In this document: positions 1 to 64,000 of the stretch, one piece after another
Position numbering within the stretch: the stretch's first letter is position 1
How the letters are laid out: each line of letters opens with the position of its first letter
Source: a bacterium
GTDB lineage: Bacteria > Planctomycetota > Planctomycetia > Pirellulales > Pirellulaceae
NCBI GenBank assembly: GCA_030430075.1
Contig: JAUIGN010000007.1
Span: forward strand, 86,458-150,457
Direction: 5' to 3'
DNA length: 64,000 nt
Notes under the pieces: generated by a model
What the model was told of the DNA's origin: nothing
What the model saw: only the letters and a program-made list of their open reading frames with translations
Database searches by the model: none
Translations under genes and position numbers: made by a program

Positions 1-415
1 CCGCCGCCCAGACCGTCACATACGGCGCGTGGCTGAAATCGAGGTAGCCCGAATCCTGGTGCCAGGAAAACTTGATGCCTTGCTCGGCCGCCTTGACGAC
101 ATACTGATCGTAGAACAGGTACGCGGTTTCGCCGATCGTGGCCCGGCAGACTTCCGCCATCAGCGGGCTGAAGACATATTCGGCCAGTCGCGGCGGCTTG
201 TCGTATTGCTTGGCGATGTGGTACCGCTTTCCGCGGTGACTGATATGGATGTGGTCGGTGCCCAGCCGGTCCATTTCCTGGTGCATCAGATCGATCAGGT
301 GATCGCACGAGTCGCGGAGGATCTGCAAGTGGCTCTCCGGGATCACCCGTTCCAGGATAAAGTAACCTTCGTCGACGTACTGGCGCCGTTGCTGTTCTGA
401 GATCACCGAAATCAT
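1..415 (-). CDS. Phytanoyl-CoA dioxygenase (PhyH) family protein. The gene is partial: its 3' end lies beyond the left window edge.
   Basis: The reverse-strand translation from ATG (cat at 413-415) reads [37 protein letters not shown]...[12 protein letters not shown]. This is a typical PhyH N-terminus with the HxD iron-binding context. It is absent from the ORF track because the stop codon lies outside the window. The listed + ORF 29..400 is its antisense. Confidence 0.6.
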
Positions 416-562
416 TCCGCTTCAGGAAACGCGCTGATGGAAGATCGACGTCCTGTTGACCGGTTTGCTACTCACCGAGTCACCAGGAAGGTTCTGAATG
501 TAGTCGCCGTCGACCGGCGGTGAAAGCCTGGAACCGCGGTCGTTCTTGCGGCATTCCGTAGG

Positions 563-577
563 TCATGCGGTGCATGA
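563..577. repeat. Palindromic intergenic motif TCATGCGGTGCATGA, copy 1
   Basis: It is a perfect 6-bp inverted repeat with a 3-nt spacer, inside the conserved context taGGTCATGCnnnGCATGACgt. Confidence 0.7.
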
Positions 578-671
578 CGTTTCGCGGCCTGGTGTCGTGC
601 AGGACCGGGTCAGCAACGACTTCCCGCACCGCCTTGCCACCGACGTGGCGCACGTTGTTCTTGGTTCGACC

Positions 672-2000
672 CTACCCGATTTCGTAGCCGGCCCGTTGCT
701 CACGCCGTAGCAAGCGGTTGGCTTGATCGTCATCCGGAAATATCTCCGTTTCCGGATCCCAGACGACTTTCCGGCCGAGTTGCATTGAGATGTTGCCTAG
801 GTGACAGGTACTGACGCTGCGGTGCTGGCTGTCGACATCGGAAATCGGCGTCTGCCGGGACGCCACGCAATCGAAGAAGTTGCCCATGTGGTTGATGATC
901 GCATCAAGTTTGCCGGCCCGCTCGGGGCGACTCGTATTGTCCTTGTCGTAGAGCCGAAACGCGTCGCGGGTCAGGGGGCGGGTGGCCAGATCTTCCACCG
1001 GCTTTCCGCTAAGCGTTCCCCGATTGACGAAGATGCGGCCCGCGTCACCGGTGAACATGATGCCGTTCCGTCCGGTATCGCGGACGTTCATCGTGACGCC
1101 GTTGGCATACCGATAGGTCGCGCCAAAGTCGATGGGCACGTTGAAGCCGTTTTTCACCTGGGGGTACTTTGCCTGACCGTCGATCTCGACCGGCAGGCTG
1201 CCAATGGCCCATTGGGCGATATCCAGGTGATGGGCGCCCCAATCGGTCATCTGGCCGCCGGAGTACTCGTGCCACCAGCGAAATGTGTAATGAGCTCTCT
1301 CCTCGAGGTAGGGCACGTCGGGCGTCTGGCCCTGCCACATCTCCCAGTTGAAGTTGCCCGGCACCGGGCGGGCCGCGAAGGGACCGCCGGTCTTGTTCTT
1401 CCCCAGCACGACATCAACGTGCTGGAGCTTGCCGATTCGCCCTTGCCGCACCATCTCCACCGCCAGCCGGAAGCGGCTGTCGCTCCGCTGCCACGAGCCG
1501 ACCTGCACGACGCGGCCCGTTTCCTTGACCGCCCGCGTCAGCAGCTTGCCTTCGTCGATGGTCAGCGTCAGCGGCTTCTCGCAGTACACATCCTTGCCGG
1601 CTCGGCAGGCGTCAATCACCATCTTCGTATGCCAGTGATCGGGAGTTCCGATCGTGACGACATCGACATCCTTGCGTTGGAGGAGGTCACGGTAGTCCTC
1701 GAAGTCACGCGGCGTACTGCCAAAGGCCGCCTTGGCGGTGTCCCGGACGTTCTTGTCGACGTCGCAGACGGCCACGATGTCGCCGTAGTTACGCGCCTGA
1801 TTTGCGATCACGCTGCCTTGGTACCGGAGTCCGATACAGCCGACCCCCGCGCGTTCAACCCGGGCTCGCGGCTTTTCCTGCCCCCAGGTCGTGCGTGCGG
1901 GCGCCGTGCCGACCAGCACGCCGCTGCCCAGCAGGCTTCCTCCGGCCAGCGAGGAAGCGAGGAAATTTCGTCGGGTTGACTTCATTCGGGACATTTGCAA
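672..2000 (-). CDS. Gfo/Idh/MocA family oxidoreductase with a Tat signal peptide
   Basis: The N-terminus reads MKSTRRNFLASSLAGG, a twin-arginine motif. An N-terminal NAD(P)-binding Rossmann segment (GCIGLRYQGSVIANQA..VDVVTIGTPDHWH) and an EKP motif are typical of Gfo/Idh/MocA dehydrogenases. Confidence 0.8.
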   Translation of the reverse strand: MQMSRMKSTRRNFLASSLAGGSLLGSGVLVGTAPARTTWGQEKPRARVERAGVGCIGLRYQGSVIANQARNYGDIVAVCDVDKNVRDTAKAAFGSTPRDFEDYRDLLQRKDVDVVTIGTPDHWHTKMVIDACRAGKDVYCEKPLTLTIDEGKLLTRAVKETGRVVQVGSWQRSDSRFRLAVEMVRQGRIGKLQHVDVVLGKNKTGGPFAARPVPGNFNWEMWQGQTPDVPYLEERAHYTFRWWHEYSGGQMTDWGAHHLDIAQWAIGSLPVEIDGQAKYPQVKNGFNVPIDFGATYRYANGVTMNVRDTGRNGIMFTGDAGRIFVNRGTLSGKPVEDLATRPLTRDAFRLYDKDNTSRPERAGKLDAIINHMGNFFDCVASRQTPISDVDSQHRSVSTCHLGNISMQLGRKVVWDPETEIFPDDDQANRLLRREQRAGYEIG

Positions 2001-2182
2001 GGACCTTCCGATTGGTTAAGGGTGGCTTACCACGACATGGAAACATCGTCTGCAGCAGCCGTCGCCAGATGGCCGCTACGTTCGGTGCGTTGCGGAAGCT
2101 GCGGTGAGGTGTTGGTTGTCAGTCGGGTGGCAGCCTGAGCGGATTGCCGGCCGGTGGGGAACGCGCTTGTGTAGGTCGCTCC

Positions 2183-3481
2183 TCAGGCGAACAGTTCATG
2201 AATGACTCGACCCTCCGGCACCAGCATGACGGGGCGGCCCGTGTTGGTGTGGTATTCCGAGCGAGGGTCGATCCCGAGCGCGTTATACAGGGTGGCCGCC
2301 AGGTCATCCGGTTTGAGTTGGGTCGCGTCATCCGGACTTTCTCCACCGGCGTCCGTGCCTCCGATCAACCGTCCGGCCTGCACACCTCCGCCGGCCATGA
2401 GACACCAGTTCACGCGCGGGTAGTGATCGCGGCCGGCGTTGACGTTGATTTTGGGTGTGCGGCCGAACTCGCCCATAACCACCACCAGGGTGCGTTCGAG
2501 GAGCCCCTTGTCTTGTAGCGTGCCGAGCATCGCCTGGAGGCCGTTGTCGAGTGCGGGGAAGAGGCGCCGATGGCCGTTAAAATTGTCGGTGTGGGTGTCC
2601 CAGCCGGCATAGGTGACCGTAACGAACGGCACTCCGAACTCGATCAAACGACATCCCAGCAATAAGCCCTGGTTGAACTCGTCGTCCGTGAATGCCTGGC
2701 GGATGGAGGCCGGCTCTTGTCCGACATCAAAGGCGGCACGCGCACGGGGAGAAGTCATCATGCTGAGCGCTTGTTCGCCGAACTTGTCGAGTGCTTCCAG
2801 AAGCTGGCTGCCCGTATCCGTTTCGCGAAACGTGCGATCGATCTTTTCGAGCAACTGCTGTCGGCGCCGGACCTCGTCGACGGTGACCCCGTCGGCCAAA
2901 GAGATTCCGCGGACCTGAAACGGTTTGCCCGGGCGCGGCACGGCGTTTGTCTTGAACGGTGCGAGGGCGTCGCCCAGGTAGCCGGCGTTCCACTCGGTGT
3001 TCGGGATTCCGATGTAAGAGGGGAGATCCGGTTTGCCGGCTCGTTCCTTTCCCACCACCGAACCGTACGACGGATACATCAGGGCCGGCGTGGGACGGTT
3101 CCCTGTCGAGATATACGACTGGCCCAGCGGGTGCGATCCGGAGGAATGGCTGATTCCGCGAATCAAGGTGTATTGGTCGGCGACCGATGCGAACTTCGGC
3201 AGGTGCTCACAGACCGGCAGCCCCGTCAAACGCGAGGCGATCGGCTTGAACTCGCCCTTGGTCTCACTGGGACCCTCGGGCTTCATGTCCAACGAATCGA
3301 GGTGCGAAATGCCGCCCGCCAGGTTGACGAACAGCACCCCGTCCGCCGACGGTCTCTTCTTGGCGCCCGCCGCATCGCCTGCTTCTCCCAGTCTCAGGAA
3401 CTGTTCCAGCGACAGTCCCGTCAAGCCCATCACGCCGGCGCGGACAAAGCTGCGTCGCGTCCACCCACGTTCGAGTCCCAT
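2183..3481 (-). CDS. DUF1501 domain-containing protein. It is sulfatase-like with a Tat signal.
   Basis: A Tat motif TRRSFVRAGV is followed by the hallmark DUF1501 segment GGISHLDSLDMKPEGPSETKGEFKPIA. It sits immediately downstream of a DUF1549/DUF1553 gene with a 16-bp gap, the classic planctomycete pair. Confidence 0.85.
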   Translation of the reverse strand: MGLERGWTRRSFVRAGVMGLTGLSLEQFLRLGEAGDAAGAKKRPSADGVLFVNLAGGISHLDSLDMKPEGPSETKGEFKPIASRLTGLPVCEHLPKFASVADQYTLIRGISHSSGSHPLGQSYISTGNRPTPALMYPSYGSVVGKERAGKPDLPSYIGIPNTEWNAGYLGDALAPFKTNAVPRPGKPFQVRGISLADGVTVDEVRRRQQLLEKIDRTFRETDTGSQLLEALDKFGEQALSMMTSPRARAAFDVGQEPASIRQAFTDDEFNQGLLLGCRLIEFGVPFVTVTYAGWDTHTDNFNGHRRLFPALDNGLQAMLGTLQDKGLLERTLVVVMGEFGRTPKINVNAGRDHYPRVNWCLMAGGGVQAGRLIGGTDAGGESPDDATQLKPDDLAATLYNALGIDPRSEYHTNTGRPVMLVPEGRVIHELFA

Positions 3482-3497
3482 GGTTTGCTCCGACCGG

Positions 3498-6400
3498 TTA
3501 GTGATTGGTAATGAATTCCTGGGTGTTCAACAGGGCCCACAACAGGTCGCGGAGCCCGACGGCTCGATCGTCCTGCCCCGCCAGATGCGACCGGCAATCG
3601 GCCAGTTCGACATTCGTCGGTTGGCGCGACAAGGTACGCAGATAGGCGGCCCGGATCAATTCCTCGTCGCTCAGGTGCTCCGGCTCACCGGCAGACACTT
3701 GGGCCAACCAACCGTCCGCGCGGTCCAGCATGTCGAGCAGCTCCTGGTCGTTGCGCACATAGAGGGCCTGGAGGAGCGTCGGCTCGCCCTGACGCTCGCA
3801 ATCGCAATTTGTGGTGCGTAGCGGCTTACCGAAGATAAGGAGCGAGAAATCGATGGCGCGGGTTTGGAACGACACCGGATGTTGGCCGATCTTCCGACCC
3901 GCGACGTTCGTGTCCACCTGGGCCATCAAGGTATCGTTGCCCGTCGCTTGGAGCAGTCCGTCGATGGCGACTTCGGCGGGCAGACGACGCAGGACGGCAT
4001 GACTGAAGTTGCGGGTGTCGGTTCGGTTGGTGGCATTGGGGCGCCAGTCGCGCTGGTAGGTGTCGCTGGACGCGATCGTTCGATGGAGCCATTTGAGATC
4101 GTAGCCGCTGGCGACAAAACCGTCCGCCAGGTAGTTCAGCAAACGCTTGTTGCTGGGCGGGTTCGCCTGATTCAGGTCGTCGGGTGGATCGATGATGCCG
4201 ATATTGAAATAGTTGGCCCAGATCCGGTTGACCATGGATTTGGCGAAGTAACGGTTCGGTTCGTTCAACATCCATTGCATCAGCGGCTCGCGGGGGTCGC
4301 GATACTGGCTCAGATCGAGGTCCGGGCCGCCGAGCAGCCGGGCTGGTTGCGGCTTGTCGCCGGGCGCCGCAATGTAAACTTCTTTCCAAGGGATCCGCCT
4401 CCCTTCGGCCGCCACACGAAGATAGCTCTGCCGCCGCAAGGCGGCGGTGTTCAGTTTGACCGGGACCCCCAAGCGGTTCCGTTCCAGTTCATGGCGGGCG
4501 GCGGCATCGGGCGCGACGCCGGCTTTGATCCGAGTGAAAAATTCCGTGAATCGTTCAAAGTCCTGCTTGGACCATTGATCGTAGGGGTGCTTGTGGCACT
4601 GAGCGCAATCAAGCCGCAGCCCCAGGAAGGTGTATCCGAATGCCAACGCCTTCTCCGCCGGTTGGGACAGGTTGCTACGAAACCAGAAGTGGGGCATCGA
4701 GTTTCCCGGGGCGGCAAAGTCCGCCGGATCGGTCCGCCGCGTGTACAGGCTCTGCTGTTCAATAAAGTCGGCGTACGTTTGACCGGCGGGCCGGCTGCGA
4801 GCCAGGATAATGCCTGCGGCAATCTTGTCCCAGCCGTCGTTGTCGGCAATCCGGCGCTCCATCCAGGCACGCCATTGGGCGGCCACCGGGCGGGCCATTT
4901 CCGTGCTTCCCAGATACCCGGCGTTGCTGCCCGTGAGATCGCAGAGCCGCGTGGTCCACCAGGTCACATAGGCTGGGCGTTCCAGCAACTCGTCGATCTT
5001 GCGATGGCGCTTGTCCGGTGCCGCGTCCGCCATGAACGCCAGCACTTCCTGGGGTGTTGGGAGTGTGCCGGTCAAGTCGATGCTGACGCGGCGGAGGAAT
5101 GCCTCGTCCGAACAGACACGCGAAGGAACGATGCCCAATCGCCGCAGCTTCGTCAGCACCAGCGCATCGATTGGGGTGGGGGTGGCGACCTGCGGATAGC
5201 GTTCCCCGGTCTCATCGCTGACCGGCAAGACGACCTGGTTGGACGCGATACCGTTGTCGTAGAACGAAACCACGTAGGTGTCGCCTTTCCCCGTAGCACG
5301 TACCAGCCCGTCGCCACTTACGGTCGCCACGTCTTCATCTTGGGACTCGAAACGCGTGAGGCAGGTAACGTCTTCGCGGCTGCCGTCGGACCAGACAGCG
5401 ACCGCCCGCAACTGGACGGTTTCATCGGCTGCACCGAAGGTGATTTCGGCGGGCGTCACGTCCAACCGGACGAAGGTCGCCGGTTCCGGCGGGAGTCCCC
5501 GCGCGCCCGCTTCGATCCAGCGGCGCAATAGTTTCTGCTGCCACTCGCCAGGCGGCAGCCGCAGTCCACCTTCGTGCTCGTCCGCGGACGTCGGCTTGTT
5601 CACGATGAGGCTTGACGCCGGCGCGTCGAGGTCAATTCGCGCATGCAGGTTTTCCAGGTCCATCTCGAAGTCGTATCCGAACATGGAGAGACGGAAACCT
5701 CCCTGTCCCTGAAACGAACCATGACAGGCACGTCCGTTGCAGCCCAGCCGTCCCAGCAGCGGAATGACGTGGCGTTGGAAGTCGGGCACGGTCGACGCGT
5801 CCACCAGGCGCTGCACAATGGGCTCAAGCAGCGCGCCCTGCTCAGCGATGGAATCATCCCGTCGGTGGGTCTGGGTAACGAGCGTCGCCGTATCGCCGGT
5901 CCGAGGGTCGATCTCGCGGGCAATCGCCGGGTCGAAGTACAGTTGCGTCTTCGGCAGCAGGGTCTTGAGCCGCCTTGCCGCGTCCGGCGTCAGCGGCGTC
6001 TTATACAGTTCGAGGTGCTGCAACTGCTTAAGCCGGCCTAATACATCGACCGCCTGGTCGTCGACGTCGGTTCCGTTCAAGCAGAGGTGTTCGAGTTCTG
6101 CGAGCGACTCGAGATGCCGCGCGCCGCTGCCGTCAAGCGGACAGTTCGCCAAGAACAAGTACTTTAAGCGGGGCAGACGTGACAAAGTTGCGAGCCCCGC
6201 ATCCGTGACCCGGGTGTCACTGAGGACCAGCGTCGATAGCGCCCGTAATTCAGCCACCGCCGCCAACCCGTGATCGGTCAGGTCGGTACCGGGTGCGGAG
6301 AAGACTTCCAGTTTTGTCAGTTGACGAAGTGAGTCGAGGCCGGCATCGCTGATGCGGGAGCCGTCGAGATACAGACGGCGCAGGTTGACCAGCTTGCTGA

Positions 6401-6830
6401 GATGGTACAGCCCGGCGTCGGTCACTGCCGTTTGAGAGATCAGCAAACTATCCAAGTCGACCAGGTTGGCGATCGATCCCAGGCCGTCATCGGTCACCTG
6501 CGGTGCGAGAATCGCCAGGTAGTCGAGCCGGTTGAAATGCCGCAGGTGGCGCAGGTGTTCGTCCGTGACGAGCGGTTTGCTCAAGCGAACCAGCCGCACC
6601 GACTGGTCTTTGTGAAACTGAATGTTGGTCGAGACGCGTCGCAACGCGGTCACGGCAGCCTGCTCGGCCGACACTTCCTCCTTTTCCGCTTCGTTTGCTG
6701 CATCCGCCGCCAGGCACCGTGTTGCCAGGAAACCTTGGGTTGCCAGGAAACCATCCGTTGCCGGAAATAGTATGAGGCAGACCGGAAGCGCGACAAACGG
6801 AAGCTGGCATAACCGGCCGGTGGGTAGCAT
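3498..6830 (-). CDS. DUF1549 (PSCyt2) / DUF1553 (PSD1) domain protein with an N-terminal leucine-rich-repeat region
   Basis: LRR-like repeats (LSDTRVTDAGLATLSRLPRLKYLFL...) come first. The DUF1549 segment LGRLGCNGRACHGSFQGQGGFRLSMFGYDFEMD and the DUF1553 segment LGLRLDCAQCHKHPYDQWSKQDFERF follow. The ORF track starts at 7202, but residues 1-124 are an Arg/Pro-rich leader. I place the start at the Met of MLPTGRLCQLPFVALPVCLILFPA, a signal peptide. Confidence 0.75.
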   Translation of the reverse strand: MLPTGRLCQLPFVALPVCLILFPATDGFLATQGFLATRCLAADAANEAEKEEVSAEQAAVTALRRVSTNIQFHKDQSVRLVRLSKPLVTDEHLRHLRHFNRLDYLAILAPQVTDDGLGSIANLVDLDSLLISQTAVTDAGLYHLSKLVNLRRLYLDGSRISDAGLDSLRQLTKLEVFSAPGTDLTDHGLAAVAELRALSTLVLSDTRVTDAGLATLSRLPRLKYLFLANCPLDGSGARHLESLAELEHLCLNGTDVDDQAVDVLGRLKQLQHLELYKTPLTPDAARRLKTLLPKTQLYFDPAIAREIDPRTGDTATLVTQTHRRDDSIAEQGALLEPIVQRLVDASTVPDFQRHVIPLLGRLGCNGRACHGSFQGQGGFRLSMFGYDFEMDLENLHARIDLDAPASSLIVNKPTSADEHEGGLRLPPGEWQQKLLRRWIEAGARGLPPEPATFVRLDVTPAEITFGAADETVQLRAVAVWSDGSREDVTCLTRFESQDEDVATVSGDGLVRATGKGDTYVVSFYDNGIASNQVVLPVSDETGERYPQVATPTPIDALVLTKLRRLGIVPSRVCSDEAFLRRVSIDLTGTLPTPQEVLAFMADAAPDKRHRKIDELLERPAYVTWWTTRLCDLTGSNAGYLGSTEMARPVAAQWRAWMERRIADNDGWDKIAAGIILARSRPAGQTYADFIEQQSLYTRRTDPADFAAPGNSMPHFWFRSNLSQPAEKALAFGYTFLGLRLDCAQCHKHPYDQWSKQDFERFTEFFTRIKAGVAPDAAARHELERNRLGVPVKLNTAALRRQSYLRVAAEGRRIPWKEVYIAAPGDKPQPARLLGGPDLDLSQYRDPREPLMQWMLNEPNRYFAKSMVNRIWANYFNIGIIDPPDDLNQANPPSNKRLLNYLADGFVASGYDLKWLHRTIASSDTYQRDWRPNATNRTDTRNFSHAVLRRLPAEVAIDGLLQATGNDTLMAQVDTNVAGRKIGQHPVSFQTRAIDFSLLIFGKPLRTTNCDCERQGEPTLLQALYVRNDQELLDMLDRADGWLAQVSAGEPEHLSDEELIRAAYLRTLSRQPTNVELADCRSHLAGQDDRAVGLRDLLWALLNTQEFITNH

Positions 6831-6990
6831 TGCGGGGCCCTTGCAATGGCGGGAACGTGGGCAGGGGGAATTGCCGATTATACCCGCTCGTGGGCGGGCC
6901 GCCAAAAAACGTGCCCGCGGCTGTGCCATGGAGCTTGCCGGGCGGGACGGGTAGGTCGTGGGGCTTGACGGTCGGCAGCACCGACTGAGA

Positions 6991-7824
6991 ATGGACACCG
7001 TGAACGCTAACCGAATGCAGGGAAAGGTCGTTGTCATTGTTGGTGGGACGTCCGGGCTGGGGCGGTCCGCGGCCGAGGCCTGCTTGCGCGCGGGCGCTGC
7101 GGTCGTGGGTGTGGGGCGTGACGCGGAGAAATGTTCGGCCGCCGCGTCGGCTCTCGGACCGCAAGCCAGGATGGTGTCTGGAGACGCTTGCGATCCGCGC
7201 ACGGTCGAGCAAGCGATCCGGCTGGGAATTGACGAGTTTGGAGGATTCGACGGACTCTATCACGTGGCGGGTGGGAGCGGCCGGAAGCATGGAGACGGTC
7301 CCCTGGATCAGTTGAGCGATGAAGGGTGGCACCAGACCATGCGCCTGAATCTGGATTCCCTGTTCTATTCCAACCGCGCGGCGATCCAGCAATTCCTGCG
7401 ACAAGGCCGGGGAGGAAGCGTGCTCAACATGGCCTCGGTTCTGGCAGATTCTCCTTCGCCCCGCTTCTTTGCAACGCACGCCTATGCCACCAGCAAAGCG
7501 GCGGCGATCGGCATGGCACGCGCGGCGGCAGCCCACTACGCGTCCGCCAACATTCGTGTGAATGTGATCGCACCGGGGTTGGTGGATACGCCGCTCGCAC
7601 AGCGGGCAATGGCCGACGAGGAAATCATGGAGTATGTCGCGACGAAGCAACCGCTGGAGGGTGGCCGGATCGGCCGCCCGGCCGATGTCGACGAAGCGGT
7701 TGTATACTTCCTCTCCGACGAGTCGCGATTTGTGACCGGTCAGGTGCTCCGCGTCGACGGCGGTTGGTCACTGACAGAAGGACAATACCGAGACCCGCAC
7801 GGGGATCGCACGAAGGCCGAGTGA
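6991..7824 (+). CDS. SDR family NAD(P)-dependent oxidoreductase
   Basis: The glycine-rich segment reads KVVVIVGGTSGLGRSAA, and the catalytic YxxxK segment is HAYATSKAAAIGMARAAA...NVIAPGLVDTP. The start is chosen at an internal Met; ATG 7015 is an alternative. Confidence 0.8.
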   Translation: MDTVNANRMQGKVVVIVGGTSGLGRSAAEACLRAGAAVVGVGRDAEKCSAAASALGPQARMVSGDACDPRTVEQAIRLGIDEFGGFDGLYHVAGGSGRKHGDGPLDQLSDEGWHQTMRLNLDSLFYSNRAAIQQFLRQGRGGSVLNMASVLADSPSPRFFATHAYATSKAAAIGMARAAAAHYASANIRVNVIAPGLVDTPLAQRAMADEEIMEYVATKQPLEGGRIGRPADVDEAVVYFLSDESRFVTGQVLRVDGGWSLTEGQYRDPHGDRTKAE

Positions 7825-7876
7825 CTGCGGATCGCCCGGACGGATTCGTCGCCAAGACTCACACTGAGAAAACCGA

Positions 7877-8695
7877 ATGGCCTCCACCCTTACCACGCCA
7901 GCCCAAGCGTACCTCCGGCGATGCCGCGACCTGATCGAGGTGGTTGCTGGTCAAACAGCGAACATCGAGATGGCCGCCGATTGGTTTGCGAAAACCATCT
8001 TGGCGGGACGGCTGGTCCACATGTTCGGTGCCGGTCATAGCCGAATCCTGGTCGAAGAGATGTGGCCCCGCTACGGTTCGTTCCCCGGGTTTCACCCCAT
8101 CGTGGAGCTTTCGCTGACGTTTCATAACCTGGTCGTCGGCGCCAACGGTCAGCGGCAGGCGATGTTCCTGGAGAACACGCCCGGCCTGGCGGCGCGGATT
8201 GTCCGCAACTTCGACACGTCGTCTGCAGATAGCGCACTGGTCGTCTCCTCCAGCGGCTGCAACGTCGTACCGATCGAGATGGCTCAGCAATTTCAGCAAC
8301 GAGGCATCAAAGTGGTTGCGATCGTCAGCCGGCAACATTGCCAGGCCAGCACGAGCAAGCATGCCGAGGGAATCAAGCTGACCGACTGTGCGGATCTGGT
8401 TCTGGATACCGGGGCGCCCGCCGGAGATGCGATGATCGAGTTGCCCGGTTTGGCGACACCCGTCTCGCCAGGATCGACGGTCGGGGGCTGTATGTTGATC
8501 AACGCAATCAAGGCAGAGGTGGCGGCACGGCTGGTGGCCGCAGGTCACCCGCCGCCGGTGTTGACGGCGGCCTGCCATGTCGGGGCCGAGCGGGCCGCTA
8601 CGCTGTTTGAAAGTGCCTACGACGAACATGCTCGCCGCGTGGCTCGACTCTACGAAAACTTGGGAGATCAGAACTCGGGAGTCCATTCAGGTTAG
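7877..8695 (+). CDS. SIS (sugar isomerase) domain protein, UPF0309-like
   Basis: It contains HMFGAGHSRILVEE and SSSGCNVVPIE, which are SIS phosphosugar-binding fold motifs. It has the UPF0309 family length. Confidence 0.6.
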   Translation: MASTLTTPAQAYLRRCRDLIEVVAGQTANIEMAADWFAKTILAGRLVHMFGAGHSRILVEEMWPRYGSFPGFHPIVELSLTFHNLVVGANGQRQAMFLENTPGLAARIVRNFDTSSADSALVVSSSGCNVVPIEMAQQFQQRGIKVVAIVSRQHCQASTSKHAEGIKLTDCADLVLDTGAPAGDAMIELPGLATPVSPGSTVGGCMLINAIKAEVAARLVAAGHPPPVLTAACHVGAERAATLFESAYDEHARRVARLYENLGDQNSGVHSG

Positions 8696-8700
8696 TCATC

Positions 8701-9735
8701 ATGCAACCAAGGCCCCTCCGCACAACCGTTATCGGAAGCTACCCTTTCCCCGGCTGGCTGGAATTCGCCGCCGAGAACCTAAGTCGGTTTGGTGCCGACG
8801 ATATTGCCGAGATGCAGTCCGACGCGGTGACGGTTGCCGTTGCGGACCAGGTGGCTGCCGGGCTGGACGTGATTACCGACGGCGAGCAAACTCGGTTCGA
8901 CTTCAATCTTTCCTTCTACGGCCACCTGCAAGGGATCGAACTGGAAGCGGCCTCGCCCCGCCAGTTTGGACCCCCGGCCCACGACCAGCGCGGCAAGCAC
9001 CGCGTCACCGGGGAATTGGCCGCCCCGAACGGACTGGGGACGGTGGCCGAGTTCGAGCGGCTCCGCCGGCTGGCTCCGCAGGGACCGACGTTGAAGGCAA
9101 GCGTGCCGGGGCCCTATACGATGAGTGGACGGTTGCTACCCAACGCACAGTATGCCGATCGGTACGCGCTGACCGAAGCGCTGCTCCCGATCATTCGCAA
9201 CGAACTCGAACAACTGGTGGCCGCCGGCTGCCGGGAAGTCACGGTCGATGAGCCATCGATGAGCTGCTACGCGTATCGAGAAGACCGCCGCCGTCTGGTC
9301 GATATCTTCAATCGGACCGTGGAACCGATCGTCGGCAAGTGCCGCCTGGCGACCCACCTTTGTTTTGGAAATTTCAAGGGGCACGCCGTCGGCCTCCGTC
9401 GGTACGCACCAATGTTTCCTGACTTTCTGGAGATGCAGGTTGACGAGATCCATCTGGAAATGGCCAATCGCGAGTATGCCGAGTTGGCCGTCATCGAGCA
9501 GATTGCGCGGCGGACGGACGTCTGTGTCGGTGTAATTGACGTCAAGAGTTACTACCTGGAAACCGTCGACGACGTGGCGGCGCGGGTCCGCGAGTCACTG
9601 CAGTACGCTCCGGCAGAACGTTTGTCGTTTGCCCCCGACTGTGGGCTTAGCCAGACAGCGCGCTGGGCAGCGAGGCAGAAGCTGGCCAACCTCGTCGCCG
9701 GTGTCGAAATGGTGCGTCAGGAGCTGAAACTATGA
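8701..9735 (+). CDS. Cobalamin-independent methionine synthase (MetE) C-terminal-domain-like protein, of the UROD/MetE-like family
   Basis: The N-terminus TTVIGSYPFPGWL resembles the start of the MetE catalytic domain. The ~340 aa length fits the short stand-alone homologues. Confidence 0.55.
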   Translation: MQPRPLRTTVIGSYPFPGWLEFAAENLSRFGADDIAEMQSDAVTVAVADQVAAGLDVITDGEQTRFDFNLSFYGHLQGIELEAASPRQFGPPAHDQRGKHRVTGELAAPNGLGTVAEFERLRRLAPQGPTLKASVPGPYTMSGRLLPNAQYADRYALTEALLPIIRNELEQLVAAGCREVTVDEPSMSCYAYREDRRRLVDIFNRTVEPIVGKCRLATHLCFGNFKGHAVGLRRYAPMFPDFLEMQVDEIHLEMANREYAELAVIEQIARRTDVCVGVIDVKSYYLETVDDVAARVRESLQYAPAERLSFAPDCGLSQTARWAARQKLANLVAGVEMVRQELKL

Positions 9736-10595
9736 TCGTGCCCCGGCTGGTAGACGATCGGCTCCTCGCCGATATCGAGGACGCGCGGCGCGACCCCGAC
9801 GGACTGCACCTCTGGTGGCTGGGTCAAAGTGGTTTCCTGGTCCACTGGCGCGATCGCCGTCTGCTCATTGATCCGTATCTATCGGACTCGCTAACCGAAA
9901 AGTATGCGGCGACCGACAAGCCTCACGAGCGCATGAGTCAGTTGGTGGTCGACCCCGCCCGCTTGGACGCGATCGATCTGGTGACGTCCAGCCACAATCA
10001 CACCGATCACCTTGACGGACCGACGCTGACGGCAGTGATGAGGGCGAATCCTGAGGTGGAAGTGCTTGTCCCGGCGGCGAATCGGCAATTTGCGGCTGAA
10101 CGGCTCGCCGTGAGCTCCGATCGGCTCGTCGAAATCGACGCCGGTGAGACGCTGACGACCGCCGCGATTACGGTTCACGCGGTGCCGGCCGCTCATGAGG
10201 CAGTCGAGCGGGATGCGGAAGGCCGCTGCCGGTTCCTGGGATACGTGTTCGAAGTGGGACCCTGGTCGGTCTTTCATAGCGGCGACACCGTACGCTACCC
10301 TGGGATGGCGGAGCAGTTGAAGCGGTGGCGGATTGATGTCGCGATTCTGCCGATCAACGGGCGCGCCGCGGAACGGCGTGTGGCCGGGAACCTGTGGGGC
10401 GATGAGGCGGCGCGGCTGGCACACGAGATACGCGCAGGCGTTGTGATCCCCTGCCATTACGACATGTTCCGCTTCAATACGGCGACTCCTGATCTATTCG
10501 CGCGGACGGCCCGGGAAGCCGGGCAGACCTTTCGAGTCCTCGAACTTGGCGAGCGTTTTACGCTGTCGCCGGCCAAACTGCGGTCGAGCGACTGA
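9732..10595 (+). CDS. MBL-fold metallo-hydrolase
   Basis: It carries the HxHxDH metal motif (SSHNHTDHLDG) after LWWLGQSGFLV. Its start overlaps the upstream stop as ATGA. Confidence 0.8.
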   Translation: MIVPRLVDDRLLADIEDARRDPDGLHLWWLGQSGFLVHWRDRRLLIDPYLSDSLTEKYAATDKPHERMSQLVVDPARLDAIDLVTSSHNHTDHLDGPTLTAVMRANPEVEVLVPAANRQFAAERLAVSSDRLVEIDAGETLTTAAITVHAVPAAHEAVERDAEGRCRFLGYVFEVGPWSVFHSGDTVRYPGMAEQLKRWRIDVAILPINGRAAERRVAGNLWGDEAARLAHEIRAGVVIPCHYDMFRFNTATPDLFARTAREAGQTFRVLELGERFTLSPAKLRSSD

Positions 10596-10650
10596 GGAAC
10601 GAGCGACCAATCGCTTTCCCCGACGCGTGCGCCGTCCCAAGCTCCATAAG

Positions 10651-10694
10651 TCATGCTGCGCATGAGGAAACTCCCTAGGTCATGCTGTGCATGA
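10651..10694. repeat. Two adjacent copies of the TCATGC-N3-GCATGA palindrome (10651..10665 and 10680..10694)
   Basis: A direct read shows both. They lie between convergent genes. Confidence 0.7.
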
Positions 10695-10833
10695 CGAAAC
10701 GCTGAGCCTTGCACTGCAGCGTGATTCGTCCATGAATGATCCGCGTTCGCAACGACCGCCTGAAGTTGGAGACCGATCGGTCAGCCGTTTCCACGGGGTC
10801 GGAGACCCGCGGCGAACCGTCGTGTCAGCGAAC

Positions 10834-11976
10834 TCATTCACCTGCCTGGCGGCGAAGGACTTCCTGGGCTGTCTTGGTATCGGGGAAATCCTTCAAGATC
10901 TTCGTGTAATAATACTTCGCCATGCGTTCGTTCTTGATCGCTTCCATGTCGTCGGCAAACCCCAGCCACTTGGCCGCCTTCCGTTCGGCCAACGATTCTT
11001 TCTCCTTCTTGCTGCCTGCCGCGGCCTTTGCAAGGCCGGTGCCCGTAACCCGACCGCCGCTGGTGACAAAACGATAGTCGCCGCCGGTCAGCTTGGAAAT
11101 CTCATTCATGTTCCGCCGACTGGCGGGATCTTCGAAGGCGATGGAATGGACCGGAATCTTCCCCGGGTTCGATCGTTCCACGACGGTCTTCGCATCGACC
11201 ACTTCTCCGCCGAGAAAGCCGGCCGGTTTGGGCTTGTTGAATTTTCCATCCGAGAGAAAGAAGACGGCGCTCGGTGATAGCTTGAGCCCCACATGCAACG
11301 CCCGCTGGGGATGGGTGGAACCGGTGGCTTTGATCGAATTGAGCCATTCTCGCAGACGCGTCTTGTTTTCTTCCGTGGCGGGCAGCATCGCCGGCGTCAG
11401 GGATTCTTCGTCGAACATCTGCCGGGTGGAACTGGCAAACAGCAGCACGTAAAAAAGTTGCTCCTCGTGGAGTTGCTCGATCGATCGCAGCAGCTCGTTG
11501 ACGGCGCGCCGCAACCGCCGACCACTCCCTTTGTTCATGCTGCCGGAAACGTCCAGCACGTACACGAAGCGATTGCCGTTCGCCTGAGTGCCGAAGAACG
11601 AGGCCTGACCCTGGCCGCCGTTGTTTCCTGTTGCCGTCCCGGCCGTTACGTGATTCTTGCCCGTCCCTTTTTCGCCCGTCGCCAGGTTGGTTAGCGCAAA
11701 CGTGACGTCCAGAGATGCTTCTTCCTGGGCGCCGAGCACGTCCAGCAGCAACGGCTCGTCCTCTGCCGTCATTTCCGGCTGTGCGAGCATGACATCCAGC
11801 ACCACCAGCTCGGCGCCAGGCTCGTCAACCGTGACTTCGAGGTCAATGGGATCGCGGTGCAAGCCCATCGGCAGGAGCGTGAGAAGAAGGCCGCTGATGA
11901 TCGTCAAGTGAACAAGAAAGGAGATCCCGTACCCCGAGTAGAGGCAACGATCCGCTCGGTCGAGCAACCGATCCAT
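10834..11976 (-). CDS. von Willebrand factor A (VWA) domain membrane protein
   Basis: An N-terminal TM helix is followed by a MIDAS-containing VWA segment, FVYVLDVSGSMNKGSGRRLRRAVNELL...FYVLLFASS. Confidence 0.7.
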   Translation of the reverse strand: MDRLLDRADRCLYSGYGISFLVHLTIISGLLLTLLPMGLHRDPIDLEVTVDEPGAELVVLDVMLAQPEMTAEDEPLLLDVLGAQEEASLDVTFALTNLATGEKGTGKNHVTAGTATGNNGGQGQASFFGTQANGNRFVYVLDVSGSMNKGSGRRLRRAVNELLRSIEQLHEEQLFYVLLFASSTRQMFDEESLTPAMLPATEENKTRLREWLNSIKATGSTHPQRALHVGLKLSPSAVFFLSDGKFNKPKPAGFLGGEVVDAKTVVERSNPGKIPVHSIAFEDPASRRNMNEISKLTGGDYRFVTSGGRVTGTGLAKAAAGSKKEKESLAERKAAKWLGFADDMEAIKNERMAKYYYTKILKDFPDTKTAQEVLRRQAGE

Positions 11977-12201
11977 GATAGGTTCCTAAGCCATGACCCC
12001 CGTCACTCATTCATTTGGGCAGATCCCATCGCGAAAAGCAAGTCGGAGGCGGCTCGGCGCGGCGCCTCAGTTGCATCGCCGCGGGGCACGGCGTGCGACT
12101 TGAAATGCTCGGCAATAGAAAAAGCCGGCCCCCAAATGAGGGCCGGCTCGGTGATGGCGCGACAACCGCCAGCGGCTACCGGCGGAGATTAGCGTTGTCG
12201 A

Positions 12202-14067
<1,866 letters not shown>

Positions 14068-14104
14068 GTTTGTGTTTCCTTCACAGAGTAGTTGATGGCA
14101 CGTC

Positions 14105-16306
14105 TTATTCGCTGGGCGTCACGACCAGGTTGTCGAAGTACGAGTCCGCCAAGGCGTAGTTATAGAGTCCCGGGCTTCCCGTCAGGTTGGCATGGGGGTC
14201 GACGGTTTCCAGGGTCCACGCCTCCGGTTCGGGCTCGCCCCGCTTCCAGATCTTTCCGTGCAGGTGCGCCTCTTCGCCCTTGATATCCACACGAAACTTC
14301 ATGGTGTACCAGATGTCCGGATCCGAGCGAAAGCGAATCTCTTTCGCCATGCGGAGATGCGGAGGCCAACTCTGGACGGAGAGTTTGACCAGGTTGCCCT
14401 TGATAATGAAGTTGTAGCGATTGGCTGTAATGCCGATGCTGGGCAGGCGTCGCTTTTGTTCCTTCATCAGGACGTCTGCTTGGATTGTGTACCCGCTCAT
14501 CGTCGAATCACCCAGCCAAACGTAGGAGCTGGGGCGGCCTTTGGCGGCAGTTGCTTTCTTGAGGCCTTTCTCCCCGTCGACTTCCGCCGGCGCAACGACG
14601 ATTCCATTCACCCAGGTGGCGGGCCGCTGGCCATCATTGAAATCAAACTTCCAGGGTAGCTTCGGAAACACGCGCAGCCGCGCCTGGGCGGTCAGATCAC
14701 CGTGTTTGGCAACCACGTGCCCAGCCAACCGCAGGTTGCCTTCGCCGACGACCAGCTTGCTGCCGTCGACTTGGACTCCTTCCAGGTCGGCTTGCGGTTC
14801 GAGTTGGGGTTCCAGCTTCTTGACGAACCGGCCGTTCTTGTCGAAGGCATGAAGTTCGTAGGGAACCTCGCCGGTGCCGTTGATGTAGGTTTCAAACGGG
14901 ACAAGCTGAATGGTCGCGATCTCGTCGGTGGCCGGCGTCTCGTCCGGCAGCGAGGGAATGGGATCGCTATCGGGTTTTCGATCCTCTTGGCCGAGACAGA
15001 TCGTGCGGTCCCGGGTAACCAGGAAAATCCGCCCATCGGAGATCGCGGGCGAGGCGTAGATTTCGTCGGTCCCTGCCCCGGTCGCATCCAAGAGTTCCCG
15101 GTGGGACAGCGTCTCGCAACCCTCGCGGCTCGGCTTGAGGATATGAATATTCCCGTTCACTTCCATGACGTAGATTTTGCCATCGGCCCAGACGGGTGAA
15201 CCCTTACCGACGGAGCCCAGATCCTTGACCCACAGTTCCTCACCCGTCTTGCTATCGTAGGCATGCATGTTGCCGGTGTCGGCGACCACGTACAGAATGC
15301 CGTCTTTGACCAGCAGGCCGGTGTATCCGGCCTTGACGTTGTTCACTCGCCACACGCTATGAGACTCGGTTACGTCCCCGCTGCCGGTGGCGTCGATGCA
15401 TTGGATCCGACCAAATGCGGTACTGTCGATATTGTCTTCGCCGTGGGAGATGTAAACGAGGTTGCCGTCGACCACGGGGGACGCGTTGAGGCCTCGCTTG
15501 GACATATGGAATCCCCAGATCGACTCGCCCGTGCGGGCGTTGATTCCGTAGATCCCTCCATCTGCGTTGCCACAGATCAACTGCCGTTGCCCGTTGATCA
15601 CCGCGACGATCGGATTGGAGTACGTAGTGTCCTCGGGCGCGCCGCCGGGCGCCGCGGTCCAGAGCAGCCGGCCGTCATTCTTGTCAAAGGCATAGAACGT
15701 ATGCTTGGGCGCGGGGCCCTTGGTTTCGCCCCAGTTGCGAGCCAGGAAGGCCACGATCACGCGATTCTCATCAATGATGGGTGTTTGGGTACGGCCGCCG
15801 TAACCAGAGATCTTGCCGAAATCTTCGAACAGCGAATGTTCCCAGAGGATGTTCCCGTCCGGATCGTAGCAACGGAAGATGCCGCTCACCGAGTGGACGA
15901 TGGCGTTCCCGGTCTCCGAGTCGCCAACCATGCTGGCCCATCCGACACGAGGTGCCGCGATGTCGGTCTGGAACACGTTGAACTCGTGTCGCCAAAGTTC
16001 TTTTCCGGTGGCGGCGTCGGCGCAAAGGACGTGCTCGCGGGCATGCACTTTTTCTGGGCCGTTGACGTTGTGCGTCGTACGCGCGTTCAGAAACATGCGT
16101 CCCTTGACGATGACCGGAGTTGCCCGACCGCCGTACGGCTGGTCCCAGAGGACGTTCTGTTTGCCTTCGAGGGACCAGTCACTGACAAGGCCCTTGTCGC
16201 GGGATACACCGTTCTGTTCGGGACCTCTCCAATAGGCCCAGTCCGCAGCCTGGGTGATCCCGGCGCACAAGATCGTGGAGATGAGCAGGCAAAGTCGTGT
16301 TTTCAT
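14105..16306 (-). CDS. PQQ-like beta-propeller repeat protein, secreted
   Basis: The signal peptide reads [20 protein letters not shown]^AD. It has multiple PQQ/WD-like blades ([58 protein letters not shown]). It lies 37 bp upstream of the first PQQ gene. Confidence 0.75.
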
Positions 16307-16418
16307 CAGGGTACCTCGTGGTGTCGGCTCGAGTCCGGCGCGGTACGCCGGACGGTGGTGGATCTAGACAGTCTTGGTTCGGTTTCGAGTGCTGATCCGG
16401 GCGTCACGGCGCGTTGCC

Positions 16419-16784
16419 TCAATCGTCAAACCACTCGTCCTCGGGGTCGAATTTCGGGTAGACGACGATCAACACTTTCATGTTCCCGACGGCCCGGTGC
16501 CTCGTGCCCGGGCGGATCATGATGCAGACCCCGGGTTGCACGTCGAGCAACTGGTCGTCGACCTGCATTTTTGCGTCCGGCCCGCACTCGAGGAAGTAAT
16601 AGGTTTCCGTCAAGCGCTTGTGGTAGTGGAGCCGTGCTTCGGCCGAGATCTCGGTGACATGAATCGTGCCGGGATAGTCGGCCACATCACGAAAGGCCCG
16701 GCGGGCCTGGCCACAAGGGCAGGGGACGGGTGGCAGGTCCGTAAAGTCAACCAATTCGTAGCCGGGCTGGCTGGTAGCGGTCAT
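16419..16784 (-). CDS. Cupin domain protein
   Basis: Cupin-2-like motifs read HYHKRLTETYYFLEG...VQPGVCIMIRPGTRHRAVG. The start is placed at the Met of MTATSQ rather than the ORF-track 16871. Confidence 0.6.
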   Translation of the reverse strand: MTATSQPGYELVDFTDLPPVPCPCGQARRAFRDVADYPGTIHVTEISAEARLHYHKRLTETYYFLECGPDAKMQVDDQLLDVQPGVCIMIRPGTRHRAVGNMKVLIVVYPKFDPEDEWFDD

Positions 16785-17404
16785 CGAGAACAACCATGGG
16801 CGGGAAATAGCCGGCAGGAAAACCCTGCCGACGCCGCATATCTTATCAAATCGCAAATCGCCCGACCACAACCTCTCACGACGAGTTCGTCGGCCGGCGG
16901 CCCCGGCGGCGTCCCGTGCGGTTGGTAAACCTTAACGATTGGGTATCCGTTAACGCCTGCCGACCGCCGAATTCAGGCCGGATCGGCGTATCAACCGGCA
17001 TCGTTGGATCACCTTACCAAGCCGTCAAGGTTTATCTAAAGGTAGTTGTAAACCACTTGCTGAAAAATGGTTCCGATCATTCAAGCGGTCTTGACGGCTG
17101 GGACGATACGGTAGTTGTCGGGCGTCGCGGACTTTGACTGACCGCGGCCAACGACACGACAGACCGGAGCAGACTTTATCGAGTCAAGGAATGGCTCGGC
17201 CGGTTCAAACGTCGTACGCTGTTTGCCGTGGAAAACCCGACATTCGCCACCAAACAGCAAGCAAGTCGAAACGGAATTCATTGCTTTCGGTTCGCAAGAA
17301 TCAACCGCGGAGCAGATGTGCGTGTTGGACCCGCATCCTACGCTCACCATCGGCCCCCGAACTTGATCGACTTGCAACAGCGGCAGTCGATGGTTCCATC
17401 GTAC

Positions 17405-17410
17405 AAGGAG
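17405..17410 (+). promoter_or_regulatory. Shine-Dalgarno sequence AAGGAG, 10 nt upstream of ATG 17421
   Basis: A direct read shows this is a strong SD, which is uncommon in this window. Confidence 0.6.
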
Positions 17411-17420
17411 ACATGGCTCG

Positions 17421-18215
17421 ATGAAGTGGAAAATCTTGTTAGGGACAGTAGTGCTGGGCATTGGCCTGTCTACTCAAAGCTTCGGCTTCGAGTTGCTTGA
17501 CCGGATGCTGGGCGTTTCCCAGAAGAGCGGTAAAGGTGGTTGCGGCTGTGCCCAAAAGGACAGCGGCAAAGGCGCCTGTCAAAAGGGTGGTTGCGGCCTG
17601 TTGGGCGGACACGCTCAGAAGGGTGGCTGCGGCGGCGCTTGCCAGAAAGATGGTAAGGGCGGATGCGGCGGTGCTTGCCAGAAAGACGGCAAGGGCGGTT
17701 GCGGCGGTGCTTGCCAGAAGGACGGCAAGGGCGCCTGCCAGAAGGACGGTAAGGGCGGATGCGGCGGTGCTTGCCAGAAGGGCGGCCTCTTCGGGCACGT
17801 CCAAAAGGGTGGCAAGGGCGGTTGCGGCGGTGCTTGCCAGAAGGACGGCAAGGGTGCCTGCCAGAAGGACGGTAAGGGCGGTTGCGGCGGTGCTTGCCAG
17901 AAAGACGGCAAGGGCGCCTGCCAAAAGGACGGTAAGGGTGGATGCGGCGGTGCTTGCCAGAAAGACGGCAAGGGCGCCTGCCAGAAGGGTGGCAAAGGTC
18001 ACTCGACCCTGTTCGATCGCCTGTTCGGTTGCCGTAGCTGCGGCAAGGGCGGCAAAGGCAAGGGCGACAAAGGCGGCGACAAGGCCTACACCAGCGATGC
18101 ACCTGCTGGCGACGGTGAAGTCGAAGCTCCGATGCCTCCCGCACCGGTTGTCGATCCTTCGGCCTTCCTGCAGACGCGTCGTCCCGTCATCCAAGCGACC
18201 AGCTACGTTCGCTAG
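17421..18215 (+). CDS. Secreted Cys/Gly/Lys-rich tandem-repeat protein with ~12 copies of CGGACQKDGKG(G/A). It is possibly metal-binding.
   Basis: It has the Sec signal MKWKILLGTVVLGIGLSTQSFG, then 14-residue repeats GGCGGACQKDGKGx and a Lys/Gly tail. It has a strong SD and a strong intrinsic terminator. There is no recognisable family. Confidence 0.7.
   Translation: MKWKILLGTVVLGIGLSTQSFGFELLDRMLGVSQKSGKGGCGCAQKDSGKGACQKGGCGLLGGHAQKGGCGGACQKDGKGGCGGACQKDGKGGCGGACQKDGKGACQKDGKGGCGGACQKGGLFGHVQKGGKGGCGGACQKDGKGACQKDGKGGCGGACQKDGKGACQKDGKGGCGGACQKDGKGACQKGGKGHSTLFDRLFGCRSCGKGGKGKGDKGGDKAYTSDAPAGDGEVEAPMPPAPVVDPSAFLQTRRPVIQATSYVR
17560..18010. repeat. ~42-bp coding tandem repeat (ggcggtgcttgccagaaagacggcaagggcggttgc) of ~10 or more units
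   Basis: A direct read shows the repeat. It generates many spurious antisense and alternate-frame ORFs (17439..18194, 17461..18231, 17470..18144, 17615..17995). Confidence 0.85.
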
Positions 18216-18246
18216 TCCGGCTCTGACGTGATGAATTCGATACGAA

Positions 18247-18283
18247 AACGGCCTGTTGGAGAAATCCTTCAGGCCGTTTTTTG
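18247..18283 (+). terminator. Rho-independent terminator
   Basis: The sequence is aacggcctg-(14 nt loop)-caggccgtt followed by TTTTTTG. It has a 9-bp perfect stem and lies 30 bp after the stop of the Cys-rich gene. Confidence 0.75.
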
Positions 18284-18324
18284 TTTCGAAGCGTGTCCCG
18301 GTCGCCGATGCCGGGCTGCCCAGG

Positions 18325-19503
18325 TCAGGCGTTCACTGATTCCGCGGAGGCCGCCTGAATCAAGCCGCTGGCGAATCCCAGCAAATCACCCCGTTGCCGA
18401 CAGAACCGCTTGACCGGCTCGAAGTCCCGCGCCTGCTCCGACAGCTCCAACAGGATCGGGACGACCTGTGCCTCCTGGTTCCGCGGATTCTCACCGAATG
18501 CGATCAGCGCTTCAATTGCCTCGCCGGGCCGTTGGACGCGATCCAGCAACTGCACGTAGACCTCCATCGGTTGCGATCCATGTTCGCCCGGATCAAGGGA
18601 CATCGCCTTATCCCGAAAGAAGGCGACCGCTTCATCCACCTGCTCGCCCAACAACGCGGCGAAATACAATGCGTGGCTGGGATAGATGTCCGCAAACGGT
18701 TCATCCCCCTGGTACTGAAACTGAGAGCTCAACTTGCGGCCGTAGGCCGTCAGGTCCAGCGCCAGCCGGAGTTGCCCGGGGTCTTCCAGAACTCGAGCGA
18801 AGCGGACCGTCGATGCGAGGTGTGTCGTATCGACATGATACGAGTGCTCGCCAAACATCCAGTCGCGGTCCGCCACCAACTCTGCCAGCGTCGTTTCCGG
18901 CGGCTCGCTTCCCTCCTGCTGTGCGATATCGGCCCGCACGCTGGCCAGCAGCTCGCCGTGCAGATGCTCGACAAGCAGCCCGGCGGCGGCACGCTGGTCG
19001 GGGAGCGGTTGGCGAGCCACGCTCGACTCGTACGTCGTGATCGCGTTGCACGTGCCGTAGTGTTCCAGCACGAGGCCGTAACCCCGACTCGGGTCCACAC
19101 CTTCGTGGAGGCAGATCTCGATCAACTCTTCGACGTTGTCCTCGGTCGGCTCGATCGCCTGGAGCGCCTTGGCGACTGCCGGACGATCACCGATCGGCCG
19201 CATGTACATCCATCCCTCGCGCGCCGAACCATCGTCCAGCAGCAACATGCCGACTTCGCGGCAGGCTTCCAACAGCCCGTCCTCCAGGCCGTTCCGCTGC
19301 GACTCGTCCAGTTCGTCCCCCGATTCGCTGTAGGTGATCGGCAAGCCAAGTCCGTGCCGAACCTTCATTTTCAGCGCTTCAAACAGCTCGTGATACTTCT
19401 TCTCCTCCCGCAACTGAGAGATCAGTTGATCCAGGACCCCCGTAACGCCGCCGTCGGCGAGTCCCTGTTCAAGTTGATCGAAGTTGTCTTGGGGCGTGGA
19501 CAT
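18325..19503 (-). CDS. Hypothetical protein, predicted mostly alpha-helical
   Basis: It is a long ORF with coding-like composition. The start is re-placed at MSTPQDNFDQLEQ (ATG 19503). The ORF-track N-terminal 116 residues are Arg/Pro-rich leader. No family was recognised. Confidence 0.5.
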   Translation of the reverse strand: MSTPQDNFDQLEQGLADGGVTGVLDQLISQLREEKKYHELFEALKMKVRHGLGLPITYSESGDELDESQRNGLEDGLLEACREVGMLLLDDGSAREGWMYMRPIGDRPAVAKALQAIEPTEDNVEELIEICLHEGVDPSRGYGLVLEHYGTCNAITTYESSVARQPLPDQRAAAGLLVEHLHGELLASVRADIAQQEGSEPPETTLAELVADRDWMFGEHSYHVDTTHLASTVRFARVLEDPGQLRLALDLTAYGRKLSSQFQYQGDEPFADIYPSHALYFAALLGEQVDEAVAFFRDKAMSLDPGEHGSQPMEVYVQLLDRVQRPGEAIEALIAFGENPRNQEAQVVPILLELSEQARDFEPVKRFCRQRGDLLGFASGLIQAASAESVNA

Positions 19504-19899
19504 AACGTGATTCCGATGGCCTGGGGTGCACTTAACAACGGGATGATCGTGACACCGTTGCCGCGGATCCGGTGACGAATACCGAGCCGGCCAGGGCGGG
19601 AGGCTCGGGCTGCCCGTCCGGGTGGTGGTTGGCGGCAAGCGGCCGCCGGCGGGACGCCGGCGCGTACCCCATCCTAACAACTGGTAACCGGTCCGGGTAG
19701 AGACGGCCGTGCCGCGCAGGGCTGGCCCGCGAAGTGAGCCGGGCGTCCGGCCCGGCATCACGACGGGTATCGTTCGGACCGGTGCCGGTGGCCAGGTCGC
19801 ATCGTCGTCTGCACCAAGGATTTCCTGCCGGCCGCACCCGCCGCTCAACTCAACCTGGCCTTGTTCCGCGAATCCGAGGGATCAAGTAGCATAGCTAGA

Positions 19900-21825
19900 A
19901 TGAATGCACCATCTGAATCATTTCATGGGCTGGCCGTTGCCGCCTTGGAAAGCCGTCGTGCCGATGACATGGCCCGCCTGATCACGAAACATGGCGGCCA
20001 GGCCAACGTCAGCCCGTCCATGCGCGAAGTCCCGCTGGAGTCCAATGTCAAGGCGGTCGACTTTGCGCACCGTCTGATCACCGGCGAGATCGGGATCGTG
20101 ATCTTCATGACCGGCGTCGGCTTCCAGCACCTCTTGGATGTCGTCGAGCGGCACATGGATCGTCAACGCTATCTCGATGCCCTCTCGGACATCGTTACGA
20201 TCGCCCGGGGACCCAAGCCGACGGCCGCCATGAAGGCCGTCGGCCTCACGCCCACGCATCGTGTCCCCGAACCGAATACGTGGCGAGACGTGCTGACCAC
20301 CATTGACGCGGGCGTTCCGGTCGCCAATCAGGTCCTGGGGCTGCAGGAGTACGGCAAGTCAAATTCGAGCCTCGTAGCCGGCCTGGAAGCACGAGGGGCC
20401 CAGGTCGTCAGTGTGCCGGTTTACAAATGGGGACTCCCCGAGTCCCGTACTGCGCTGGAAGAGAATGTTCGGGCGATCGCCGCGGGCGAACGGTCCGTGG
20501 TGTTGTTCACCGCGGCCCAGCAAGTCATCAACCTGCTGGCCGTGGCCAACGAACTGGGTGTCTATGAACAGCTCCGCCAGCAGTTGGGCAACCTGGTCGT
20601 CGCTTCGATCGGACCCACAACGAGCGAGACACTTCGCGAATTGGACATTCCGGTCGATGTCGAACCGGCGCATCCCAAGATGGGGGCGTTGGTGGCCGCC
20701 GCCGCAGCGGAGAGCGAGTCCATTTTGGCGCGCAAGCAGCGCGTCGCCGTGCTGCTTTCCAGCCCGGCCTCCGACCCGCACGACCAGCAGGCACCCTGGT
20801 ATCACAATCCATTCATGAAAGCGTGTCGCAGTGAACCGAGCGACGTGACGCCGGTCTGGCTGATGCGGCAGGCCGGGCGCTACATGGCCGAATATCGCGA
20901 AGTGCGGGCGAAGACGACGTTCTTGGAACTCTGCAAGAACCCCCAACTGTGCAGCGAGATCATGGTGACCGCCGTCAATCGGTTAGGCGTGGACGCGGCC
21001 ATCATTTTCTCCGATCTCCTGCCGATCCTCGAACCGATGGGGCTGGACCTGGAGTTCGCCCAAGGTGAAGGGCCGGTTATTCACAACCCGATTCGTGAGG
21101 CGGCCGACGTTGATCGCGTGTTGGAACTGGAGACCGTGGACGCGTTGGACTTCGTCGTGGAGACCGTCCGCCAGACCCGCCTCGACCTGCCTGACGATAT
21201 CCCGTTGATCGGCTTCGCCGGCGCGCCATTCACGTTGGCCAGCTACACGATCGAGGGAGGGGCGAGCCGAAATTATCTCCACACGAAGACGCTGATGTAC
21301 CGTGACGCCGGCGCATGGCAGGCCCTGATGGAACGCTTCGTCCGGGCGGTGACGCGTTACTTGAATGCGCAGATCGCCGCCGGTGCCCAGTGCGTGCAAC
21401 TGTTTGATTCCTGGGTCGGGTGCCTCGGGCCGGACGACTACCGCCGCTACGTGCTGCCGTACGTTTCGGAAATCGTTGCCGGGATCACCCCCGGTGTCCC
21501 CGTGATCAACTTCGGGACCGGCAATCCGGCCCTGCTGCCGCTGCTGGCCGAAGCGGGCAGCAAAGTCGTCGGCATCGATTGGCGCGTGCGGCTCGATGAA
21601 GCATGGAAGACCGTCGGACATGATCGGACTGTGCAAGGCAACCTCGACCCGCTCGTCCTGCTCGCCGATCGCGAGCTGATTCGCCAACGCGTCCAGGAAG
21701 TGCTCGACCAGGCCGGCGGGCGCCCTGGTCACATCTTCAACCTGGGGCACGGCGTCTTGCAACAGACCCCGGTCGACAACGCCATCGCCCTCGTCGACGC
21801 CGTGCACGAACTGAGCAGCCGCTGA
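19900..21825 (+). CDS. hemDE: Bifunctional uroporphyrinogen-III synthase / uroporphyrinogen decarboxylase (HemD-HemE fusion)
   Basis: The N-terminal ~290 aa are HemD-like (LESRRADDMARLI...VVASIGPTTSETLRELDIP). The C-terminal ~350 aa are HemE (DVTPVWLMRQAGRYMAEYREVRAK...FLELCKNPQL...IFSDLL...FNLGHGV). Confidence 0.8.
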   Translation: MNAPSESFHGLAVAALESRRADDMARLITKHGGQANVSPSMREVPLESNVKAVDFAHRLITGEIGIVIFMTGVGFQHLLDVVERHMDRQRYLDALSDIVTIARGPKPTAAMKAVGLTPTHRVPEPNTWRDVLTTIDAGVPVANQVLGLQEYGKSNSSLVAGLEARGAQVVSVPVYKWGLPESRTALEENVRAIAAGERSVVLFTAAQQVINLLAVANELGVYEQLRQQLGNLVVASIGPTTSETLRELDIPVDVEPAHPKMGALVAAAAAESESILARKQRVAVLLSSPASDPHDQQAPWYHNPFMKACRSEPSDVTPVWLMRQAGRYMAEYREVRAKTTFLELCKNPQLCSEIMVTAVNRLGVDAAIIFSDLLPILEPMGLDLEFAQGEGPVIHNPIREAADVDRVLELETVDALDFVVETVRQTRLDLPDDIPLIGFAGAPFTLASYTIEGGASRNYLHTKTLMYRDAGAWQALMERFVRAVTRYLNAQIAAGAQCVQLFDSWVGCLGPDDYRRYVLPYVSEIVAGITPGVPVINFGTGNPALLPLLAEAGSKVVGIDWRVRLDEAWKTVGHDRTVQGNLDPLVLLADRELIRQRVQEVLDQAGGRPGHIFNLGHGVLQQTPVDNAIALVDAVHELSSR

Positions 21826-21831
21826 TTCGAG

Positions 21832-22115
21832 ATGCGCGGACACAACGTTCGTGGACTCGGGTCAAACCTGTTGTGCGCGGTCAATCCTGTTGTGCGCGGG
21901 TCGAACCTGTTGTGCGCGGATCGAACCTGTTGTGCGCGGGTCTCAATCCTGTTGTTCGCGGGTCGAACCTGTTGTGCGCGGGTCTCCGACCCCGCACCCG
22001 CGCTGACCGAAGGTCTCCCCCGTTCCACCAACCAGCAATCCGGGATCTCGATAGTTCACGGGGAGACCTGGCGGTCGACGGTTTCGGCGGGGTCAGTGAC
22101 CCGCGCCGAGCATCG
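21832..22115. repeat. Intergenic repeat element A. A tandem ~20-nt array (aacctgttgtgcgcgggtc) is followed by two inverted copies of a ~46-nt core (forward 21977..22020, reverse 22064..22110).
   Basis: A direct read shows both parts. The core consensus is GGCGCGGGTCTCYGACCCCGCCGAAACCGCCGACCGAAGGTCTCCC. It lies between the convergent hemDE and DUF3500 genes. Confidence 0.8.
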
Positions 22116-22170
22116 AACGAACCCCGCGGCGACTTGATCATCGGCCGAACGGACCAGGACCCTGGGCCCA

Positions 22171-23172
22171 TCACGATGTCTCACGGATGTGCACCCAGGT
22201 GTGGACGTGGGGTTTGCCGCGGAAATACCAGACCATGTTGGGACCTTCGACTTGCCAGACGTCCCAAACTTCATCCTCGCCGATGTTCTCGTCCTTGTAG
22301 AAGGAAAAATGAAGGTTGTCTAAACCGTTCTTCGTGATGTACTTCATCGACTCGCGGCGATCCGCTTCGCGGAACGGTGCGAGCAGATCCTCCAGAACCT
22401 GCTCGGCCAACTTTTTCTGGTCGGCCGACAATTCGGAGACCGGGATCCCGTCCAGGTCCCCGGGGTTGCCGCGTAATTCGACCGTCTTGTTACCCTGTTC
22501 GCCGCGCGAACGTCCCAGCAGGGCCAGCTTGCGTTGTTTGCCGTCCAGGGCTTGGAACAGTTCGTTTGCCCGCTTGGCCTGATACCAGTAGACATTGCCC
22601 TTGTGATCAGCCGACTCGTAAAAGTCTTCGGCGGCGTGTCCGTAAAAGATAGGCCCGCCGAACGCCGCGCCCTCGACGGAGTCGCCGTCGCACCGCCGGG
22701 TCACGTGGCGGCCCGTCAAGACAAATTCGAATTTGCCGCTGCCCGGTTCGCCGAACAAGGCGATCGAGCTCTTGTCGAAGCCACCGTCATGGTTCACCTG
22801 GCCCACCACCTTGTCGGCCCATTCGGGGCTATGGAGACCCCTGAAGATCTGCAGGATCAAATCCTGTTGGTCGGCATTGAAATCTCGGTCCAGTCGCGTC
22901 TTGGTGATGTGCCAGTTGTTGTTGATCGCCGACCGCAGGGCATGATCGAAGGGGAAACAGACCTGCTTCTTCTGTTTCTCGTTCAGTGACCCATGCAGCT
23001 GTTGTACCAGCGTTTCGGGCTCGGCCGGCGCCGCGTCCTTGGCGACTGCGGGGAGGCTGGTTACCAGACCGCTCGACGCCGCCAGGCCGACAGCCGTGGT
23101 CGACTTAAGGAACGCGCGCCGCGAAGGATGGTCCGCCACAATGTGCTGTTTGTTGTCGTGATGAGTGGACAT
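22171..23172 (-). CDS. Tat-secreted protein, DUF3500-like
   Basis: It has the Tat motif HPSRRAFLKSTTAVGLAASSG and a GGAGG SD 8 nt upstream of ATG 23172. The family call is tentative. Confidence 0.5.
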   Translation of the reverse strand: MSTHHDNKQHIVADHPSRRAFLKSTTAVGLAASSGLVTSLPAVAKDAAPAEPETLVQQLHGSLNEKQKKQVCFPFDHALRSAINNNWHITKTRLDRDFNADQQDLILQIFRGLHSPEWADKVVGQVNHDGGFDKSSIALFGEPGSGKFEFVLTGRHVTRRCDGDSVEGAAFGGPIFYGHAAEDFYESADHKGNVYWYQAKRANELFQALDGKQRKLALLGRSRGEQGNKTVELRGNPGDLDGIPVSELSADQKKLAEQVLEDLLAPFREADRRESMKYITKNGLDNLHFSFYKDENIGEDEVWDVWQVEGPNMVWYFRGKPHVHTWVHIRETS

Positions 23173-23180
23173 GCTGGAAG

Positions 23181-23185
23181 CCTCC
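23181..23185 (-). promoter_or_regulatory. Shine-Dalgarno sequence GGAGG for the 22171..23172 gene
   Basis: The + strand reads cctcc, 8 nt upstream of the start codon on the - strand. Confidence 0.5.
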
Positions 23186-23384
23186 GTGAGGGGTGGGTGC
23201 AATCAAGAACGGCGGTATTGCCGAGCGAGGACGACGGTCGTCGGGAAACTCCAGCGCCGCTCAACAGCCAAAAGGCCTCTGCGGTCGTCGACAAGACCGA
23301 GCGTTGCCGGGGTTCACCCCATGAATTAGAAACGAGCGGCGGCAAGGATGCAAATCCGGAGCGGGCGAGATGCCTGAGGCAGGC

Positions 23385-24737
23385 TTAGAGCTGCTTGAGG
23401 TATTCCAGCACGGCCGCTTTCTCGGCGGGCGTGAGCACTTCGGGGAACAGGTGGCCTTGGGCACTCTTGCCGAACTTTCTGGTGTCGAAATGAGCCCGCC
23501 GCGTCCAGACGTCCAGCCCGCGCGGCACGTCTGTCAGGGTTTCCACCTCCAGCCCGACACGTGCCTGGTCGAAACCGTCCCCACGAGTCCGCTTCCAGAC
23601 GGCAGGCCGTTCCGCAGGATGCAGCACGTGCCACAACGTGGGCACGCTGCCGTTGTGGAAATAAGGAGCTGATGCCCAGATGCCGTCGAGCGGTGGTGCG
23701 ACGTAGCCGGGCGGATCGACGAGGACACGATCTTTGCCATATCGGGAAAACCAGTTCTGCCGATAATCTTCGTGATGCTCGGCGGTCAAGGCATCGTCCC
23801 GTGCTCGATCGGTGCCGATTTCGGCGAGCGGAACATTGCGCTCCGGGTAGCTGGGCCGATCGCCGTACGTCCCATGACAGTCGGCACAGTGGCGGTTGAA
23901 GATGGCCGCACCTTGCCTCGCCAAACGCTCGTCGATGCCAAACGGGTAGGCGGGCGGTTCAAGTGATTCCAGATACGCGTAGATGTCGCGAAAATCATCT
24001 TCCCAGGTGTGGAATTTCTCAGGTCCGTTTTGCTGGTCCAAGGCGAACTGCATCAGCGGTCGATGGCCCTTCGATGCGAATCCTTCCAGGTAGAGTCGTT
24101 CCTTCTTCGAGAAATGCCACCAGGGCGGCGCGTCCATGTCATGGTGAACGAAGGGGCTCGACTGTTTGGACGGCACGACATTCAGGTCCTGGTCCCGATA
24201 GGCGGCCAGCGCGACACCAAAAATGACGGCGTTTGTCGTTCCGTGAGTCCCGCCCAGGGGCATGACCATCGCCCCATAATCGGTCGTCGAGAATGGCTTA
24301 CCCATTCTCAATTTGACGAGCCGCGATTCCTGGATTAGCGTCTGCAGCGCGTAATGGGAATTCGGCAAACCGGGGATGATCTGCCCAGCCACCGTCCCGC
24401 CGTGGCAGGTAAAGCAATTGGGCGTCCAGTTTCCCTGCCCATCGACGACGAACTGCAGCGGCTTGCCGGAATCATCGCCGGGCCGCGTCGTCAAGCCGTA
24501 GCGGGCAAACGCCATCTCACGTCGGCGGGCCGGCGAGGCCGCTTCCGCTTCCGCCCGGAGTTCGCTCGGCCACGTCGTCCAGAGGTTGTCGAACACCTCC
24601 TGGTCAAAGTACGCCGGGACATAGGGCGTCTCCAGCAGGTGCCGATACCCGCGTTCCGCGGCCGTTTCTTCCGCGATTGCCGCACCCGTCATCCACCAGG
24701 CGACGACCGCGAGCCATAGTAAGAAGCCACTTTTCAT
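23385..24737 (-). CDS. Secreted di-haem c-type cytochrome, possibly cytochrome-c peroxidase/MauG-like
   Basis: There are two CxxCH motifs (CFTCHGG, CADCHGTYGD) about 165 aa apart. The start is placed at MKSGFLLWLAVVAWWMTGAAIA, a signal peptide. Confidence 0.65.
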   Translation of the reverse strand: MKSGFLLWLAVVAWWMTGAAIAEETAAERGYRHLLETPYVPAYFDQEVFDNLWTTWPSELRAEAEAASPARRREMAFARYGLTTRPGDDSGKPLQFVVDGQGNWTPNCFTCHGGTVAGQIIPGLPNSHYALQTLIQESRLVKLRMGKPFSTTDYGAMVMPLGGTHGTTNAVIFGVALAAYRDQDLNVVPSKQSSPFVHHDMDAPPWWHFSKKERLYLEGFASKGHRPLMQFALDQQNGPEKFHTWEDDFRDIYAYLESLEPPAYPFGIDERLARQGAAIFNRHCADCHGTYGDRPSYPERNVPLAEIGTDRARDDALTAEHHEDYRQNWFSRYGKDRVLVDPPGYVAPPLDGIWASAPYFHNGSVPTLWHVLHPAERPAVWKRTRGDGFDQARVGLEVETLTDVPRGLDVWTRRAHFDTRKFGKSAQGHLFPEVLTPAEKAAVLEYLKQL

Positions 24738-25099
24738 CGCGCTCACCAGGTTGAACGTGTCGTTCTCCGTGCGAATCAAGTCCGGGCATCCCTTCCCGCC
24801 GGGGCGGCCCCAACGCCGACCTTGCTGTTGGCTTGCCGCAACGGCATCGAGCGATGTCCGCAAATGCTTCCTGGGTCGCGTGGAACGACCCATCTCGCGA
24901 GCCAAGCGGCCGGCAGACACGGCGCCTCATCGCCACCCCGTGTGACGCTAACCGCAGTCTAGGCGTGACCTTCACCAACGACAAGCGGCAGCCCGCAGAG
25001 GAACCGAGCTCGACGAGCCATCGTGCTTCATTGTTAACTTCCGTCGCAAGATGGTGGCTCGTGTACTCCACCGCGAGGCGGTAAGGCTTCTGGAAGCGG

Positions 25100-25330
25100 T
25101 TCATGCCGCGTTCGGTTGAGCGCGCGGCGCGGTAGGGGGGGCGTGCGGTCGATGGGAGTCGTGCGGTTGATGGGAGTCGTGCGGTTGATGGGAGACCTTC
25201 GGTCGGCGGTTTCGGCGGGGTCAGAGACCCGCGCCGAGCACGAACGCGACCCGCGCCGAGCACGAACGCGATCCGCGCCGAGCACGAACGCGATCCGCGC
25301 CGAGCAGTAGTCCGCACTCCGCGCCGAGTA
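25100..25330. repeat. Intergenic repeat element B. It has tandem gtcgtgcggttgatgggagtc x3, a reverse-orientation 46-nt core (25187..25235), and tandem ccgcgccgagcacgaacgcgat x3-4.
   Basis: A direct read shows these parts. The core is the reverse complement of elements C and E. Confidence 0.8.
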
Positions 25331-25371
25331 GCAGGCAAGGCGACTCGCTGATGCTTCCTGATTTCCGTAGG

Positions 25372-25386
25372 TCATGCTATGCATGA
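25372..25386. repeat. Palindromic motif TCATGCTATGCATGA, copy 4
   Basis: A direct read shows it. It is adjacent to repeat element B. Confidence 0.7.
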
Positions 25387-25532
25387 CGTTCCCACGGATC
25401 ACGCCGAACACGACACGATGCGTCCGGGCATTCCGCCCAACCGGTTCACAAGGAATCCCCGGACCGGCCCACGCAACTTCCCGAACCAACCAACCCTCGA
25501 ACGCTCAACCCAACTTCCAACCGGCCCGTTGC

Positions 25533-26585
25533 TCAATTCGGTTCCGGTTGATTGATGAAGTCGATCAACTGTCGCAACCGGCCATGGTTGCGGCGGTTGA
25601 AATGCAGGACCAGCCGTGGTTTGTGTGCCAGGTGCACTTCATCCTGTTCGGCATCGAGGGGCGTGGTTTGTTCGATTTTCCCCTCTGTCAGTATGTCCGA
25701 GAACCGGCCATTGAGTGCTGCCATCCGGTCGGCGGACAGGGGGCGGTGGATTCGCATCACCAGCTTGCGCTTGACGTATCGCATGCTGTGGTAGTTGGAA
25801 TAGAAGTGCGTGATCTCCCGGACGGCCGCTTCATGGGAATCCGTAATCTTGTACAGATGCAGGTCCTCGTCGGAAATCATCCCGCCGTGGAGCAATTGCT
25901 CGAGTACGAAGCGTTGAAAGGTCTGCCAGAAGGTGCCGCCTTTCGCGTCCAGCAGAACGACGGGGATCACGTTCTGTTTGCCTGTCTGCATCAGCGTTAG
26001 CACTTCCAAGGCCTCATCCAGTGTGCCGAATCCACCGGGCAGGCAGGCGACCGCATCGCATTCCTTGACGAACATCAGCTTGCGCGTGAAGAAGTACTTC
26101 ATGTGCACCAGCTTTTCGTCGCCGGCGATGATCGGGTTCGATTCCTGTTCGAACGGCAGCATGATGTTCAGCCCCATTGCGTGTTTGCGGCCCGATCCGC
26201 GGTGCCCGGCTTCCATGATGCCGCTGGCGGCGCCGGTGATGACCAGCCAATCTTCTTCCGCCATCGCTCGACCCAGCTTGACCGCCTGCGCATAGCTGGG
26301 AGCCGTATCGGGCGTTCGGGCCGATCCGAAAATGGTCACTTTCCGCCGTCGCCGATAGGGTGAAAAAACCTTGAAGGCATAACGCAACTCGCGGAGTGTC
26401 CGGCTGAGGATCTTCAAATCGCCGCGGGTTGTGCCGTCGGTGGACAGTTTGTCCACGTAGTTCTTGAGGGTCTGGATCAAGTCGGCCGAGTGGTGCGGTT
26501 TGTTACGCGTCGTACGATCGCCGGGTGTCGTGGCGGCGGATGTGAGGCCGGCGGGAGAAGGAGGGTGATTTGCTGATTCGGTCAT
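25533..26585 (-). CDS. LOG family (TIGR00730, SLOG superfamily) protein with N- and C-terminal extensions. It has a PpnN-like architecture.
   Basis: It contains KVTIFGSARTP...LVITGAASGIMEAGHRG...PGGFGTLDEALE. It also has ~100 aa before and ~80 aa after the LOG core. Confidence 0.75.
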   Translation of the reverse strand: MTESANHPPSPAGLTSAATTPGDRTTRNKPHHSADLIQTLKNYVDKLSTDGTTRGDLKILSRTLRELRYAFKVFSPYRRRRKVTIFGSARTPDTAPSYAQAVKLGRAMAEEDWLVITGAASGIMEAGHRGSGRKHAMGLNIMLPFEQESNPIIAGDEKLVHMKYFFTRKLMFVKECDAVACLPGGFGTLDEALEVLTLMQTGKQNVIPVVLLDAKGGTFWQTFQRFVLEQLLHGGMISDEDLHLYKITDSHEAAVREITHFYSNYHSMRYVKRKLVMRIHRPLSADRMAALNGRFSDILTEGKIEQTTPLDAEQDEVHLAHKPRLVLHFNRRNHGRLRQLIDFINQPEPN

Positions 26586-27014
26586 GGGGCACCTGTAACT
26601 GTCAATTGCGAGCCACTCTCGTGGTCGCCGAAGCGGGCGAACCATGCCGGATGCCGATGATGAGACGGGTGCACCCGATCCTTCGCCCTCGAATTATACG
26701 TTCCGAACGTGCCAGAGCCACATCCAAATAGGGAGCCTGCAACCCTCCGGTCCGCGCCGGCTGGCCGCTTTCGAAACATGCACGCATCCTGCGGGCATTT
26801 CACAAGAGAAGACGCTCACCGGGGTCGGGTATCGAACGTCCCCGAATCCGCACACGCGGCTCTGACCGTTGCAATCCACCTGACCGGAAAGAGCCGGCCA
26901 ATGCGAGCAGCGACCGGCGCGGTCCAAGGGAGTACCTGCCGGCGGTTGGGGAGAGCAGGCGGCGCATCGCGTCTGTCGCGCGGCTTGGCAAGGTCTCAAC
27001 GCAGCTGCACGGGC

Positions 27015-28028
27015 TCAGAGCAGCCGCACGCCGCACCCATTCACGTCCGCATAGTGACACCTGCCCTGGTCGATGGTAACGCCGGTGGCGATATCTCGGT
27101 CGAGCAACAACGGGCCGTCCATATCGACATAGTCGAGTAGCGGAAGCAGCTGAGCGATGGCCGACACGCCGACCGTCGACTCGGTCATGCAGCCGACCAT
27201 CACGCGCATCTCGAGTTCCCGGGCGCGAGCGATCATTCGGCGGGCCGGGGTCAGGCCGCCGCATTTGACGAGCTTGATATTGATGCCGTCGAAGTGCCCG
27301 GCACACCGATCGACGTCGGGCGGCACAATGCAGCTCTCGTCGGCGATAATGGGGAGCGCGGATTCGGCACGCACCTGTTGCATCTCGTCCCAGCGGTCTG
27401 CCGGCAACGGCTGCTCGATAAACTCCACCCCCAGTTCCTTGAGGGCCACCGAATTCCGAATGGTCTCGGCGGCATCCCAGCCGCAATTCGCGTCCACGCG
27501 AAACGTTGCCGCGGAATGTTTGCGCAGTTCGCGAACAATTTCCAGGTCGTGTTGGGTGCCCAACTTGATCTTGTAGATCGGCCAGTCCGGGAACTCGGCC
27601 ATCTTGGCCACCATGACGTCAATGTCGTCGATCCCGATGGTGTAGTTGGTGAGCGGCATGTTGTCCGCCCGGAGTCCCCACAATCGATAGACGGGTTGGC
27701 CTCGCAGCTTCCCCCACAGGTCGTGGGCCGCTTGATCCAGGGCGCAAAGGGCAAACGGGTTGTCTCCCAGCCGCTCGCTCATGACATCCCAGAACCGGGC
27801 AGGGTCGTCGATGGTTGTGGTTTCGATTTCGTCCCGGACGGCTTCCAGCGCGGCGGCCATGTTCTCGTACGTGAAGCCGTAGTAGCTGTTCGTCGTCGCC
27901 TCGCCGAAACCGGATTCGCCCTCCGCCTGCAGCTCGACGACCAACGTTGGCTGGACCGACGTCGCTTCGCGCGAAATTCGAAACACGTGCTTGAGGGGGA
28001 GATCGAAATGGTGGAGGAGCAATCTCAT
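27015..28028 (-). CDS. L-Ala-D/L-Glu (dipeptide) epimerase of the enolase superfamily
   Basis: The N-terminus MRLLLHHFDLPLKHVFRISREATSVQPTLVVEL and the KxK and metal-ligand pattern of MR/MLE-subgroup dipeptide epimerases are present. Its start overlaps the DUF1611 stop as ATGA. Confidence 0.75.
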   Translation of the reverse strand: MRLLLHHFDLPLKHVFRISREATSVQPTLVVELQAEGESGFGEATTNSYYGFTYENMAAALEAVRDEIETTTIDDPARFWDVMSERLGDNPFALCALDQAAHDLWGKLRGQPVYRLWGLRADNMPLTNYTIGIDDIDVMVAKMAEFPDWPIYKIKLGTQHDLEIVRELRKHSAATFRVDANCGWDAAETIRNSVALKELGVEFIEQPLPADRWDEMQQVRAESALPIIADESCIVPPDVDRCAGHFDGINIKLVKCGGLTPARRMIARARELEMRVMVGCMTESTVGVSAIAQLLPLLDYVDMDGPLLLDRDIATGVTIDQGRCHYADVNGCGVRLL

Positions 28029-29068
28029 GAGCACCACACCTTGCTCTCGCGAAAGTTGATCACGGCGTCCAGCAGATCCTGGGGACCATCGCGCACCACG
28101 TCGCAGACCGGCAATTCGAATTCGTCCTGCAGCCGTTTCCGCTCGGCCGCCGCTTCTGCGGCGGAGACACGACGGCTGTTGACGGCGATGCCGATCGTGC
28201 GGCACGGCTGATAGATGCTGGCCATCACTTCGTTCAGTTCACGGACTCTTGCCAGCGGCGGAATCTGGAGATGCTCCAGGCCAGTGATTGTTTCTCGTCC
28301 GAGCTCGCAGACGAGGATCAACGCCTGCGGGTAGGCGCCGTGGATCAGACCGAGTGTCACGGCGGAGTACGAGGGATGCACGAGGCTGCCCTGGCCCTCG
28401 ATCATCAGGATATCATGGTGTTGATGGGCGAGGATCATCTTTTCGACCGCCCCGCTGACGAAGTCGGCAATCACCCGATCGATCGGGCAGCCGTCCCCGG
28501 AAACCATGATCCCCGTCTGGCCGGTGGCGATAAAGTGGGCATCGTGTCCGGCGGCCTGCAGGCCCTTGGTGAGCTCGATCGATGTCAGCATCTTGCCGAC
28601 ACTGCAATCATGGCCCACGGTGAGGACACGCAGGCAATCGTCGCGAAGGCCCACTCGGCGCGCGATATCGCGTTCCTCGTTCTTGCGGACATCGGTGAGC
28701 GTCACTCCGTGCGCCTGGGCGGCCGTCCTGAACTCGTCGTCATCGGTGAGGAAGTCGTGCAGTCCGGCAGTCACGTCCATCCCGCTGGAGATTGCTTCCA
28801 GAATGACTTTCCGCCAATTGGGAGGGATGCTTCCGCCGGGAGGTGCGATCCCCAGCAGCAGGTGATCTGCGGTCGGAGCCTCGGACAGCGTGGCGACAAT
28901 TGGAATCTGACCACCCACCCCCAGCAGGTCCTGGCTGGTTTGACCCGCAACGGTGCTGTCCAGGAGGGCGACAACGTCGTCATCACCATAGCGAATCACG
29001 CTGCTGGCTGTCTTGGCCGTATGCGGGTTCGTAAAGCCTTCGGTCAAAATGATCGTTTTACGTTTCAT
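28025..29068 (-). CDS. DUF1611 domain protein
   Basis: It has the length and a Rossmann-like pattern, and it is immediately adjacent to the dipeptide epimerase, a very common pairing. The start is placed at MKRKTIILTEG. Confidence 0.6.
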   Translation of the reverse strand: MKRKTIILTEGFTNPHTAKTASSVIRYGDDDVVALLDSTVAGQTSQDLLGVGGQIPIVATLSEAPTADHLLLGIAPPGGSIPPNWRKVILEAISSGMDVTAGLHDFLTDDDEFRTAAQAHGVTLTDVRKNEERDIARRVGLRDDCLRVLTVGHDCSVGKMLTSIELTKGLQAAGHDAHFIATGQTGIMVSGDGCPIDRVIADFVSGAVEKMILAHQHHDILMIEGQGSLVHPSYSAVTLGLIHGAYPQALILVCELGRETITGLEHLQIPPLARVRELNEVMASIYQPCRTIGIAVNSRRVSAAEAAAERKRLQDEFELPVCDVVRDGPQDLLDAVINFRESKVWCS

Positions 29069-29076
29069 GATCGCTG

Positions 29077-30990
29077 CTACCGTAGGTTTTCCTCTGTGTA
29101 CAGCGACAGTTCGATCATTCGTTCCAATAGTTGCTCGGAACTGTAGCCGGGGAAATTGTGAATGACCAGTTCCTTCGAGTACAGTCGACAAACGTACCGC
29201 AGCTTGAGAGACTTCTGCCGCGTCGCGTAGACGAAGTCGCGGTGCCCCGAGTTGATCACAATCAGGTTTTGATCCGTGTCGTAGCGCGACCGCCATAACG
29301 CACCTGGTGCGTTCTCGAACGTGTAATCCGGCAGGCCGCGATCATGGTTCGACCTGGGGCGTTCGGGCAGCAACGAATCGGTGACCGTGACGATTCCCTC
29401 GGCCGTGCATTCCGTCGTTCCCTGGCGGACCGTGACGCTCAGTTGCACCAGTTCGGGTTCGCCGGAAGCGGTGTAGGTTACGCATTCACGGTCATAATGA
29501 TCCAGGGCGCCGCCGCCGCTGATGATGTTCCAGTCGAAGCTCAAATCGTCCTCGACAACACGCCGGGACCGATCGCGGGCAACGGCCCGCAGGTTACGTT
29601 CCTGCCGGACGGCAACGATCGAAGCCGTGGGGGAAATCCGCACGCTGTGCAACGGACCCGCGTGCTCAAAGAACGCTTTTTGCTGGGGTTCGGCCTGCTC
29701 GACCAGAGCGTCGTCGGCCGGCGACGCGTTCAAGGCCGCACCTGGCCGGCCTGTCCGCTTGGAAGCGGTCCCGTTGACGCCGTATACCTCGAACCAGTCA
29801 TATTCTTCCTCGGGCAGCGCCAAAACCGCTTCGCGAAATGCGCGCTGAATCGACTTCAGCGTGTCGCGGTTGACTTCTTCTTCCTTGGCCTGCTGCAATT
29901 CGGCGATGATCTCTTCCAGTCGACTTGCCAGCGGCACCAGTGCTTCGCGAAAAGTGGCAAACGCTTCATCCTGGATAACGCCCTGCCGGGTGCCGGGGGT
30001 GACGTTCAAGAACGGGGCGTCGATGACTCCCTGCAGGTACCCCGATGTCCAGGGCGATTGACGAAACTCGTCCAGGTCCGCCAGGTCTTCCAGAATTCGA
30101 GTCCCCGAACGGTACAGGCCGACGGCATGATCGGGCTGCGGTTCATCCACGTAGAGCTCGACGTACACCTCACCCAGCGGTGTTCCGGGCGACTTGAGTT
30201 TATCCAGGTGCCGACCGGAAAACGCTTGGGGCTGCACCACGTATTCCGCCCGCGCCTGGCGATCGAGAATGCGGATCTCGACATTCGAGTTGCGGATCCG
30301 ATCACGCAGCTCGGACGCCAGGTACCACTGCAGCTTCTCGCCGGTGAAGTGGCGAATCCCGGGAAGCAATGGGCTGACGGTCAACTGGGTTCCCTGATCG
30401 GCGACCAGGCGCCGGCGGCGAGTGACCCGATAGTTGGGATCCCCCTTGCGCATCCGCATTTCGTACGACTTCTGATCGGTACCGGTCGAGACCAGGCTCA
30501 ACTGTTCACCAACGGTCCAAAAGCTCAACAGCCCGATACCGAACTCGCCCTGCAGCCCGGTGGCGCCTTGCGACTTCAACTGCCGCTTGATCGAATCGCA
30601 GATGTGCGTGGCGACATACTTGAAGTCGGGAATCCCGTCCGCGTTGGTCGGCAGCCCATCGCCGTCATCGATGATACGCAAATACGAGTTCCCCTTCTCG
30701 CGCCCGCGAATGATGGTGATGTGCTGGGCGTGCGCGTCGATACTGTTTTCCACGAATTCGGCGACGGCCTTCAGCGGATTCGACTGCGAGAGGGCGATGA
30801 TGCTGATCGCATTCCAATGATCGCCGATCCGCAGTTTTCCGGAAGTCGGGCGACCCGTCTCCTTCGCTGGTCCTGACCGCTGCGGCCCTTTATCTTGCTT
30901 CTGCGCTGACGGCTTGGCTTGCTTCATCACTCGATTCGCTGGGGTTTTCGGCGTGGCATCATCCGGGATGGCGATTGGGAAGCCACCCAT
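29077..30990 (-). CDS. GHKL-superfamily ATPase of the MORC/HtpG/MutL type (HATPase_c_3-like), with a ~450-aa uncharacterised C-terminal region
   Basis: The Bergerat-fold motifs are an N-box (VAEFVENSIDAHA), a D/G1 box (IIDDGDGLP) and a G2 box (LQGEFGIGLLSFWTV). No HisKA H-box is present. It lies 8 bp upstream of the DUF1611 gene. The start is 30990 (MGGFP); 30927 (MKQAKP) is an alternative. Confidence 0.65.
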   Translation of the reverse strand: MGGFPIAIPDDATPKTPANRVMKQAKPSAQKQDKGPQRSGPAKETGRPTSGKLRIGDHWNAISIIALSQSNPLKAVAEFVENSIDAHAQHITIIRGREKGNSYLRIIDDGDGLPTNADGIPDFKYVATHICDSIKRQLKSQGATGLQGEFGIGLLSFWTVGEQLSLVSTGTDQKSYEMRMRKGDPNYRVTRRRRLVADQGTQLTVSPLLPGIRHFTGEKLQWYLASELRDRIRNSNVEIRILDRQARAEYVVQPQAFSGRHLDKLKSPGTPLGEVYVELYVDEPQPDHAVGLYRSGTRILEDLADLDEFRQSPWTSGYLQGVIDAPFLNVTPGTRQGVIQDEAFATFREALVPLASRLEEIIAELQQAKEEEVNRDTLKSIQRAFREAVLALPEEEYDWFEVYGVNGTASKRTGRPGAALNASPADDALVEQAEPQQKAFFEHAGPLHSVRISPTASIVAVRQERNLRAVARDRSRRVVEDDLSFDWNIISGGGALDHYDRECVTYTASGEPELVQLSVTVRQGTTECTAEGIVTVTDSLLPERPRSNHDRGLPDYTFENAPGALWRSRYDTDQNLIVINSGHRDFVYATRQKSLKLRYVCRLYSKELVIHNFPGYSSEQLLERMIELSLYTEENLR

Positions 30991-31180
30991 TGTAGCGCGA
31001 AGATGGACCGCCTCGCGACCGGGCGCGGGCGGAATTTTCGGGGAAGGCCCGGGCGTCCGGCCGATGATGGGCCTGGGGGAAACTTGCCGGGTCCTGCCGC
31101 CTGGCAGGAAGGCGCAAAGCCGAGCGGCACGCCGATCACGGCGTGCCGCCAGGGTGCGATGTGAGGATTGGTGCCGAGTA

Positions 31181-32821
31181 TCAGGTCGTGCCCCGGTCGG
31201 GAGCTGACTCGTCCGCCGGTGTGGCGGTCGGCGTGCCATTGTCACTCGCCACCGTCTGACTTTCGTCGCCGGTGAAGCGGATCAGGGCTTCCGGCAGCTC
31301 GATGCCGCCGATGTCCTTCATCACCTGCATCATGGGGGGCATGGTGCGTGCCAATCCGCTAAGGAAGTCGGCTGTGCCGCTGCGGCCTCCCTCCTTGCCG
31401 CCATTCTCCCAGACGACAACTTTGTCGAACTTGATGTTGGAGATTGCCTTCGACGACGCTTCCGCCAGGTTGTCGAGGTGCTCCAGCATCAGCATCTGGA
31501 ACGCTTCCTGCGAGCCGCCACAGGCTTGTACGATCCGTTCCAGACCTTCGCCCTTCTTGGCCAGAATTTCGTAGTTGCCGCGTGCCTCTGCATCGAGCTT
31601 GGCGTAGATGGCATCGGCTTCTGCGACCGCCTGGATCCGAACCTGCTCGGCGGCAGCTTCCGCATCGACAATCATCTTGGCCTTTTCCGCTTTCGCGGGA
31701 GCTTCCAACTTGGCCCGTTGTTCCGCCTCGACCTTGGTTGCTTCCGCCAGGGCCGCCTTGGCCAGGGCGTTGTTCTGTACTTCCAGCACGGCCGCTTCCG
31801 CTTCACGTTTGCGGCTCTCGCCCTGCTGGTAGGCATCCGCCCGCTTGACGGCCAATTCCGCTTGGGAATGAGCGATCTGGGCCTGGGCGATGTTTTCACC
31901 ATCAATGGCTGCGGCATCGGCGCTGGCGACCTGCACTCGCATGCCGCGTTCCGCATCCTTGACGCGCGCTTCCCGTTCAAAAGCGGCCTCTTTCTCGCCC
32001 ACGATCTGCTCTTTCTCCAACGTCGCCAGGCGGACTGCCTGATCGCGTTCCGCTTCCCGGGTTCCGATGGACTGATCGCGCTGGGCGTTGGCAACTTGGA
32101 TTGCCTTGTCACGATCCGCATCCGCGACGCGGACTTCACCCATCTTCACGTTGTCGGCCACGTCACCGCGGGCCTTCTGAATAGCTTCGGAAGCGGCCTT
32201 CTGTCCAATCGCGTCGATGTACCCGGATTCGTCCGTAATATCCGTGATGTTTACGTTGATAAGCTGCAAACCGATCTTGGCCAACTCCGGTTCGAGCTGG
32301 TGCTGAACCTGATGCAGGAACTTGTCCCGGTCGCGATTGATCTCCTCGATGCCCATCCCCGCGATCACCTGACGGAGAATTCCGAAGATGATCTCTTCGG
32401 CCTGCTTGCGAATCTCTCCGGCCGACAGTCCCAGCAAGCGAATCGCGGCTTGCTGCATAATCTCCGGTTCGGTACTGATCGCCACCGTAAAGACGCTCGG
32501 TACGTTCACCCGGATGTTCTCGATGGAGAGCGCGCCTCGCAAGGGAATCTCGATTTGGATCGGTTCCAGGCTCAGGTAGGCGTAGTCCTGCACCAGGGGC
32601 ACGATGAAGGCCGCGCCGCCGTGGACCGTGCGCGACGCCTTGCCTCGCCCTGTCCGCCCGTAGATCACCAGCAGGCGGTTGCTCGGGCACCGCTTGTACT
32701 GCTTGACGAGCAGGAAGACAAACCCGAAGAATCCGAGAATCACCATGACGATAATCAGGATGATCCAGAAGGAAGTCGAACCGAGTTCGGGAAGTTGGGC
32801 CAGCAGAGTCGAGTCAGGCAT
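31181..32821 (-). CDS. Flotillin / SPFH (band 7) domain protein
   Basis: It has an N-terminal TM segment, an SPFH core, and a long coiled region with EA-rich repeats (AEQRAKLEAPAKAEKAKM). The start is at MPDSTLLAQLPELG. Confidence 0.8.
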   Translation of the reverse strand: MPDSTLLAQLPELGSTSFWIILIIVMVILGFFGFVFLLVKQYKRCPSNRLLVIYGRTGRGKASRTVHGGAAFIVPLVQDYAYLSLEPIQIEIPLRGALSIENIRVNVPSVFTVAISTEPEIMQQAAIRLLGLSAGEIRKQAEEIIFGILRQVIAGMGIEEINRDRDKFLHQVQHQLEPELAKIGLQLINVNITDITDESGYIDAIGQKAASEAIQKARGDVADNVKMGEVRVADADRDKAIQVANAQRDQSIGTREAERDQAVRLATLEKEQIVGEKEAAFEREARVKDAERGMRVQVASADAAAIDGENIAQAQIAHSQAELAVKRADAYQQGESRKREAEAAVLEVQNNALAKAALAEATKVEAEQRAKLEAPAKAEKAKMIVDAEAAAEQVRIQAVAEADAIYAKLDAEARGNYEILAKKGEGLERIVQACGGSQEAFQMLMLEHLDNLAEASSKAISNIKFDKVVVWENGGKEGGRSGTADFLSGLARTMPPMMQVMKDIGGIELPEALIRFTGDESQTVASDNGTPTATPADESAPDRGTT

Positions 32822-32938
32822 CGTTGTTTCTCCGAGGATTGCTGCTTTGCCACGTGCGCCGGACAGTCTCCGCGACCGGCGCGGCGCCAGGGAGCCAGGT
32901 CGTGGACGGCATCTCAACAAGTCCGACGATCACGCGGC

Positions 32939-33547
32939 TTATGCCGACACGTCGGCCGGTTCTTGCCACGGTTCAACCTTCAAGGTGGAACCATCGATCA
33001 CATCAACTACGACAACTTTAGCACCTGTGATAAGTTTGTCCGGCGAAGAAGTGGTGGCCGCAAACTCCGCCAGCCGTTCCTGAACCTTCATCTGCACCTT
33101 GCCGGTTCCCCCGTTCTCACCCGGGATCGGAATGTAGACGGTAGCGGTCTTGCCGATTGTATTGGTGACATCCAACGTCCCGCTCTGCCCCAGTTGAAAC
33201 AGGGTGCGCATCAGCCAGTGAACAATCATCAGTGCCGACCCGCCGCAGACCATTGCGATCAGCAGTTGCATCGCCAGGCTGAGTCCGCCTGTCCGAGCTG
33301 CCATACCCGCCAGCCCGAAAAACGTGACTGCGGCCACCAGGGTCTTGAACGACAACACGCCGAACATGAACGTCGAACCGTGGTGCTCGCCCGCTTCCAG
33401 GTCACCGAAGTCACCTCCGTCGTAGCTGTCCGGCAGGTCGTCAGCCAGATCGAACGACTCGCCGCCCAGCCCGATCACCGTGAGCACGAACTGGCAGACC
33501 AGGATCGTTCCACCCACAACAGCACAGATGAGGAAGACAGTTGCCAT
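32939..33547 (-). CDS. NfeD-like membrane protein, the flotillin partner
   Basis: It has multi-TM segments (MATVFLICAVVGGTILVCQFVLTVIGLGG) and a C-terminal OB-like segment. It lies directly upstream of the flotillin gene. Confidence 0.65.
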   Translation of the reverse strand: MATVFLICAVVGGTILVCQFVLTVIGLGGESFDLADDLPDSYDGGDFGDLEAGEHHGSTFMFGVLSFKTLVAAVTFFGLAGMAARTGGLSLAMQLLIAMVCGGSALMIVHWLMRTLFQLGQSGTLDVTNTIGKTATVYIPIPGENGGTGKVQMKVQERLAEFAATTSSPDKLITGAKVVVVDVIDGSTLKVEPWQEPADVSA

Positions 33548-33814
33548 GGTTGAGGCCTCCGAGAGCGTGCATGCGTCGTTGTTACGAGTGATTCGCCGGA
33601 AGCGGCCATTTCTTGCCGCCAATCCGGGCAGCGCATCATGGGTCACGCTCCGGGGGCTGTCAAACACCCTGCCGAACGCACTCCAGTGTCGCTCGGCCAA
33701 TGCCAGAGGATGCCGGGCCTGTGCGGCCGGCCGACGCTGGCGGGAAGTGGGCCTTCGGCTAAACTGAGTCCTGGCCCCGCACGTGCCCCATCCCGATTGC
33801 TCGAAGGTTTTCGC

Positions 33815-35092
33815 ATGACCCTCTACCTGGCCGCAGGCTCACCCACCACCGAACTCGCCGCGGACGATCTGCAACGCCATCTGCACGCCGTGTTCGAGCG
33901 GTTGGGTGACCGTCAACGGGTCCTCGCGCTGCCGCCCGACTTTACCCGTTTCAATAGTCGAGCCGGGTTGCTGACCTGCCAGACGTACGAGTACTACGGC
34001 GAACGCTTGACCGATGTGATGCCGGCCCTGGGGACGCACGTGCCGATGCCGGAATGGCAGTTGGATAGGATGTTTCCCGGCTTGCCGCACGAGCTGATTC
34101 GTCCGCATCGCTGGCGGGACGATGTGCTGACCATTGGTGAAGTTCCGGCGGAGTTCGTCGCCGCGGCCACCGAAGGTATCTGGCAAAAGGCCTGGCCCGC
34201 ACAGCTCAACAAGCTGGTCTGGGAGGGAGGCCACGATCTGATCCTCTCGATCGGCCAGGTGGTGCCCCACGAAGTCATCGGGATGGCCAACTACAACAAG
34301 AACATCTTTGTCGGCACCGGGGGGCAACAAGGGATTAATGAGAGCCACTTCATCGGTGCGGCCTACGGGATGGAACGAATGATGGGCCGAGCGGACACGC
34401 CGTTGAGACGAATTCTCAATCATGCCCAGGATACCTTCTGCGGCCATCTGCCGCTGGTCTACGTGCTGACCGTCGTAGGCACGAACCAGGCCGGCGAACT
34501 GGTGACGCGCGGACTGTTCATCGGTGACGACCATGACTGCTTTAACCGGGCGGCAGCGCTGGCCGTCGAGGTGAACTTCGAAATCCTTGATGAGGAAATG
34601 CAGAAAGTCGTCGTCTATCTCGACCCCGAAGAATTCCACAGCACCTGGCTGGGGAACAAAGCCATCTATCGGACGCGGATGGCGATCGCCGACCGAGGCG
34701 AGCTGATCGTGTTGGCGCCGGCCGTCAAGACGTTTGGCGAAGACCCCGAGATCGACCGCTTGATCCGCAAGTACGGTTATCGCACGACGCCCGAAATTAT
34801 GCGGTTTGTCGACGAGCAGGAAGAACTCCGCAACAACCTCTCTGCCGCCGCCCACTTGATTCACGGGTCTTCCGAACAACGTTTTACGGTCACCTATTGT
34901 CCAGGCGAACTGACGCGCGAAGAAATTGAGAGCGTGGGCTACGAATTCGGCGACCTGGCTGAGATGGCGACCCGCTACGATCCGGCTGCCCTTCGCGACG
35001 GCTGGAATGACGTTGACGGGGAACGGATCTACTACATCAGCAACCCGGCGCTCGGCCTCTGGGCCCACCGCCACCGCCTGCCAGGCGCGTAG
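33815..35092 (+). CDS. LarA-like (lactate racemase N-terminal domain / DUF2088) protein
   Basis: Its ~425-aa length and conserved His/Lys pattern are loosely reminiscent of LarA. The start is placed at MTLYLAAGS after the ORF-track leader. Confidence 0.4.
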   Translation: MTLYLAAGSPTTELAADDLQRHLHAVFERLGDRQRVLALPPDFTRFNSRAGLLTCQTYEYYGERLTDVMPALGTHVPMPEWQLDRMFPGLPHELIRPHRWRDDVLTIGEVPAEFVAAATEGIWQKAWPAQLNKLVWEGGHDLILSIGQVVPHEVIGMANYNKNIFVGTGGQQGINESHFIGAAYGMERMMGRADTPLRRILNHAQDTFCGHLPLVYVLTVVGTNQAGELVTRGLFIGDDHDCFNRAAALAVEVNFEILDEEMQKVVVYLDPEEFHSTWLGNKAIYRTRMAIADRGELIVLAPAVKTFGEDPEIDRLIRKYGYRTTPEIMRFVDEQEELRNNLSAAAHLIHGSSEQRFTVTYCPGELTREEIESVGYEFGDLAEMATRYDPAALRDGWNDVDGERIYYISNPALGLWAHRHRLPGA

Positions 35093-35116
35093 CCAAACGG
35101 CCGGTAACTACGCGTG

Positions 35117-36607
35117 TCAGCGGCTCGGCAAATAGGTCACGTCGTCGTTCCAGCGGCGGGCAACTTCGACCAGCGTGCGTACGAACGCGCCGGTCGCGCC
35201 GGCATCGATCCACGACTTCGGGCTCTCGAGAAACGCGGGACCGGCTATGTCGATGTGGGTCCACGGCGTGTCCCCGACGAACTCTTCGAGGAACTTGGCC
35301 GCGGTGATCGCTCCGCCCCAGCGGCCGTCGCCGATGTTCTTGATATCGGCGACCTTGCTTTTGATCTGGGCGGAAAACTCCTGGAACATCGGGAGCTGCC
35401 AGGCCGGTTCTCCGCAGGCCTGGGCGGCCGCTTCCACCTGATGGCACCAGGTTTGGTCATTCGTCATCAGGCCGGCGACATCCGTGCCCAGTGCGACGAC
35501 GCAGGCGCCGGTCAGCGTCGCCAGATCGATGATCTTGGCCGCGCCGAGTTCCACAGCCACGTCCAAAGTGTCGGCCAGTACCAAGCGGCCTTCGGCGTCC
35601 GTGTTGAGCACTTCGATCGTCTTGCCGCTGCGGGCGGTCAGCACGTCGCCCAGCTTGAATGACGCTCCGTTGACCATGTTTTCCGTCAGCCCCATGAGGC
35701 CGATGACGTTGACCGGGAGGTTGAGCTGTGCGATGGCGGAGAGGGCGCCGAGGACGGTGGCGGCGCCGGCCATGTCGCACTTCATCGTCTTCATGCCGTC
35801 GCTGGGCTTCAAGGACAGACCGCCGGAATCAAACGTGACTCCCTTGCCGACGAGTGCCAGGGTGGGTTGATCGCTGCCGCCGCCACGATGCCGCAGGATC
35901 ACCAGACGCGGCTCGCGAACCGAGCCCTGCGAGACGGCTAACAGGGCCCCGCATCGTTCTTGCTCGAGCCGCGCTCGGTCCCAGGTCTCAATCTCCAGGC
36001 CGTGCTGTTGGGCAACCTCAGCGGCCCGGGCCGCGAACGACTCGGGATAGATTTCGCTGGCCGGTTCGTTGACGAGTCGGCGCGTCAGGCCAACCCCGAC
36101 GGCGATCGCGTTCGCCGAGGCGAGAGCCGGCTGGGTCGCCGGCGGCCAGAGTAACTGGCCGAACGGATGTAGATCCTTCTCGGCGCGGTACAGGTCTTGC
36201 CCTTCGCAACCGGCGAGCGCACCGCAAACAGCCGCCTCGACGCATTCCTGCGTCCACCCTTCGCCGAGGTAGAAGGCGACCCGCTCGCGCGGCTTGTCCG
36301 CCAGGGACTTGGCCGCTGCCGAAGCGGCTCGGAAGGCGGCACCTCGGTCGAAATTCTCTTCCTTGCCAAGTCCCACCACCACGATTGCGGTGGCCTGCAC
36401 GCCGTGCGGTGCCAATAACCGCGTGATCGCCCCCGATTTACCGCTCAGATCCTCGGTCGCCACCAGGCGCGCCAATGCGCCGCCGGTCGCTTCGTCTAGG
36501 TGGGCCGCAGCGCCCCGCAAGTCGCTATCTTGAAAATGGCCCACGACCACGGCGTTGGCATCAATGGTCGTGGCGGGTTCCGTCGTCACCGTCGCAGTCG
36601 TGCTCAT
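35117..36607 (-). CDS. pepA: Leucyl aminopeptidase (M17)
   Basis: The M17 signature NTDAEGRLVLADTL and the conserved Lys/Asp/Glu metal ligands are present. Confidence 0.9.
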   Translation of the reverse strand: MSTTATVTTEPATTIDANAVVVGHFQDSDLRGAAAHLDEATGGALARLVATEDLSGKSGAITRLLAPHGVQATAIVVVGLGKEENFDRGAAFRAASAAAKSLADKPRERVAFYLGEGWTQECVEAAVCGALAGCEGQDLYRAEKDLHPFGQLLWPPATQPALASANAIAVGVGLTRRLVNEPASEIYPESFAARAAEVAQQHGLEIETWDRARLEQERCGALLAVSQGSVREPRLVILRHRGGGSDQPTLALVGKGVTFDSGGLSLKPSDGMKTMKCDMAGAATVLGALSAIAQLNLPVNVIGLMGLTENMVNGASFKLGDVLTARSGKTIEVLNTDAEGRLVLADTLDVAVELGAAKIIDLATLTGACVVALGTDVAGLMTNDQTWCHQVEAAAQACGEPAWQLPMFQEFSAQIKSKVADIKNIGDGRWGGAITAAKFLEEFVGDTPWTHIDIAGPAFLESPKSWIDAGATGAFVRTLVEVARRWNDDVTYLPSR

Positions 36608-36985
36608 CAAGAGTTCTTCCGTGTTCAAGGCGGCTTTGTGTGTGGGCCGGTGCCATTGTAGCAGTCGTCTCCGAGGTCGGTAGCCGTCGATGCGCACCCA
36701 AACCTTGACCCTGCGATGACCCGGGGCGGATGGTTGATCGGCAGCCCGCAGTCACCGCGTACTTGTCGACTCTGGGCAATCGGCAATAATCACCCGGCAC
36801 GACCGTTCAAGGCGAACGCGCCCTCTCCGGGGTGCGCTGTCCCTTCCCCCGGTGTGCAGTTGCGGTTGACTGGTTGCGGCCGGCGACATGAGGCCGGGCG
36901 AAGAGTGACGACGCGATCCTGGCGGCAGGATCCTGGCGGTGCCGCGCTCCGGTAACCGCTCGGCGGGCGCGATCACGATTTACAG

Positions 36986-38839
36986 GTGCTCAAGACGATG
37001 GGCCATCGTACGCTGAAACAGACCGTCGATGATCTGGCTGTGGCCGGCCGGTTGATTCGCATTCGCCACGAGGTCGATCCGGACTTGGAAGCTGCAGAGA
37101 TTCACCGCCGCGTCTACCAGGCGGGGGGCCCGGCCCTGTATTTCGAGAACGTGAAGGGGTGCCGGTTTCCGATGGTCTCGAATCTCTTCGGAACCCTGGA
37201 GCGAGCCCGCTTCATTTTTCGCGACACGTACGAATCCGTGCGGCGCTTGATCGAATTGAAGGTCGACCCGAACGCATTCTGGCGTCGGCCCGGTCGCTAT
37301 TGGAAAACACCGTTCACCGCACTGGGAATGCTCCCCCGATTTACTCGGCGGGCGCCCATCCTGGCCAATCAGACGACGATCAGCCGGCTCCCCCAGGTCA
37401 AGTCGTGGCCGCGCGACGGAGGCGGCTATGTCCTCCTGCCCCAGGTGTACAGCGAAGATGTCGACCGGCCCGGCTTGATGCATTCCAACCTGGGCATGTA
37501 TCGAATTCAGTTGACCGGCGGCCAATACGTGACGGATCAGGAGATTGGGCTCCACTACCAGATCCATCGCGGGATCGGCGTCCACCAGGCGGCCGCCGCG
37601 CGCGCGGGCCAGCCGTTTCGGGTGAATATCTTCGTCGGTGGAACGCCGGCCATGACGTTGGCCGCGGTGATGCCGTTGCCCGAGGGAATGTCGGAGCTGA
37701 CGTTTGCGGGGGCACTGGCCGGGCATCGCATTCCCATGGTGCGACGGCCCGACGGGTTGCCCTGCTACGCCAACGCCGACTTTGTCATCACCGGAACGGT
37801 GGCGCCGGATCGGACCAAGCCGGAAGGGCCATTCGGTGACCACCTGGGGTACTATAGTCTGGAGCACGAATTTCCGGTGCTCGAAGTCGACCACGTTTAC
37901 CATCGCGACGGCGCCATCTGGCCCTTCACGGTGGTGGGACGTCCGCCGCAAGAGGACACGGTTTTCGGCGAGCTGATCCATGAGTTGACGGGTCCGATCA
38001 TCCCCACCGTGATACCGGGTGTGCATGCCGTCAATGCGGTCGACGCGGCGGGCGTTCATCCGTTGATGCTGGCGGTCGGCAGCGAGCGATACACGCCGTA
38101 TCGGCGTGATTCGGCACCTGCCGAGCTGCTCACGCAAGCGAATGCGATTCTGGGGCAGGGTCAGATGTCGCTGGCCAAGTACCTGGTGATCGCCAATCGT
38201 GCGGACGACCCCGAGCTTGACGTGAACGACATCGGTCCGTTCTTCCAGCATGTCTTGCGCCGCGTTGATTGGCGCCGCGATTTGCATTTCCAAACGCGGA
38301 CCACCATCGACACGCTTGACTATTCGGGCAGTGGTCTCAACCAGGGGTCCAAGCTGGTCATTGCCGCGTCCGGCGAACCGGTTCGCGAGTTGGGGACGAG
38401 CGTGCCCGTCGAATTGCGGCTGCCTGCCGGCTACTCCCGTCCGGCTGTCTGTCAGCCCGGCATCCTGGCAGTCCAGGGGCCCGCCTATCCGGGCGGTTCG
38501 AATGGCGACGATTCTCGCGTTGCGCCGTTTTGTGACGCCTGTCGGGGCCAGTCGTCACTGGAGCCCTTCCCGCTGGTGGTGATCGTCGACGACAGCGAAT
38601 TCGTCGCTCGCACGCTGGCCAACTTCCTGTGGGTCGTGTTTACGCGGAGCAATCCGGCTGCCGATGTGGAGGGGATCGACGCGTTTGTGGACGCGAAGCA
38701 CTGGGGTTGCCGAGGTTCGTTGGTGATTGATGCGCGGATCAAACCGCACCACGCGCCGCCCCTGGAGGAAGATGCGGAAGTGACGAGAAAAGTTGATGCC
38801 TTGGCCGCTCGGGGCGGGCCACTTGCCCCTTACTTATAG
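36986..38839 (+). CDS. UbiD family decarboxylase
   Basis: The N-terminus AGGPALYFENVKGCRFPMVSNLFGT matches the conserved UbiD N-terminus. Confidence 0.8.
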   Translation: MLKTMGHRTLKQTVDDLAVAGRLIRIRHEVDPDLEAAEIHRRVYQAGGPALYFENVKGCRFPMVSNLFGTLERARFIFRDTYESVRRLIELKVDPNAFWRRPGRYWKTPFTALGMLPRFTRRAPILANQTTISRLPQVKSWPRDGGGYVLLPQVYSEDVDRPGLMHSNLGMYRIQLTGGQYVTDQEIGLHYQIHRGIGVHQAAAARAGQPFRVNIFVGGTPAMTLAAVMPLPEGMSELTFAGALAGHRIPMVRRPDGLPCYANADFVITGTVAPDRTKPEGPFGDHLGYYSLEHEFPVLEVDHVYHRDGAIWPFTVVGRPPQEDTVFGELIHELTGPIIPTVIPGVHAVNAVDAAGVHPLMLAVGSERYTPYRRDSAPAELLTQANAILGQGQMSLAKYLVIANRADDPELDVNDIGPFFQHVLRRVDWRRDLHFQTRTTIDTLDYSGSGLNQGSKLVIAASGEPVRELGTSVPVELRLPAGYSRPAVCQPGILAVQGPAYPGGSNGDDSRVAPFCDACRGQSSLEPFPLVVIVDDSEFVARTLANFLWVVFTRSNPAADVEGIDAFVDAKHWGCRGSLVIDARIKPHHAPPLEEDAEVTRKVDALAARGGPLAPYL

Positions 38840-38919
38840 GGTACACTTCAAGGCCTGACGCGACGCGTCCTCGTCGATACGCTGGCAAGGTCTCATTTCG
38901 CTTTTCCTCCTCCCCGCCC

Positions 38920-40854
38920 ATGAATTCGGAATTGCTTAACTGGCTCTCCATACCCCTCGTGGCGTCGCTCGGCTACGAGCACGTGCCGTGGTGGGGAAAC
39001 GGGCTCTTGGCACTCTGGCTATGGGCCTTGGGAGCCAATCTGGGAAGCTTCATGAACGTGGTTGTTTACCGGGTTCCGCTGGGGCGAAGCGTTGTCCACC
39101 CGGGTTCACGCTGCCCCGGCTGCAGCCATGCGATCCAGTGGTACGACAACATTCCCGTTCTGAGCTGGACGCTGCTGCGAGCCCGCTGTCGCTATTGCAA
39201 GGTGACCATCTCTTCCCGTTACCCGTGCGTCGAGGCGCTGGTGGCGACCGTTGTTCTGGTGGTTGGGTTTCTGGGGCCGGTTTCCCTGGGGCGCAACCTT
39301 CCGCACGCGTTGCACCCTGCCGAGTTCCAATACCAGACGGCGTGGCTCTGGCTGCTGTTCGCCTATCACGTGCTGCTGCTATGCACCCTGATTTGTGCCG
39401 CCCTGATCCGTTATGACGACCAACCGACGCCCTTGCGGCTCTACCTCCCGGCACTGCTTGTCGGCTTCCTGGCGCCCATGTTGCCGCCGATGGAGATGCT
39501 CGGCAGCTTTCGTCCGGTTGCCTTTGCCGGCCTGCCGGAATTGTCCGCACGAGCGGTGGCGATCTGGGATGGCGTGACAGGACTGGCGGTCGCTGCGGCG
39601 CTTGGCTTGTTCGCATCCCTGGCGGCCAGGGATATCCGTCGTTCCACGCTGCTGTCGTTATGCGAGTTGCCGGCAGTGATGAGCGTCGGCCTGTTCCTTG
39701 GCTGGCAGGCGGCCTGCGCACTCGCTTGCTATGCGGCCGCGGCCCATTTGCTGACGGCCATCGTTACCCAAGGCACGGCCTGGGCTCGCCGCATCCCATG
39801 GCTGGCCCACCTGACCTGTGGATGCCTGTTGTTGATCCTCCTCTGGCGCCCGCTTGTCGAGCGTGCCCCGTGGCTGGGCGAGGGTGCGACCATTGCCACA
39901 TTCGGCCTGGCCGCCGGCGTCGTCGCCGCGTGTACCTACTTGACTTCGCTGATCCGTGATGAAGCGGCGGAAGAGACTTTGCCTGAACCAACGGAAAGTG
40001 TGCCCATGACCCCGGATGAAAAACTGGCAGCCATCTTGAGTTCACCCAGCTATCGGCTGGCGGAACTGGATACCGAGTTCCTGCAACGCGATGAACTTCG
40101 CCCGGTGAGGATGCAGTTGGAGCTGCTCAAGCCCGAGATGGCATTGGAGGAACAAAACATCAACTCCACGATCGTGGTCTTTGGCGGCACGCAGGTCGTC
40201 GAGCCGGCCGCGGCGGAGGCGCGACTGGCTGCAGCGCGGCAGGAACTGGCCGCAGACCCGGACGATCCGGCTCGGCAGCGAGCCGTTTCACGTGCTGAAC
40301 GAATCCTGGCCAAGGCGGGGAGCTATGACGCGGCACGCGAGTTCGGGAAACTGGTCTCTGCTTCCTGCCAGGTCGATCAACGTTGCCACTATGTGATCAC
40401 GACCGGCGGCGGACCAGGCATCATGGAGGCCGCCAATCGGGGCGCGCACGACGCCGGTGCGAAGTCGATTGGCTTGAACATTACCCTGCCCCACGAACAA
40501 ACGCCGAATCCATACATCACGCCCGCCCTCTGCTTCCAGTTTCACTACTTCGCGCTGCGCAAATTGCACTTCCTGTTCCGCGCGCGGGCGCTCGTGGTCT
40601 TTCCCGGAGGCTTCGGGACGCTTGACGAATTGTTCGACGCGTTGACGTTGCGGCAGACCGGGCGGATGCAGGCAATTCCCATCATCCTCTACGGTCGTGA
40701 GTATTGGAACCGCGTGATCGACTTCGAATTCCTGGCTGATGAGGGCGTCATCGCCGATGAGCACCTCGATTTGATCAGCTATGCCGAAACACCCGCGGAA
40801 GCCTGGTCGCAGATTCAAGCGTTCCATGAGGAGACGGCGGCCGTAGATCGCTAA
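38920..40854 (+). CDS. Fusion protein with an N-terminal prepilin-peptidase-like (A24) membrane domain and a C-terminal LOG/SLOG (TIGR00730) domain
   Basis: The N-terminus LGSFMNVVVYRVP...SRCPGCSHAIQWYDNIPVLSWTLLRARCRYCKVTIS is the zinc-ribbon N-domain of type IV prepilin peptidases. It has multiple TM helices. The C-terminus YVITTGGGPGIMEAANRG...PGGFGTLDELFDAL is a LOG core. The reading frame is continuous. Confidence 0.7.
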   Translation: MNSELLNWLSIPLVASLGYEHVPWWGNGLLALWLWALGANLGSFMNVVVYRVPLGRSVVHPGSRCPGCSHAIQWYDNIPVLSWTLLRARCRYCKVTISSRYPCVEALVATVVLVVGFLGPVSLGRNLPHALHPAEFQYQTAWLWLLFAYHVLLLCTLICAALIRYDDQPTPLRLYLPALLVGFLAPMLPPMEMLGSFRPVAFAGLPELSARAVAIWDGVTGLAVAAALGLFASLAARDIRRSTLLSLCELPAVMSVGLFLGWQAACALACYAAAAHLLTAIVTQGTAWARRIPWLAHLTCGCLLLILLWRPLVERAPWLGEGATIATFGLAAGVVAACTYLTSLIRDEAAEETLPEPTESVPMTPDEKLAAILSSPSYRLAELDTEFLQRDELRPVRMQLELLKPEMALEEQNINSTIVVFGGTQVVEPAAAEARLAAARQELAADPDDPARQRAVSRAERILAKAGSYDAAREFGKLVSASCQVDQRCHYVITTGGGPGIMEAANRGAHDAGAKSIGLNITLPHEQTPNPYITPALCFQFHYFALRKLHFLFRARALVVFPGGFGTLDELFDALTLRQTGRMQAIPIILYGREYWNRVIDFEFLADEGVIADEHLDLISYAETPAEAWSQIQAFHEETAAVDR

Positions 40855-40879
40855 GGAGCTAAGGATGCGCGACGCCGGC

Positions 40880-41170
40880 TATTGGCTGGGAGACCTGACG
40901 GTCGTGGGGCGTGCGGGGTCGGGAGACCCGCGCACAGCGCCGTTCCAGCTCGCGCACAGCGCCGTTCCAGCTCGCGCACAGCGCCGTCCCAACCCGCGCA
41001 CAGCGACGACTCCTGCACGGCGCGGGTCTCTGACCCCGCCGAAGTTCCAGCTCGCGCACAGCGCCGTTCCAACCCGCGCACAGCGCCTTTCCAGTTCGCG
41101 CACAGCGACGACTCCTGCTCGGCGCGGGTCTCTGACCCCGCCGAAACCGCCGACCGCAGGTCTCCCGCGC
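40880..41170. repeat. Intergenic repeat element C. It is a tandem cgcgcacagcgccgttccagct-like array (~7 units) with one truncated core (41015..41045) and one full 46-nt core (41118..41165).
   Basis: A direct read shows these parts. It lies between convergent genes. Confidence 0.8.
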
Positions 41171-41181
41171 CTCGCTGCATG

Positions 41182-42027
41182 TCAAGGGGCGAGCCGGTAA
41201 AAGCGGCTGGCCGTGCCGCCGAAGATCATGTCGAGCTCGTCGCTACCGAGCTGCCCGACGATTTCCCGCAACGCGCCGTGTACCTCTGCGTAAGTCGCGG
41301 CCAGTTCGCAGACCGGCCAATCGGAACCGAACATGCATCGCTGGGGACCGAACGCCTCCAGCGCGGTGTCGACGTAAGGACGCAAGTCGGCCGGCTTCCA
41401 GTCATTCCAATCCGCCTCAGTGACCATTCCGGACAACTTGCAGTAGACATTGGGATGGCGGGCGGCGGCCCGCAGATCGTCCCGCCAGCCGGCGGTTGTC
41501 CCCGCCGCGATCAACGGCTTGGCCAGGTGGTCAATCACCAGCGGCAAGTCGGGCAGCGAATTGGCCAGCGGGGCGGCGTGCTTCAAGTGCCTGACGTAAA
41601 ACAGCAGATCGAAGGGAACCTGGTGCTTCTCCAGCACCTGCAAACCTCGGACGACGTCCGGGCGGATGATGAAGTCGTCGTCGGGTTCGTCTTGCGTGAC
41701 GTGCCGAATACCGACGAACTTGGGGTGGTCCTTGAACTCCAGCAGCTGGGATTCACACGTCTCGCTGGTCAGGTCAACCCACCCGACGACGCCCGCGATG
41801 AAATCGTATTGCTCGGCCAGCCGCAAGACCCAACGATTTTCAGCCACATCGTGCTGGGTCTGTACAAACACCGAGCCATCAACGCCGGTCTGCGCCAGTT
41901 GCGGTGCCAGGTCCTCCGGCAGGTAGTCGCGACGGATCGGTTCCAGGCCGGGCGTGTCGAGCCATCCGAAGTTGAAGGGCTGGCTAAGTTGCCAGAAGTG
42001 CTGATGGGCATCAATAACGTGAGACAT
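41182..42027 (-). CDS. Amidohydrolase-2 family protein, a candidate sugar lactonase such as L-fuconolactonase
   Basis: It has MSHVIDAHQHFW, the TIM-barrel metal-dependent hydrolase start. The lactonase role is inferred only from the neighbourhood. Confidence 0.7.
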   Translation of the reverse strand: MSHVIDAHQHFWQLSQPFNFGWLDTPGLEPIRRDYLPEDLAPQLAQTGVDGSVFVQTQHDVAENRWVLRLAEQYDFIAGVVGWVDLTSETCESQLLEFKDHPKFVGIRHVTQDEPDDDFIIRPDVVRGLQVLEKHQVPFDLLFYVRHLKHAAPLANSLPDLPLVIDHLAKPLIAAGTTAGWRDDLRAAARHPNVYCKLSGMVTEADWNDWKPADLRPYVDTALEAFGPQRCMFGSDWPVCELAATYAEVHGALREIVGQLGSDELDMIFGGTASRFYRLAP

Positions 42028-42044
42028 GATTCAACTCCTCTCTC

Positions 42045-42105
42045 GTTCCACGAACACAACGGTTCGGCGCGGGTCTCCGAAACCGCCGACTGAAGGTCTC
42101 CGTTT
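42045..42105. repeat. Intergenic repeat element D, a partially deleted 46-nt core
   Basis: The sequence is ggcgcgggtctccgaaaccgccgactgaaggtctccg. Confidence 0.6.
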
Positions 42106-42279
42106 CCCATTGTGACTACGGTCCGTTGGTCCGGGTGATTGTCGACGGCAGGTTCCAGTGCGATGCAAGGCTGGATTACATCATGCACCGCATGACTTTC
42201 GGAATGACGAAAGATCGCCTGCCGTACGTCACCCGCAGCAACGATGGCCGACTCCAGACAGGCTTGGTTGACGGGTTTC

Positions 42280-42726
42280 TCAATCCATGCGAACGCCGAT
42301 CGTGAGCAACACGTTCGCGAATCGCTGTTGGTCCGCAGTCTGGATCGTAAGAATATGGTCCGGTGTCGCGACGGCGTCGTAGAAGGCCCATTTTTCGATC
42401 GGTTCGAGCTCCAATTCGACGCCCGCCTCCTGCATGGTCTGGCGGTAATCCGACCACACGGGCGGGTCTTCCGTCAATGCGTACTGACCGGTGGTTTCGT
42501 ACATCATCGTGTTGACCCCTTCGACCGGCAGCGCCGAGAGGACCGCTTGCAGCACCTGGTTGCAGGTGACCACGCCCGGCATGAGGTTGAGGTGCACCAA
42601 CCGGGCGTGGGGGCCCCGCTTGGAGGACGCCGGGTAGTTGCCGTCGGCGATGAGCACTTTGCCGTGATGGCCGCCGGCTGCCAGAATCGCGTTGATTTCT
42701 GGATGAATGAGCTGATGTTTGAGCAC
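42280..42726 (-). CDS. RbsD/FucU family sugar mutarotase
   Basis: It reads MLKHQLIHPEINAILAAGGHHGKVLIADGNYP, which is the RbsD/FucU fold. Confidence 0.8.
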   Translation of the reverse strand: MLKHQLIHPEINAILAAGGHHGKVLIADGNYPASSKRGPHARLVHLNLMPGVVTCNQVLQAVLSALPVEGVNTMMYETTGQYALTEDPPVWSDYRQTMQEAGVELELEPIEKWAFYDAVATPDHILTIQTADQQRFANVLLTIGVRMD

Positions 42727-42875
42727 GTGAAAGCCTCCTGATTGGATGACGAATCGGCGGATGCGGCCGGCCAGGATTGGTATCGCGGCGAGCGGGTGAA
42801 GGCGTGGATCGCCCAGTTGGGGAGCGGCATCGGCACGTCATCCGCACAGCACGCCCCGAGTGCCGGGAACGGTCC

Positions 42876-44159
42876 TTACATTCCGTCGGTCAGCGCGACG
42901 AGATGGCGACTGAAATGGTCGGCCAGGACGTCTCGATAGGTCCCCGGATTGGCCTCCAGGACGGTCCGCACAGCAGGCCCGAACTCCGGATGAGTCAGTA
43001 CGGAACCGAATGTGCAGTGGAGGATCTGGCGGCCCGGTTCGGTAAAGCCCTTGCCGGCAGGCACGTCGTCCCAGCGTTCCAGGTAGACTTGCTCGAGCTC
43101 CACCGCGTCCGCGATCTGGTTGCCGGGTTTGACCGTGTCGTTGGTGGCGGCGACGTGGTAGGTTGCCTTGTCGGTATCGTATCGCGAACGGCCGAAGTCG
43201 ATGATTTGTCGAAACAGGGGCTCGTCATGCCTGGCGACGACGCGAAGTGCTTCGAGGTAGCTGGTGCCCGCCGTCTTGACGTGGAACCGGCCCTTGGTGG
43301 CACGCGCCAGGGCCGTGTAGATCGAGACTTTGTCGGAACCGGAGTGCAGGCTCAATTTGTAGGGGCCCAACTGGTCGGCAAGTGCCGCATGTTCGTTGAG
43401 TGATGCTTCCAGCTCCGTCAGGTCTCCCTTGTAGTCGACCCCTTTCTCAAAGTCGCCGATGAAGCGGGGCGCCAGGCTGACGAGCTTCATTCCCCGGCTG
43501 ACACACTGGTCCGCGATGATGAAATGCTCGGCCAACGTGGTCGGCTGATCCGTTTCATCGACGCTCAGTTCGATCTCATGATCGCGGCCCGCCGCGTCGT
43601 GGACGGCGCGGATATGATCGGCCAACGCGATGGCATGATTGATCGCCGGTCCGTATTTGACGGCGCACCGCATGCAGGCTTGCTCATCCAAGGCCACCAC
43701 GGTTCCTGTGGCCAGTTTGACTTGGCGGCCCAGGTAGCTTTCAAACCAGTCAATCTCGTCGCGCACCTCGGCAAACTTTTCGCGGAGCGTAGGCTCGTCG
43801 TAAGTGTCGGCCTGTTCATCCACGTTATCCGAAGGGTCGATGGTAAAGAAAGTGAAGCCGGCGGCGAAGGTGCGATCGACATCTTCCGTCGTCTTCAAGT
43901 GATCGGCGTCGGCGCCTGTCTTGCCCGTCCACCCGGCTGCCTGCATTCCATCGAGGGCGTCTTTCATGACCTCTTCCGGACTGCGGCTGGTTCGCGCCAT
44001 TTCTCGGATCGACTGTTGGGGATAGATCGGTTCGATGCCGGCGCCGGACCGCTGCATCGCCGCCACGTGGCCGGGGGTGGCCAGACCGATGCGGTCGCCG
44101 AAGCCGAAGCTGGGAGCCAGTCCCAGCGTGACGCAGGGGGTAGGATTGGGAGTGCTCAT
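42876..44159 (-). CDS. GatZ/KbaZ/UxaE-like TIM-barrel protein, a sugar(-acid) epimerase or aldolase-subunit family. The call is tentative.
   Basis: It shows weak resemblance (GADADHLKT, TIDPSD) to the tagatose-bisphosphate aldolase non-catalytic subunit family. It is embedded in a sugar-catabolic cluster. Confidence 0.3.
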   Translation of the reverse strand: MSTPNPTPCVTLGLAPSFGFGDRIGLATPGHVAAMQRSGAGIEPIYPQQSIREMARTSRSPEEVMKDALDGMQAAGWTGKTGADADHLKTTEDVDRTFAAGFTFFTIDPSDNVDEQADTYDEPTLREKFAEVRDEIDWFESYLGRQVKLATGTVVALDEQACMRCAVKYGPAINHAIALADHIRAVHDAAGRDHEIELSVDETDQPTTLAEHFIIADQCVSRGMKLVSLAPRFIGDFEKGVDYKGDLTELEASLNEHAALADQLGPYKLSLHSGSDKVSIYTALARATKGRFHVKTAGTSYLEALRVVARHDEPLFRQIIDFGRSRYDTDKATYHVAATNDTVKPGNQIADAVELEQVYLERWDDVPAGKGFTEPGRQILHCTFGSVLTHPEFGPAVRTVLEANPGTYRDVLADHFSRHLVALTDGM

Positions 44160-44254
44160 GAGTCATTCTTTCTTTGCGTAGGTGGCCGCTGCGGGTGCGG
44201 CGGGACGGAAGTTGGGTCGGGAGAGGGGGAGCGTCGTGATTCCGTCGATTGCGG

Positions 44255-45073
44255 CTACTCCTTGAAGAACCTGTTGTATGCTGACATCGTCTGGGCTGCC
44301 GCCGCATCCGGGTCCGGGTAGGGGAACGCTTCGGCGGAGGCATACTTGTCGTAACCGATTTCCTTCAGGGCGGCGGCGATCGGGGCGTAATCCATATGTC
44401 CCAACCCGGCCGGCCGGCGGTTGGAATCGACGAAGTGGAGGTGACCGATGTGCCCTTTGCCAGCTCGGATGGCGGCTGCCAGATCGGCTTCCTCGATGTT
44501 CATGTGGAACAGGTCCGCCAACAATTGCACGTTGTCCGTCTGCAGCGATTTCATCAGGTCGACGCCGTCTGCGACCGTCGTGATCAAGTTCGTTTCGTAC
44601 CGATTGAGGGGTTCGTAGATCAACGGCACGTCGTGTTTGCGAGCGTATTCGCCGAGCTCGTTGAGCGCTTCGCGCAGCAGGTCGAGCGCCGCTTCCCGGC
44701 TCAACGCGCCGCCCCACCTGCCTTGCATCGACCCGATAATGGCGGGGGCTCCATGCGGCCCGCCGAAGTCGATGATGGAGCGGATGAACTCTTTCGCCCG
44801 AGCCCTTTCGTCCGTATCGGTCGACGTCAAGCTGAGGCCATGCTTGACCATCCCCGCGCCCGTGCCGACGGCCGCCAGGTTGAGCGAATGCTGGGTCAGC
44901 AGCTGCTGCAGCTCGACGGGATCGACCGCGGTCGCTGACGGGGCGAAGATTTCGATGGCGTCGAAACCTAGCTCCTGCGCCTTGCGGCAGGCGGCCGGCA
45001 GGTCGTCCCAAAACACGAACGGGCCGCCGCGTGCTTCATTGACCAGGCTGACGGTAACGGCGGATGGAATCAT
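44255..45073 (-). CDS. Sugar phosphate isomerase/epimerase, xylose-isomerase-like TIM barrel
   Basis: It has the AP-endonuclease 2/XylA-like TIM pattern (FDAIEIF, HIGHLHFVDSN). The start is at MIPSAVTV. Confidence 0.75.
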   Translation of the reverse strand: MIPSAVTVSLVNEARGGPFVFWDDLPAACRKAQELGFDAIEIFAPSATAVDPVELQQLLTQHSLNLAAVGTGAGMVKHGLSLTSTDTDERARAKEFIRSIIDFGGPHGAPAIIGSMQGRWGGALSREAALDLLREALNELGEYARKHDVPLIYEPLNRYETNLITTVADGVDLMKSLQTDNVQLLADLFHMNIEEADLAAAIRAGKGHIGHLHFVDSNRRPAGLGHMDYAPIAAALKEIGYDKYASAEAFPYPDPDAAAAQTMSAYNRFFKE

Positions 45074-45114
45074 GGTATGCTCCGGTGGTTTCTGGTTGCG
45101 TCGTGTGACGGTGC

Positions 45115-46140
45115 TCAACACACCTCAATGACCGCTTTAATAACACCTGTCTCGGGGCGGGTGTACGTCTCGAAGTTTTCGATGACCTGATCGAAGGCGA
45201 CGCGGTGTGTGATCCACGGTTCGGTGTTGATTGTCCCGTCTTCAATCAGGCGGATGATGCGGGCGAAGTCGGCCGGGAGGGCGTTCCGCGAACCTTTGAT
45301 GGTCATCTCCGGCCGATGCAGGGCCGGGTGCGGGAAGGCAATCTCTTCGGTGGTAATACCGACGTAAACCAGCTCGCCCGTGTGCGCCACATACTGGAGG
45401 GCATTCGACATGGACCGCGAGTTTCCGGTCGCATCGGTCACGACTTCGTACATGTCGCCGCCGGTGATCTCCTTCATCTGTTCTAGCTCGCTTCCATCCC
45501 CCTGAAAGACCACCGTGTGCTCGATTCCGTAGGTCTGGCGACAGAACTCCAGACGCGAGGGAACCATGTCCATCACGGTGATCGAGGCGCCGGTCAGCCG
45601 GGTGAACTCGAGCGTGGCGAGGCCGATCGGACCGGCGCCGATAATCAACGCATGCGCTCCCTCACTCGGCGCGCCGCGGTCGCAGGCATGGCAGCCGATG
45701 GCCAGGGTTTCCACCAGGGCCAGTTGTTCAAACGACAGCTTCTCGGAAGCGTGGAGCTTGTCCGCACGGATGATAAACCGTTCGCAGAGCCCGCCGTCGA
45801 TCATGACGCCGATCACGTTGAGGCTGGCACAACAGTTACCGTTGCCCTTCCGGCAAGCGAAGCAGTGCCCGCAATTCATGTACGGTTCGACACTGCACCG
45901 TGCGCCGGCCGTCACGTTGGTGACGCCGGTACCGACTTCCAGAACCTCGACGCCCAGCTCGTGGCCCGGGACGCGGGGGTAGCGGAAGAAAGGCATTTTT
46001 CCCAGATAGCCGCTGTAGTCCGTTCCGCAGATACCCATCCGGTGCGTGCGCACCAGCGCCTCGCCGGGACCGGGTGAGGCCGGTTCATCAAGGTCAACGT
46101 AGCGAAACTGTTTCGGTTCTTCCAAACGAATGGCGCGCAT
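45115..46140 (-). CDS. Zn-dependent alcohol/polyol dehydrogenase of the MDR family, sorbitol/threonine-DH-like
   Basis: It has GICGTDYS, the catalytic Zn site GHELGVEV, the structural Zn site CGHCFACRKGNGNCC, and the GAGPIGL NAD motif. The start is at MRAIRLEEPK. Confidence 0.85.
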   Translation of the reverse strand: MRAIRLEEPKQFRYVDLDEPASPGPGEALVRTHRMGICGTDYSGYLGKMPFFRYPRVPGHELGVEVLEVGTGVTNVTAGARCSVEPYMNCGHCFACRKGNGNCCASLNVIGVMIDGGLCERFIIRADKLHASEKLSFEQLALVETLAIGCHACDRGAPSEGAHALIIGAGPIGLATLEFTRLTGASITVMDMVPSRLEFCRQTYGIEHTVVFQGDGSELEQMKEITGGDMYEVVTDATGNSRSMSNALQYVAHTGELVYVGITTEEIAFPHPALHRPEMTIKGSRNALPADFARIIRLIEDGTINTEPWITHRVAFDQVIENFETYTRPETGVIKAVIEVC

Positions 46141-46286
46141 CGGATCGGTCTCCTGGATGTACTGTTGGTGATTGGGGGCGTTGGCGACCGGGGGCACCGC
46201 GGGACGATTCCGGACGGTTGCGGTTGAGCCGATCCCTGGCCGGGCCGGCCCGCCCCACGTGGTTCGGCCGCATCCAACGGTGCGAC

Positions 46287-47246
46287 TCAGGCGTCGACCG
46301 TGGGGGGATCGTTGTTCTCCGGGCGGCCCTCGACATAGAACCAGTTGTGGATCGGCTTGAGGATTTCCTTGACTTCCGCCAGCAGTTGTTGGTCCATCGG
46401 TTCGGCGGCCCAGGCCACCCACTGCGCGACGCGGTCCGGATTGGCCGAACCGGTAACGCAGGTGGTCATGTCCGGGTTGGCAAGGGAAAACTGCAGGGCC
46501 AGCTTGGCGATATCAACCCCTTTGCCGGCGCAGTGATCGGCTGCCTGTTTGGCGATCTCCCGCACCTTGGGTGTCGCCTTGTGCCAGGCGGGTAAAGGGG
46601 CGGCCGTGAGCAGCCGGGCGGAGAACGGCGCGGCATTCATCAGGCCGACTCCTTTCTCACGGCAGATCGGCACCAACTCGAGGGCCATATCGTTTTGCAA
46701 CGTGTAGTGGTTGTACGTCAGCAGTACATCGATGTCTGCTCGGTCCAGCACATACTTGAACATCTTCATCGGATAGCCGCTGACGCCGATGTAGCGGACC
46801 TTGCCTTTTTCCACTTCCTTGCGCAGGGCCGGCAGCGTCTCCTCGACGATCTGTGACATTTCGACGAATTCGAGGTCATGGCAAAGTACGATGTCCAGGT
46901 GCTCGACCTTCATCCGTTCCAGCGAGATGTCGACGCTTTCCGCGACCCGCCGGGCACTGAAATCGAAGTGCGCCCCGGCATAGCGACCGAGCTTCGTGCC
47001 CAAGTAGTAGCGGTCGCGAGGGATCTCGGGAAGCACTCGCCCCAGCAACATTTCACTCATCCCGCGCCCGTAGAAGGGCGAAGTATCGATGAAGTTCATG
47101 CCCAGGTCGATTGCCACGTGGACGCTGCGGCAGGCCTCATCGAGATCGATATGACGAAACTCGGCCCCCAGCGACGACGCACCGAACGACAGCGGGGTGA
47201 GCTTCATGTCGGTCGTCCCCAGCTTTCTGGTTTCCATCGTTGTCAT
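46287..47246 (-). CDS. Aldo/keto reductase
   Basis: It has IDTSPFYGRG and the YxxxK catalytic tetrad context. It is similar to D-threo-aldose/L-fucose 1-dehydrogenase-type AKRs. Confidence 0.85.
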   Translation of the reverse strand: MTTMETRKLGTTDMKLTPLSFGASSLGAEFRHIDLDEACRSVHVAIDLGMNFIDTSPFYGRGMSEMLLGRVLPEIPRDRYYLGTKLGRYAGAHFDFSARRVAESVDISLERMKVEHLDIVLCHDLEFVEMSQIVEETLPALRKEVEKGKVRYIGVSGYPMKMFKYVLDRADIDVLLTYNHYTLQNDMALELVPICREKGVGLMNAAPFSARLLTAAPLPAWHKATPKVREIAKQAADHCAGKGVDIAKLALQFSLANPDMTTCVTGSANPDRVAQWVAWAAEPMDQQLLAEVKEILKPIHNWFYVEGRPENNDPPTVDA

Positions 47247-47376
47247 CTCCTGCTTGGCGTTTCGGGGGGCTGCGGCCGATTCGGTCGTCTTCTCATGTCG
47301 GGCATCCTGCCGCGGACAGCCGCCAATCCATGGCGGTCGCTATGCACGAATCGAAGCCGTTATGCTCCCTTCCAAA

Positions 47377-47391
47377 TCATGCGGTGCATGA
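47377..47391. repeat. Palindromic motif TCATGCGGTGCATGA, copy 5
   Basis: A direct read shows it. It lies in the intergenic space between the AKR and mutarotase genes. Confidence 0.7.
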
Positions 47392-47486
47392 CGCCATAGG
47401 TTTTGGCATGAGAACGGGAATGTGTCACCAACAACTTCCCGCACGCACGTACCGCGGAATTGAGGCGAGTGATTCTGGACTCGTTC

Positions 47487-48527
47487 TTAACAAACCGAGA
47501 ACCTGTGTACCGTGACCTGTTCGAACGATTCGCCAGGCTTCAAGATCGTGCTGGGAAAGGCCCCGTGATTGGGTGAATCGGGAAAATGCTGTGTTTCCAG
47601 GCAGAATGCTTCGTGCCGCCCGAAACCTCCGTGTGCTGCGGAACCGTCCAGAAAGTTTGCCGTGTAGAGTTGAATTCCGGGCTGCGTGGTGTGAATTTCC
47701 AGCACCCGACCGGACGTAGGATCTTCAACGCGGGCTGCCTGCTTCAGACCGTTGTCCTGGCCGGACAAGGCGAAACAGTGGTCGTAGCCTTGCGGTTCGG
47801 CTTCGATCTGGTCAAGTCTCGCGCCGAGTTGCTGCGGCGTGGTGAAGTCCAACGGCGTGCCGGCGACCGGCTTCAGTTCGCCGGTCGGAATCAGGCCCTC
47901 GTCCACCGCCAGGTAGCGGTCGGCAAACATCGTAACCCGATGATCCAGTACATCACCGGCACCCGCGCCGCGCAGGTTCCAGTAGTTGTGGTTGGTCAGG
48001 TTGATAGGTGTCGCCTGGTCGGTTTTCGCCGTGAATTCGACCCGTAACTCGTCTTCGCTGGTCAGAACGTAGGTGACCGCGACATCGAGATTGCCCGGGT
48101 AGCCTTCTTCACCGGCAACGCTGCGGCGGGTGAACTTGACGCCTACCGCTGAGGCTGTTTCGATGGGCTCGGCCCGCCAAACGTGTTTGTCGAAGCCGAC
48201 GTCGCCTCCGTGCAGATGGTTCGGTCCGTTGTTGGTGGCGAGTTGGTATTGCTGGCCGTCTAGCGAAAAGCGGCCCTGGGCGATCCGGTTGCAGAATCGG
48301 CCGATCGTCGAACCGAAATGGGGGTGCGGCCCGAGGTAGCCGGTCAGGGATCGGAAACCGAGATTGATATTTGCGAGTTGGCCGTCACGGTCGGGCGTCT
48401 CGACATCCACGACCGTGGCACCATAGTCGGTCAGCGAGAGACGCAACCCGCGCGAGTTCGTGCAGGAATACAGGGTGACGTCCCGGCCGTCGGGCATGGT
48501 GCCGAAAGACGAGGTGGCAATCTTCAT
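47487..48527 (-). CDS. Aldose 1-epimerase (galactose mutarotase)
   Basis: It has NGPNHLHGG and HNYWNL, with the FDxxxW motif of mutarotases. The start is at MKIATSSFG. Confidence 0.85.
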   Translation of the reverse strand: MKIATSSFGTMPDGRDVTLYSCTNSRGLRLSLTDYGATVVDVETPDRDGQLANINLGFRSLTGYLGPHPHFGSTIGRFCNRIAQGRFSLDGQQYQLATNNGPNHLHGGDVGFDKHVWRAEPIETASAVGVKFTRRSVAGEEGYPGNLDVAVTYVLTSEDELRVEFTAKTDQATPINLTNHNYWNLRGAGAGDVLDHRVTMFADRYLAVDEGLIPTGELKPVAGTPLDFTTPQQLGARLDQIEAEPQGYDHCFALSGQDNGLKQAARVEDPTSGRVLEIHTTQPGIQLYTANFLDGSAAHGGFGRHEAFCLETQHFPDSPNHGAFPSTILKPGESFEQVTVHRFSVC

Positions 48528-48829
48528 GGTTGCATGTGCCTTTATTGGTGGCTGCAGCTGAAGGGAGTCGCGGTGCGGCCTGCGAAGCGGCCATTCCTGA
48601 GCGGGATACTGGAGGAACAGGATCAGGCTGTCCCCCTGGAAGTCGGGGGCGCCGCTGCCGGGATCTGCAGCACCCAACAGGGTGTAATGAGGTGAAAACG
48701 AGCGTTTCCCGGTCACCAGGCCGTCGCGAGAACTAACAAAACGGGCACGACGCGGGTCACCCATTCCGACCGGGACCGCGTATTATGTTCCTCGGGGCCG
48801 GCACCGTCCAGGATGGGTCCGGTCCAGGA

Positions 48830-49075
48830 TGGGGCTCGTTGGACCTGTCGGCCGTCTGTCGCGCGGCGGTTGTCAGGCGACCTGCTCGCCGCGCGTCTCC
48901 GACTCCTTGCTCGGCGCGGGTCTCCGACGCTCGGCGCGGTTCTCCGACGCTCTGCTCGGCGCGGGTCTCCGACCCCTCGCTCGGCACGGGTCTCCGACCC
49001 CTAGCCCGGCGCGGGTCTCCGACGCTCGGCGCGGGTCTCCGACCCCGCCGAAACGGTTGACCGAAGGTCTCCAAT
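48830..49075. repeat. Intergenic repeat element E. It is a tandem array of cggcgcgggtctccgac(g/ccc) (~6 units) ending in a full 46-nt core (49030..49075).
   Basis: A direct read shows this. The tandem unit is the 5' half of the core. Confidence 0.8.
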
Positions 49076-49257
49076 TCCTATTTTTAACGAGCCGCACGAG
49101 GGGCGACGTGAACCCGTAATCCGAGCCGGAGGCGGTTCATCCAGGCGGCATGAGCTGGAACGCAGCGCCGCTGTGGCACTCGCCGCCCTTCAGTCCCCCC
49201 AAAAAATTCAAAAACCCTGGCAAGATTTTTCGACGCGCGGCAACTATTGAGCTACTT

Positions 49258-49824
49258 ATGACGTCGCCCACCACATCCGCCGCTTCACAACGCCCCTCGG
49301 GGAAGGCCGACTGGACCGCGATCCTGGCCGATTGCGACCGTTGGCTGCGGACCGTCGTCTTCTCGCGGCTTCGGGACCGGCACGCGACCGACGAGGTGAT
49401 GCAGGAGGTTGCTCTGGCGGCCGTGCGGCAGGCGGCACCCCTCCGCGACCAATCCAAGGCGGCGCCCTGGCTGTACCGTCTGGCGGTGCGGCAAGTGCTG
49501 TTGTATCGGCGTCGGAAAGGCCGGCAGCGGAAATTGACAACTCATTACGCGGAGCGCTCCACGACCGAGGTACCGCCCGACGCCGATCCGCTCGATTGGC
49601 TGCTAGCGGACGAACGCCGCGACCTGGTGCGGCTCGCGCTGCGAAACCTGGCAACTCGGGACATGGAAATCCTGCTCTTGAAATACACGGAAGATTGGTC
49701 ATACCACGAGATCGCCGCAAAGTTGGGAGTCAGCCACAGTGCGGTGGAGGCGCGTCTCCATCGAGCTCGGCGGAGACTACGGGCAGAGCTGGCGATGTTG
49801 AAAGTGATCGAGGCACCCATATGA
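49258..49824 (+). CDS. RNA polymerase sigma-70 factor, ECF subfamily
   Basis: Region 2 reads PWLYRLAVRQVL and region 4 reads SYHEIAAKLGVSHSAVEARLHRARRRL. The start is at MTSPTTS. Confidence 0.85.
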   Translation: MTSPTTSAASQRPSGKADWTAILADCDRWLRTVVFSRLRDRHATDEVMQEVALAAVRQAAPLRDQSKAAPWLYRLAVRQVLLYRRRKGRQRKLTTHYAERSTTEVPPDADPLDWLLADERRDLVRLALRNLATRDMEILLLKYTEDWSYHEIAAKLGVSHSAVEARLHRARRRLRAELAMLKVIEAPI

Positions 49825-50630
49825 ATCGGCTTGCGACATTCAAAGACGAGGACAGCCGTTTTGATCGTCTGGTTGACGGTGAAATGAGTGACGAGGAGCG
49901 GTATCGATTTCTGGCGGCTTTGGACGACGAACCCGGCGGTTGGCGTCGGTGTGCGTTGGCCTTTCTGGAGGATCAGGCTTGGCGTCAGAGTGTGCGACGC
50001 GCCGGCCCGACGGATTTCCTGGAGGAGCGGCGTTCCGCATCGGCCGTCGATCGCGCGACTGCGGACCTGCCGCGGAACTTGCCGCCGGCGTCGCCCGAGG
50101 TGTCGGCGAAGCCGGTCGATTCCGATCGTCGTGCCGCGCCCGCCGCGCATCTGTGCGGGCTGGCGCTGGCCATGGCGGTGTGCTTCCTGGTTGCCTTCTT
50201 TCTGGGAAGCGAATTTCGGCAGCGTCGGCTGAAGCCGGCGCCCGTTCCGCGCGGTGTTGTCGAGCGGCCCGGGGCCGAAACGAACGGCCCATTGGTGGCT
50301 GGACCATCCGCGGCCGAAGCGATGCCGGACAAGGTCGATGTGCTGGCACCAGCCGAAGTGGTCCCCTGGGGAGAAGCGACCTTTGTGGTGGACGACGCCG
50401 GCGGCCAAGTCGAAGTGCCGGTTTTCGAGCTTGATCCGGAGGAGGCCCAAGTCTTCGTTGAGCAATCGGCGGCGGTGATGGACGGCCTACGCCACAAACT
50501 TCAACAGAATGGATTCGATGTGCAACGCGTGGTTCGCTGGTCTCCGGTGGAGATGGGCGGCGGCCAGCAGATGTATGTCCCCGTCGGTGATTTTGAGATC
50601 TCGCTGGCGGCCAATCGAACGGCCCAGTAG
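49821..50630 (+). CDS. Anti-sigma factor, single-pass membrane
   Basis: Its start overlaps the sigma stop as ATGA. It has an N-terminal anti-sigma helix (RFDRLVDGEMSDEERYRFLAAL) and a TM segment (LCGLALAMAVCFLVAFFLG). It is the 3' part of ORF-track 49332..50630. Confidence 0.7.
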   Translation: MNRLATFKDEDSRFDRLVDGEMSDEERYRFLAALDDEPGGWRRCALAFLEDQAWRQSVRRAGPTDFLEERRSASAVDRATADLPRNLPPASPEVSAKPVDSDRRAAPAAHLCGLALAMAVCFLVAFFLGSEFRQRRLKPAPVPRGVVERPGAETNGPLVAGPSAAEAMPDKVDVLAPAEVVPWGEATFVVDDAGGQVEVPVFELDPEEAQVFVEQSAAVMDGLRHKLQQNGFDVQRVVRWSPVEMGGGQQMYVPVGDFEISLAANRTAQ

Positions 50631-50763
50631 CCGATGGCTGCTGCCGGGACGCCGTCGCGCATGGGGGCGAATCGATGCAGTTCAAACGACGAAGTGATTG
50701 AATCCACTAAGACACGTACTGTCACCTCTATTTCGACTCGACAAACGCGGGAGTGAACAACGG

Positions 50764-51867
50764 ATGAAAACGAAGCTAATCTGTATGTTGGGCGTCATCG
50801 CCTGGGCCACGGTTGCCACTGCAGGCCCACGAGCCCTGATGAATGACGACGATGAACAAGCGGTGGTGCAGGATATTGACGTTGAAGTGATTGCGACCGA
50901 TGCCCCGGAGGCGAAGAAGAAAAAAATTACCGTGGTCGCCGCGACCGGCGGGTCGCACTGGATCGGCGTGTACGCGATTCCCGTCGACGCGGCGCTGCAG
51001 TCGCATCTGCGGATCAAGGATCAAGGGCTCATCGTCCAGCAGGTGATGGACGAAAGTCCGGCCAAGAAGGCGGGGCTCCAGGAGCACGATGTCATTCTCA
51101 AGTACGGTAATGCGGCGGTTGCTACGGTCGAAGACTTGATCAAGGCCGTTGCCGAAGCCAAGGACCAGGAGACGTCGGTCGCACTGATTCGCGCCGGGAA
51201 GAAGATGTCACTCAAAGTGACGGGTGAGGAACGACCCAAAGGGCAGCATGCGATCGCCGTGACGGGCGACCTCGGCGATGTCAAAGGCGTGCTGGGCAAC
51301 TGGTTCTTCGAGCAAGATAACCAGGTGCTGGGGCAGAAGCCGTTGAAATTCCGAGTCGTCGGCCCAGGCGTCGTCGACCGTAAAGTGAATGTCCAGGAAT
51401 TGCATCAGGCATTGTCCGCAGCCAAGGCGAAGTTACCTCAGAAGCTGACGATTGACATTGAGAAGAAAGGTGACGCAGCGGCCACGATCACGGTGACGCG
51501 CGACGGGGAGACCTGGACCGTAACGGAAGAATCGATCGACGAGTTGCCCGCGGACGTCAAGCCGCACGTGGAAGGGTCGCTTGGCCGACGGGCCGGCGTG
51601 GCGATCGGCTTCCGTGGTGCCGGACAGACCATGCAGTTGAAGGCGCTGCAGTTGTATCCGAGCGTGAAAGCCGCCCGGGAATCTCAAGAGAAAGCCGGCA
51701 AAGGCGCGGCGGTTCGATCCATCCAGATACGTCAGCAGCAATCCGACGCGTCCACGGAAGTCGAAGCGCTCCGCAAAGACTTGGAGGAACTCAAGGCGGC
51801 CGTCAAGGAGTTGCGATCCACGGCGCCAAAACGGGCGAAGCGCGTCAAGAAGAACGACAGCGATTGA
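50764..51867 (+). CDS. Secreted PDZ domain protein with a C-terminal coiled-coil
   Basis: It has the signal MKTKLICMLGVIAWATVATA and the PDZ segment GLIVQQVMDESPAKKAGLQEHDVILKYGNAAV. No protease domain was seen. Confidence 0.7.
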   Translation: MKTKLICMLGVIAWATVATAGPRALMNDDDEQAVVQDIDVEVIATDAPEAKKKKITVVAATGGSHWIGVYAIPVDAALQSHLRIKDQGLIVQQVMDESPAKKAGLQEHDVILKYGNAAVATVEDLIKAVAEAKDQETSVALIRAGKKMSLKVTGEERPKGQHAIAVTGDLGDVKGVLGNWFFEQDNQVLGQKPLKFRVVGPGVVDRKVNVQELHQALSAAKAKLPQKLTIDIEKKGDAAATITVTRDGETWTVTEESIDELPADVKPHVEGSLGRRAGVAIGFRGAGQTMQLKALQLYPSVKAARESQEKAGKGAAVRSIQIRQQQSDASTEVEALRKDLEELKAAVKELRSTAPKRAKRVKKNDSD

Positions 51868-51923
51868 TGTGCGCCGCCGCCAACCGATCCCTCGAACAGT
51901 ACGTTCTGTGAGACGTACTGCGA

Positions 51924-51954
51924 CCCGGCTGTCGACCAGCAGTCGGGTTTTTTT
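51924..51954 (+). terminator. Rho-independent terminator
   Basis: The stem cccggctg/cagtcggg has 8 bp with one G-U wobble, an 8-nt loop, and a T7 tail. It lies 57 bp after the PDZ gene stop, between convergent genes. Confidence 0.7.
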
Positions 51955-52046
51955 CGTTCTTGGCCGAACGGCGTCCGGCGCGAGCGGTTGACTCGGTTGG
52001 CCGATCGTGGCGGCTGGGCGGCGTGGCAGCCCACACGGCACCGCAT

Positions 52047-53609
52047 CTAGGGAAGTTGTTCCTGACTCGTTTCCAAGGCCTGCATGTCGAGCAGGTCAGC
52101 CGCGCTTCCCGGCGCGTCGCCTTTCGCATGCGCTTCCTCAACGGCCTCTGCAGCCATGTCTTCAAACCAGCCAACGGTGAAGTCATCGCACGCCGCGCGC
52201 CGTCTGAAGAAGAACGCGCGGACCTCGAACAGCCAGGCACGCGCGCCGACCCCATAGCACCACCGGAGCGCTTTGCGAATCCGGGGGTCCCGGTGAAACA
52301 GGACGCGTGACAGCGCGCGAGGACGCAGCTGCACGATCGCCTCGGTCAGTTTCATCCAGGCGAAGACTCGCCAACGTGGAACACGGGTGGCGAGCACCTG
52401 GTGCCGGTAGTCCCAGCGGCTTTGACGAACCTCGATCACACGTCTCCCACGGCTTGCGCGAAAGAATGGCGTCCACTGGTGCGGGGTCACATACATGGCG
52501 TTGATTTGGTCGGGATCATACGACAGGAGTTGCTGCAGGCCGTGGCCGTAGTCGCGATCCGTCTCCTCTTCAAACCCCACCACGTAAGCGACTTGAGAGA
52601 GAATGTCGTGCCGGCGAAGCAGCCTGATCGCCTCACGGTCCACTGTCGTCGTGGCACCCTTGCGGATCTTGGCGAGCGTTTCGTCGTTGACGGTTTCCAC
52701 ACCCATCAGAATTCGCGAAAAACCGGCCCGCTTGTAAAGGTGCAGCATGTCGGCGTCACGCACGATATCGGCCGCGCGAATCGTCGCGATGAGTTGGACC
52801 GGGACGTCTTCGGCGATCAGCGCTTCGAGAAACGTTTTCCACAGTCGCCGGGATGTTGTGGGGTTCTCGTCCGCGAGGTCGACGAATGTGACGCCATGAT
52901 GTCGATGCAGCCAGCCGATTTCGGCCGCGACGTGCTCTGGATCGCGGCAACGCCACTGCGTCCAGAATCCTCGTTGGCCGCAATAGGTGCAGAGGTGGGG
53001 ACAACCACGAGAAAATTGGACGACGGCGGAACGTCCGGCTCCCCAGTACGAGTACCGATCCCAGTCCTCAATAAGCTCCCAACCGACGCGGAAAGAGTCG
53101 AGGTTGCGGTGGACGACCGCCGGAGGTGTCAGATGCGGTCTGCCACCGTCGCGATAAGCAATGCCTGGTACATCTTTGCAGGAGATGCCCGACTCGATCG
53201 CCGCCAGCAGATGGGGTGTGGTCGCTTCACCCTCGCCACGGACGATGAAATCGAATTCCGGGTGAGCGAGCAGCACCTCCCGGCAGTGATACGTGGGGAA
53301 GACTCCGCCGTAGACGAGCGGCACTTCGGGCATGGTCGCTTTCAATTGCCGTGCGACGTGGGCAATCGTCGGGTGGGCCGATGTTGAACCGGAGTGGCCA
53401 AGCAGGACAGCGCCCGGTTTCCAATCGCTGGCCAGCCGGACGATCTCAGCCGTCGCCAGCGGGCCAACATCGGCATCGACCAGCCGCACGGTGTGCCCGG
53501 CATCGATCAACGGCCCTCCGACTGCGAGCAACCCAAGTGGGGGCATCTGGCCTTTGTGGCAGCGGCTCGATACGGCCGGATGCGGTGGGTTGATGAGAAG
53601 CACTCGCAT
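52047..53609 (-). CDS. B12-binding (class B) radical SAM enzyme
   Basis: It has an N-terminal cobalamin-binding Rossmann segment (MRVLLINPPHP...GLLAVGG) and the radical SAM cluster motif CPHLCTYCG. The start is at MRVLLI. Confidence 0.8.
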   Translation of the reverse strand: MRVLLINPPHPAVSSRCHKGQMPPLGLLAVGGPLIDAGHTVRLVDADVGPLATAEIVRLASDWKPGAVLLGHSGSTSAHPTIAHVARQLKATMPEVPLVYGGVFPTYHCREVLLAHPEFDFIVRGEGEATTPHLLAAIESGISCKDVPGIAYRDGGRPHLTPPAVVHRNLDSFRVGWELIEDWDRYSYWGAGRSAVVQFSRGCPHLCTYCGQRGFWTQWRCRDPEHVAAEIGWLHRHHGVTFVDLADENPTTSRRLWKTFLEALIAEDVPVQLIATIRAADIVRDADMLHLYKRAGFSRILMGVETVNDETLAKIRKGATTTVDREAIRLLRRHDILSQVAYVVGFEEETDRDYGHGLQQLLSYDPDQINAMYVTPHQWTPFFRASRGRRVIEVRQSRWDYRHQVLATRVPRWRVFAWMKLTEAIVQLRPRALSRVLFHRDPRIRKALRWCYGVGARAWLFEVRAFFFRRRAACDDFTVGWFEDMAAEAVEEAHAKGDAPGSAADLLDMQALETSQEQLP

Positions 53610-54006
53610 GGCGACCCCGCTTTTCCCGAAACCTGTGCCCGCATGCACGGTGTGCACAACCCCAGCCCGGCCGCTATTCTAGGCAACTGGCGGCACGTTG
53701 CCAGCAACGCACTCCGGCCAGCGGCAGACCATCTCAACTCGTTTGCTGGACGCGACGATCGTGGCCCCGGATGATCCATCAACGAACAACCATGCAGGGC
53801 AAGTCGTTGTGGCGCATTCGTTGGTGGTGAACGTACGCAAAACGCTGCGGATATCAGCCGGAACGCGTTCGCGTCGGGTTTGCTCAGCCATCAACGGAAC
53901 CGGGGTTAACGCCCAGCGGCTGATGAATCATCCGGGCTGGCGGCCCCTGTGCGACTGCAGCGCGCCTATTTGCTGCCTGCTGCTTCCACCTTCTTCCGCA
54001 TCTGCG

Positions 54007-57000
54007 TCAATCGACAAAGAACTCCGCAAAAATCGCATCCATGGCGGCCTTGGCGAGCGGCGTGGCTTTCTCCGCTGCCAGGATGTCCGTGACCAGATCA
54101 TCTTCGACCTCGTCGCCCGGCTCCCGCACGTCGTCCATCTGCAGAATGGCAACGTCTGCGAACGCGGCATTGCCCGGCGTCGGACGTGTTGGCGTTTCGC
54201 CGCAGTCTTCCACAGCGGTCCGACCGACGACTGCAGTATCCTCGGCGGCCTGCAGGTCCGCCAGCAGGCGGCCTCGGTGATCCGCGGTCAGATCGCGGCC
54301 TGCCACCGCCCCGAAGGCGCCACGGTTCGCTTCGCCTTCTCCCTCGATGGCGGCGGCGTTCAGTCGATTAATGACCCGTAGTGCGTCGTGGGCCGAAAGG
54401 GCCCGATCACCGTTCGTATCGTAGAAGAACGAATCGGCGCCTGCATCCGCTGAAACTCCGGTCAGTGATTGCGAGCGGTTCAGCGCGTTGATGACCAGCA
54501 GGGCATCCATCGGCTCGACAACGCCGTTGCCGTTGACATCGGCTGGGTCCGCAAGGTTGTGACGTGGACTCACACTGGACGTGTCCTGAAACTCGGCGGG
54601 GGAAGCCCCGCTGGAGACCGTGATGGGCACCGAAAACTCGGACGTATTTCCCAGGGCGTCCGTCGCGGTCGCCACGATCTGGTCGCCAGCCTCGACCGCG
54701 GCACTGGCAAGCGATACGCTCTTGAGCTTGTTTTCCGTGTCGAGTGTATACAGATCGCTGCCGAGATGGCTGCGTCCTTCCCGGCCCGACGGGTCGGCGG
54801 CGTAGAAGTCAATCGTCAACTCGTATGCCGAGTGAGCTTGCAAGGAGGGAACTTCGTAGACAAATTCCAGCGTTCCTTGCAGACGCGCTTCACGCAGAAC
54901 GGGGAAATTCTGCAATTCGTTGGGACCGTCGTCCATGTCCTGGTTGTTCGCGACCGCGTCGTTGGCGGTCGTGCCGTCGGCATTCAAATCGATCGACAAG
55001 CCAGCATTCGAGAACATCGTGTTCCCTTGAATCCGATTCCCGTGGGCCGTGGATCCGGTGACTGTGACTCCCGACCGCGCGTGATGGGCGATGACATTTG
55101 CGGCGCCCTTGCTGGTACCGCCAATCAGCGTGTCGCTCGCCTGATCGACCCAGACACCCCACTGGCCATTGGGCAGCGGCGACGTCTCGTCGGACTGGGT
55201 CCCGATCAGGTTCCCCAACACACGATTACTGCTGGCAGACGCGCCTGCGACTCGCACACCGCCGTAGTCATTGCCGGAGATTAGATTTCCTTCTTCGAAT
55301 CCGGCTCCGCCGACCGAATTCTTGGGGGCGCTGATGTAGACGCCGGTACTGGTGTTGCCCAGGTCAAGCGTGCTCGAATGATCTGTGCCAATGATGTTCC
55401 CCAAAATTCTGTTTTCCGAGGCGGTCGGGCCGGTGATCGCCACACCAAACAGACCGTTGTCGGAGATGACGTTCCCCGCGCCTGGGAAATCGCCACCGAT
55501 CGTATTCGCATTGGCGTTGCTGATCGCCACACCACTCTTGGCGTTCCCCAGGTCTTCGTTGTCCTTGGGGCGTGTGCCCTGGTCATCGGTGCCGATGAGA
55601 TTTCCTTGGACCGTATTGGCCGTGGTATTGGCGCCGACCAGCAGCACGCCGTCGGCACCGTTGGCCGAGATCACATTGCCCGCCGTCCTGGACTGACCGC
55701 CGATCGTGTTTTCACGGGCGCCTGCGCCGATGCGAACGCCCGAGCCGGCGTTGCCCAGCGGATGACTGCCGTTCATGCCGAGCCCGATGAGATTGCCCTC
55801 AATCCGGTTGCCTTGGGCGCCGGCCCCTGCCACGACGACGCCATGATTCCCATTGGCCGAGATGACATTGGTCGCACCGCGCGTGGTGCCGCCGATAATC
55901 GTGTTCTGGGCGTTGGCCAACTGCAGGCCGGAGTCGACGTTCGGCAACGGGGCCGTCCCCGTGATGTCGGTGCCGATGTAGTTGCCCTGCACGACATTGC
56001 CGCTCGCCAGAAAGGAAGCGATCCGGACACCAAACGACGCGTTGCCTGAAATCACGTTGCGCTGGCCGGCCGTCAGGCCGCCGATCCGATTGCCGGGCGC
56101 TTTCCAGATCAAGACGCCGGTATTTCCATTGCCAACCGCAGCGGTGCCGGTCACGTCGGTTCCGATCAGGTTACTCGTCACCACGTTGCCGGTCGACGTC
56201 TCGTCGAGAATGGCGAGGCCTGTGGCGACGTTGCCTGAAATGACATTGCCGGCAGCCGCATCCATGCCACCCACGGTGTTATTCGACGCCTCGCGAATGA
56301 CCAGGCCGAACGAGCCATTGCCGACGGCGGTCGTGCCGGTCGCGTCCGTGCCGATGAAGTTTCCGACGACCTGATTCCCGCTGGCCAGTGGACCCGAAAT
56401 GAAGATGCCGCTCTTGCGGTTGCCCGAGACCACGTTCCCAGCGCCGTCGTCGGTGCCGCCCAACGTGTTGTGCGGTGCGTTGAAGAGATTGATCCCTGTC
56501 TGACGATTGGACAAGGCAGTCGATCCGCTCACATCGAGCCCCACCAGGTTGCCCTGGATCACATTGCCGTTCGCCGTCGCGCCTGTCACAAAGATCCCGC
56601 CAATGGTGTTGCCTGAGATGACGTTTCCTCCGCCAACCGCGCCGATCGTGTTGCCCGCCGCGCCATCGATCGAGATGCCGTTGGCTCCGTTTCCTCGTGC
56701 GAGGAGGCCCGTTGCATCGGTGCCGATCAGGTTGCCGACGATGGAGTTGCCCGTCGTTCCGGCACCGACGAGGGTCACACCGCCCGCTGCATTGGCGGAG
56801 ATGACGTTGCCGGAGCCGATCGTGTTCTCGCTGGCGTCCTGGTCGATGCGAACTCCAACGCCGGTGTTGCCCCGACGCGTCGTCCCATCCGGGCCGAGGC
56901 CGATCACGTTGCCCTGGATGACGTTCCCCGCCGATCCGGAACGCGATACGTAGATACCGTGGCCACCATTGCCGGAGATCACGTTCGCAGCGTCGGCCGA

Positions 57001-60000
57001 CGGCCCGCCAATCACGTTGCCGTACGATGCATGGACGAGGATACCGTGCGACCCGTTGCCCAGGCCGGCAGCGCCCGTTGGGTCGGTTCCGATGATGTTC
57101 TTCTGAATCGTGTGTTCACCACCCAGTCCCAGCAAGATTCCGCTGCCGCCGAAGCTGTGGATTGCCAGACCTCGCACGGTGCTACGTCTACCCGACAGCA
57201 GTGCCAAGCCAGTCGCTTGGTCACCAGCGTTGGCTCCATCGATCACGACAACAGACGCGCCGTCCTCGTCGGAAGCTGTCGTACCGTCGATCATGACCGC
57301 GTCCCGAATCAACGGCAGTTGCGACAAGGGTGAAATCGTGTGCGGCCCTGGATCCGCGAAATCAAAGACAATGACGTCCGCGCCATGCGGAGAATTTGGC
57401 AACGCGTTGGCTTCTTCGATGGCAGCTCGCAAGGTCGTTCGGCCATTCGCGTCTTCGGCCACGCCGTCGCCTGGGTTGACATCGCCGCCGTCGCCTGTTG
57501 AATCCACGACGAAGCCGTTCACGCGGATGTCGACTTGGAATGCCATTCTCCCGACTGCTCCGTCCTCATCGTGGACTTCCACGGTGAGCGTTACCGAACC
57601 AGGCGAAACGCCTTTCGAGGAAAGAGCGATCGCGCGACTGGTTCCTTCGCCGACCACCGCCAGGTTAGCGTCCGGGACAATCGATTGGTCGCTGCTCCGG
57701 ACAGAGACAACCAGGTCGTCGGCATCCGTCTCAAAGTCGCCGATTTGAAACTCCCATGAACCCGCCGACCAATCGATGATGACCTGATCGTCGATTTCGC
57801 TGGCCCAAGGAACCAGGTTTAATCGATCGGCGGGACGGGCCAGAATGACTTCGCGTTGATTTCCTTCATGAACGTGGGTAATTACTAACCGGTCGTCGCC
57901 CAGAGCGGTCACCGTCACATTGGCGGTTGGCGGAATCAGGTGGTGCTGCAGTAGTTGGAGTTCGAAGGCCCCCATGTCAACCGCGGTTCCGTGCCGTTCG
58001 TATCCGCGCTGGTCCGTGTCGGGCGCGTTGAAGACTTCATTGTCCTCCGCGTCGAGCACAACTTGCGTGCCGGCGTCAATGGCTGGACTGCCGGGAAGCA
58101 ATGCTCGGGTCGGCACGGGACCGCCGTTCGCTTGCAGCGGGCCGAGTTGCGGGTCAATGGTCGCTCCGGACACGCCGATCAGGTTGCCGTTGGCGTCCGG
58201 TGAACCCACGGGAGCGCCGACCAGTGACGAACCTGTGGCGTCACCGATCAAGGTGTGGTCGAGCACGGTCTCTAGCGAGAACGAATCGATGTCGGGCGCC
58301 CGATCGCCGGCCTCATTCAACGCCACGATGGAATTGTAAATGGTGGTCGGCGCGTTGGTGACCGAAAGCCCGCCCCCATCATTCCCTGCCTCGTTGTCCG
58401 CGATCGTTGCGTGGCGAAGGTCGGCGGTCGAATTCTGGACGTAAATTCCTCCCCCACTTCCAGACGCGCGATTGCCGGTGACGGTACTGTTGGTGACGTT
58501 CAGCTCAGAGCTGCCGTAGACTGAGATAGCGCCACCGTTCGAGAATGAGCTTCCTGAAGTGGTATTCCCGGAGAACGTCGAATTCACGATCCTGAGGCGG
58601 CTCGCTTCGCGGGCGTAGAGGGCCCCACCACCGGAAGAAAAGCCCGTCGCGGCATTACCCCTGGCAAGTACGGAATCCAAGGTGACGAGTCCAGCCGACT
58701 CGACATAGATCGCACCACCCCCACCCGGGAAACCGCCAGTCGTCGTGCGGCCGTTCTGCAATGTCAAATTGGAAATCGTCACGTCGTGGTTGGTCGCCGT
58801 TTCAGATCCGTCACTGAAGATTTTGAAGATGCGCGAGTCCTGTTGGGCATCGATGATCGTGTTGTGGGCTCCTCGACCGGCAATCGTGACAGCGTCGTTA
58901 ATCTGGAGTTCACCATCGGTCAGCGTGATGGGGAGGCCGTTGAGACTGCCGTCGAACGTGATCAGATCCGCGCCCGGTAGTTGATTCGCGTGCGTGACGG
59001 CGTTGCGCAGGGTTCCCACCGAAAAACCGTCCTCGGTGGTAAACACTTCCAGGAACGCCTGTTCAACGGCACCGATATCCGGTGTCATTCCCAACACACG
59101 CGGAGTCCCCAGTTGATCCGTCGTCAAGTTGCCCAAGAGCCCCGTGAGATCTGAATTCGCAGCATCCACAGCCACGCTGGTGGCAAGGAGGCCAAAATGT
59201 GGCAGGTTTGCTTCCGTCGCCAGGCTGGTCAGACCCGCGTCGACATCCAGAAGGTCGCTGGGCTGAAACTGGCTGCTTGCATCCGCACCGGCCGAATCAA
59301 CGAGCAAGTTGTGGCCATTGGAAACCACAAACCCGCTCAGGGAATCCGCCATGATCGTGTTTTGCAGTTCCAGGACATCACCCTGGACGTCGTCCATATA
59401 CACTCCGGCCGCCGCTGACGACGCATGATTTCCAGAGATCGTCACGTGAATTAACGCGACGCCTCCGAAGGTGCTGCGGTTCGTGATTGCCCCACCATTG
59501 CTCGCCGTGTTCTCGGTAAAGGTGGTATTGATGGCTCGGAGAAGGCCCCCCTGACCGTTGTTTCGAATGGCGCCACCCGAGCCCGACGCGGAATTGCCGG
59601 TGAAAGCAGTGTTAATCACGTTCACTGTCTTGAACACGCCGTTGTTATCGATCGCGCCGCCGTTGGCTGCACGACCGCCAGTGACGTGGCTGTTTTTGAC
59701 GGTCAAGTCGCCCACCGTACGGATGGCCCCGCCGCCGCCCAGCACCTCGCCGCCCATCAGCGTGACGCCATCCAGTACGAATTCAGCGTTTGCCGAGCGA
59801 ACATCGAAGGCGCGGTCACCCAGTGAGCTGGCGTCGATGATTGTCTTGCCTGCTCCGGCTCCCACAATCGAGATGTCGGCATGAATATCGAGGTCGCCGG
59901 TCTGCGAATGGTTCTCCATCGCGCCAGTGGCTGCCAGCTTGAACGTGCCTTCGCCCAGGACGATTCTGTGCGAACCACCGAGTCGATTCGCGTCGAGGAT

Positions 60001-63000
60001 GGCTCGGCGCAGGCTGCGCTGATTGATGTCATCTTCGTGAGTATTGACGAAGAGAATGTTGTTTTCGACCGCGCCGATGTCGTCGCCCGTTCCGATGTCG
60101 CGGGGTACTCCGCGCTGGTCATTGGAGTGCGACGACGCGCCGGTATCCATCAGCGGGCTTGACCGATGTGGTAAGTGGGTGCGCGTCGGTCCGCCATTGT
60201 CCGCCAGCGGGCCCAGCAGTGGATTCAGCACGTTGTCGGAGATATCGATCTGCTGGCCGGCGCCGGGAGAATCTCTGTTGACTTTGCCGTAGCGGTCGCT
60301 GTTCGCATCGAATCCGGCGTCCGTCGCCGCCACACCGATGAAGTTGTGCCCCTGACTCTGAAACACCCCGGCGACATCGTTGACTTCAAATTCATCCGCG
60401 TCGAGCTCATCAGCCGTGCCGGCTTCCGCATTGTTGGCGGCCACCACCGTGTTTCGCAATCCAACGATACCGGTGTCGTCGTTGTAGATTCCGCCGGTGA
60501 GGCCGGAGCCCGGTTCCGCGAATGTCTGCTCACCCGTCACGGTGATCCCTGCTTCGCCTCCCTTGGCCGCGTTGTTGAAGACCGTGTTGGAATTGAGCTG
60601 GATGCTACCCCCGCGATTGAAGATGGCACCACCGATGCCGGCTCCACCGCCACCGGGACCACCAACTTCTGCGTTGATTCCATCGGCTCCGCTGCCACCT
60701 TGGTCGCCTGCCGCACCTCCTAGACCGATAGGTCCTGGCTTGATGCAAAGGCAGTCAAGATCTTCGTAAACCTTGATGCCCGCGCTCGCGCCACCACCGC
60801 CGCCGCCGAATCCTCCATCCGCCCCGTCTTTCGCCGTAAGCTTGGGGTCGAGGATCAGATCTCTGTCACCAGACGCGCCACCACCACCTCCGCCAAATCC
60901 ACCTTCGTCACCGCTCTCAAACTCCGTCGCAAGACCAAGGGGCATGATGACCTCACCACCCTCTCCACCGCCAATTCCACCACCATTTCCTCCAGGATTC
61001 GCTGAAAGATCGAGCAACGGTTGAATGAGCTTGACATTGCTTGTATTTCCACCCCGCCCGCCCACCGCTTCGTTCGTGGAGAGCGTGCTGCTGATCACCC
61101 CCAGAACGCCCTCGTTGTAGACTCCGCCGCCCAGGCCGGCGCCTCCACCTCCGCCGCCAGCGCCATTGACGCCAATCGCGCCGTCGGAGCCCCGAGCCAC
61201 ATTGTTGGCCAGCAGGCTACCTTCGAGTGTCGCGCCGCCGAGATTGGCGATGGCCCCGCCCCACTGTGACTGATTGCCCTCGAACGTGCTGTCGGTCACC
61301 ACGGAGATGGCCCCTTCCGCGACGAACATGCCGCCACCTAACCTTCCGGCCCGATTACCGACCAGTCGCGTACGTGTCAGCAGGAGTTGGCCGGCATTGA
61401 GGATTCCACCACCATTTTCGGGAGTCATCCCGCCGCTAATGATCACGTCCGTCAGGTTGAGCGTCGCGTCGGCATGAACTTCGATGGCCCGGTCGTCCAA
61501 TCGCGAGGCATCGATGATCGAAGGCTCACCCGTTGTCGAGCCATTGATCGTGATCGCCTGCGACTTGACGTCCAGGTCTCGGTTGTTGGCTGAAGTGCTG
61601 GTGAGGAAATGCGTGCCCGGACCCAGCGTAATCGAATTGGTGCCGCCCTGAGCATTGAATAAACTCACCGCCTGCTGCAGCGTCAGGGAGCTACCATGAT
61701 TGTCCGGTGAGACCACCAACGTCTCAGCCACGAATTGCGTGGCACCGATGTCACGCGGACCGGGAATTTGAAAACCCCGTTGATCCTGATTCTGCGATCC
61801 GGCACCAATGGCCGGGCTGTCGGCATGCAAGACGTGCGTCTGTGTTGCCCCGCCGTTGTTCGCGAGTTCACGCAACCGCGGGTCGATCGGGTTGGCCGGT
61901 GTTCCATGAAGCGTGGATGATTGCCAGCCCGTCGTGACCGAGGTGGCACCGATCAGGTTGTACCCATCGTCCGTCAGGTCGTTACGATCCGCTAAGACCA
62001 GGTCTACGCCTTGGTTGTCCGCCACGATCGAGTTGTCCAGATGCACCGTTCCATCCGCGACGAAAATGCCGCCGTCGGAGAGTGTTGATTCGTTGTCTGT
62101 GATCGTGCTGGCAGTGATGGTGATCGATGCATTGTGATGACCAACATAAATGGCACCCCCTTCGTCATGAGCACCGTTTCCGGAGATCGTACTGCGAAGC
62201 AAGGCAACGGTGCCGGCACCTCCAACTGCAATCCCGCCGCCGGGCGGGCTGACCCTGGGGTCGGACTGGATTGCGGTGTTGCCACTGATGGTTGAATCGG
62301 TGACTTCGAATCGACTTTGCGTGACATAGAGTCCACCACCTTTCGAAGGCGGGCCTGTCGCCCGGACTTGGTTGTTGTGGACCGTCGTCCGAGTCGTGGA
62401 GCCGCCGCCCGATGCCCACACGCCTCCGCCCTGTGCGGCAGAGACGTTTCCCGTCACCTCGACGTCGATCAGGTCAAGCCTGCCCTTGGCGAAGATGCCG
62501 CCACCGTTCCCAGTCAACTCCATTCCGTTCTGAATCGTCAATCCTTCCAGCGTCAGGTGCGCACCATCATGGACCTCGAAGATGCGGCTGAGTTGCCCGG
62601 CATCAATGACCGTTTTCCCCACGCCCTGACCGATGATATGCAGGTCCCGATCGGTAATATCCAGATCGGCCGAATTGTCGTTTTCCGCGGTGGCGTCAGA
62701 CAGTCGATAGATGCCATCGTCCAGTTGAATGAAATTGGTTTCACGTGACGACGCGCCCCCTTCCAGGTCGTCTTTCGCATTCGCTTGGGCGATGGCGTTT
62801 CGCAAGCTGCGTCCGGATTCTCCCCGGGTATCCACGGTCAGATCGAACTCGAAACCTTCCCCAATCACGAACGGGTCCAAGGCGACAGTCTCGTTGATAA
62901 TGGGGAACGCGACGTTAACCAGGTCGACGGATGCCAACTCCGTGCTCAGAAACTGGGACTCGGGGATATGCACGATTGGGCCTGCATTGAATGGCAATTG

Positions 63001-64000
63001 CAGGAGATCCTTCAGCCAGAGCGGTGCGTCCGCGATGTCGAGAGAGAATTGCCCGGCAGTAAAACTGCCAGCCAGGTCGACATCAATATCGATGTCGTTG
63101 TGCAATTCGGCTTGGAATGTCCATTCAGGACGGACATGGATCGGACGCCCCACGAAATCGATTTCGACCGCTTCACCGGCAACGAAATCAAGGACGGATG
63201 TCGGACCAAAGGCGGTCCCGCCACGCGTTCCCGTGACCTGGTGGTCAAAACGGTAGGTCAAGCGGCTCGTGGGGGTCAAGGTGGCCGTTTGCATGACATT
63301 GAGTTCCGGGCTGATCTCGACGACGGCCGGGGTCACCGTGAGCGAGGCCGGCCCAACCGTGAAGGAGACGTCTTTCAGACCCAGGTTGAGATTCAGGTCT
63401 GCCAGATTGCTGCTGTCGCTGGCCGTGATCACACCACCGCCGCCCACGTTCCGCCCGTCGACGTTGACCGCGGGGACCTGCAACTCCATGGTGGCCAACT
63501 GCGCGCCGATCCCCAAATTCGGCACATTGCCCAGGTCGAACTTTTTCTTGACCGCCTTCGGGAGCACGTCGGACGGATCGATATCCGCCACCAGGTTTAC
63601 TTCGCCTTGGAGTCCGAGTTTGCCGGAGTCCAAGGGTTGCACGATCGCCTGCAATTCAAACGGGCTCGTGCCCAGGGGGACTTCCAATTGGACGCCCTCG
63701 GACGCGAGCACATTCTGGCCGAGAACACGCAGTTCTCGATCGTCATCTCGATTAAACGCCAGCAACTCGTGTTCGATGTCCAGGATGGTGCTCGACAGAT
63801 CCAGCGTGCCGCCCAAACCAAACAGCTTCCCCGTCAGTTCACCGGAAGTCGACGCTTTGGCCACCACGTCCGCGTAGGCACCGATGGTGGGCGACGTGGT
63901 GGAAAAGAAGCTGTCAGTACTTTCGTCGAAGCTGACCGACGTGGTGATGGAAACAGGGCCTGTGGTGCTGAGCGTCGTTGGCTGGTTGTAGTCCAGCGTG
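54007..64000 (-). CDS. Giant (>3,330 aa) extracellular right-handed beta-helix repeat protein with C-terminal dockerin-type repeats. It is partial, with the 5' end beyond the right window edge.
   Basis: Multiple PbH1/CASH-like modules are present (SLRNAIAQANA...LHIIGQGVGKTVIDAG...). About 20 tandem 46-aa GN.I.GN beta-helix repeats follow. Two dockerin/EF-hand-like repeats are present (DVNGNGVVEPMDALLVINALN, DTNGDRALSAHDALRVINRLN). The ORF-track start at 63867 is an internal GTG. The frame stays open to position 64000. Confidence 0.85.
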   Translation of the reverse strand, partial: TLDYNQPTTLSTTGPVSITTSVSFDESTDSFFSTTSPTIGAYADVVAKASTSGELTGKLFGLGGTLDLSSTILDIEHELLAFNRDDDRELRVLGQNVLASEGVQLEVPLGTSPFELQAIVQPLDSGKLGLQGEVNLVADIDPSDVLPKAVKKKFDLGNVPNLGIGAQLATMELQVPAVNVDGRNVGGGGVITASDSSNLADLNLNLGLKDVSFTVGPASLTVTPAVVEISPELNVMQTATLTPTSRLTYRFDHQVTGTRGGTAFGPTSVLDFVAGEAVEIDFVGRPIHVRPEWTFQAELHNDIDIDVDLAGSFTAGQFSLDIADAPLWLKDLLQLPFNAGPIVHIPESQFLSTELASVDLVNVAFPIINETVALDPFVIGEGFEFDLTVDTRGESGRSLRNAIAQANAKDDLEGGASSRETNFIQLDDGIYRLSDATAENDNSADLDITDRDLHIIGQGVGKTVIDAGQLSRIFEVHDGAHLTLEGLTIQNGMELTGNGGGIFAKGRLDLIDVEVTGNVSAAQGGGVWASGGGSTTRTTVHNNQVRATGPPSKGGGLYVTQSRFEVTDSTISGNTAIQSDPRVSPPGGGIAVGGAGTVALLRSTISGNGAHDEGGAIYVGHHNASITITASTITDNESTLSDGGIFVADGTVHLDNSIVADNQGVDLVLADRNDLTDDGYNLIGATSVTTGWQSSTLHGTPANPIDPRLRELANNGGATQTHVLHADSPAIGAGSQNQDQRGFQIPGPRDIGATQFVAETLVVSPDNHGSSLTLQQAVSLFNAQGGTNSITLGPGTHFLTSTSANNRDLDVKSQAITINGSTTGEPSIIDASRLDDRAIEVHADATLNLTDVIISGGMTPENGGGILNAGQLLLTRTRLVGNRAGRLGGGMFVAEGAISVVTDSTFEGNQSQWGGAIANLGGATLEGSLLANNVARGSDGAIGVNGAGGGGGGAGLGGGVYNEGVLGVISSTLSTNEAVGGRGGNTSNVKLIQPLLDLSANPGGNGGGIGGGEGGEVIMPLGLATEFESGDEGGFGGGGGGASGDRDLILDPKLTAKDGADGGFGGGGGGASAGIKVYEDLDCLCIKPGPIGLGGAAGDQGGSGADGINAEVGGPGGGGAGIGGAIFNRGGSIQLNSNTVFNNAAKGGEAGITVTGEQTFAEPGSGLTGGIYNDDTGIVGLRNTVVAANNAEAGTADELDADEFEVNDVAGVFQSQGHNFIGVAATDAGFDANSDRYGKVNRDSPGAGQQIDISDNVLNPLLGPLADNGGPTRTHLPHRSSPLMDTGASSHSNDQRGVPRDIGTGDDIGAVENNILFVNTHEDDINQRSLRRAILDANRLGGSHRIVLGEGTFKLAATGAMENHSQTGDLDIHADISIVGAGAGKTIIDASSLGDRAFDVRSANAEFVLDGVTLMGGEVLGGGGAIRTVGDLTVKNSHVTGGRAANGGAIDNNGVFKTVNVINTAFTGNSASGSGGAIRNNGQGGLLRAINTTFTENTASNGGAITNRSTFGGVALIHVTISGNHASSAAAGVYMDDVQGDVLELQNTIMADSLSGFVVSNGHNLLVDSAGADASSQFQPSDLLDVDAGLTSLATEANLPHFGLLATSVAVDAANSDLTGLLGNLTTDQLGTPRVLGMTPDIGAVEQAFLEVFTTEDGFSVGTLRNAVTHANQLPGADLITFDGSLNGLPITLTDGELQINDAVTIAGRGAHNTIIDAQQDSRIFKIFSDGSETATNHDVTISNLTLQNGRTTTGGFPGGGGAIYVESAGLVTLDSVLARGNAATGFSSGGGALYAREASRLRIVNSTFSGNTTSGSSFSNGGAISVYGSSELNVTNSTVTGNRASGSGGGIYVQNSTADLRHATIADNEAGNDGGGLSVTNAPTTIYNSIVALNEAGDRAPDIDSFSLETVLDHTLIGDATGSSLVGAPVGSPDANGNLIGVSGATIDPQLGPLQANGGPVPTRALLPGSPAIDAGTQVVLDAEDNEVFNAPDTDQRGYERHGTAVDMGAFELQLLQHHLIPPTANVTVTALGDDRLVITHVHEGNQREVILARPADRLNLVPWASEIDDQVIIDWSAGSWEFQIGDFETDADDLVVSVRSSDQSIVPDANLAVVGEGTSRAIALSSKGVSPGSVTLTVEVHDEDGAVGRMAFQVDIRVNGFVVDSTGDGGDVNPGDGVAEDANGRTTLRAAIEEANALPNSPHGADVIVFDFADPGPHTISPLSQLPLIRDAVMIDGTTASDEDGASVVVIDGANAGDQATGLALLSGRRSTVRGLAIHSFGGSGILLGLGGEHTIQKNIIGTDPTGAAGLGNGSHGILVHASYGNVIGGPSADAANVISGNGGHGIYVSRSGSAGNVIQGNVIGLGPDGTTRRGNTGVGVRIDQDASENTIGSGNVISANAAGGVTLVGAGTTGNSIVGNLIGTDATGLLARGNGANGISIDGAAGNTIGAVGGGNVISGNTIGGIFVTGATANGNVIQGNLVGLDVSGSTALSNRQTGINLFNAPHNTLGGTDDGAGNVVSGNRKSGIFISGPLASGNQVVGNFIGTDATGTTAVGNGSFGLVIREASNNTVGGMDAAAGNVISGNVATGLAILDETSTGNVVTSNLIGTDVTGTAAVGNGNTGVLIWKAPGNRIGGLTAGQRNVISGNASFGVRIASFLASGNVVQGNYIGTDITGTAPLPNVDSGLQLANAQNTIIGGTTRGATNVISANGNHGVVVAGAGAQGNRIEGNLIGLGMNGSHPLGNAGSGVRIGAGARENTIGGQSRTAGNVISANGADGVLLVGANTTANTVQGNLIGTDDQGTRPKDNEDLGNAKSGVAISNANANTIGGDFPGAGNVISDNGLFGVAITGPTASENRILGNIIGTDHSSTLDLGNTSTGVYISAPKNSVGGAGFEEGNLISGNDYGGVRVAGASASSNRVLGNLIGTQSDETSPLPNGQWGVWVDQASDTLIGGTSKGAANVIAHHARSGVTVTGSTAHGNRIQGNTMFSNAGLSIDLNADGTTANDAVANNQDMDDGPNELQNFPVLREARLQGTLEFVYEVPSLQAHSAYELTIDFYAADPSGREGRSHLGSDLYTLDTENKLKSVSLASAAVEAGDQIVATATDALGNTSEFSVPITVSSGASPAEFQDTSSVSPRHNLADPADVNGNGVVEPMDALLVINALNRSQSLTGVSADAGADSFFYDTNGDRALSAHDALRVINRLNAAAIEGEGEANRGAFGAVAGRDLTADHRGRLLADLQAAEDTAVVGRTAVEDCGETPTRPTPGNAAFADVAILQMDDVREPGDEVEDDLVTDILAAEKATPLAKAAMDAIFAEFFVD
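55000..57800. repeat. Coding tandem repeats (~138-bp units) for the parallel beta-helix coils of the giant protein
   Basis: Repetitive translation is seen in all frames. Many spurious ORFs arise on the + strand (55378..56049, 56507..56953, 57110..57748). Confidence 0.7.

Follow-up and report, generated by a model that had tools for sequence, protein, structure and literature searches.

The window, i.e. the whole stretch of 64,000 nucleotides that was analysed, contains a gene at positions 17421 to 18215 whose product appears to be exported and carries many Cys-rich repeats. This raises the questions of whether the gene is real, to which family its product belongs and what role the protein may play outside the cytoplasm.

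The coding region and its product

The following features of the coding region were recognised:

17421..18215, + strand: CDS of 264 aa, stop codon included in the coordinates, ATG start (homologues and codon comparison)
17421..17486, + strand: predicted Sec signal peptide, MKWKILLGTVVLGIGLSTQSFG (sequence reading; near-invariant in 81 homologues)
17487..17513, + strand: mature N-terminal motif FELLDRMLG (L25, L26, D27, R28, M29, L30 and G31 invariant or at least 90% conserved)
17520..17999, + strand: Cys/Gly/Lys-rich repeat region with 16 xQK units and 22 of the protein's 24 Cys
18006..18041, + strand: conserved hydrophobic motif TLFDRLFGCRSC (L197, F202 and C207 at least 90% conserved)
18126..18212, + strand: conserved C-terminal motif APMPPAPVVDPSAFLQTRRPVIQATSYVR (A241, P242, D245 and A248 invariant; pLDDT 74-80)

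The sequence-only reading of this DNA, which is supported in part, had proposed a real gene here, and the open reading frame was found to have exactly the proposed extent. Since both termini are conserved in this frame by hundreds of homologues, the frame is right. Over the last 91 codons the closest relative (L002) differs from the window gene by 17 synonymous and four non-synonymous changes and by in-frame indels. The long open reading frames of 251, 256, 224 and 126 aa that were detected over the gene in other frames and on the opposite strand arise as a side effect of the GC-rich repeats.

The N-terminus fits a cleavable Sec signal, as had been claimed from the sequence, with Lys2 and Lys4, a 12-residue hydrophobic core and a predicted cleavage site between S-F-G and F that has small residues at -3 and -1; a helix was predicted by AF2 for residues 2-17. 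Neither a lipobox nor a twin arginine is present in the N-terminus of the window protein, which reads GLSTQ against the lipobox pattern [LVI][ASTVI][GAS]C and has no Cys at the cleavage site. The LGLC of some relatives has Leu at -1, and its Cys (Cys17) is not conserved. The product is predicted to be a Sec-type exported polypeptide of ~240 residues once cleaved. PEP-CTERM and similar C-terminal sorting signals gave no NCBIfam match and a C-terminal membrane helix is absent.

Both ends of the protein are near-invariant across the family, which starts with MKWNIL..VLGLGL.TQSFG-FELLDRMLG and ends with PMPPAPVVDPSAFL..RRVIQAS..LVR. Further helices were predicted by AF2 for FELLDRMLG (residues 19-29) and within the hydrophobic motif TLFDRLFGCRSC (residues 197-202), the family consensus of which is LLDRIFxC. 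A profile of both end motifs matched only fragments or chimeras of the same family, and the C-terminal motif was detected in this family only. The sequence-only reading did not mention these conserved N- and C-terminal motifs. It had taken a Lys/Gly tail for the end of the protein. However, the K/G-rich stretch covers aa 208-222 and is followed by another 42 residues, among them the motif with the highest conservation in the family (aa 236-264; 29 residues, non-repeat).

The repeat region is broken up by the hydrophobic motifs GLLGGH and GGLFGH. Tandem arrays with periods of 60 and 123 bp (TRF scores 457 and 471, 84-87% matches) were identified between positions 17676 and 17988. Instead of the 14-residue repeat described from the sequence, the actual repeat is a 60-bp (20-residue) super-unit, and the Cys are arranged in 12- and 8-residue units. 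QK terminates 16 units, among which the 12-mer DGKGGCGGACQK occurs seven times and the 8-mer DGKGACQK five times, the remaining four being degenerate. The protein as a whole contains 24 Cys (9%; 13% in the repeat region), 28% Gly and 14% Lys, and its Cys gaps comprise seven CxxxC and ten Cx7C. There is no Met in the middle, and the aromatic residues are almost all found in the end motifs. In the AF2 model based on a 56-sequence alignment pLDDT averaged 51.6 and stayed below 50 for residues 43-188, and the middle of the window protein is predicted to be intrinsically disordered.

Protein family and genomic neighbourhood

The window protein had no match at E <= 10 in Pfam and NCBIfam and none in sequence searches of the PDB, which agrees with the earlier statement that no family could be recognised. 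Among 56 family members searched against Pfam only weak compositional matches to keratin-B2 were obtained (3/56). The resemblance to keratin-associated high-sulfur proteins (PF01500/PF13885) is one of composition only: a keratin-associated identity was rejected, as the window protein itself has no match and the matches of the three members reflect low-complexity composition and not homology.

A single-protein search retrieved 81 homologues of the window protein, and 433 clusters were detected at E <= 1e-3 (271 at E <= 1e-10) among 1.84 billion representatives, the relatives amounting to at least 271 clusters. A relative is encoded by 268 metagenome loci, the family being present in very different habitats, and a search of genome contigs with the window protein alone found three loci. 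The few named relatives all belong to Pirellulaceae, Pirellulales, Planctomycetales or Planctomycetota MAGs. Judging from these comparisons, the window gene is a single-copy, syntenic orthologue within a large undescribed family that has been seen only in Pirellulales-type planctomycetes. The possible objection that the protein lacks homologues thus does not apply, since related planctomycetes encode relatives that differ widely in the number of repeats. The family did not appear in our literature searches, which covered metallothioneins of planctomycetes, metallothionein in the periplasm and repeat proteins rich in Cys.

The products of the family comprise 150-400 aa, in which near-invariant termini enclose a middle that is not alignable. 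This middle is hypervariable and disordered and consists of Cys(/His)-, Gly-, Lys- and Asp-rich repeats with short LLG, LFG and LLDRIF motifs. The median Cys content of the middle regions is 17.8%, ranging from 3.6 to 31%, and His-rich members reach up to 11.6% His. One member (P0025) has 4% Cys, and another (P0183) is poor in both residues, with five Cys, five His and 29% Lys+Arg.

The gene is embedded in the order PQQ_2 propellers, cupin, repeat-protein gene, HemD-HemE, LOG and Tex. This neighbourhood is part of a larger vertically inherited block and gives no functional clue. No metal-resistance, efflux or metal-regulator genes adjoin the gene in the 12 contexts examined. The gap to the URO-D gene is at times only 22-83 bp and still contains a terminator.

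Transcript and structured leader

The following features were recognised outside the coding region:

17047..17119, + strand: promoter-like upstream block A, TGTAAACCACTTG..AAAAATGGTTCCGA..TCAAG..N21..TACGGTAGTTGTC (conserved in 10/10 aligned genomic loci)
17120..17420, + strand: 5' leader of ~290-300 nt (transcript start inferred at ~17120-17135 from short contigs)
17163..17204, + strand: leader hairpin B with outer stem ACCGG/CCGGU, inner stem UCGAGUC/GGCUCGG and loop AAGGAAU
17213..17227, + strand: 5' strand of the long-range helix P1 (both-side changes in 10/14 P1 pairs, 43 loci)
17373..17385, + strand: 3' strand of P1 (covariation and duplex test)
17388..17401, + strand: block C, palindrome CGATGG-TT-CCATCG adjoining the Shine-Dalgarno sequence, present in many loci
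17405..17410, + strand: Shine-Dalgarno sequence AAGGAG, 10 nt before the ATG
18245..18286, + strand: intrinsic terminator with a hairpin at 18249-18276, followed by UUUUUUGUUU (T-run 18277-18286)

Many samples yielded short metagenome contigs, approximately 17-22 in total, with a start 263-300 nt upstream of the ATG and an end 9-77 nt past the stop codon; the start of L018-L020, L025-L027, L029-L031, L033, L035, L036, L044, L054, L082, L091 and L096 lies 263-310 nt ahead of the ATG. These contigs have the shape of a transcript and point to an abundant monocistronic mRNA of ~1.0-1.2 kb. They begin 10-30 nt downstream of the CGATAC in block A, which lies directly 5' of the inferred transcript start, is kept even where the upstream gene differs and occurs once in the window. 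A scan for the sigma-70 consensus found nothing in block A, and upon inspection none of the sigma-70, ECF and sigma-54 readings fits it well. Expression, which had been claimed to be high, receives indirect support from the transcript-shaped contigs and from a codon choice shifted to GGT (35% vs 19% in the other window genes) and GCT (48% vs 7%).

The other signals named in the sequence-only reading were recovered as well: the strong Shine-Dalgarno sequence is present, its AGGAGA being invariant in 43 loci, and the terminator hairpin has a z-score of -5.0, with 0/200 shuffles folding as well. An equivalent hairpin with a T-run, differing in its stem sequence, was detected in 35/43 related loci. 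A simple pattern scan had missed the terminator in the window.

The leader was not part of the earlier reading. No leader family of Rfam 15 was matched by cmscan of positions 16300-18500 at E <= 1; the sole match is a chance one on the terminator (26 bits vs a gathering score of 64). Across 43 distinct loci the inner stem of hairpin B is paired in 100% and the outer stem in 96.7%. In the inner stem one pair alternates between G-U and A-U (22:21); in the outer stem two pairs show both-side changes. The alignment-free test of P1 gave a mean duplex energy of -17.0 kcal/mol vs -11.6 kcal/mol for shuffled partners, with 36/43 loci better than their own shuffled mean by more than 3 kcal/mol; in the window itself P1 is weak (-13.2 vs -11.1). 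Block C is paired in only 66-69% across the 43 loci. For the leader structure, 80% of cells are paired vs 25-40% with slid partners, and the covariation score of 0.175 (0.06-0.075 with slid partners) was reached by 0/500 shuffles. The minimum free energy of the whole leader is no better than that of shuffles (z = -0.25). Taken together, the ~290-nt leader is conserved and structured and represents a candidate for a new regulatory RNA.

The loop AAGGAAU and the 3' arm of hairpin B form a near copy of the real ribosome-binding region. Due to this similarity the 5' arm of hairpin B could alternatively pair with the start-codon region, but this pairing lacks covariation support because the partner is invariant coding sequence. 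A conserved upstream open reading frame of three codons (MAR-stop) overlapping the start was ruled out, since L009 and L013 have no start codon there.

Putative function of the repeat protein

We tentatively propose extracytoplasmic metal binding or buffering as putative function of the repeat protein. Outside the cytoplasm, the chain with its many thiols and imidazoles would bind or buffer thiophilic metal ions (Cu/Zn/Cd/Ni type) with high capacity and low specificity, which would make it a "metal sponge" of the periplasm or envelope. The ligands would come from CxxxC and Cx5-7C pairs at regular spacing together with neighbouring Asp and His, with Lys balancing the charge and the capacity depending on the number of repeats. 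Through its conserved ends the chain would be docked or retained at a partner in the envelope, and the amount of protein would be set by the structured leader.

In close relatives Cys is replaced by His at the same repeat position (KGCAQK vs KGHDQK, KGHTQK or KGHHQK), and between P0003 and P0006 no substitution is more common than C-to-H. The average Cys content is 14.1% in members having 5% His or more vs 17.9% in the rest; a family-wide anticorrelation of Cys and His was not significant (rho = -0.12, p = 0.14). An even number of Cys was counted in 43 members and an odd one in 36, which means that even values are not preferred. Across 158 members with different repeat units the Cys spacing is regular, with CxxxC 2.3-fold and Cx5C 1.8-fold over shuffles, Gly enriched beside Cys, and CxxC (0.52-fold), CxC (0.84-fold) and CC (0.77-fold) under-represented, whereby repeat-based counts are not independent since the repeats are copies of each other. 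The Cys/His swaps, the Cys-poorer His-rich members, the absence of Cys parity and the regular spacing favour metal ligands over fixed disulfides. The predicted disorder of the middle also agrees with metal binding. However, the compartment to which the protein is presumably exported is normally oxidising and thiols there tend toward disulfides, which counts against a metal sponge, as do the members poor in both Cys and His, the low Cys density of the window protein, the under-represented metallothionein-type Cys motifs, the missing matches to metal-binding profiles and the lack of metal-resistance genes in the neighbourhood.

A disulfide-cross-linked component of the envelope, the cell wall or a holdfast matrix is also possible and nearly as likely as metal binding. 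Intermolecular disulfides would knit the protein into a cystine-rich proteinaceous layer, the conserved ends anchoring or polymerising it and the Gly-rich middle acting as a flexible cross-linkable spacer. The oxidising compartment speaks for such a role, as does a protein that is exported, Cys-rich, apparently abundant and encoded by a single-copy core gene in a conserved syntenic block, with end motifs that are both conserved and family-specific. Random Cys parity fits intermolecular cross-links as well as metal ligands. Furthermore, cystine-rich, largely proteinaceous envelopes have long been reported for Pirellula-group planctomycetes, and to our knowledge few of the proteins behind them have been described. 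The chlamydial OmcA and OmcB, which are cross-linked by disulfides, are likewise exported, Cys-rich envelope proteins from the PVC superphylum, but the repeat protein differs from them in having no sequence match and no lipobox (Cys17 not conserved, wrong residue at -1). The YTV proteins, which are Planctomycete-restricted, secreted and Cys-rich as well, are candidate components of a disulfide-stabilised envelope (PMC8567305). However, neither the window protein nor any of the 56 members has a Pfam match to the YTV domain or matches another wall protein, and the repeat protein differs from the YTV proteins in consisting of a disordered repeat between two short conserved motifs. His-for-Cys swaps and Cys-poor members such as P0025 (4% Cys) and P0183 (five Cys) would weaken cross-linking, random cross-linking offers no obvious reason for the regular CxxxC spacing, and a constitutive structural protein would not usually have an elaborate regulated leader.

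An extracytoplasmic redox or electrophile buffer, i.e. a thiol-disulfide reservoir or a sink, sacrificial or recyclable, that takes up oxidants, electrophiles or polysulfide, would agree with the high thiol density on a disordered, accessible chain, the lack of a parity constraint and the apparently regulated translation (leader structure). It seems improbable since no thioredoxin-like or Dsb-type partner was found nearby, CxxC as the usual redox-active spacing is depleted and the His-rich variants would not be explained. A surface adhesive or mineral-interacting protein (silaffin-, barnacle-cement- or mussel-foot-like) serving attachment or mineral nucleation is somewhat less probable still. 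The Lys/Gly/Cys/Asp/His-rich low-complexity composition of a secreted protein resembles that of marine adhesive proteins, and Pirellulaceae attach via holdfasts. However, no family of this kind was matched in sequence, Tyr/DOPA-type and Ser/phospho-type residues are absent, and outer-membrane secretion or holdfast genes are not consistently linked, a secretin gene being located nearby in one locus only; the spread of the family over diverse habitats also speaks against adhesion. The conserved N-terminus and the hypervariable Cys-rich middle superficially resemble leader and core of the precursor of a ribosomally made, modified peptide or bacteriocin. The genomic context makes this unlikely, none of the 12 contexts containing a maturase, radical-SAM enzyme, peptidase-transporter or immunity gene. 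Taking furthermore into account that the N-terminus is a standard signal peptide without a double-glycine site, that the C-terminus is conserved too, and that the gene is single-copy and syntenic with products far larger than such precursors, we consider this possibility very remote indeed.

Comparison with known metal-binding proteins

Among the systems closest to the repeat protein are the metallothioneins (BmtA/SmtA, PF02069; fungal and animal). They share with it a small, low-complexity, Cys-rich chain that contains Lys, Gly, Ser, Asp and Ala, has hardly any aromatic residues and is disordered when metal-free. Lys beside Cys is typical of metallothioneins, and distant family members such as P0065 (CGCDNGCASNGCCDPGCG...) look much like fungal Cu-metallothioneins. 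However, the PF02069 profile (Cys9His2 zinc-cluster fold, ~55 aa) matched neither the window protein nor the 56 family members. BmtA and SmtA are cytosolic and have no signal peptide, whereas the signal-peptide-like N-terminus of the repeat protein is kept family-wide. The repeat protein is furthermore three to five times longer and has conserved end motifs and a lower Cys density: against a broad metallothionein yardstick of ~15-30% Cys, the overall value of the window protein and that of its middle are both low, with the family median lying within this range. CxxxC and Cx5C dominate in the family in place of the metallothionein motifs CxC, CxxC and CC. The missing profile match, the export, the low Cys density, the depleted motifs and the lack of metal-resistance neighbours argue against a classical metallothionein.

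Metal buffering outside the cytoplasm has precedents in the disordered sponges SilE and PcoE and in the exported Cys-lined copper store Csp1. As predicted for the repeat protein, SilE and PcoE are Sec-exported, intrinsically disordered proteins with repetitive ligand motifs that have been proposed as periplasmic metal buffers. Their ligands are Met/His motifs, in contrast to the Cys-containing, Met-free middle of the repeat protein, there is no profile or sequence match, and they are encoded in metal-resistance operons, which is not the case for the repeat-protein gene. Csp1 of methanotrophs is an instance of Cys-thiolate metal storage outside the cytoplasm, but it is a folded four-helix bundle exported via Tat, whereas the repeat protein is disordered, carries a Sec-type signal and has no PDB match.

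The family represents an abundant, lineage-specific, exported Cys-rich protein that has been overlooked by annotation and is often fragmented by assemblers. If it is structural, it would add a new candidate to the building blocks of the planctomycete envelope. If it binds metals, metallothionein-like buffering would extend to the periplasm, and the architecture of disordered repeats between two docking motifs would be one not previously described. Under either function the structured leader is a candidate new regulatory RNA. A more far-reaching interpretation, which we regard as rather doubtful, is that the family is the first extracytoplasmic disordered bacterial "metallothionein", specific to Pirellulales, the synthesis of which is controlled by a new metal- or redox-sensing class of leader RNA. 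In this case the ~290-nt leader, with the ribosome-binding-site-mimicking hairpin B and the long-range helix P1, would sense a metal ion or the redox state directly or via a bound protein.

The gene and its repeats

The open reading frame at 17421-18215 (+) encodes a protein of 264 amino acids, exactly as proposed in the sequence-only reading. Its frame is secure: the last 91 codons show 17 synonymous and 4 non-synonymous changes together with in-frame indels in comparison to the closest relative (locus L002). Four long spurious ORFs (251, 256, 224 and 126 aa), which overlap the repeats in other frames or on the other strand (window 17439-18231), are repeat artefacts that could lead gene callers astray.

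At the N-terminus, MKWK followed by a 12-residue hydrophobic core and SFG|F fits a cleavable Sec signal, in agreement with the original prediction, and neither a lipobox nor a twin arginine could be read from its sequence. The protein contains 24 Cys, 28% Gly and 14% Lys. Tandem Repeats Finder detected arrays with periods of 60 and 123 bp over 17676-17988 (scores 457 and 471, 84-87% matches), and the protein carries 16 units ending in QK. These are not the 14-residue repeats initially described but 12-mers and 8-mers:

Repeat units of the window protein
DGKGGCGGACQK: 12-mer unit, seven copies
DGKGACQK: 8-mer unit, five copies
Degenerate QK-ending units: four

The Cys residues are spaced as CxxxC (seven times) and Cx7C (ten times). 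The presumed Lys/Gly tail turned out not to be the end of the protein, as the K/G-rich stretch comprises residues 208-222 and is followed by 42 further residues.

A family with conserved ends and a variable middle

Even at permissive thresholds the window protein matched no sequence in Pfam, NCBIfam or the PDB, which bears out the view that it belongs to no recognisable family. The suggested search for homologues in related Planctomycetes was successful: 81 were detected in a set of 5.8 billion proteins, a full HMMER search against 1.84 billion representatives (clusters at 50% identity) retrieved 433 clusters at E <= 1e-3 and 271 at E <= 1e-10, and relatives are encoded at 268 confirmed loci on metagenome contigs. 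The only names attached to the members are those of Pirellulaceae, Pirellulales, Planctomycetales or Planctomycetota MAGs; none bears a functional name, and no description of the family was found in the literature on planctomycete or periplasmic metallothioneins and Cys-rich repeat proteins.

Both the N-terminus (MKWNIL.G..VLGLGL.TQSFG-FELLDRMLG) and the C-terminus (APMPPAPVVDPSAFL...RRVIQAS..LVR) are near-invariant in the family, with a conserved LLDRIFxC motif ahead of the C-terminal part. The middle between these ends is unalignable across the family and interrupted by short hydrophobic motifs (GLLGGH, GGLFGH). Among 164 full-length members it comprises 28-305 residues with a median of 17.8% Cys (range 3.6-31%), up to 11.6% His and a median of 16% Gly. 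AlphaFold2, based on a 56-sequence alignment, predicts disorder (mean pLDDT 51.6; residues 43-188 below 50), with helices restricted to the signal peptide, FELLDRMLG and LFDRLF and a pLDDT of 74-80 for the C-terminal motif. A profile of the two end motifs retrieved just fragments or chimeric calls of the same family; therefore, the ends are family-specific, and a role as general sorting signal was ruled out.

The exact window protein is absent from a collection of 15 billion proteins which holds four neighbour proteins of the same genome, and in an independent Logan assembly of this organism (ERR3428548, locus L098) the sequence breaks off within the repeats. Both observations partly account for the family having been overlooked. 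Many of its database members are fragments of 30-110 aa or frameshifted calls, and the family is prone to loss or fragmentation by assemblers and gene callers.

Transcript and leader RNA

Elements flanking the reading frame (window positions)
17047-17119: upstream block, TGTAAACCAC..AAAAAT.GTTCCGA..TCAAG-N21-TACGGTAG.TGTC
17120-17420: leader of about 290 nt
17163-17204: hairpin B, whose stems reach 100% and 97% pairing across 43 distinct loci and show G-U/A-U alternation
17213-17227 with 17373-17385: long-range helix P1, 10 of 14 pairs changing on both sides
17388-17401: palindrome CGATGG/CCATCG, adjoining the invariant AGGAGA
17405-17410: AAGGAG ahead of the ATG
18249-18276: terminator hairpin, followed by UUUUUUGUUU

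The Shine-Dalgarno motif and the intrinsic terminator had both been recognised from the sequence and were confirmed. The terminator was not picked up by a simple pattern scan; its hairpin folds far better than shuffled sequences (z = -5.0). A hairpin and T-run lie at most 130 nt from the stop codon in 35 of 43 distinct loci, the stem sequences varying by locus.

Eighty metagenome loci were kept, about 17-22 of which make up entire contigs of 1.0-1.5 kb from different samples (L018-L020, L025-L027, L029-L031, L033, L035, L036, L044, L054, L082, L091, L096); these contigs start 263-310 nt ahead of the ATG and end 9-77 nt past the stop codon. Since random fragmentation would not yield such ends, they are most simply interpreted as assembled, full-length copies of a discrete, abundant monocistronic mRNA, which would suggest high expression in situ. 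The codon usage is shifted to GGT and GCT, which is consistent with high expression, with the caveat that the repeats are non-independent observations.

The 5' ends of these contigs lie 10-30 nt past the upstream block, which all ten aligned genomic loci share, even where another gene lies upstream. It may represent a lineage-specific promoter or operator; it matches neither the sigma-70 consensus nor the spacing typical of ECF or sigma-54 promoters.

The leader is conserved, structured and specific to the gene family. Helix P1 joins the segment directly after hairpin B to the one directly before the ribosome-binding site. Taken over the whole structure, paired cells make up 80% versus 25-40% with partners slid, and the covariation score of 0.175 (versus 0.06-0.075) was reached by none of 500 shuffles. 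An alignment-free duplex test agreed, giving -17.0 versus -11.6 kcal/mol; 36 of 43 loci surpassed their own shuffled controls. No Rfam family matches the leader, which makes it a candidate for a new cis-regulatory RNA. In the almost invariant hairpin B, the loop together with the 3' arm (AAGGAAUGGCUCGA) is a near copy of the true ribosome-binding region (AAGGAGACAUGGCUCGAUG), and a switch in which both compete for one partner is conceivable.

Possible function

The data show that a regulated monocistronic mRNA gives rise to an exported, thiol-rich and disordered chain whose ends are conserved. Such a chain may bind or buffer metal outside the cytoplasm, and we tentatively favour this role because of several sequence features. 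Close relatives carry His in place of Cys at the same repeat position, C-to-H being the commonest substitution between the homologues P0003 and P0006. Even Cys numbers are not preferred (43 even, 36 odd), which is evidence against the chain forming a fixed set of internal disulfides. Although the repeat units differ considerably, their Cys spacing is regular (CxxxC enriched 2.3-fold, Cx5C 1.8-fold), and both the disorder and the Lys/Asp/Gly setting are reminiscent of metallothioneins and the SilE/PcoE sponges. However, CxxC, CxC and CC are depleted in the family, no Pfam or NCBIfam profile matches, the protein is exported into an oxidising compartment, the Cys density of the window protein is low, the family-wide Cys-His anticorrelation is not significant and no metal genes lie nearby in the contexts examined.

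The main rival, a disulfide-cross-linked component of the envelope or holdfast, is only slightly less likely. It would agree with the apparent abundance of the product, the conserved "anchor" ends and the protein-rich and cystine-rich planctomycete walls reported long ago, and the YTV proteins provide a precedent (PMC8567305), but the His-rich and Cys-poor members and the elaborate leader are harder to reconcile with it. A redox or electrophile buffer and an adhesive or mineral-interacting protein are less likely, as is a RiPP precursor, which the genomic context effectively excludes.

The protein falls outside BmtA/SmtA, SilE/PcoE, YTV, lipoprotein CRPs, keratin-B2 and all sorting-signal families, whose defining profile features were looked for and not found; its mode of action may nevertheless resemble that of a metallothionein, a metal sponge or a Cys-rich wall protein. 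Secreted Cys-rich low-complexity proteins are a known kind; the architecture and the candidate regulatory RNA are new. This orphan, lineage-wide and apparently abundant family bears on the make-up of planctomycete envelopes.

Genomic context

Each locus read carries a single copy of the gene. The gene lies in a vertically inherited block in the order PQQ_2 propeller(s), small cupin (divergent), studied gene, HemD-HemE or URO-D, LOG-family gene, 81-aa gene and Tex, which is shared by the window, L006, L013, L014 and L016 and partially by L009 and L012; L004, L008 and L010 show other contexts. In the window and the loci read, the gene shows no consistent linkage to metal-resistance, Dsb, maturase or secretion genes. 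The context marks a core lineage gene and gives nothing on mechanism.

Neighbouring genes in the window
12202-16871 (-): two secreted-type PQQ_2 beta-propeller proteins and the small cupin, part of the block common to several Pirellulaceae loci
18325-19497 (-): 390-aa ORF without a Pfam match
19861-21825 (+): fused HemD-HemE (uroporphyrinogen-III synthase and decarboxylase), 654 aa, followed by LOG and Tex
22171-24920 (-): DUF3500 protein and RoxA-like di-haem cytochrome c, a few kb downstream, with no link to the gene seen

The 390-aa ORF converges on the terminator of the studied gene, and an equally long gene occupies the same position in L013.

Follow-up and report, generated by a model that had tools for sequence, protein, structure and literature searches.

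A GHKL ATPase from a large unnamed bacterial family neighbours a DgcN/DgcA-like gene pair in a narrow Pirellulaceae-like lineage

The window analysed herein is a contiguous stretch of DNA of 64,000 nucleotides. Its open reading frames and their translations place three genes on the minus strand at 27015-30990, encoding a GHKL ATPase, a DUF1611 protein and an enolase-superfamily epimerase, with the following features.

29077..30990, minus strand: GHKL ATPase gene (637 aa), identified from the ORF and its translation, an independent gene call, a HATPase_c_3 match and full-length homologues at 55-85% identity
29069..29076, minus strand: 8-nt spacer between the GHKL stop codon and the DUF1611 ATG (cagcgatc)
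28025..29068, minus strand: DUF1611 gene (347 aa), DgcN-like, putative D-glutamate N-acetyltransferase
27015..28028, minus strand: enolase-superfamily (MLE subgroup) racemase/epimerase gene (337 aa), assigned from Pfam MR_MLE_N/C

The 8-bp spacing and the ATGA overlap described in the original prediction were both read directly in the sequence: the GHKL gene ends with TAG at 29079-29077, the spacer at 29069-29076 is followed by the DUF1611 ATG at 29068, and the TGA of the DUF1611 gene and the ATG of the epimerase gene share the ATGA at 28028-28025. Independent annotation of this DNA in a public assembly likewise gave products of 637, 347 and 337 aa. The start codon of the GHKL gene is nevertheless uncertain, as an alternative ATG at 30927, which would yield 616 aa and thus lie nearer to the ~607 aa of the homologues, is preferred by these homologues over that at 30990. 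Promoter and terminator scans of the trio locus performed no better than chance. Because the gap is only 8 nt and the TAG, 8 nt and ATG junction is identical in layout in two relatives (L001 and L081), the three genes are likely to be co-transcribed in their own lineage.

The two downstream genes resemble a described enzyme pair. The DUF1611 protein matched Pfam DUF1611_N (95.9 bits) and DUF1611 (231.4 bits) as well as the PDB entries 2OBN and 7XRJ (E ~1e-58), and the epimerase was composed of MR_MLE_N and MR_MLE_C. The best NCBIfam model for the former was DgcN (NF041892; 283 bits, 2.5e-84, below the equivalog cut-off of 480), with residues 61-335 aligned to positions 51-325 of the 326 in the model, and that for the latter was DgcA (NF042940; 226 bits, 5.8e-67, below the equivalog cut-off of 400). 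The L-Ala-D/L-Glu epimerase models scored below both of their cut-offs (131.7 bits against 343 and 116 against 500; NF011708 and NF041118, respectively), and a 71%-identical DUF1611 orthologue is labelled D-glutamate N-acetyltransferase by JGI. DgcN, a D-glutamate N-acetyltransferase, and DgcA, an N-acetyl-D-Glu racemase, constitute a described catabolic route from D-Glu to L-Glu (PMC10845958, PMC12363236), and since they are the best matches, though below the curated cut-offs, the pair can no longer be regarded as having the unknown integrated function previously ascribed to it. As in the DgcN-DgcA pathway, a DUF1611_N plus DUF1611 protein is encoded beside an MLE-type racemase, and this tight pairing is kept in planctomycetes; unlike in that pathway, both scores fall under the equivalog cut-offs and a deacetylase gene was not seen adjoining the pair at the locus. 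Judging from these sequence matches, the pair most likely turns D-glutamate, or a D-Glu compound close to it, into the L-form in the manner of DgcN/DgcA, by way of an N-acetyl intermediate. The best PDB match of the epimerase was 3IJI (E 3e-67), which we take to be a dipeptide epimerase from Bacteroides, and because this is its closest solved relative, the substrate could instead be a D-Glu dipeptide.

In the GHKL protein, Pfam detected HATPase_c_3 alone (aa 74-176, E 7e-11, 42.7 bits against a cut-off of 25), and no model matched beyond residue 176, in keeping with the earlier remark that the C-terminal region resembles nothing recognisable; this region is nonetheless very strongly conserved across the family. 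The GHKL superfamily is defined by an N box (ExxxNxxD), a G1 box (DxGxG) and a G2 box (GxxGxG) in this order and by a Bergerat alpha/beta sandwich fold. The protein has the boxes in order (637-aa numbering: E78/N82/D85, D108-G110-G112 and G148-x-x-G151-x-G153) and the corresponding fold. The Bergerat E, N, D, G and G residues together with G148 and G153 did not vary among 39 sequences reaching down to 28% identity, while G151 is replaced by Ala in some members. The three boxes named at the outset are thus present and family-invariant, and, as also noted then, they are accompanied by neither an H-box nor a HisKA domain. The domain arrangement was as follows.

30346..30783, minus strand: Bergerat-fold ATP-binding domain, aa ~70-215 (E78/N82, D108-G110-G112, lid S133/K135, G148/G153, T201)
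30001..30345, minus strand: predicted second alpha/beta domain, transducer-like, aa ~216-330
29818..29967, minus strand: single long helix in the AF2 model, aa 342-391
29665..29805, minus strand: variable, low-complexity, predicted-disordered linker, aa ~396-442 (pLDDT <50; length and sequence vary in alignments)
29371..29658, minus strand: predicted Big_2-type Ig-like beta-sandwich domain, aa ~445-540
29080..29334, minus strand: predicted small C-terminal alpha/beta domain of three strands and three helices, aa ~553-637, belonging to no Pfam family

The full-length AF2 model was mediocre (pLDDT 66.7, pTM 0.41). The second alpha/beta domain may have an S5 fold, the fold that in MORC and paraMORC proteins supplies a conserved basic residue. 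It is followed by an invariant loop, PGTRxG, whose R335 may be the basic finger that contacts the gamma-phosphate, and the long helix is a possible coiled-coil dimerisation element. The C-terminal domain carries the motifs WRSR, N-x-x-H-x-D-[FY], LRY and AKE across the family, the His and Asp of the second motif being H583 and D585. A His-Me/HNH nuclease reading of WRSR...NxxHxD was rejected, as the first strand of the hairpin does not end in His and structural comparison gave no HNH match.

The structural neighbours of the GHKL protein were Hsp90, MutL, MORC and topoisomerase ATPases, and 205 of its residues aligned with the N and M domains of TRAP1, the remainder being the helix, the linker, the Big_2 domain and the small alpha/beta domain. 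These neighbours, together with the N-terminal position of the ATPase domain (only ~50-70 residues, forming a polar tail, precede it), argue against a conventional sensor kinase whose HisKA domain has degenerated, a reading that a weak HATPase_c match (E 0.0014, below cut-off) would favour; the protein furthermore lacks a HisKA domain, an H-box and a dimerisation/phosphoacceptor helix pair, carries neither a transmembrane nor a sensor domain and has no response-regulator neighbour, and such an identity can practically be dismissed. From the Hsp90 family (HtpG, TRAP1, GRP94), in which an N domain is combined with a large M domain and a C-terminal dimerisation domain, the protein differs in that it scored far below the HtpG models (NF003555, 16.4 bits against 371; PRK14083, 36.7 against 455), had no match to Pfam HSP90, and is predicted to have a shorter second domain, one long helix, disordered linker, Big_2 domain and unrelated small C-terminal domain, with no heat-shock operator or promoter motif enriched upstream of the GHKL genes. 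From MutL it differs in that TIGR00585 reached 35.5 bits against a cut-off of 180 over residues 71-115 only, and in having neither a C-terminal dimerisation/endonuclease domain nor a MutL_C match.

Homology searches revealed that the GHKL family comprises more than 4,800 proteins of ~600 aa, the best 120 of which show 59% or more identity along their whole length, and members share 55-85% identity across at least eight phyla. At least 461 genome matches in at least eight phyla and 560 clusters at 50% identity (E below 1e-30) were obtained, the thousands of members deriving from soil, sediment and freshwater bacteria, and the source databases gave no names for the divergent members. The family is large, strongly conserved and unnamed; Pfam covers only its ATPase domain, and its genomic context offers no clue.

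The original prediction joined this ATPase to the two enzymes as a three-gene unit, in which it might modulate or chaperone them in an ATP-dependent manner; if true, such a three-component system would couple an ATP-driven machine to the metabolism of D-amino acids or peptidoglycan peptides. A single transcript is indeed suggested by the 8-nt spacing and ATGA overlap, the junction is conserved in three relatives, and a lineage-specific functional recruitment of the GHKL protein would be compatible with the likely co-transcription. The adjacency, however, was found only in relatives of at least 80% identity, in which gene order is collinear throughout, from Peptidase_M17 to HemDE: L001 (80% identity) retains both enzyme genes along with the remainder of the block, and in L081 (83% identity) and L174 the collinearity extends over the entire region, beyond the trio alone. 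The other 79 of the 80 genome loci had neither enzyme gene, 59 of these 79 extending at least 2.5 kb downstream, and both genes were likewise absent at all 80 metagenome loci of a divergent subfamily and beside six further homologues with Pfam-called neighbours. These six, two at 70% and 66% identity and four from other phyla, instead had unrelated housekeeping neighbours and sizeable intergenic gaps. No conserved partner emerged when all window neighbours were compared by tblastn with the 80 genome loci, nor when neighbouring ORFs were clustered de novo (no family common to more than 7 of the 80 genome loci, or to more than 6 of the 80 loci of the divergent subfamily).

Viewed from the enzyme side, the DUF1611 orthologues at 69-73% identity in other planctomycetes (L084, L086 and L088) had an overlapping or adjacent MR_MLE gene, different upstream genes and no GHKL gene. 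Tight spacing to unrelated genes also recurs elsewhere, in that one DUF1611 orthologue starts 20 bp past an ABC transporter gene and is followed by MatE and gamma-glutamyltranspeptidase genes. The GHKL family greatly exceeds this association in both conservation and spread, making the modulator role highly improbable, and the evidence says that the adjacency is a chance, lineage-specific juxtaposition, so that the three-component lead can be dropped. The tight packing of the three genes has thus stood, together with their spacing and overlap, whereas the functional tie of the GHKL protein to the enzyme pair has not, synteny being lost in relatives as the original prediction itself had named for its refutation.

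A link to DNA-level conflict systems had also been raised earlier. The paraMORC families combine a GHKL domain, a second domain and a conserved C-terminal extension, and some paraMORC3 members stand alone (PMC2292703). Iyer, Abhiman and Aravind (2008, PMC2292703) describe MORC/paraMORC neighbourhoods with restriction-modification genes, SF2 helicases or endonucleases. The GHKL protein could accordingly be imagined as a paraMORC-like conflict or defence protein acting alone, with its C-terminal domain (WRSR, NxxHxD) as a nuclease or effector: its layout, with invariant polar residues in the C-terminal extension, resembles that of the paraMORC families, its gene would be one of the stand-alone type, the family is sporadic across distant phyla, and many members, although not all, have a short basic N-terminal tail (mean net charge ~+2.7 over ~16 residues), which is too weak a feature to decide the client. 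Against this, PADLOC-DB 2.0 returned no family for any of the three proteins at E up to 0.1, NCBIfam MzaB reached only 13.4 bits, and no relatives were found in IMG/VR, PLSDB plasmids or INPHARED phages, with PHROGs giving only weak matches to the GHKL domain. No conserved restriction-modification, helicase or endonuclease neighbours occurred at 80 + 80 loci, nor any such genes or nuclease genes among the ~170 loci in all, and the Pfam-annotated neighbours of seven homologues were housekeeping genes. The C-terminal domain gave no nuclease fold, the protein has no recognisable nuclease or TIR domain, and, at 55-60% identity between phyla, the family is far better conserved than is usual for a conflict gene and much better than MORC/paraMORC proteins. 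CIRCE, sigma-32-like, HAIR and LexA boxes in 65 GHKL upstream regions were not above shuffled controls. The DNA-conflict link is thus unsupported by gene context or PADLOC, and a defence role of this kind is unlikely.

We therefore favour, with a probability of about 70%, two unrelated functional units that neighbour each other in one narrow Pirellulaceae-like lineage and probably share one transcript there, namely a stand-alone GHKL ATPase and a DgcN/DgcA-like pair. From its fold and motifs, the GHKL protein would most likely be a dimeric clamp that is driven by ATP and acts autonomously, in the manner of other GHKL-plus-transducer proteins such as Hsp90, MutL and MORC. Its two subunits would be permanently paired, probably through the long helix, the C-terminal domain or both. 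Upon ATP binding the N-terminal domains would clamp shut, the basic R335 from the second domain would assist ATP hydrolysis, and a client would be held, or an effector site formed, by the Big_2 Ig-like and conserved C-terminal domains. We lean slightly towards an Hsp90-like protein client, at somewhat less than even odds, over a nucleic-acid client held in a paraMORC/MutL-like clamp, which is a plausible though not a favoured option. More tentative still, and rather doubtful at present, is the proposal that the ~600-aa family represents previously undescribed, widespread autonomous bacterial ATPase machines with a role apart from HtpG chaperoning, mismatch repair and known defence.

In practical terms, the enzyme pair can be annotated as DgcN/DgcA-like and the operon is ordinary, while the GHKL family is moderately interesting. 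With no pointer yet to specific new biology, orphan ATPases of this type count as candidates for novel roles in housekeeping or stress.

The three consecutive genes at window positions 27015-30990 were identified as the following open reading frames:

29077-30990, minus strand, GHKL ATPase gene
28025-29068, minus strand, DUF1611 gene
27015-28028, minus strand, epimerase (MR_MLE) gene

As read directly in the sequence, the GHKL stop codon TAG is separated by 8 nt from the ATG of the DUF1611 gene, the TGA of the latter and the ATG of the epimerase gene form an ATGA overlap, and independent gene calls on identical DNA in a public assembly gave proteins of 637, 347, and 337 aa. The consecutive arrangement and coupling junctions described in the original prediction were thus borne out, as were the structural class assigned to the ATPase and its lack of a histidine-kinase H-box, neither a HisKA domain nor an H-box being present. 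The GHKL start codon is uncertain, since the ATG at 30927 fits the approximately 607-aa homologues better than that at 30990. Pfam assigned HATPase_c_3 to residues 74-176 of the GHKL protein and nothing to the other 460 residues, DUF1611_N and DUF1611 to the second protein, and MR_MLE_N and MR_MLE_C to the epimerase.

The window neighbors were searched by tblastn against the 80 best GHKL loci (L001-L080), of which only the closest, L001 (80% identity), contained DUF1611 and the epimerase; the window's flotillin, LOG, DUF3500, and cytochrome genes recur there as well. A further close relative, L081 (83% identity), is fully collinear over the same block, from Peptidase_M17 through HemDE. As the whole region is collinear in both, the GHKL-DUF1611 adjacency reflects shared ancestry of the entire region. 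Unrelated genes flank the GHKL gene in homologues of 70% and 66% identity, and four homologues from other phyla likewise have unrelated, housekeeping flanks, among them ATP synthase, ribonucleotide reductase, aminotransferases, and oxidoreductases. When all flanking ORFs were clustered de novo, no neighbor family occurred in more than 7 of the 80 loci, and no conserved neighbor was found in 80 metagenome loci of a divergent subfamily (maximum 6). Conversely, DUF1611 orthologues from other planctomycetes (69-73% identity) keep an overlapping or adjacent MR_MLE gene, and have upstream, instead of GHKL, a divergent SDR epimerase, an unknown ORF, or an ABC transporter 20 bp away. The TAG, 8 nt, ATG junction is kept within the narrow clade of close relatives, where co-transcription of the trio is plausible from the gene spacing. 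The neighborhood-conservation check proposed with the original prediction therefore gave the outcome that the prediction itself had named as refuting it, and the suggested functional coupling of the ATPase to the DUF1611/epimerase pair is unsupported, synteny being lost beyond the closest relatives. The arrangement is most readily accounted for by an orphan GHKL ATPase gene and a DgcN/DgcA-like pair having come to lie side by side in this lineage.

The best NCBIfam models were DgcN (N-acetyltransferase; 283 bits, below the equivalog cut-off of 480) for the DUF1611 protein and DgcA (N-acetyl-D-Glu racemase; 226 bits, below the cut-off of 400) for the epimerase; the L-Ala-D/L-Glu epimerase model ranked behind both, at 132 bits. 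A DUF1611 orthologue of 71% identity is named D-glutamate N-acetyltransferase by JGI. The nearest solved structures were 2OBN and 7XRJ for the DUF1611 protein and 3IJI (E 3e-67) for the epimerase. Since 3IJI is a Bacteroides thetaiotaomicron dipeptide epimerase, the substrate may instead be a D-Glu dipeptide. Whichever the substrate, the pair represents a type of D-glutamate or peptide salvage module that is already known. The view that its integrated function is unknown does not stand, as the best models, DgcN and DgcA, belong to a described route from D-Glu to L-Glu that is handled as an established pathway (PMC10845958; PMC12363236). In a DUF1611-centered locus from another planctomycete (L088, 5001-10366), genes for a MatE transporter and a gamma-glutamyltranspeptidase come after the DUF1611 and MR_MLE pair on the same strand, a context that fits glutamyl-compound metabolism.

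Full-length homologues of the GHKL protein number in the thousands; at least 461 relatives were obtained when one genome per species was scanned, and an exhaustive HMM search gave 560 clusters at the 50% identity level with E < 1e-30. The 80 best relatives, 79 of them metagenome-assembled genomes, belong to Planctomycetota, Acidobacteriota, Gamma- and Betaproteobacteria, Verrucomicrobiota, Nitrospirota, Desulfobacterota, Lentisphaerota, Omnitrophota, and Binatota. Between these very different phyla, identity plateaus at 55-63% over the whole protein length, a strikingly high level that points to very strong constraint, horizontal spread, or both.

This uncharacterized family has a distinctive architecture, with a Big_2 and a new C-terminal domain, that is kept in its entirety in members down to approximately 28% identity. 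Invariant residues (numbered in the 637-aa protein) comprise Q69, E78, and N82 (N box), D108, G110, and G112 (G1 box), S133 and K135 (lid), G148 and G153 (G2 box), R335 within a PGTRxG loop, and N580, H583, and Y599 in the C-terminal domain; at least 90% of sequences also retain W566, R567, S568, R569, D585, and K606. Many members, not all, bear a short N-terminal tail rich in Ser/Thr/Lys/Arg. In a full-length AF2 model of moderate quality (pLDDT 66.7), the Bergerat domain and a second alpha/beta domain are followed by a 50-residue helix, a disordered linker, a beta-sandwich, and a helical end, and the last 205 residues, modeled separately from a 43-sequence alignment, gave a confident two-part structure (pLDDT 91.3).

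Because the residues for ATP binding and catalysis are intact, the second domain comes with an invariant arginine loop, and a long helix is present, we infer a dimeric clamp that ATP would close and whose Ig-like and C-terminal domains would contact a client. We lean slightly towards a protein as the candidate client (Hsp90-like) rather than nucleic acid (paraMORC/MutL-like), because Hsp90 is closest in both structure and lid sequence and the setting is housekeeping; a stand-alone paraMORC-like protein seems unlikely. A PADLOC search gave no match, relatives were absent from the plasmids, phage genomes, and IMG/VR searched, and no restriction-modification, helicase, or nuclease genes neighbored the GHKL genes at the loci examined. 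Heat-shock and SOS operators were not enriched upstream of the family.

The genes around the trio are ordinary planctomycete housekeeping genes, including Band_7/flotillin upstream, LOG-like downstream, DUF3500, RoxA-like cytochrome, HemD-HemE, Peptidase_M17, and UbiD, and GC content is even throughout. The LOG-like gene (Lysine_decarbox/SLOG cluster4; 25533-26645, minus strand), the second of its kind in the window, follows the epimerase gene after 369 bp on the same strand, a position kept in L001 and L081. The RoxA-like di-haem cytochrome c gene (23385-24920) adjoins that of the DUF3500 protein (22171-23202; span 22171-24920, minus strand), and L081 has no such cytochrome between LOG and DUF3500. 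A 644-aa ORF (38920-40854, plus strand) encodes an unusual fusion of an N-terminal prepilin-peptidase A24 domain (aa 37-115) with a C-terminal LOG/Lysine_decarbox-SLOG domain (aa 489-631). The sole Pfam match of a giant 3286-aa ORF (54007-63867, minus strand) is dockerin type I near its C-terminus (aa 3109-3170).

Follow-up and report, generated by a model that had tools for sequence, protein, structure and literature searches.

A gene encoding what looks like a prepilin peptidase with a Lonely Guy (LOG) domain at its C-terminus raises the question of why these two proteins should be joined, and which part of the product is kept by selection. We addressed it for one such gene in a 64-kb stretch of DNA, referred to here as the window. 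As the initial annotation had proposed, the gene is a single ORF, and its product comprises a PilD-type zinc ribbon (PF06750), then a membrane domain of several helices and, C-terminal to it, a full type-II LOG (Table 1). The motifs on which that annotation relied were all found (C65xxC68...C90xxC93, WYDNIP at residues 74-79, GGGPGIMEAAN at 496-506 and PGGFGTLDEL at 562-571). A Pfam search of the 644-aa protein detected both of the expected parts, A24_N_bact and LOG (PF03641, residues 502-631, E 3e-29), as well as PF18306. The same three Pfam domains occurred in more than 100 full-length homologues from Pirellulales/Planctomycetota (46-73% identity). The architecture had been put forward as one not known to be described, and a literature search of limited coverage (prepilin peptidase, SLOG, Lonely Guy, Planctomycetes) returned none.

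The explanation that we find best overall, and moderately favor, is that a zinc-ribbon membrane module holds an active LOG at the cytoplasmic membrane face. The sole enzymatic activity would then reside in the C-terminal type-II LOG, a predicted nucleoside 5'-monophosphate phosphoribohydrolase that would split the base off AMP-like nucleotides to release free base and ribose 5-phosphate. The N-terminal part would be a PilD/GspO paralogue that has lost both catalytic aspartates and does not cleave prepilins. Selection would keep TM1, the four-Cys zinc ribbon and TM2 on the cytoplasmic face as the docking partner of LOG, which would be attached covalently in the fusion and non-covalently wherever neighboring genes encode the two partners. 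The other helices of the peptidase bundle would be a decaying relic, lost altogether in a large sister clade, and a ninth helix would bring the C-terminus into the cytoplasm.

Table 1. Features of the fusion gene and of the gene upstream, in window positions
Feature	Residues	Position	Strand	Basis
UbiD-family decarboxylase gene, upstream	617 aa	36986..38839	+	Pfam UbiD_N/UbiD/UbiD_C
Pseudo-prepilin peptidase + type-II LOG fusion	644 aa	38920..40854	+	Complete ORF, ATG start
TM1	24-54	38989..39081	+	AF2 helix 24-54; 55% mean pairwise identity
A24_N_bact domain, cytoplasmic zinc ribbon and start of TM2	37-115	39028..39264	+	PF06750, E 9e-31; hhalign to canonical peptidases
Four-Cys zinc site C65xxC68-X21-C90xxC93	65-93	39112..39198	+	Family conservation, PilD-like spacing
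Degenerate A24 (GxGD) core, TM3-TM8	136-315	39325..39864	+	
Former first active-site motif L162-I-R164-Y-D166-DQPTPLRLYLP177	162-177	39403..39450	+	Catalytic Asp position is R164
Former GxGD region	246-263	39655..39708	+	Asp2 position is E249; GspO 'GYGDFKLLAAAGAWCGWQ' aligns here
TM9, extra C-terminal helix	325-344	39892..39951	+	AF2 helix 325-344; missing from canonical GspO
Linker, flexible, acidic/Pro-rich	345-375	39952..40044	+	pLDDT <50 at 352-360; 28% mean pairwise identity
Internal ATG	Met363	40006..40008	+	At start position of split LOG genes; SD-like GGAAAG at 39993-39998
Type-II LOG module: N-terminal extension, helical insert (~424-484), Rossmann core	376-640	40045..40839	+	
GGGPGIMEAAN nucleotide-binding loop	496-506	40405..40437	+	G496-G500 and M502-N506 invariant, 60 aligned homologues
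Predicted catalytic Arg	R547	40558..40560	+	CgLOGII Arg155 equivalent via 5wq3 alignment; invariant, 60 homologues
PGGFGTLDE, type-II signature D569 and predicted catalytic E570	562-570	40603..40629	+	Identical to CgLOGII 170-178; invariant

The C-terminus had been annotated as a canonical LOG core, which agrees with its motifs and its model scores. PF03641 scored 102.4 bits (cutoff 27), and TIGR00730 (cutoff 96.35) scored 95.0 bits on the full protein and 97.6 bits on residues 366-644, the C-terminal 279 aa. The PpnN model NF038390 gave 25.2-27.6 bits against a cutoff of 450. Sequence matches in the PDB were 1wek, 5wq3, 5zi9 and 9us2 (E 1e-33 to 1e-36), and the closest solved structures in Foldseek were all type-II LOGs (target TM-score ~0.84, 30-34% identity). 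The AF2 model placed a helix at residues 391-411 ahead of the strand at 417-421, corresponding to the type-II N-terminal extension. The LOG is specifically type II and has, besides this extension, a helical insert of ~55-60 aa. Its core was also the most conserved region of the fusion, at 79% mean pairwise identity. In CgLOGII, Arg155 and Glu178 are the catalytic residues, the latter closing the motif 170-PGGFGTLDE-178 (PMC5379747). R547, D569 and E570 correspond to Arg155, Asp177 and Glu178. Judged by these residues, the LOG active site is intact, and both the phosphoribohydrolase activity and its substrate are predicted on this basis. A hexameric assembly centered on the N-terminal helix has been reported for type-II LOGs (PMC5379747), and such assembly, set against membrane tethering, was counted against the docking explanation.

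The initial annotation had also considered a sensing role of the SLOG type. We found no support for it: PADLOC returned nothing, the neighbors were housekeeping genes and the catalytic residues were invariant. For the same reasons a role in a defense or conflict system was rejected, with 0 PADLOC families for the protein and both of its neighbors. The idea of a SAM/SAH-handling LOG coupled to a methyltransferase likewise found no support. A role in the turnover of nucleotides or RNA is more likely; LOG might instead yield a modified purine base, perhaps in concert with the neighboring UbiD-family enzyme. Stand-alone orthologues of this LOG (45-67% identity) were found in many phyla. A contig scan using LOG patterns returned mostly these stand-alone LOGs of other phyla and three A24_N-linked loci. 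The commonest neighbor of the stand-alone orthologues in other phyla was a beta-CASP/RMMBL ribonuclease-type gene (eight loci), and such a gene also sits between the A24_N and LOG partners at loci L002 and L088; both observations hint at nucleotide turnover.

Within the window, the neighbors of the fusion gene encode M17, UbiD, Amidohydro_2, RbsD/FucU and UxaE proteins, and association with pilin, type IV pilus or type II secretion genes was not seen; the window held no ORF with a prepilin motif and no other PilD-like ORF. The UbiD gene deserves attention, as it lies directly upstream on the same strand at nine of the 15 loci examined and within a few kb at two more; its linkage is about as frequent as that of LOG. 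These loci include all three with a mini form of the membrane protein (see below) as well as L095 and L096, where the pseudo-peptidase comes after UbiD and LOG is missing from the vicinity. These LOG-less loci and the frequent UbiD linkage count against the docking explanation, which does not account for the UbiD link. UbiD, the A24_N module and LOG, joined by an SDR in the mini clade, could instead form a membrane-associated metabolic module in which the zinc-ribbon protein organizes UbiD and LOG to act on a substrate that is lipid-soluble or a modified purine; chemistry related to quinones or to prenylated bases would be an example. In line with this, the UbiD linkage is kept between loci whose membrane halves share only 35-50% identity, and the best NCBIfam model for UbiD is that of a menaquinone-pathway decarboxylase (TIGR03701). 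However, the score was 346 bits against a cutoff of 495.9, which makes the pathway assignment a tentative one, and L082, L087 and L094 have no UbiD. Moreover, phyla without the cluster commonly have this LOG subfamily as a stand-alone protein, no known reaction links UbiD with LOG, and the gene order may simply be inherited, given that a single order or class supplied all of the loci. We therefore regard a metabolic module as unlikely. A more specific candidate, in which LOG would be a futalosine-type nucleosidase beside an MqnL-like UbiD, was rejected because the LOG subfamily is widespread as a stand-alone protein in many other phyla that lack the cluster and UbiD scored below the equivalog cutoff.

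The N-terminus was correctly recognized at the outset as a PilD-type zinc-ribbon domain, as borne out by the PF06750 match and the spacing of the four cysteines. The segment before TM1 has a net charge of -1.0 and is predicted outside, and the zinc-ribbon loop (+4.6) is predicted inside. Among 114 family members, C68, C90 and C93 were conserved in all and C65 in 113. The pair preceding the third cysteine was Gly (74) or Ala (40) at column 88, followed mostly by Arg (57) or Lys (47) at column 89. Mean pairwise identity was 51-58% over TM1, the zinc ribbon and TM2, compared with 31% for the peptidase core and 19% for TM9. Furthermore, the module exists without the core: at least 120 clusters of mini proteins of 119-125 aa consist of A24_N only (TM/Zn-ribbon/TM), and the gene order UbiD, mini protein, LOG was observed at L003, L097 and L098. 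Because the zinc-ribbon module is better conserved and persists alone as a mini protein, it appears to be the functional partner of LOG, rather than the helix bundle. The label of membrane anchor given to the N-terminal part understates the partner, since the better-conserved TM1/ribbon/TM2 unit persists by itself beside LOG in a large clade. Physical contact of LOG with the zinc ribbon is inferred, and so is the reason for localization at the membrane.

In PilD, the CXXC-X21-CXXC motif binds Zn and is required for N-methylation while being dispensable for cleavage (PMC3584216). The same source describes the role of the zinc ribbon as less fully explored and suspected to be structural or for substrate binding. 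The N-terminal module could accordingly have kept the second activity of PilD. It would be a dedicated N-methyltransferase that depends on zinc, or would bind pilins, and its targets would be type IV pilin-like proteins after cleavage; LOG would assist it by handling or sensing adenine nucleotides. Both the cysteine motif and the Gly/Ala-basic pair are kept, and PilD needs these elements for methylation and not for cleavage (PMC3584216); in addition, N_methyl/SBP_bac_10 genes lie upstream at one related locus, L082. Yet the mini form, with two TM helices and a ribbon of ~45 aa, has no core to provide a pocket for SAM or substrate and still keeps its link to LOG. The window lacks any ORF with a prepilin motif and any other PilD-like ORF, the neighbors at most loci are UbiD and M17 rather than pilus or type II secretion genes, and no known chemistry joins LOG to N-methylation. 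Retained methylation or pilin binding is, on balance, quite improbable.

Between the zinc-ribbon module and LOG lies the membrane domain proper. PF01478, the catalytic A24 model, had no match in the query core at E<=10, in the same test in which E. coli GspO scored 104.9 bits, and no match at E<=0.001 in 139 related representatives. The absence of PF01478 cannot separate an unrelated domain from a degenerate one, so we turned to profile and fold comparison. The family profile matched a canonical A24 peptidase profile, built from five annotated plasmid and chromosomal sequences, with an hhalign probability of 99.9 (E 5e-35); against the single GspO sequence the probability was 33% (E 4.5e-4). 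The proposed descent of the membrane domain from an A24 prepilin peptidase is thus supported. In the profile alignment, the column opposite the first catalytic Asp was variable, and the column opposite the GxGD Asp lacked conservation. The initial annotation had offered the Asp of IRYDDQ as a candidate first catalytic residue, which we could not uphold: MAFFT, hhalign against GspO and hhalign against the canonical profile all agreed in aligning the catalytic position (GspO D94, motif 'IDxxxxxLPD') with R164, two residues upstream of D166. Column 164 is variable among the 114 proteins (R47/E24/D24/W6/Q5/H4). D166 is an Asp in 104 of the 114 and in 147 of 150 representatives, and by alignment it is a family-specific conserved Asp at +2. 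The second Asp had been reported missing, and E249 indeed occupies its place in the context 'SLCELP', with the glycines and the Lys of the GxGD(F/Y)K motif gone. Column 249 was E41/P31/A14/R7/W5/D4 in the 114 proteins and hydrophobic in the 150 representatives, and none of the 114 fusion proteins had an acidic residue at both sites. The protein is, as suggested beforehand, very probably an inactive pseudo-peptidase; with both catalytic aspartates lost, it is predicted to be unable to cleave prepilins.

Not everything in the core has drifted. Downstream of E249, G257...L-G261-W-Q263 is kept, and H150, T156, G257, G261, W262 and Q263 are retained. Together with the near-invariant D166, these residues suggest that the core, where retained, is not a purely passive anchor, which counts against the docking explanation. 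An active protease with a relocated site, for instance D166 paired with another acidic residue, would make use of an Asp lying close to the former one, and D/N/E217 is fairly conserved. We consider this very unlikely, as the core contains no second invariant acidic residue, the entire GxGD-K motif has been erased, core conservation is low and the mini clade is devoid of any core.

GspO terminates opposite residue ~316 of the query, so TM9 lies beyond the peptidase. Loop charges alternate over the 114 family members, with the C-terminus predicted inside, which points to an inner-membrane protein of about nine membrane segments with the N-terminus outside and the C-terminus inside. The AF2 model of the membrane half alone had a pTM of 0.88 vs 0.65 for the full-length protein, so the arrangement of the domains is not confidently predicted, a further point against the docking explanation. 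In some relatives, the A24_N part and LOG are encoded by separate adjacent genes (L082, with a 32-nt overlap, L084, L093 and L094), and in others LOG is one gene away from the A24_N gene (L088, L004 and L002). The split LOG proteins had no hydrophobic segment. The family is unusual in that three stages coexist in it: fusion of a dead core to LOG, a dead core encoded by a gene of its own, and deletion of the core down to the mini protein. Separately, an IF-2B fragment N-terminal to A24_N in P0201 is probably a contig-edge gene call.

Stop codons separating the two domains in other assemblies had been named as grounds for rejecting the fusion. They do occur, at L082, L084, L093 and L094, and the fusion stands nonetheless; since split and fused forms are interleaved in the NJ tree as natural variation, the separating stops rather strengthen the functional link. 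With the C-terminus placed in the cytoplasm by the ninth helix, a single stop codon gained or lost within the linker would suffice to switch between the two forms. The prospect that an assembly error or a spurious frameshift joined two neighboring genes is close to nil: although the parts are at times separate in the same frame with one stop between them (L084 and L094), the identical 644-aa protein is encoded by the independent Logan assembly ERR3428548, over 100 fused homologues come from many samples, and coding periodicity is unbroken (GC3 in frame 1 of 0.63-0.82 throughout), with stops in both non-coding frames at the junction. The 644-aa gene is a real fusion.

The linker may also serve as a start site. 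Met363 was conserved in 100 of the 114 proteins, with Val in 11, amid variable adjacent positions, and its context (Table 1) suggests internal initiation. This leads to a broader reading in which the A24_N zinc-ribbon module is autonomous and nucleates a Pirellulales membrane complex of UbiD and type-II LOG (plus SDR in the mini clade), with both tethered LOG and free LOG made via Met363. The module would predate or outlive prepilin processing and take part in a hitherto undescribed pathway, whose purine or quinone substrate would be modified or associated with the membrane. Taken jointly, these proposals have a low probability. If true, they would give a first handle on the PilD zinc-ribbon domain's own function.

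The findings also bear on how these genes are named. Public databases list the family as 'prepilin peptidase', 'leader peptidase/N-methyltransferase' or 'TIGR00730 family protein'. The names with 'peptidase' are in all likelihood wrong, and inventories of pilus and type II secretion genes in Planctomycetota that use them would be inflated as a result. A literature search of limited coverage turned up no account of bacterial GxGD (A24) prepilin peptidases forming a catalytically dead lineage. The mini clade isolates the PilD zinc-ribbon domain and offers a simple 120-aa system in which to study it. Finally, the family connects an uncharacterized and widespread subfamily of long type-II LOGs with the membrane and with a UbiD-family enzyme; in several phyla, a beta-CASP ribonuclease is a further connection. 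All of these are concrete leads to non-cytokinin roles of bacterial LOGs.

Compared with known systems, the fusion shares with PilD/GspO (MEROPS A24A) the TM1/CXXC-X21-CXXC zinc ribbon/TM2 unit, a homologous membrane core, the 'LP' prolines P171/P177 and G257...G261-W-Q263. It differs in the loss of both catalytic aspartates and of GxGD-K, in an undetectable PF01478, in the extra C-terminal TM helix and C-terminal LOG, in D166 at +2 and in the lack of a pilus or type II secretion context. The preflagellin peptidase FlaK (PDB 3S0X), a solved GxGD membrane protease, is active, has neither zinc ribbon nor LOG and is only 10% identical. With the type-II LOGs CgLOGII (Cg1261, 5WQ3), TtLOGII (TT1465, 1WEK), S. 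coelicolor LOG (5ZI9) and N. meningitidis YgdH (9US2), it has in common an identical PGGFGTLDE, the catalytic Arg/Glu, the type-II Asp and the N-terminal helix extension. Unlike them, it carries the ~55-60-aa helical insert after strand 1, a conserved 40-aa N-terminal extension ('SPSYRLAE...LELLKPE') and a covalent tether to a membrane protein. PpnN (E. coli YgdH), a nucleotide 5'-monophosphate nucleosidase, exemplifies LOG enzymes whose task is nucleotide homeostasis rather than cytokinin synthesis. The fusion resembles it in the LOG-fold catalytic core and the general type of reaction, whereas the match is weak (25-28 bits vs 450) and the flanking domains of PpnN are missing. The iRhoms, catalytically dead homologues of intramembrane proteases that serve as scaffolds, provide an analogy only: there too a polytopic protease fold was kept after catalytic loss and reused for a non-proteolytic purpose. 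The fold and family are unrelated, and in the proteins studied here it is the fold itself that is being lost while the accessory zinc ribbon persists.

The fusion protein is encoded by one uninterrupted ORF in the ORF listing of the window, and Pfam detected both A24_N_bact and LOG domains in it, as initially annotated, along with a weak match to SLOG cluster 4. TIGR00730 (cutoff 96.35 bits) scored 95.0 bits on the whole query and 97.6 bits on its C-terminal 279 aa alone. The catalytic domain Peptidase_A24 (PF01478) was absent from the query even at E ≤ 10, in the same search that gave 104.9 bits for the canonical prepilin peptidase GspO of E. coli. Frame 1 GC3 was 0.63-0.82 over the entire ORF, with stops in both remaining frames across the domain junction and no sign of a suspected frame break, and an independent Logan assembly contained the identical 644-aa protein and kept the genes upstream of it. 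Searching 5.8 billion proteins retrieved more than 100 full-length homologues (46-73% identity, same three Pfam domains); those that were named came from Pirellulaceae, Planctomycetaceae or Planctomycetota MAGs and were labeled 'prepilin peptidase' or 'TIGR00730 family'. GC3 continuity, the second assembly and these fused homologues exclude an artefact; the fusion is real.

Features of the window, of the fusion protein (aa) and of loci from other genomes compared for gene context (L002-L098)
Feature	Position	Description
UbiD-family decarboxylase	window 36986-38839 (+)	617 aa
Fusion ORF	window 38920-40854 (+)	644 aa
SD-like motif	window 39993-39998	GGAAAG, ~7 nt 5' of Met363 codon
Met363 codon	window 40006-40008	ATG
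Intergenic tandem repeat	window 40929-41145	22-nt unit CGCGCACAGCGCCGTTCCAGCT, ~3 copies, twice; nested in 102-nt period x2, 92% matches
Amidohydro_2, RbsD/FucU-family, UxaE tagaturonate-epimerase-like genes	window 41182-44159 (-)	convergent, downstream
A24_N_bact PF06750	aa 37-115	E 9e-31
LOG PF03641	aa 502-631	E 3e-29
LOG N-terminal extension	aa ~376-415	conserved
LOG insert	aa ~424-484	helical
Helices (AF2 models)	aa 24-54, 100-118, 136-165, 176-197, 210-237, 247-260, 262-282, 294-315, 325-344
L082		pseudo-peptidase (373 aa), LOG (289 aa), 32-nt overlap
L084		M17, UbiD, pseudo-peptidase (336 aa), LOG (285 aa)
L093		pseudo-peptidase (364 aa), LOG (261 aa)
L094		M50, pseudo-peptidase (406 aa), LOG (287 aa)
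L088		pseudo-peptidase, beta-CASP MBL, LOG
L004		UbiD, pseudo-peptidase, PIN-domain ORF, LOG
L004 PIN-domain ORF	10920-11582	220 aa, PF01850, E 6e-14
L095		UbiD, pseudo-peptidase; LOG not nearby
L096		M17, UbiD, pseudo-peptidase; LOG not nearby
L086		M17, UbiD, fusion
L087		thioredoxin, fusion; without UbiD
Mini proteins	L003 9917-10291; L002 ~4830-5170; L097 6001-6378; L098 6001-6360
Mini-clade LOG	L097 6407-7408; L098 6450-7439	329-333 aa
Beta-CASP/RMMBL genes	L005 8480-9871; L002 5340-6728; L088 1776-3170	also 7 more loci within L012-L075

The top PDB sequence matches of the LOG half were TT1465 (1wek), CgLOGII (5wq3), S. coelicolor type-II LOG (5zi9) and N. meningitidis YgdH (9us2), with E values of 1e-33 to 1e-36, and Foldseek with the full-length AF2 model (pLDDT 85.5) retrieved the same set at target TM-scores of ~0.84. 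CgLOGII uses catalytic Arg155 and Glu178, the nucleotide-binding motif 170-PGGFGTLDE-178 and the type-II signature Asp177 (PMC5379747). By sequence alignment, the query equivalents are R547, E570, the identical 562-PGGFGTLDE-570 and D569, all invariant among 60 aligned homologues. The LOG half, already recognized as a canonical core, is of type II and has an intact active site. Compared with solved type-II LOGs, the module adds an N-terminal extension and an insert. Stand-alone proteins made up of the entire ~280-aa module are also encoded, at 45-67% identity, in Proteobacteria, Cyanobacteria, Nitrospirota, Acidobacteriota and others.

The canonical A24 motifs are VID94FRTQLLPD and GYGD158FKLLAAAGAWCGWQ in GspO of E. 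coli K-12. Three independent alignments gave one register: MAFFT of GspO, the query and 150 relatives; hhalign of the family profile with GspO alone (E 4.5e-4); and hhalign of a 139-sequence family profile with a five-sequence profile of annotated A24 peptidases (GspO, EtpN of pO157 and three Pseudomonas plasmid enzymes), which covered the zinc ribbon and entire core in 235 columns (probability 99.9%, E 5e-35). In this register the first catalytic Asp corresponds to R164 and the GxGD Asp to E249. Among 114 fusion proteins, column 164 held R (47), E (24), D (24), W (6), Q (5) or H (4), and column 249 held E (41), P (31), A (14), R (7), W (5) or D (4); none had acidic residues at both. An exhaustive search covered 1.84 billion cluster representatives; in the 150 best of them, column 164 was E (59), Q (28), R (16), A (11) or D (10) and column 249 was hydrophobic. 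PF01478 matched none of 139 of these representatives and A24_N matched all 139. Structural motifs of the A24 core survive (P171, P177, G182, G257, G261-W262-Q263). The initial annotation was right that the GGGDVK-type second Asp is missing and in suggesting an inactive peptidase, but its candidate first Asp, in IRYDDQ, is D166, two residues past the catalytic position. D166 hardly varies across the family (D in 104/114 fusion proteins and 147/150 representatives), although canonical A24 enzymes differ at this position. Judged from these alignments, the membrane half derives from a prepilin peptidase and, with both catalytic Asp lost, is dead.

Averaged across all 114 family members, net charge was positive for loops predicted inside (zinc ribbon loop +4.6, L3-4 +1.1, L5-6 +1.5, L7-8 +2.3) and zero or negative for segments predicted outside (N-terminus -1.0, L2-3 -0.3, L4-5 0.0, L8-9 -0.1). 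We infer nine membrane segments, counting 247-260 and 262-282 separately, in a chain that starts outside and ends inside. Since GspO terminates opposite query residue ~316, helix 325-344 is an addition of the fusion protein that would bring the chain back into the cytoplasm. Split LOG proteins lack any hydrophobic segment (19-residue hydropathy at most 1.4), which also suggests a cytoplasmic LOG.

The linkage recurs in three architectures. Fusion is conserved in the homologues described, but the domains are encoded by separate adjacent genes in L082, L084, L093 and L094. Split forms were interleaved among fused ones in an NJ tree of membrane halves, and in L084 and L094 the LOG is in-frame with the upstream gene, with a stop codon between; gain or loss of a linker stop codon therefore seems to toggle between split and fused genes. 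A mini form consists only of TM, zinc ribbon and TM (119-125 aa, always ending in TPWL). The L003 protein retrieved at least 120 similarly sized clusters carrying only PF06750, Pirellulales wherever named, annotated as prepilin peptidase or N-methyltransferase. In L003, L097 and L098 the mini-protein gene follows UbiD and is itself followed by LOG and then SDR; in L002 it is followed by beta-CASP and then LOG, and UbiD adjoins on the other strand. Overall, LOG was fused or at most two genes away in 13/15 loci, and UbiD was directly upstream in 9/15 and nearby in two more. The longer mini-clade LOG begins with ~65 aa of charged, low-complexity sequence, a tail like the fused-form linker, and contains no TM segment. 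In L004, from one Planctomycetia MAG, both UbiD and the pseudo-peptidase gene carry frameshift-like breaks. A 436-aa metagenomic protein (P0201) carries an N-terminal IF-2B family fragment (MtnA/eIF2B-like, profile positions 167-238) before A24_N and probably reflects a gene call that was merged or ran into a contig edge.

Although the linker is otherwise hypervariable, 100/114 fusion proteins share Met363 and 11/114 have V instead, and split LOG genes have their start codon at this position. Together with the SD-like motif before it and GGAGGAG ~7 nt before the equivalent site in fused L086, this conservation suggests that internal initiation might yield a free LOG besides the tethered one.

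The query zinc site is C65xxC68-X21-C90xxC93. All 114 family members have C68, C90 and C93, and 113/114 have C65, in line with the prepilin-peptidase-type N-domain originally proposed; the ribbon is intact. P. aeruginosa PilD binds zinc through the same CXXC-X21-CXXC motif, on which N-methylation but not cleavage depends, with contributions to methylation from a Gly and a basic residue beside the third Cys (PMC3584216). In the family, G/A then R/K precede Cys3. The module could thus be read as retaining PilD-like methyltransferase activity, but we disfavor this because the mini form has no core to form a SAM or substrate pocket. Mean pairwise identity among the 114 fusion proteins was 55% in TM1, 58% in the zinc ribbon, 51% in TM2, 31% in the peptidase-derived core, 19% in TM9, 28% in the linker, 65% in the LOG N-extension, 58% in its insert and 79% in its core. 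We favor a zinc-ribbon module that would act as a conserved partner retaining LOG at the cytoplasmic membrane face, the peptidase core being a probable relic.

A ribonuclease-type beta-CASP/RMMBL metallo-beta-lactamase, aCPSF1/Cas14-like with scores below cutoffs, recurred more than any other family (8 loci) directly beside the ~75 stand-alone LOG orthologues scanned in other phyla. Such a gene also lies between the A24_N gene and LOG in L002 and L088. Beta-CASP RNases can release 5'-NMPs, substrates of LOG-type enzymes, so this neighbourhood hints at a role in nucleotide/RNA turnover, away from cytokinin signalling. UbiD recurs upstream of the A24_N module, also at LOG-less loci; the window copy has a ~150-aa C-terminal extension past its Pfam domains and scored 346 bits against its nearest model, TIGR03701 (menaquinone-pathway decarboxylase; cutoff 495.9). 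The tandem repeat lies just 3' of the fusion ORF, before the Amidohydro_2 gene of what looks like an unrelated sugar-acid utilisation cluster. PADLOC gave no defence match for the fusion protein or either neighbour, and neither a further PilD-like ORF nor one with a prepilin motif was present in the 64-kb window.

In the literature searched, no published description of this architecture was found. Each of the two domains is familiar, and public databases already list their combination under automatic names; what appears new is the coupling of a dead A24 peptidase lineage to a type-II LOG.

Follow-up and report, generated by a model that had tools for sequence, protein, structure and literature searches.

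A probable family of hairpin-forming interspersed repeats, comparable in organisation to REP/BIME elements and small MITEs, in the Pirellulales

Several intergenic regions of a 64-kb stretch of planctomycete DNA (the window, i.e. the whole stretch that was analysed) contain a short hairpin-forming core, often together with tandem mini-arrays, which raises the questions of what kind of element this is and how core and arrays belong together. A preliminary description, made from the DNA sequence alone, had proposed an extragenic family resembling REP/BIME elements or MITEs. This agrees with what was observed: the elements are multi-copy, intergenic, hairpin-forming and non-coding, they are absent from orthologous sites, and elsewhere they form palindromic composites. 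We consider it probable, at about two chances in three, that they are a lineage-specific Pirellulales family of non-coding, hairpin-forming interspersed repeats, equivalent in organisation and behaviour to REP/BIME/REPIN elements and small MITEs. The literature searched contained no description matching the core sequence or this planctomycete REP/MITE family. The family is apparently undescribed and of the ordinary REP/BIME/MITE kind, and the general picture of bacterial interspersed repeats is unchanged by it.

With an nhmmer profile built on 36 core variants and a cut-off of E<1e-3, nine core copies were detected at six sites in the window, where none is expected by chance. The seven copies listed earlier all exist to within a few bases, but 10768-10816(-) and 40889-40935(-) had been missed. 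The 46-nt consensus with at most three mismatches matched at 25190-25235(-) and 41121-41166(+), with 0.00 matches expected from shuffles. The core half pattern GCGCGGGTCTC gave 17 matches in the window against 4.4 expected, and the 3' half of the core five against 0.07. The complete core of about 48 nt consists of hairpin 1, hairpin 2 and a GGTCTCC tail. Both hairpins had been recognised from the start; the first, however, is not the short GGGTC-tcy-GACCC stem then proposed but a 28-nt hairpin with a TCY loop and a 12-bp stem carrying one bulged base (TTCGGCG-C-GGGTC tcy GACCC-CGCCGAA). The second is a 4-bp mini-hairpin, GACC gaa GGTC. Hairpin 1 was predicted in eight of nine foldable copies (z about -2.1 to -2.8). 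Cores of subtype 1 start with (G)(C/T)TCGGCGC and have the outer stem CGGCG/CGCCG, and those of subtype 1b start with TGTGCGC and have the outer stem GTGCG/CGCAC. The copies in the window are heterogeneous among themselves, so that they give no evidence of recent activity in this genome.

Every copy in the window lies between genes, as had been claimed, according to a GC3-based gene map and Pfam matches on the flanking genes. The ORFs 24604..25338(-) and 40882..42093(+), previously called spurious, both exist, and the latter is spurious since it runs antisense through an amidohydrolase gene with a Pfam match of E=4e-57. Pfam searches of the six-frame ORFs through the elements revealed no family built on them. 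Repeats of this type give rise to spurious ORFs that end up in protein databases.

The simplest site is a single type 1 core with a degenerate outer stem at 10768..10816(-) (nhmmer E=1.1e-9), located between the convergent ends of a metallo-beta-lactamase-fold gene, 9732-10595(+), and a VWA gene, 10834-11976(-) (Pfam), and flanked by short degenerate inverted repeats (ACGACGG ... CGGTCGT). A tail-to-tail heterodimer occupies the space between the convergent HemD-HemE, 19861-21825(+), and DUF3500, 22171-23202(-), genes (Pfam). Its left half is a subtype 1b core at 21972..22018(+) (nhmmer E=2.1e-10), its right half a subtype 1 core with the loop ACT at 22062..22110(-) (nhmmer E=1.3e-11; fold), and the spacer is 43 nt. 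The full core at 21972 is entered by a 5' mini-array of six 20-nt units GAACCTGTTGTGCGCGGGTC at 21858..21984(+) (TRF period 20 x 6.3, 86% matches), each consisting of a short linker and the 5' arm of hairpin 1. The best-preserved core, of subtype 1, is at 25191..25238(-), with no mismatch to the consensus (nhmmer E=2.2e-15) and the same sense as both neighbours, a LOG-family gene, 25533-26645(-), and a RoxA-like cytochrome c gene, 23385-24920(-). Its 5' mini-array at 25226..25340(-) contains 3.7 copies of a 22-nt unit, CGTTCGTGCTCGGCGCGGGTCG in core orientation (TRF 25226-25306, period 22, 98% matches), and outside these two further degenerate 5'-arm units, reaching about 25340. A 3'-side mini-array at 25142..25205(-), made of 3.6 copies of the 18-nt unit ACTCCCATCAACCGCACG (core orientation; TRF period 18, 89% matches), crosses the core/flank junction, and its unit comprises the last four core bases and 14 flank bases.

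The most complex site is a composite, 40889-41165, that fills the gap between the convergent A24-peptidase/LOG, 38920-40854(+), and amidohydrolase, 41182-42027(-), genes (Pfam). It is a head-to-head heterodimer with outward-facing ends, on the left a diverged subtype 1b core at 40889..40935(-) (nhmmer E=8e-4; fold -14.4 kcal/mol, z=-2.7) and on the right a full subtype 1 core at 41118..41165(+) (one mismatch; nhmmer E=2e-14), and the two pair in a fold of the whole intergenic region. Arrays of a 22-nt unit, AGCTGGAACGGCGCTGTGCGCG on the minus strand, extend over 40929..41107(-) (TRF periods 22 and 102, the latter with 2.0 copies and 92%). Each unit reiterates the 5' arm of the 1b core on the minus strand, and a 102-nt duplication (40942-41043 / 41044-41145) both interrupts the arrays and doubles them. 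The first copy within this duplication is the 3'-truncated subtype 1 core at 41017..41045(+) (nhmmer E=2.3e-6, model positions 3-31), which breaks off past hairpin 1 with ...CGCCGAA. On the other side of the amidohydrolase gene, 35 nt upstream of its start and antisense to the genes, is a core at 42062..42101(+) (nhmmer E=5e-7) that has degenerate inverted flanks and a 9-nt internal deletion. The missing piece, CCCCGCCGA, lay between two CCGA direct repeats, indicating a microhomology deletion. The last site holds a full subtype 1 core at 49025..49072(+) (nhmmer E=1.7e-14), 78 nt upstream of the start of an ECF sigma factor gene, 49150-49824(+), and between this and the divergent aldose 1-epimerase gene, 47487-48764(-) (Pfam). 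Its 5' mini-array at 48883..49046(+) has seven units of 20-26 nt (TRF periods 25/45/70; partial nhmmer matches 48909-49023), each a core copy broken off inside or just past hairpin 1. Among the copies in the window only 10768 and 42062 have inverted flanks, which are degenerate and 7-9 bp long. In the 40889/41165 composite the cores themselves may serve as terminal repeats.

The family is not confined to the window. An exact core 22-mer occurred at at least 69 loci, all of them, among the matches listed, in 11 Pirellulales/Planctomycetaceae species-representative MAGs. At least 11 Pirellulales species genomes besides the present one, and three viral contigs, contain the family, and one of the contigs is bona fide phage DNA, a head module encoding the portal, the protease and the major head protein. 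Between genomes the core is about 94% identical, compared to 71-81% for orthologous genes. Counting window and loci together, 80 of 88 cores were outside predicted genes, in DNA of which about 80% is coding. The collections searched contained no close strain with which array lengths could be compared; there, the protein nearest to the flanking one was 83% identical. The amidohydrolase/A24-LOG gap is 328 nt long and element-filled here; in one related locus (L075) the gene ends overlap, and in another (L071) the spacer of 116 nt is free of core-like sequence. The FucU/amidohydrolase spacer is 253 nt in the window compared to 19-22 nt in both of these loci, and at the same place a third locus, L073, has an unrelated repeat. 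Such repeats mark intergenic hot spots where different repeat families gather. These comparisons show the elements to be insertions relative to related genomes, common to several species and present in phage.

The modules are single, paired as inverted dimers of differing hairpin-1 subtypes, or enclosed in an outer stem of 18-22 bp, and in other genomes the cores are embedded in palindromic elements, either dimers that combine two hairpin subtypes or 89-nt units bounded by inverted repeats. Of 20 inverted dimers every one pairs unlike subtypes and none is a homodimer; in the 17 type 1/2 dimers the hairpin-1 segments have a fixed spacing of 52-55 nt. The outer stem of hairpin 1 varies in a compensatory fashion (CGGCG/CGCCG, GTGCG/CGCAC, GTGGC/GCCAC). 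Paired cells made up 88.4% compared to 80.6% in shuffled alignments, a value reached in 0 of 500 shuffles, and there were 38 double-change cells compared to 13.3 in the shuffles. In the 18-bp outer stem compensatory changes between species were seen at five pairs (columns 3, 4, 6, 7 and 14). The core hairpin structure is under selection. The family is a well-structured example from the PVC superphylum, with BIME-like heterodimers and stems kept by compensatory change.

Like the REP/BIME elements of Enterobacteria and Pseudomonas, the family consists of short imperfect palindromes in high copy number, extragenic and arranged as singles, inverted dimers and clusters. The opposed dimers combine two subtypes, Y/Z in BIMEs and 1/2 or 1/1b here, and mosaics with other conserved motifs occur in both; the likeness is one of organisation and not of homology to E. 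coli BIMEs. There is no sequence similarity, and the present elements differ in having a second mini-hairpin and a conserved tail, and arrays of 3'-truncated units instead of whole palindromes. The GT[AG]G or CGTC foot is missing from the main subtype (1), and no core-flanked RAYT gene was found in the loci sampled. REPINs are REP doublets that form hairpins and, in the account given in PMC3733652, are read as non-autonomous elements that move as single strands (Bertels and Rainey 2011). Here, too, two inverted hairpin units with a short spacer give one long structure in which correlated changes keep the pairing, but the halves differ in hairpin 1, each folds alone, and only the tails and outer arms pair (locus L066).

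An enzyme encoded elsewhere would, now or formerly, have copied the elements in trans into the DNA between genes, and no cell function would be required of them. By analogy with RAYT/HUH Y1 transposases, we tentatively suggest that the substrate could be a folded single strand recognised by its shape and by the conserved GGTC-TCY-GACC tip. The main alternative, that a DDE transposase moves the 89-nt form through its terminal inverted repeats, seems somewhat unlikely. Planctomycetes, notably R. baltica, are reported to have many Y1 transposases with repeat families of their own (PMC3733652), and two planctomycete Y1 families were sampled (80 and 5 loci). The RB2408-like Y1 transposase (query from PMC3733652, Additional file 5) has 7,995 homologues and was rejected as the partner, as the core was present in only two near-identical contigs among 80 metagenomic loci, 1.7 kb from the gene. 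The RB2408-like genes are flanked by their own AAAAGGTGTCAGGAACCTTTT inverted repeats. The rba11751-like RAYT was likewise rejected, its genes being flanked by GTAGCTGAATTCGCCAGAATTCAG REPs. Class 3 TnpA(Y1) repeats with a CnGA foot (PMC6006769, Table S1) have another sequence, CCGAGCCGCGACCGTAAGGGAGCGG. TIR repeats flank RAYT-like 'TIRYT' genes, and a GGGGWSAS motif has been reported for them (Di Nocera et al. 2013, PMC3733652). Read on its reverse strand, hairpin 1 holds GGGGTCAG, which fits this motif over eight bases only, whereas the surroundings of the RB2408-like genes carry AAAAGG(T/G)GTCAGGAACCTTTT repeats and not the core.

In about 0.5 Mb of core loci, tblastn of Y1 proteins revealed no core-flanked Y1 gene. 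In L013 a paralogue and an element are 1.2 kb apart and separated by another gene, and L062 matched in the C-terminal domain only. A regex for the HUH...Y motif found nothing in the ORFs of the core loci, and the only recurrent neighbours in an all-against-all blastp of 2,896 ORFs were common GFO/IDH/MocA oxidoreductase paralogues and repeat-made ORFs. RAYT genes of related planctomycetes are bordered by canonical GTAG REPs that have tandem arrays. Subtype 2, found in other genomes, begins with GTGG, which is base-paired there, and the 13-mer GGGTCTCCGACCC recurs in L010 as the body of an inverted REP pair tagged with GTAG. These three observations are hints of kinship with RAYT substrates.

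Small MITEs of the Correia, ERIC, RUP and SMAG type are non-coding, intergenic elements of about 90-230 nt with terminal inverted repeats and long hairpins. The elements could be ordinary MITEs of this kind, moved via their terminal inverted repeats by a DDE transposase (IS5/Harbinger-like, TNA target), with the core as an internal passenger, which we consider unlikely. The 89-nt form does resemble a MITE: 13 of its 14 copies are exactly 89 nt long with terminal inverted repeats of 18-22 bp, and ten have T(A/T)A as the 3-nt flank on both sides. The dimer form is likewise bounded by long inverted repeats with TTA/TAA flanks, and one MAG has many near-identical copies, suggesting a burst. However, the flanks, as a candidate target-site duplication, are direct in seven copies and inverted in three, i.e. 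direct no more often than by chance, and at most copies in the window the terminal repeats are absent or degenerate. From species to species the inverted repeats change in a compensatory way around a constant interior, the opposite of typical MITEs, and the same core sits within at least two unrelated outer frames. A parent IS with such ends was not seen in the about 0.5 Mb of core loci. Under this model a DDE gene would carry the ends GAACCGCTAACAAAACCG.

That the core is so highly conserved across species, within differing outer frames, may instead point to a host function. In a rival reading, which appears improbable, the core is a functional or cis-acting RNA (for example a small RNA, a terminator or a stabiliser of mRNA 3' ends), kept by selection and spread by recruitment. 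The preserved pairing of hairpin 1 and of the outer stem would fit such a role, as would the conservation of the core and the very stable folds of complete elements (z=-8.5 for the 89-nt type and z=-11 for the dimer type), but covariation in the stems is expected equally of a single-stranded DNA transposition intermediate. About 30% of the copies are between convergent gene ends, compared to 19% of intergenic spaces, and in a phage contig (L159) a core follows the major head protein gene by about 70 nt, in sense. On the other hand, orientation is random in co-directional gene pairs (14 sense and 15 antisense), copies also occur in divergent promoter regions and just before start codons (42062 and 49025), and truncated, deleted and variably reiterated copies are tolerated. 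No core scored as an intrinsic terminator, a T run after the hairpin being absent on both strands, and no terminator-like site coincided with any core. Rfam gave no match at gathering thresholds in the whole window, and permissive scans of 40700-42300 and of one 89-nt element gave only chance-level hairpin matches and no family. One weak promoter-like match overlaps the 3' end of the 49025 copy. Incidental effects on neighbours, e.g. on mRNA 3' ends or in the promoter region of the ECF sigma factor gene, are possible.

As to the arrays, it had been stated that three to seven tandem units precede each core. This holds for 21972(+), 25238(-) and 49025(+), but arrays are absent at 22110(-), 10816(-) and 42062(+). 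The array ahead of 41118(+) belongs to the opposite-strand copy 40935(-), whose 5' array is the 22 nt x 3.5 at 40929-41005. Arrays are present at four of the six sites and not at every copy; they are frequent (24 of 58 cores) and not obligatory. The units had been described as differing between loci while usually containing the 5' end of the core. They do contain linker or flank bases specific to the locus, but they are no unit type of their own, being 3'-truncated copies of the core that share its 5' boundary, with truncation points that peak after GGGTC and after CGCCG. Truncated copies occurred upstream of 24 of 58 full cores and downstream of only five. The tandem organisation is not as unusual as the preliminary description held, since tandem reiteration together with flanking DNA is known for REP clusters (PMC3733652) and tandem arrays are also present beside planctomycete RAYT genes (L164). 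The higher-order periods of 45, 70 and 102 nt (TRF) point to duplication in more than one round.

Local tandem duplication at the hairpin is the best explanation of the arrays. They would be secondary, the duplications restarting at the 5' boundary of the module and stopping at variable points, usually where the 5' arm or hairpin 1 ends. Most likely the hairpin would have provoked slipped-strand or template-switch errors during replication, probably followed by VNTR-like expansion. No microhomology was obvious at several of the array junctions, and the strong 5' bias is unexplained by simple slippage. It is conceivable, though we think it doubtful, that the core is no passenger DNA but the recognition hairpin of a single-strand-specific enzyme, i.e. 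a further HUH/Y1 paralogue or another nuclease, whose copying sets out from the 5' boundary of the module and as a rule halts at the hairpins. The arrays would then not be due to passive slippage but would be footprints of abortive or re-initiated copying. REP amplification would be rolling-circle-like or one-ended and replicative, and at least two different outer frames, as well as phages, would have taken up the module across the Pirellulales. A more conserved interior than termini together with 5'-anchored truncated arrays is an unusual pattern, and if an enzyme recognising the core were found, the pattern could show how REP-like elements come to be copied and why clusters form. The MIRU units of mycobacteria are complete repeats of 46-100 bp, often in frame between the genes of an operon. 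The present arrays resemble MIRU/VNTR loci in being short, in repeating a unit common to the whole family in tandem at many places between genes, and in having a copy number that depends on the locus, but their units are truncated 17-26-nt pieces attached to a single complete core, and it is the hairpin module that defines the family.

It is very unlikely that the arrays are iteron-like sites for a DNA-binding protein (regulator, nucleoid or replication), with the repeated GCGCGGGTC(TC) motif as the functional unit. The three to seven direct repeats of 17-26 nt are intergenic and each includes the same 9-11-mer, and one array is directly upstream of the ECF sigma factor gene. The period, however, varies between and within arrays (18, 20, 22, 20-26 nt), so that helical phasing is not constant, each unit is clearly a copy of the neighbouring core cut off at a varying point, over half of the cores have no array, and the neighbours are unrelated housekeeping genes. 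The arrays differ from a CRISPR, as the units abut with linkers of 2-12 nt that are themselves repeated, at a period of 17-26 nt.

That the repeats are an assembly artefact or contamination can practically be dismissed: short-read assemblies do break at repeats and assemblers can mis-size tandem arrays, but no plasmid matched, 11 MAGs of separate studies contain the core and its gene surroundings are invariably planctomycete, the differences between copies preserve base pairing, and an independent assembly (Logan contig, ERR3428548, L077) reproduces window positions 41137-49049, including the 48883-49046 array and the deleted 42062 copy, at 100% identity. Core repeats break planctomycete assemblies: many of the 22-mer matches are at contig ends, many contigs end inside a core, and this 7.9-kb contig does so at both ends.

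A sequence profile derived from 36 different core variants gave nine core copies in the window at a cut-off of E<1e-3: 10768-10816(-), 21972-22018(+), 22062-22110(-), 25191-25238(-), 40889-40935(-), 41017-41045(+), 41118-41165(+), 42062-42101(+), which has a 9-nt microhomology deletion, and 49025-49072(+). Partial 5' core copies were found by the same search at 48909-49023. All seven copies of the preliminary description were recovered and are therefore real, and two copies were absent from that list. The 46-nt consensus with up to three mismatches matched at 25190-25235(-) and 41121-41166(+), compared to 0.00 expected from shuffles, and the consensus halves were enriched (17 observed and 4.4 expected for one, 5 and 0.07 for the other). 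The window has six core sites in 64 kb, compared to roughly one additional site in every 65 kb of the loci from other genomes when the ascertained copy is excluded. A Logan contig of run ERR3428548, an independent assembly, equals window 41137-49049 at 100 % identity, which verifies one array as well as the deleted 42062 copy. Both ends of this contig fall within a core, indicating that the core is a repeat at which assemblies break.

In its own orientation the core module reads (G)(C/T)TCGGCG-C-GGGTC-TCY-GACCC-CGCCGAA-ACCGCC-GACC-GAA-GGTC-TCC. Single-strand folding predicted hairpin 1, a 12-bp bulged stem, in nearly all copies and hairpin 2, of 4 bp, in most, and isolated cores had folding z-scores of about -2.1 to -2.8. 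The subtypes are defined by the outer half of hairpin 1: CGGCG/CGCCG in subtype 1, GTGCG/CGCAC in subtype 1b (window copies 21972 and 40889, and also L045, a locus from outside the window) and GTGGC/GCCAC, with the bulge on the opposite arm, in subtype 2, which occurs only in other genomes. The hairpin-1 tip, GGTC-TCY-GACC, does not vary across subtypes. The hairpins are conserved by compensatory change. In the 36-sequence alignment 88.4 % of cells were paired, compared to 80.6 % in column shuffles (0/500 as high), and 38 double-change cells were observed where 13.3 were expected; as the alignment represents only about three lineages, these counts are evidence that pairing has been maintained and do not measure how often evolution put it to the test. 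Hairpin 2 is uninformative on covariation because it does not vary.

An exact 22-mer of the core matched at least 69 stretches from other genomes, many at contig ends, and among the matches listed all belonged to 11 MAGs, each a species representative, with the labels Pirellulales, Pirellulaceae or 'Planctomycetaceae'. Core identity between genomes is about 94 %, or about 90 % when the 22 positions that the search itself fixed are excluded, and orthologous genes are 71-81 % identical. In these genomes the core sits within larger palindromic elements of two forms. The first, exactly 89 nt long in 13 of 14 cases, has an outer stem of 18-22 bp round the core (GAACCGCTAACAAAACCG, GAGGCCCTAACAAAACNG or GAGGCGGTAACAAAACTG, with the complement opposite), of which five pairs (columns 3, 4, 6, 7 and 14) vary on both sides across species; T(A/T)A is present on both flanks in 10 of 14, and the element folds as a three-way junction (z=-8.5). 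The dimer form, which folds as a four-way junction (z=-11), has subtype-2 and subtype-1 cores tail to tail at a distance of about 52 nt, within a further inverted repeat (CGCAGGAAATNATCTACC). All 20 inverted dimers in the window and the other loci join unlike subtypes and none is a homodimer; those of the window are at 21972/22110 (tail to tail) and 40935/41118 (head to head). This is the same Y/Z logic as in the BIMEs of E. coli. The core is also present in three IMG/VR contigs, L159 (5797-5840), L160 (9270-9313) and L158 (2361-2382). L159 represents a genuine head module of a phage, in which PHROGs identifies portal, protease and capsid genes, and its core lies about 70 nt past the gene for the major head protein. 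Ahead of the core in L159 there are TTGTCAG heptamers in a run, and a similar GTCAG-containing run stands ahead of the core in locus L068.

Cores are restricted to intergenic DNA, 80 of 88 lying outside predicted genes where about 80 % of the DNA is coding, and orthologous sites are empty in relatives. The gene order FucU - amidohydrolase -> <- A24/LOG is kept in four related metagenomic/MAG loci. The convergent amidohydrolase and A24/LOG ends overlap in locus L075 and are separated in locus L071 by 116 nt without core-like sequence, and the FucU/amidohydrolase spacer is 19-22 nt in both. At the same two places the window has element-filled spacers of 328 nt (convergent) and 253 nt (FucU/amidohydrolase). 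In locus L073 the orthologous convergent spacer (4852-5234) contains a different composite repeat, with inverted repeats (CTAGAGCGCATTTCA...) round three 52-nt tandem units with CCCGAAGCGTGAGCGAGGG. Together with the empty sites, this indicates that the positions were colonised independently. The L073 repeat resembles the CnGA-footed class 3 hairpins of Planctomyces limnophilus (PMC6006769, Table S1).

The data are best read as a family of selfish interspersed repeats that form hairpins, are specific to Pirellulales and belong to the REP/BIME/REPIN/MITE class; the family was gained at intergenic positions and is common to several species and a phage. The REP/BIME- or MITE-like nature proposed earlier is upheld. 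The repetition, intergenic restriction, compensatory change in the hairpins, heterodimers, cross-species spread, empty orthologous sites and nested, truncated arrays are demonstrated. Such elements are well known, while the core family itself appears undescribed, its sequence being found nowhere in the literature searched. The stronger conservation of interior than of termini, the 5'-anchored truncated arrays and the obligate heterodimers vary themes already familiar from REP/BIME elements.

Earlier work has described REPs of the GTAG and CGTC types, RAYT-like 'TIRYT' genes whose inverted repeats have GGGGWSAS in common, and numerous Y1 transposases of R. baltica (PMC3733652), as well as a class 3 Y1 family of Planctomycetes with CnGA-footed hairpins (PMC6006769). 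The core matches none of the repeat sequences given in these two papers. The reverse strand of hairpin 1 includes GGGGTCAG, a fit to GGGGWSAS, subtype 2 begins GTGG, and the 13-mer GGGTCTCCGACCC recurs as the body of an inverted, GTAG-tagged REP pair in locus L010; these features are leads towards a candidate HUH/Y1 enzyme. We infer, with a probability of about 45 %, that an HUH-type enzyme would mobilise the element in trans in the form of a folded single strand. Mobilisation by a DDE transposase via the outer repeats is the less likely alternative. Two Y1 families were rejected as partners. RB2408-like genes (80 loci, L078-L157), highly conserved with 60-70 % identity across genera, carry in their flanks not the core but the self-complementary repeat AAAAGG(T/G)GTCAGGAACCTTTT, 36-105 nt upstream and also downstream, and this repeat probably corresponds to the GGGGWSAS inverted repeat that Di Nocera et al. 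described. The rba11751-like RAYT genes (L161-L165) are likewise flanked not by cores but by GTAGCTGAATTCGCCAGAATTCAG REP pairs, and upstream in L164 at least six such REPs stand head to tail in tandem. Many contigs with these RAYT genes are only 0.7-1.3 kb long, suggesting assembly breaks in the flanking repeats. No Y1 gene flanked by cores was found within the core loci.

A host function for the core would agree with an interior that is conserved unusually strongly compared to the termini, and we consider it improbable. The window sites were placed with a GC3-based gene map and Pfam matches on flanking genes. Those at 10.8 kb (metallo-beta-lactamase-fold gene/VWA gene), 22 kb (HemD-HemE/DUF3500) and 41 kb (A24-peptidase/LOG and amidohydrolase) are at convergent gene ends. 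The sites at 25.2 and 42.1 kb lie between co-directional genes, the former with the core in gene sense and the latter with an antisense core 35 nt upstream of the amidohydrolase start, and the 49-kb site separates divergent aldose epimerase and ECF sigma factor genes. At this last site a weak (9/12) sigma-70-like promoter match (TTGACC, 16 nt, TATTTT; planctomycete promoters are poorly known) at 49057-49084(+), 66 nt upstream of the sigma-factor gene, draws part of its sequence from the 3' half of the 49025 core, which is variant (GGTTGACCG). Two cores at 1130-1194 of locus L056 fall within a 1,530-codon ORF of the crude gene prediction, which may reflect a true in-frame insertion or an ORF called too long. 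Convergent spacers are mildly preferred (17 of 56 classified cores, compared to 19 % of spacers). Core orientation in co-directional spacers is nearly equal (sense 14, antisense 15), which speaks against a strand-specific RNA role. No core in the window scored as terminator-like in the terminator scan, and Rfam gave no family match for the window or the core elements.

Tandem Repeats Finder located mini-arrays at 21858-21984 (20 nt x 6.3), 25226-25306 (22 nt x 3.7), 40929-41005 and 41044-41107 (22 nt) and 48883-49046 (periods 25, 45 and 70 nt), and a further one at 25142-25205 (18 nt x 3.6), on the opposite side of core 25191-25238 across the core/flank junction; a 102-nt duplication lies within 40942-41145. 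The arrays are thereby confirmed, but the claim that one precedes each core is too strong, as 22110(-), 10816(-) and 42062(+) have none. The units before 41118(+) belong to the opposite-strand copy 40889-40935, as its 5' array. The arrays are nested and truncated. In core orientation the unit is in every case a short linker followed by the core start, for example GAACCTGTT-GTGCGCGGGTC or CGTTCGT-GCTCGGCGCGGGTCG, and the units at 48883-49046 extend to ...TCCGAC or ...GACCCCT. Linkers are near-identical inside one array and unlike between arrays, and truncation points are scattered, with peaks at the 5'-arm end and the hairpin-1 end. For the 58 full cores with sufficient flank, from the window and 69 loci, 3'-truncated copies occur upstream in 24 and downstream in only 5. 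A 69-nt tandem unit in locus L064 takes in flank and outer repeat. This unit, the 45-, 70- and 102-nt periods, the junction-spanning array and the 42062 deletion fit repeated local duplication and slipped-strand events around the hairpin. The mini-arrays are best explained as secondary local duplications, for which slippage is the probable origin; simple slippage does not account for the strong 5' bias. That the arrays record abortive copying, a reading kept alive by the contrast in conservation between interior and termini, is improbable.

A second repeat family in the window is laid out like a canonical REP, with the palindrome GTCATGC-nn-GCATGAC after a GTAG foot (5 matches, 0.02 expected), at 558-578(+), 10646-10695(+) as a 29-nt tandem pair, 25367-25387(+) and 42180-42200(-). 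Three of the four sites have a core copy at a distance of 27-130 nt, in each case in opposite orientation, and no exact match was found in 160 loci from other genomes. Repeats also occur within coding sequences. In the ORF 17421-18215(+) a signal-like segment at the N terminus comes before about 12 tandem Cys/Gly/Lys-rich units (GGCGGACQKDGKG), with DNA periods of 24, 36, 60 and 123 nt, and a possible product is a secreted repeat protein with a metal-binding or structural role. Within gene 12202-14067(-), about 16 copies of a 12-nt unit (GGGCTCCGGTTT) at 13702-13886 would code on the coding strand for a (K-P-E-P)n-like low-complexity linker. The giant ORF 54007-63867(-), which reaches the window end, encodes 3,286 aa and contains repeats about 189 nt in length (63 aa), and its product is probably a large repetitive surface protein.
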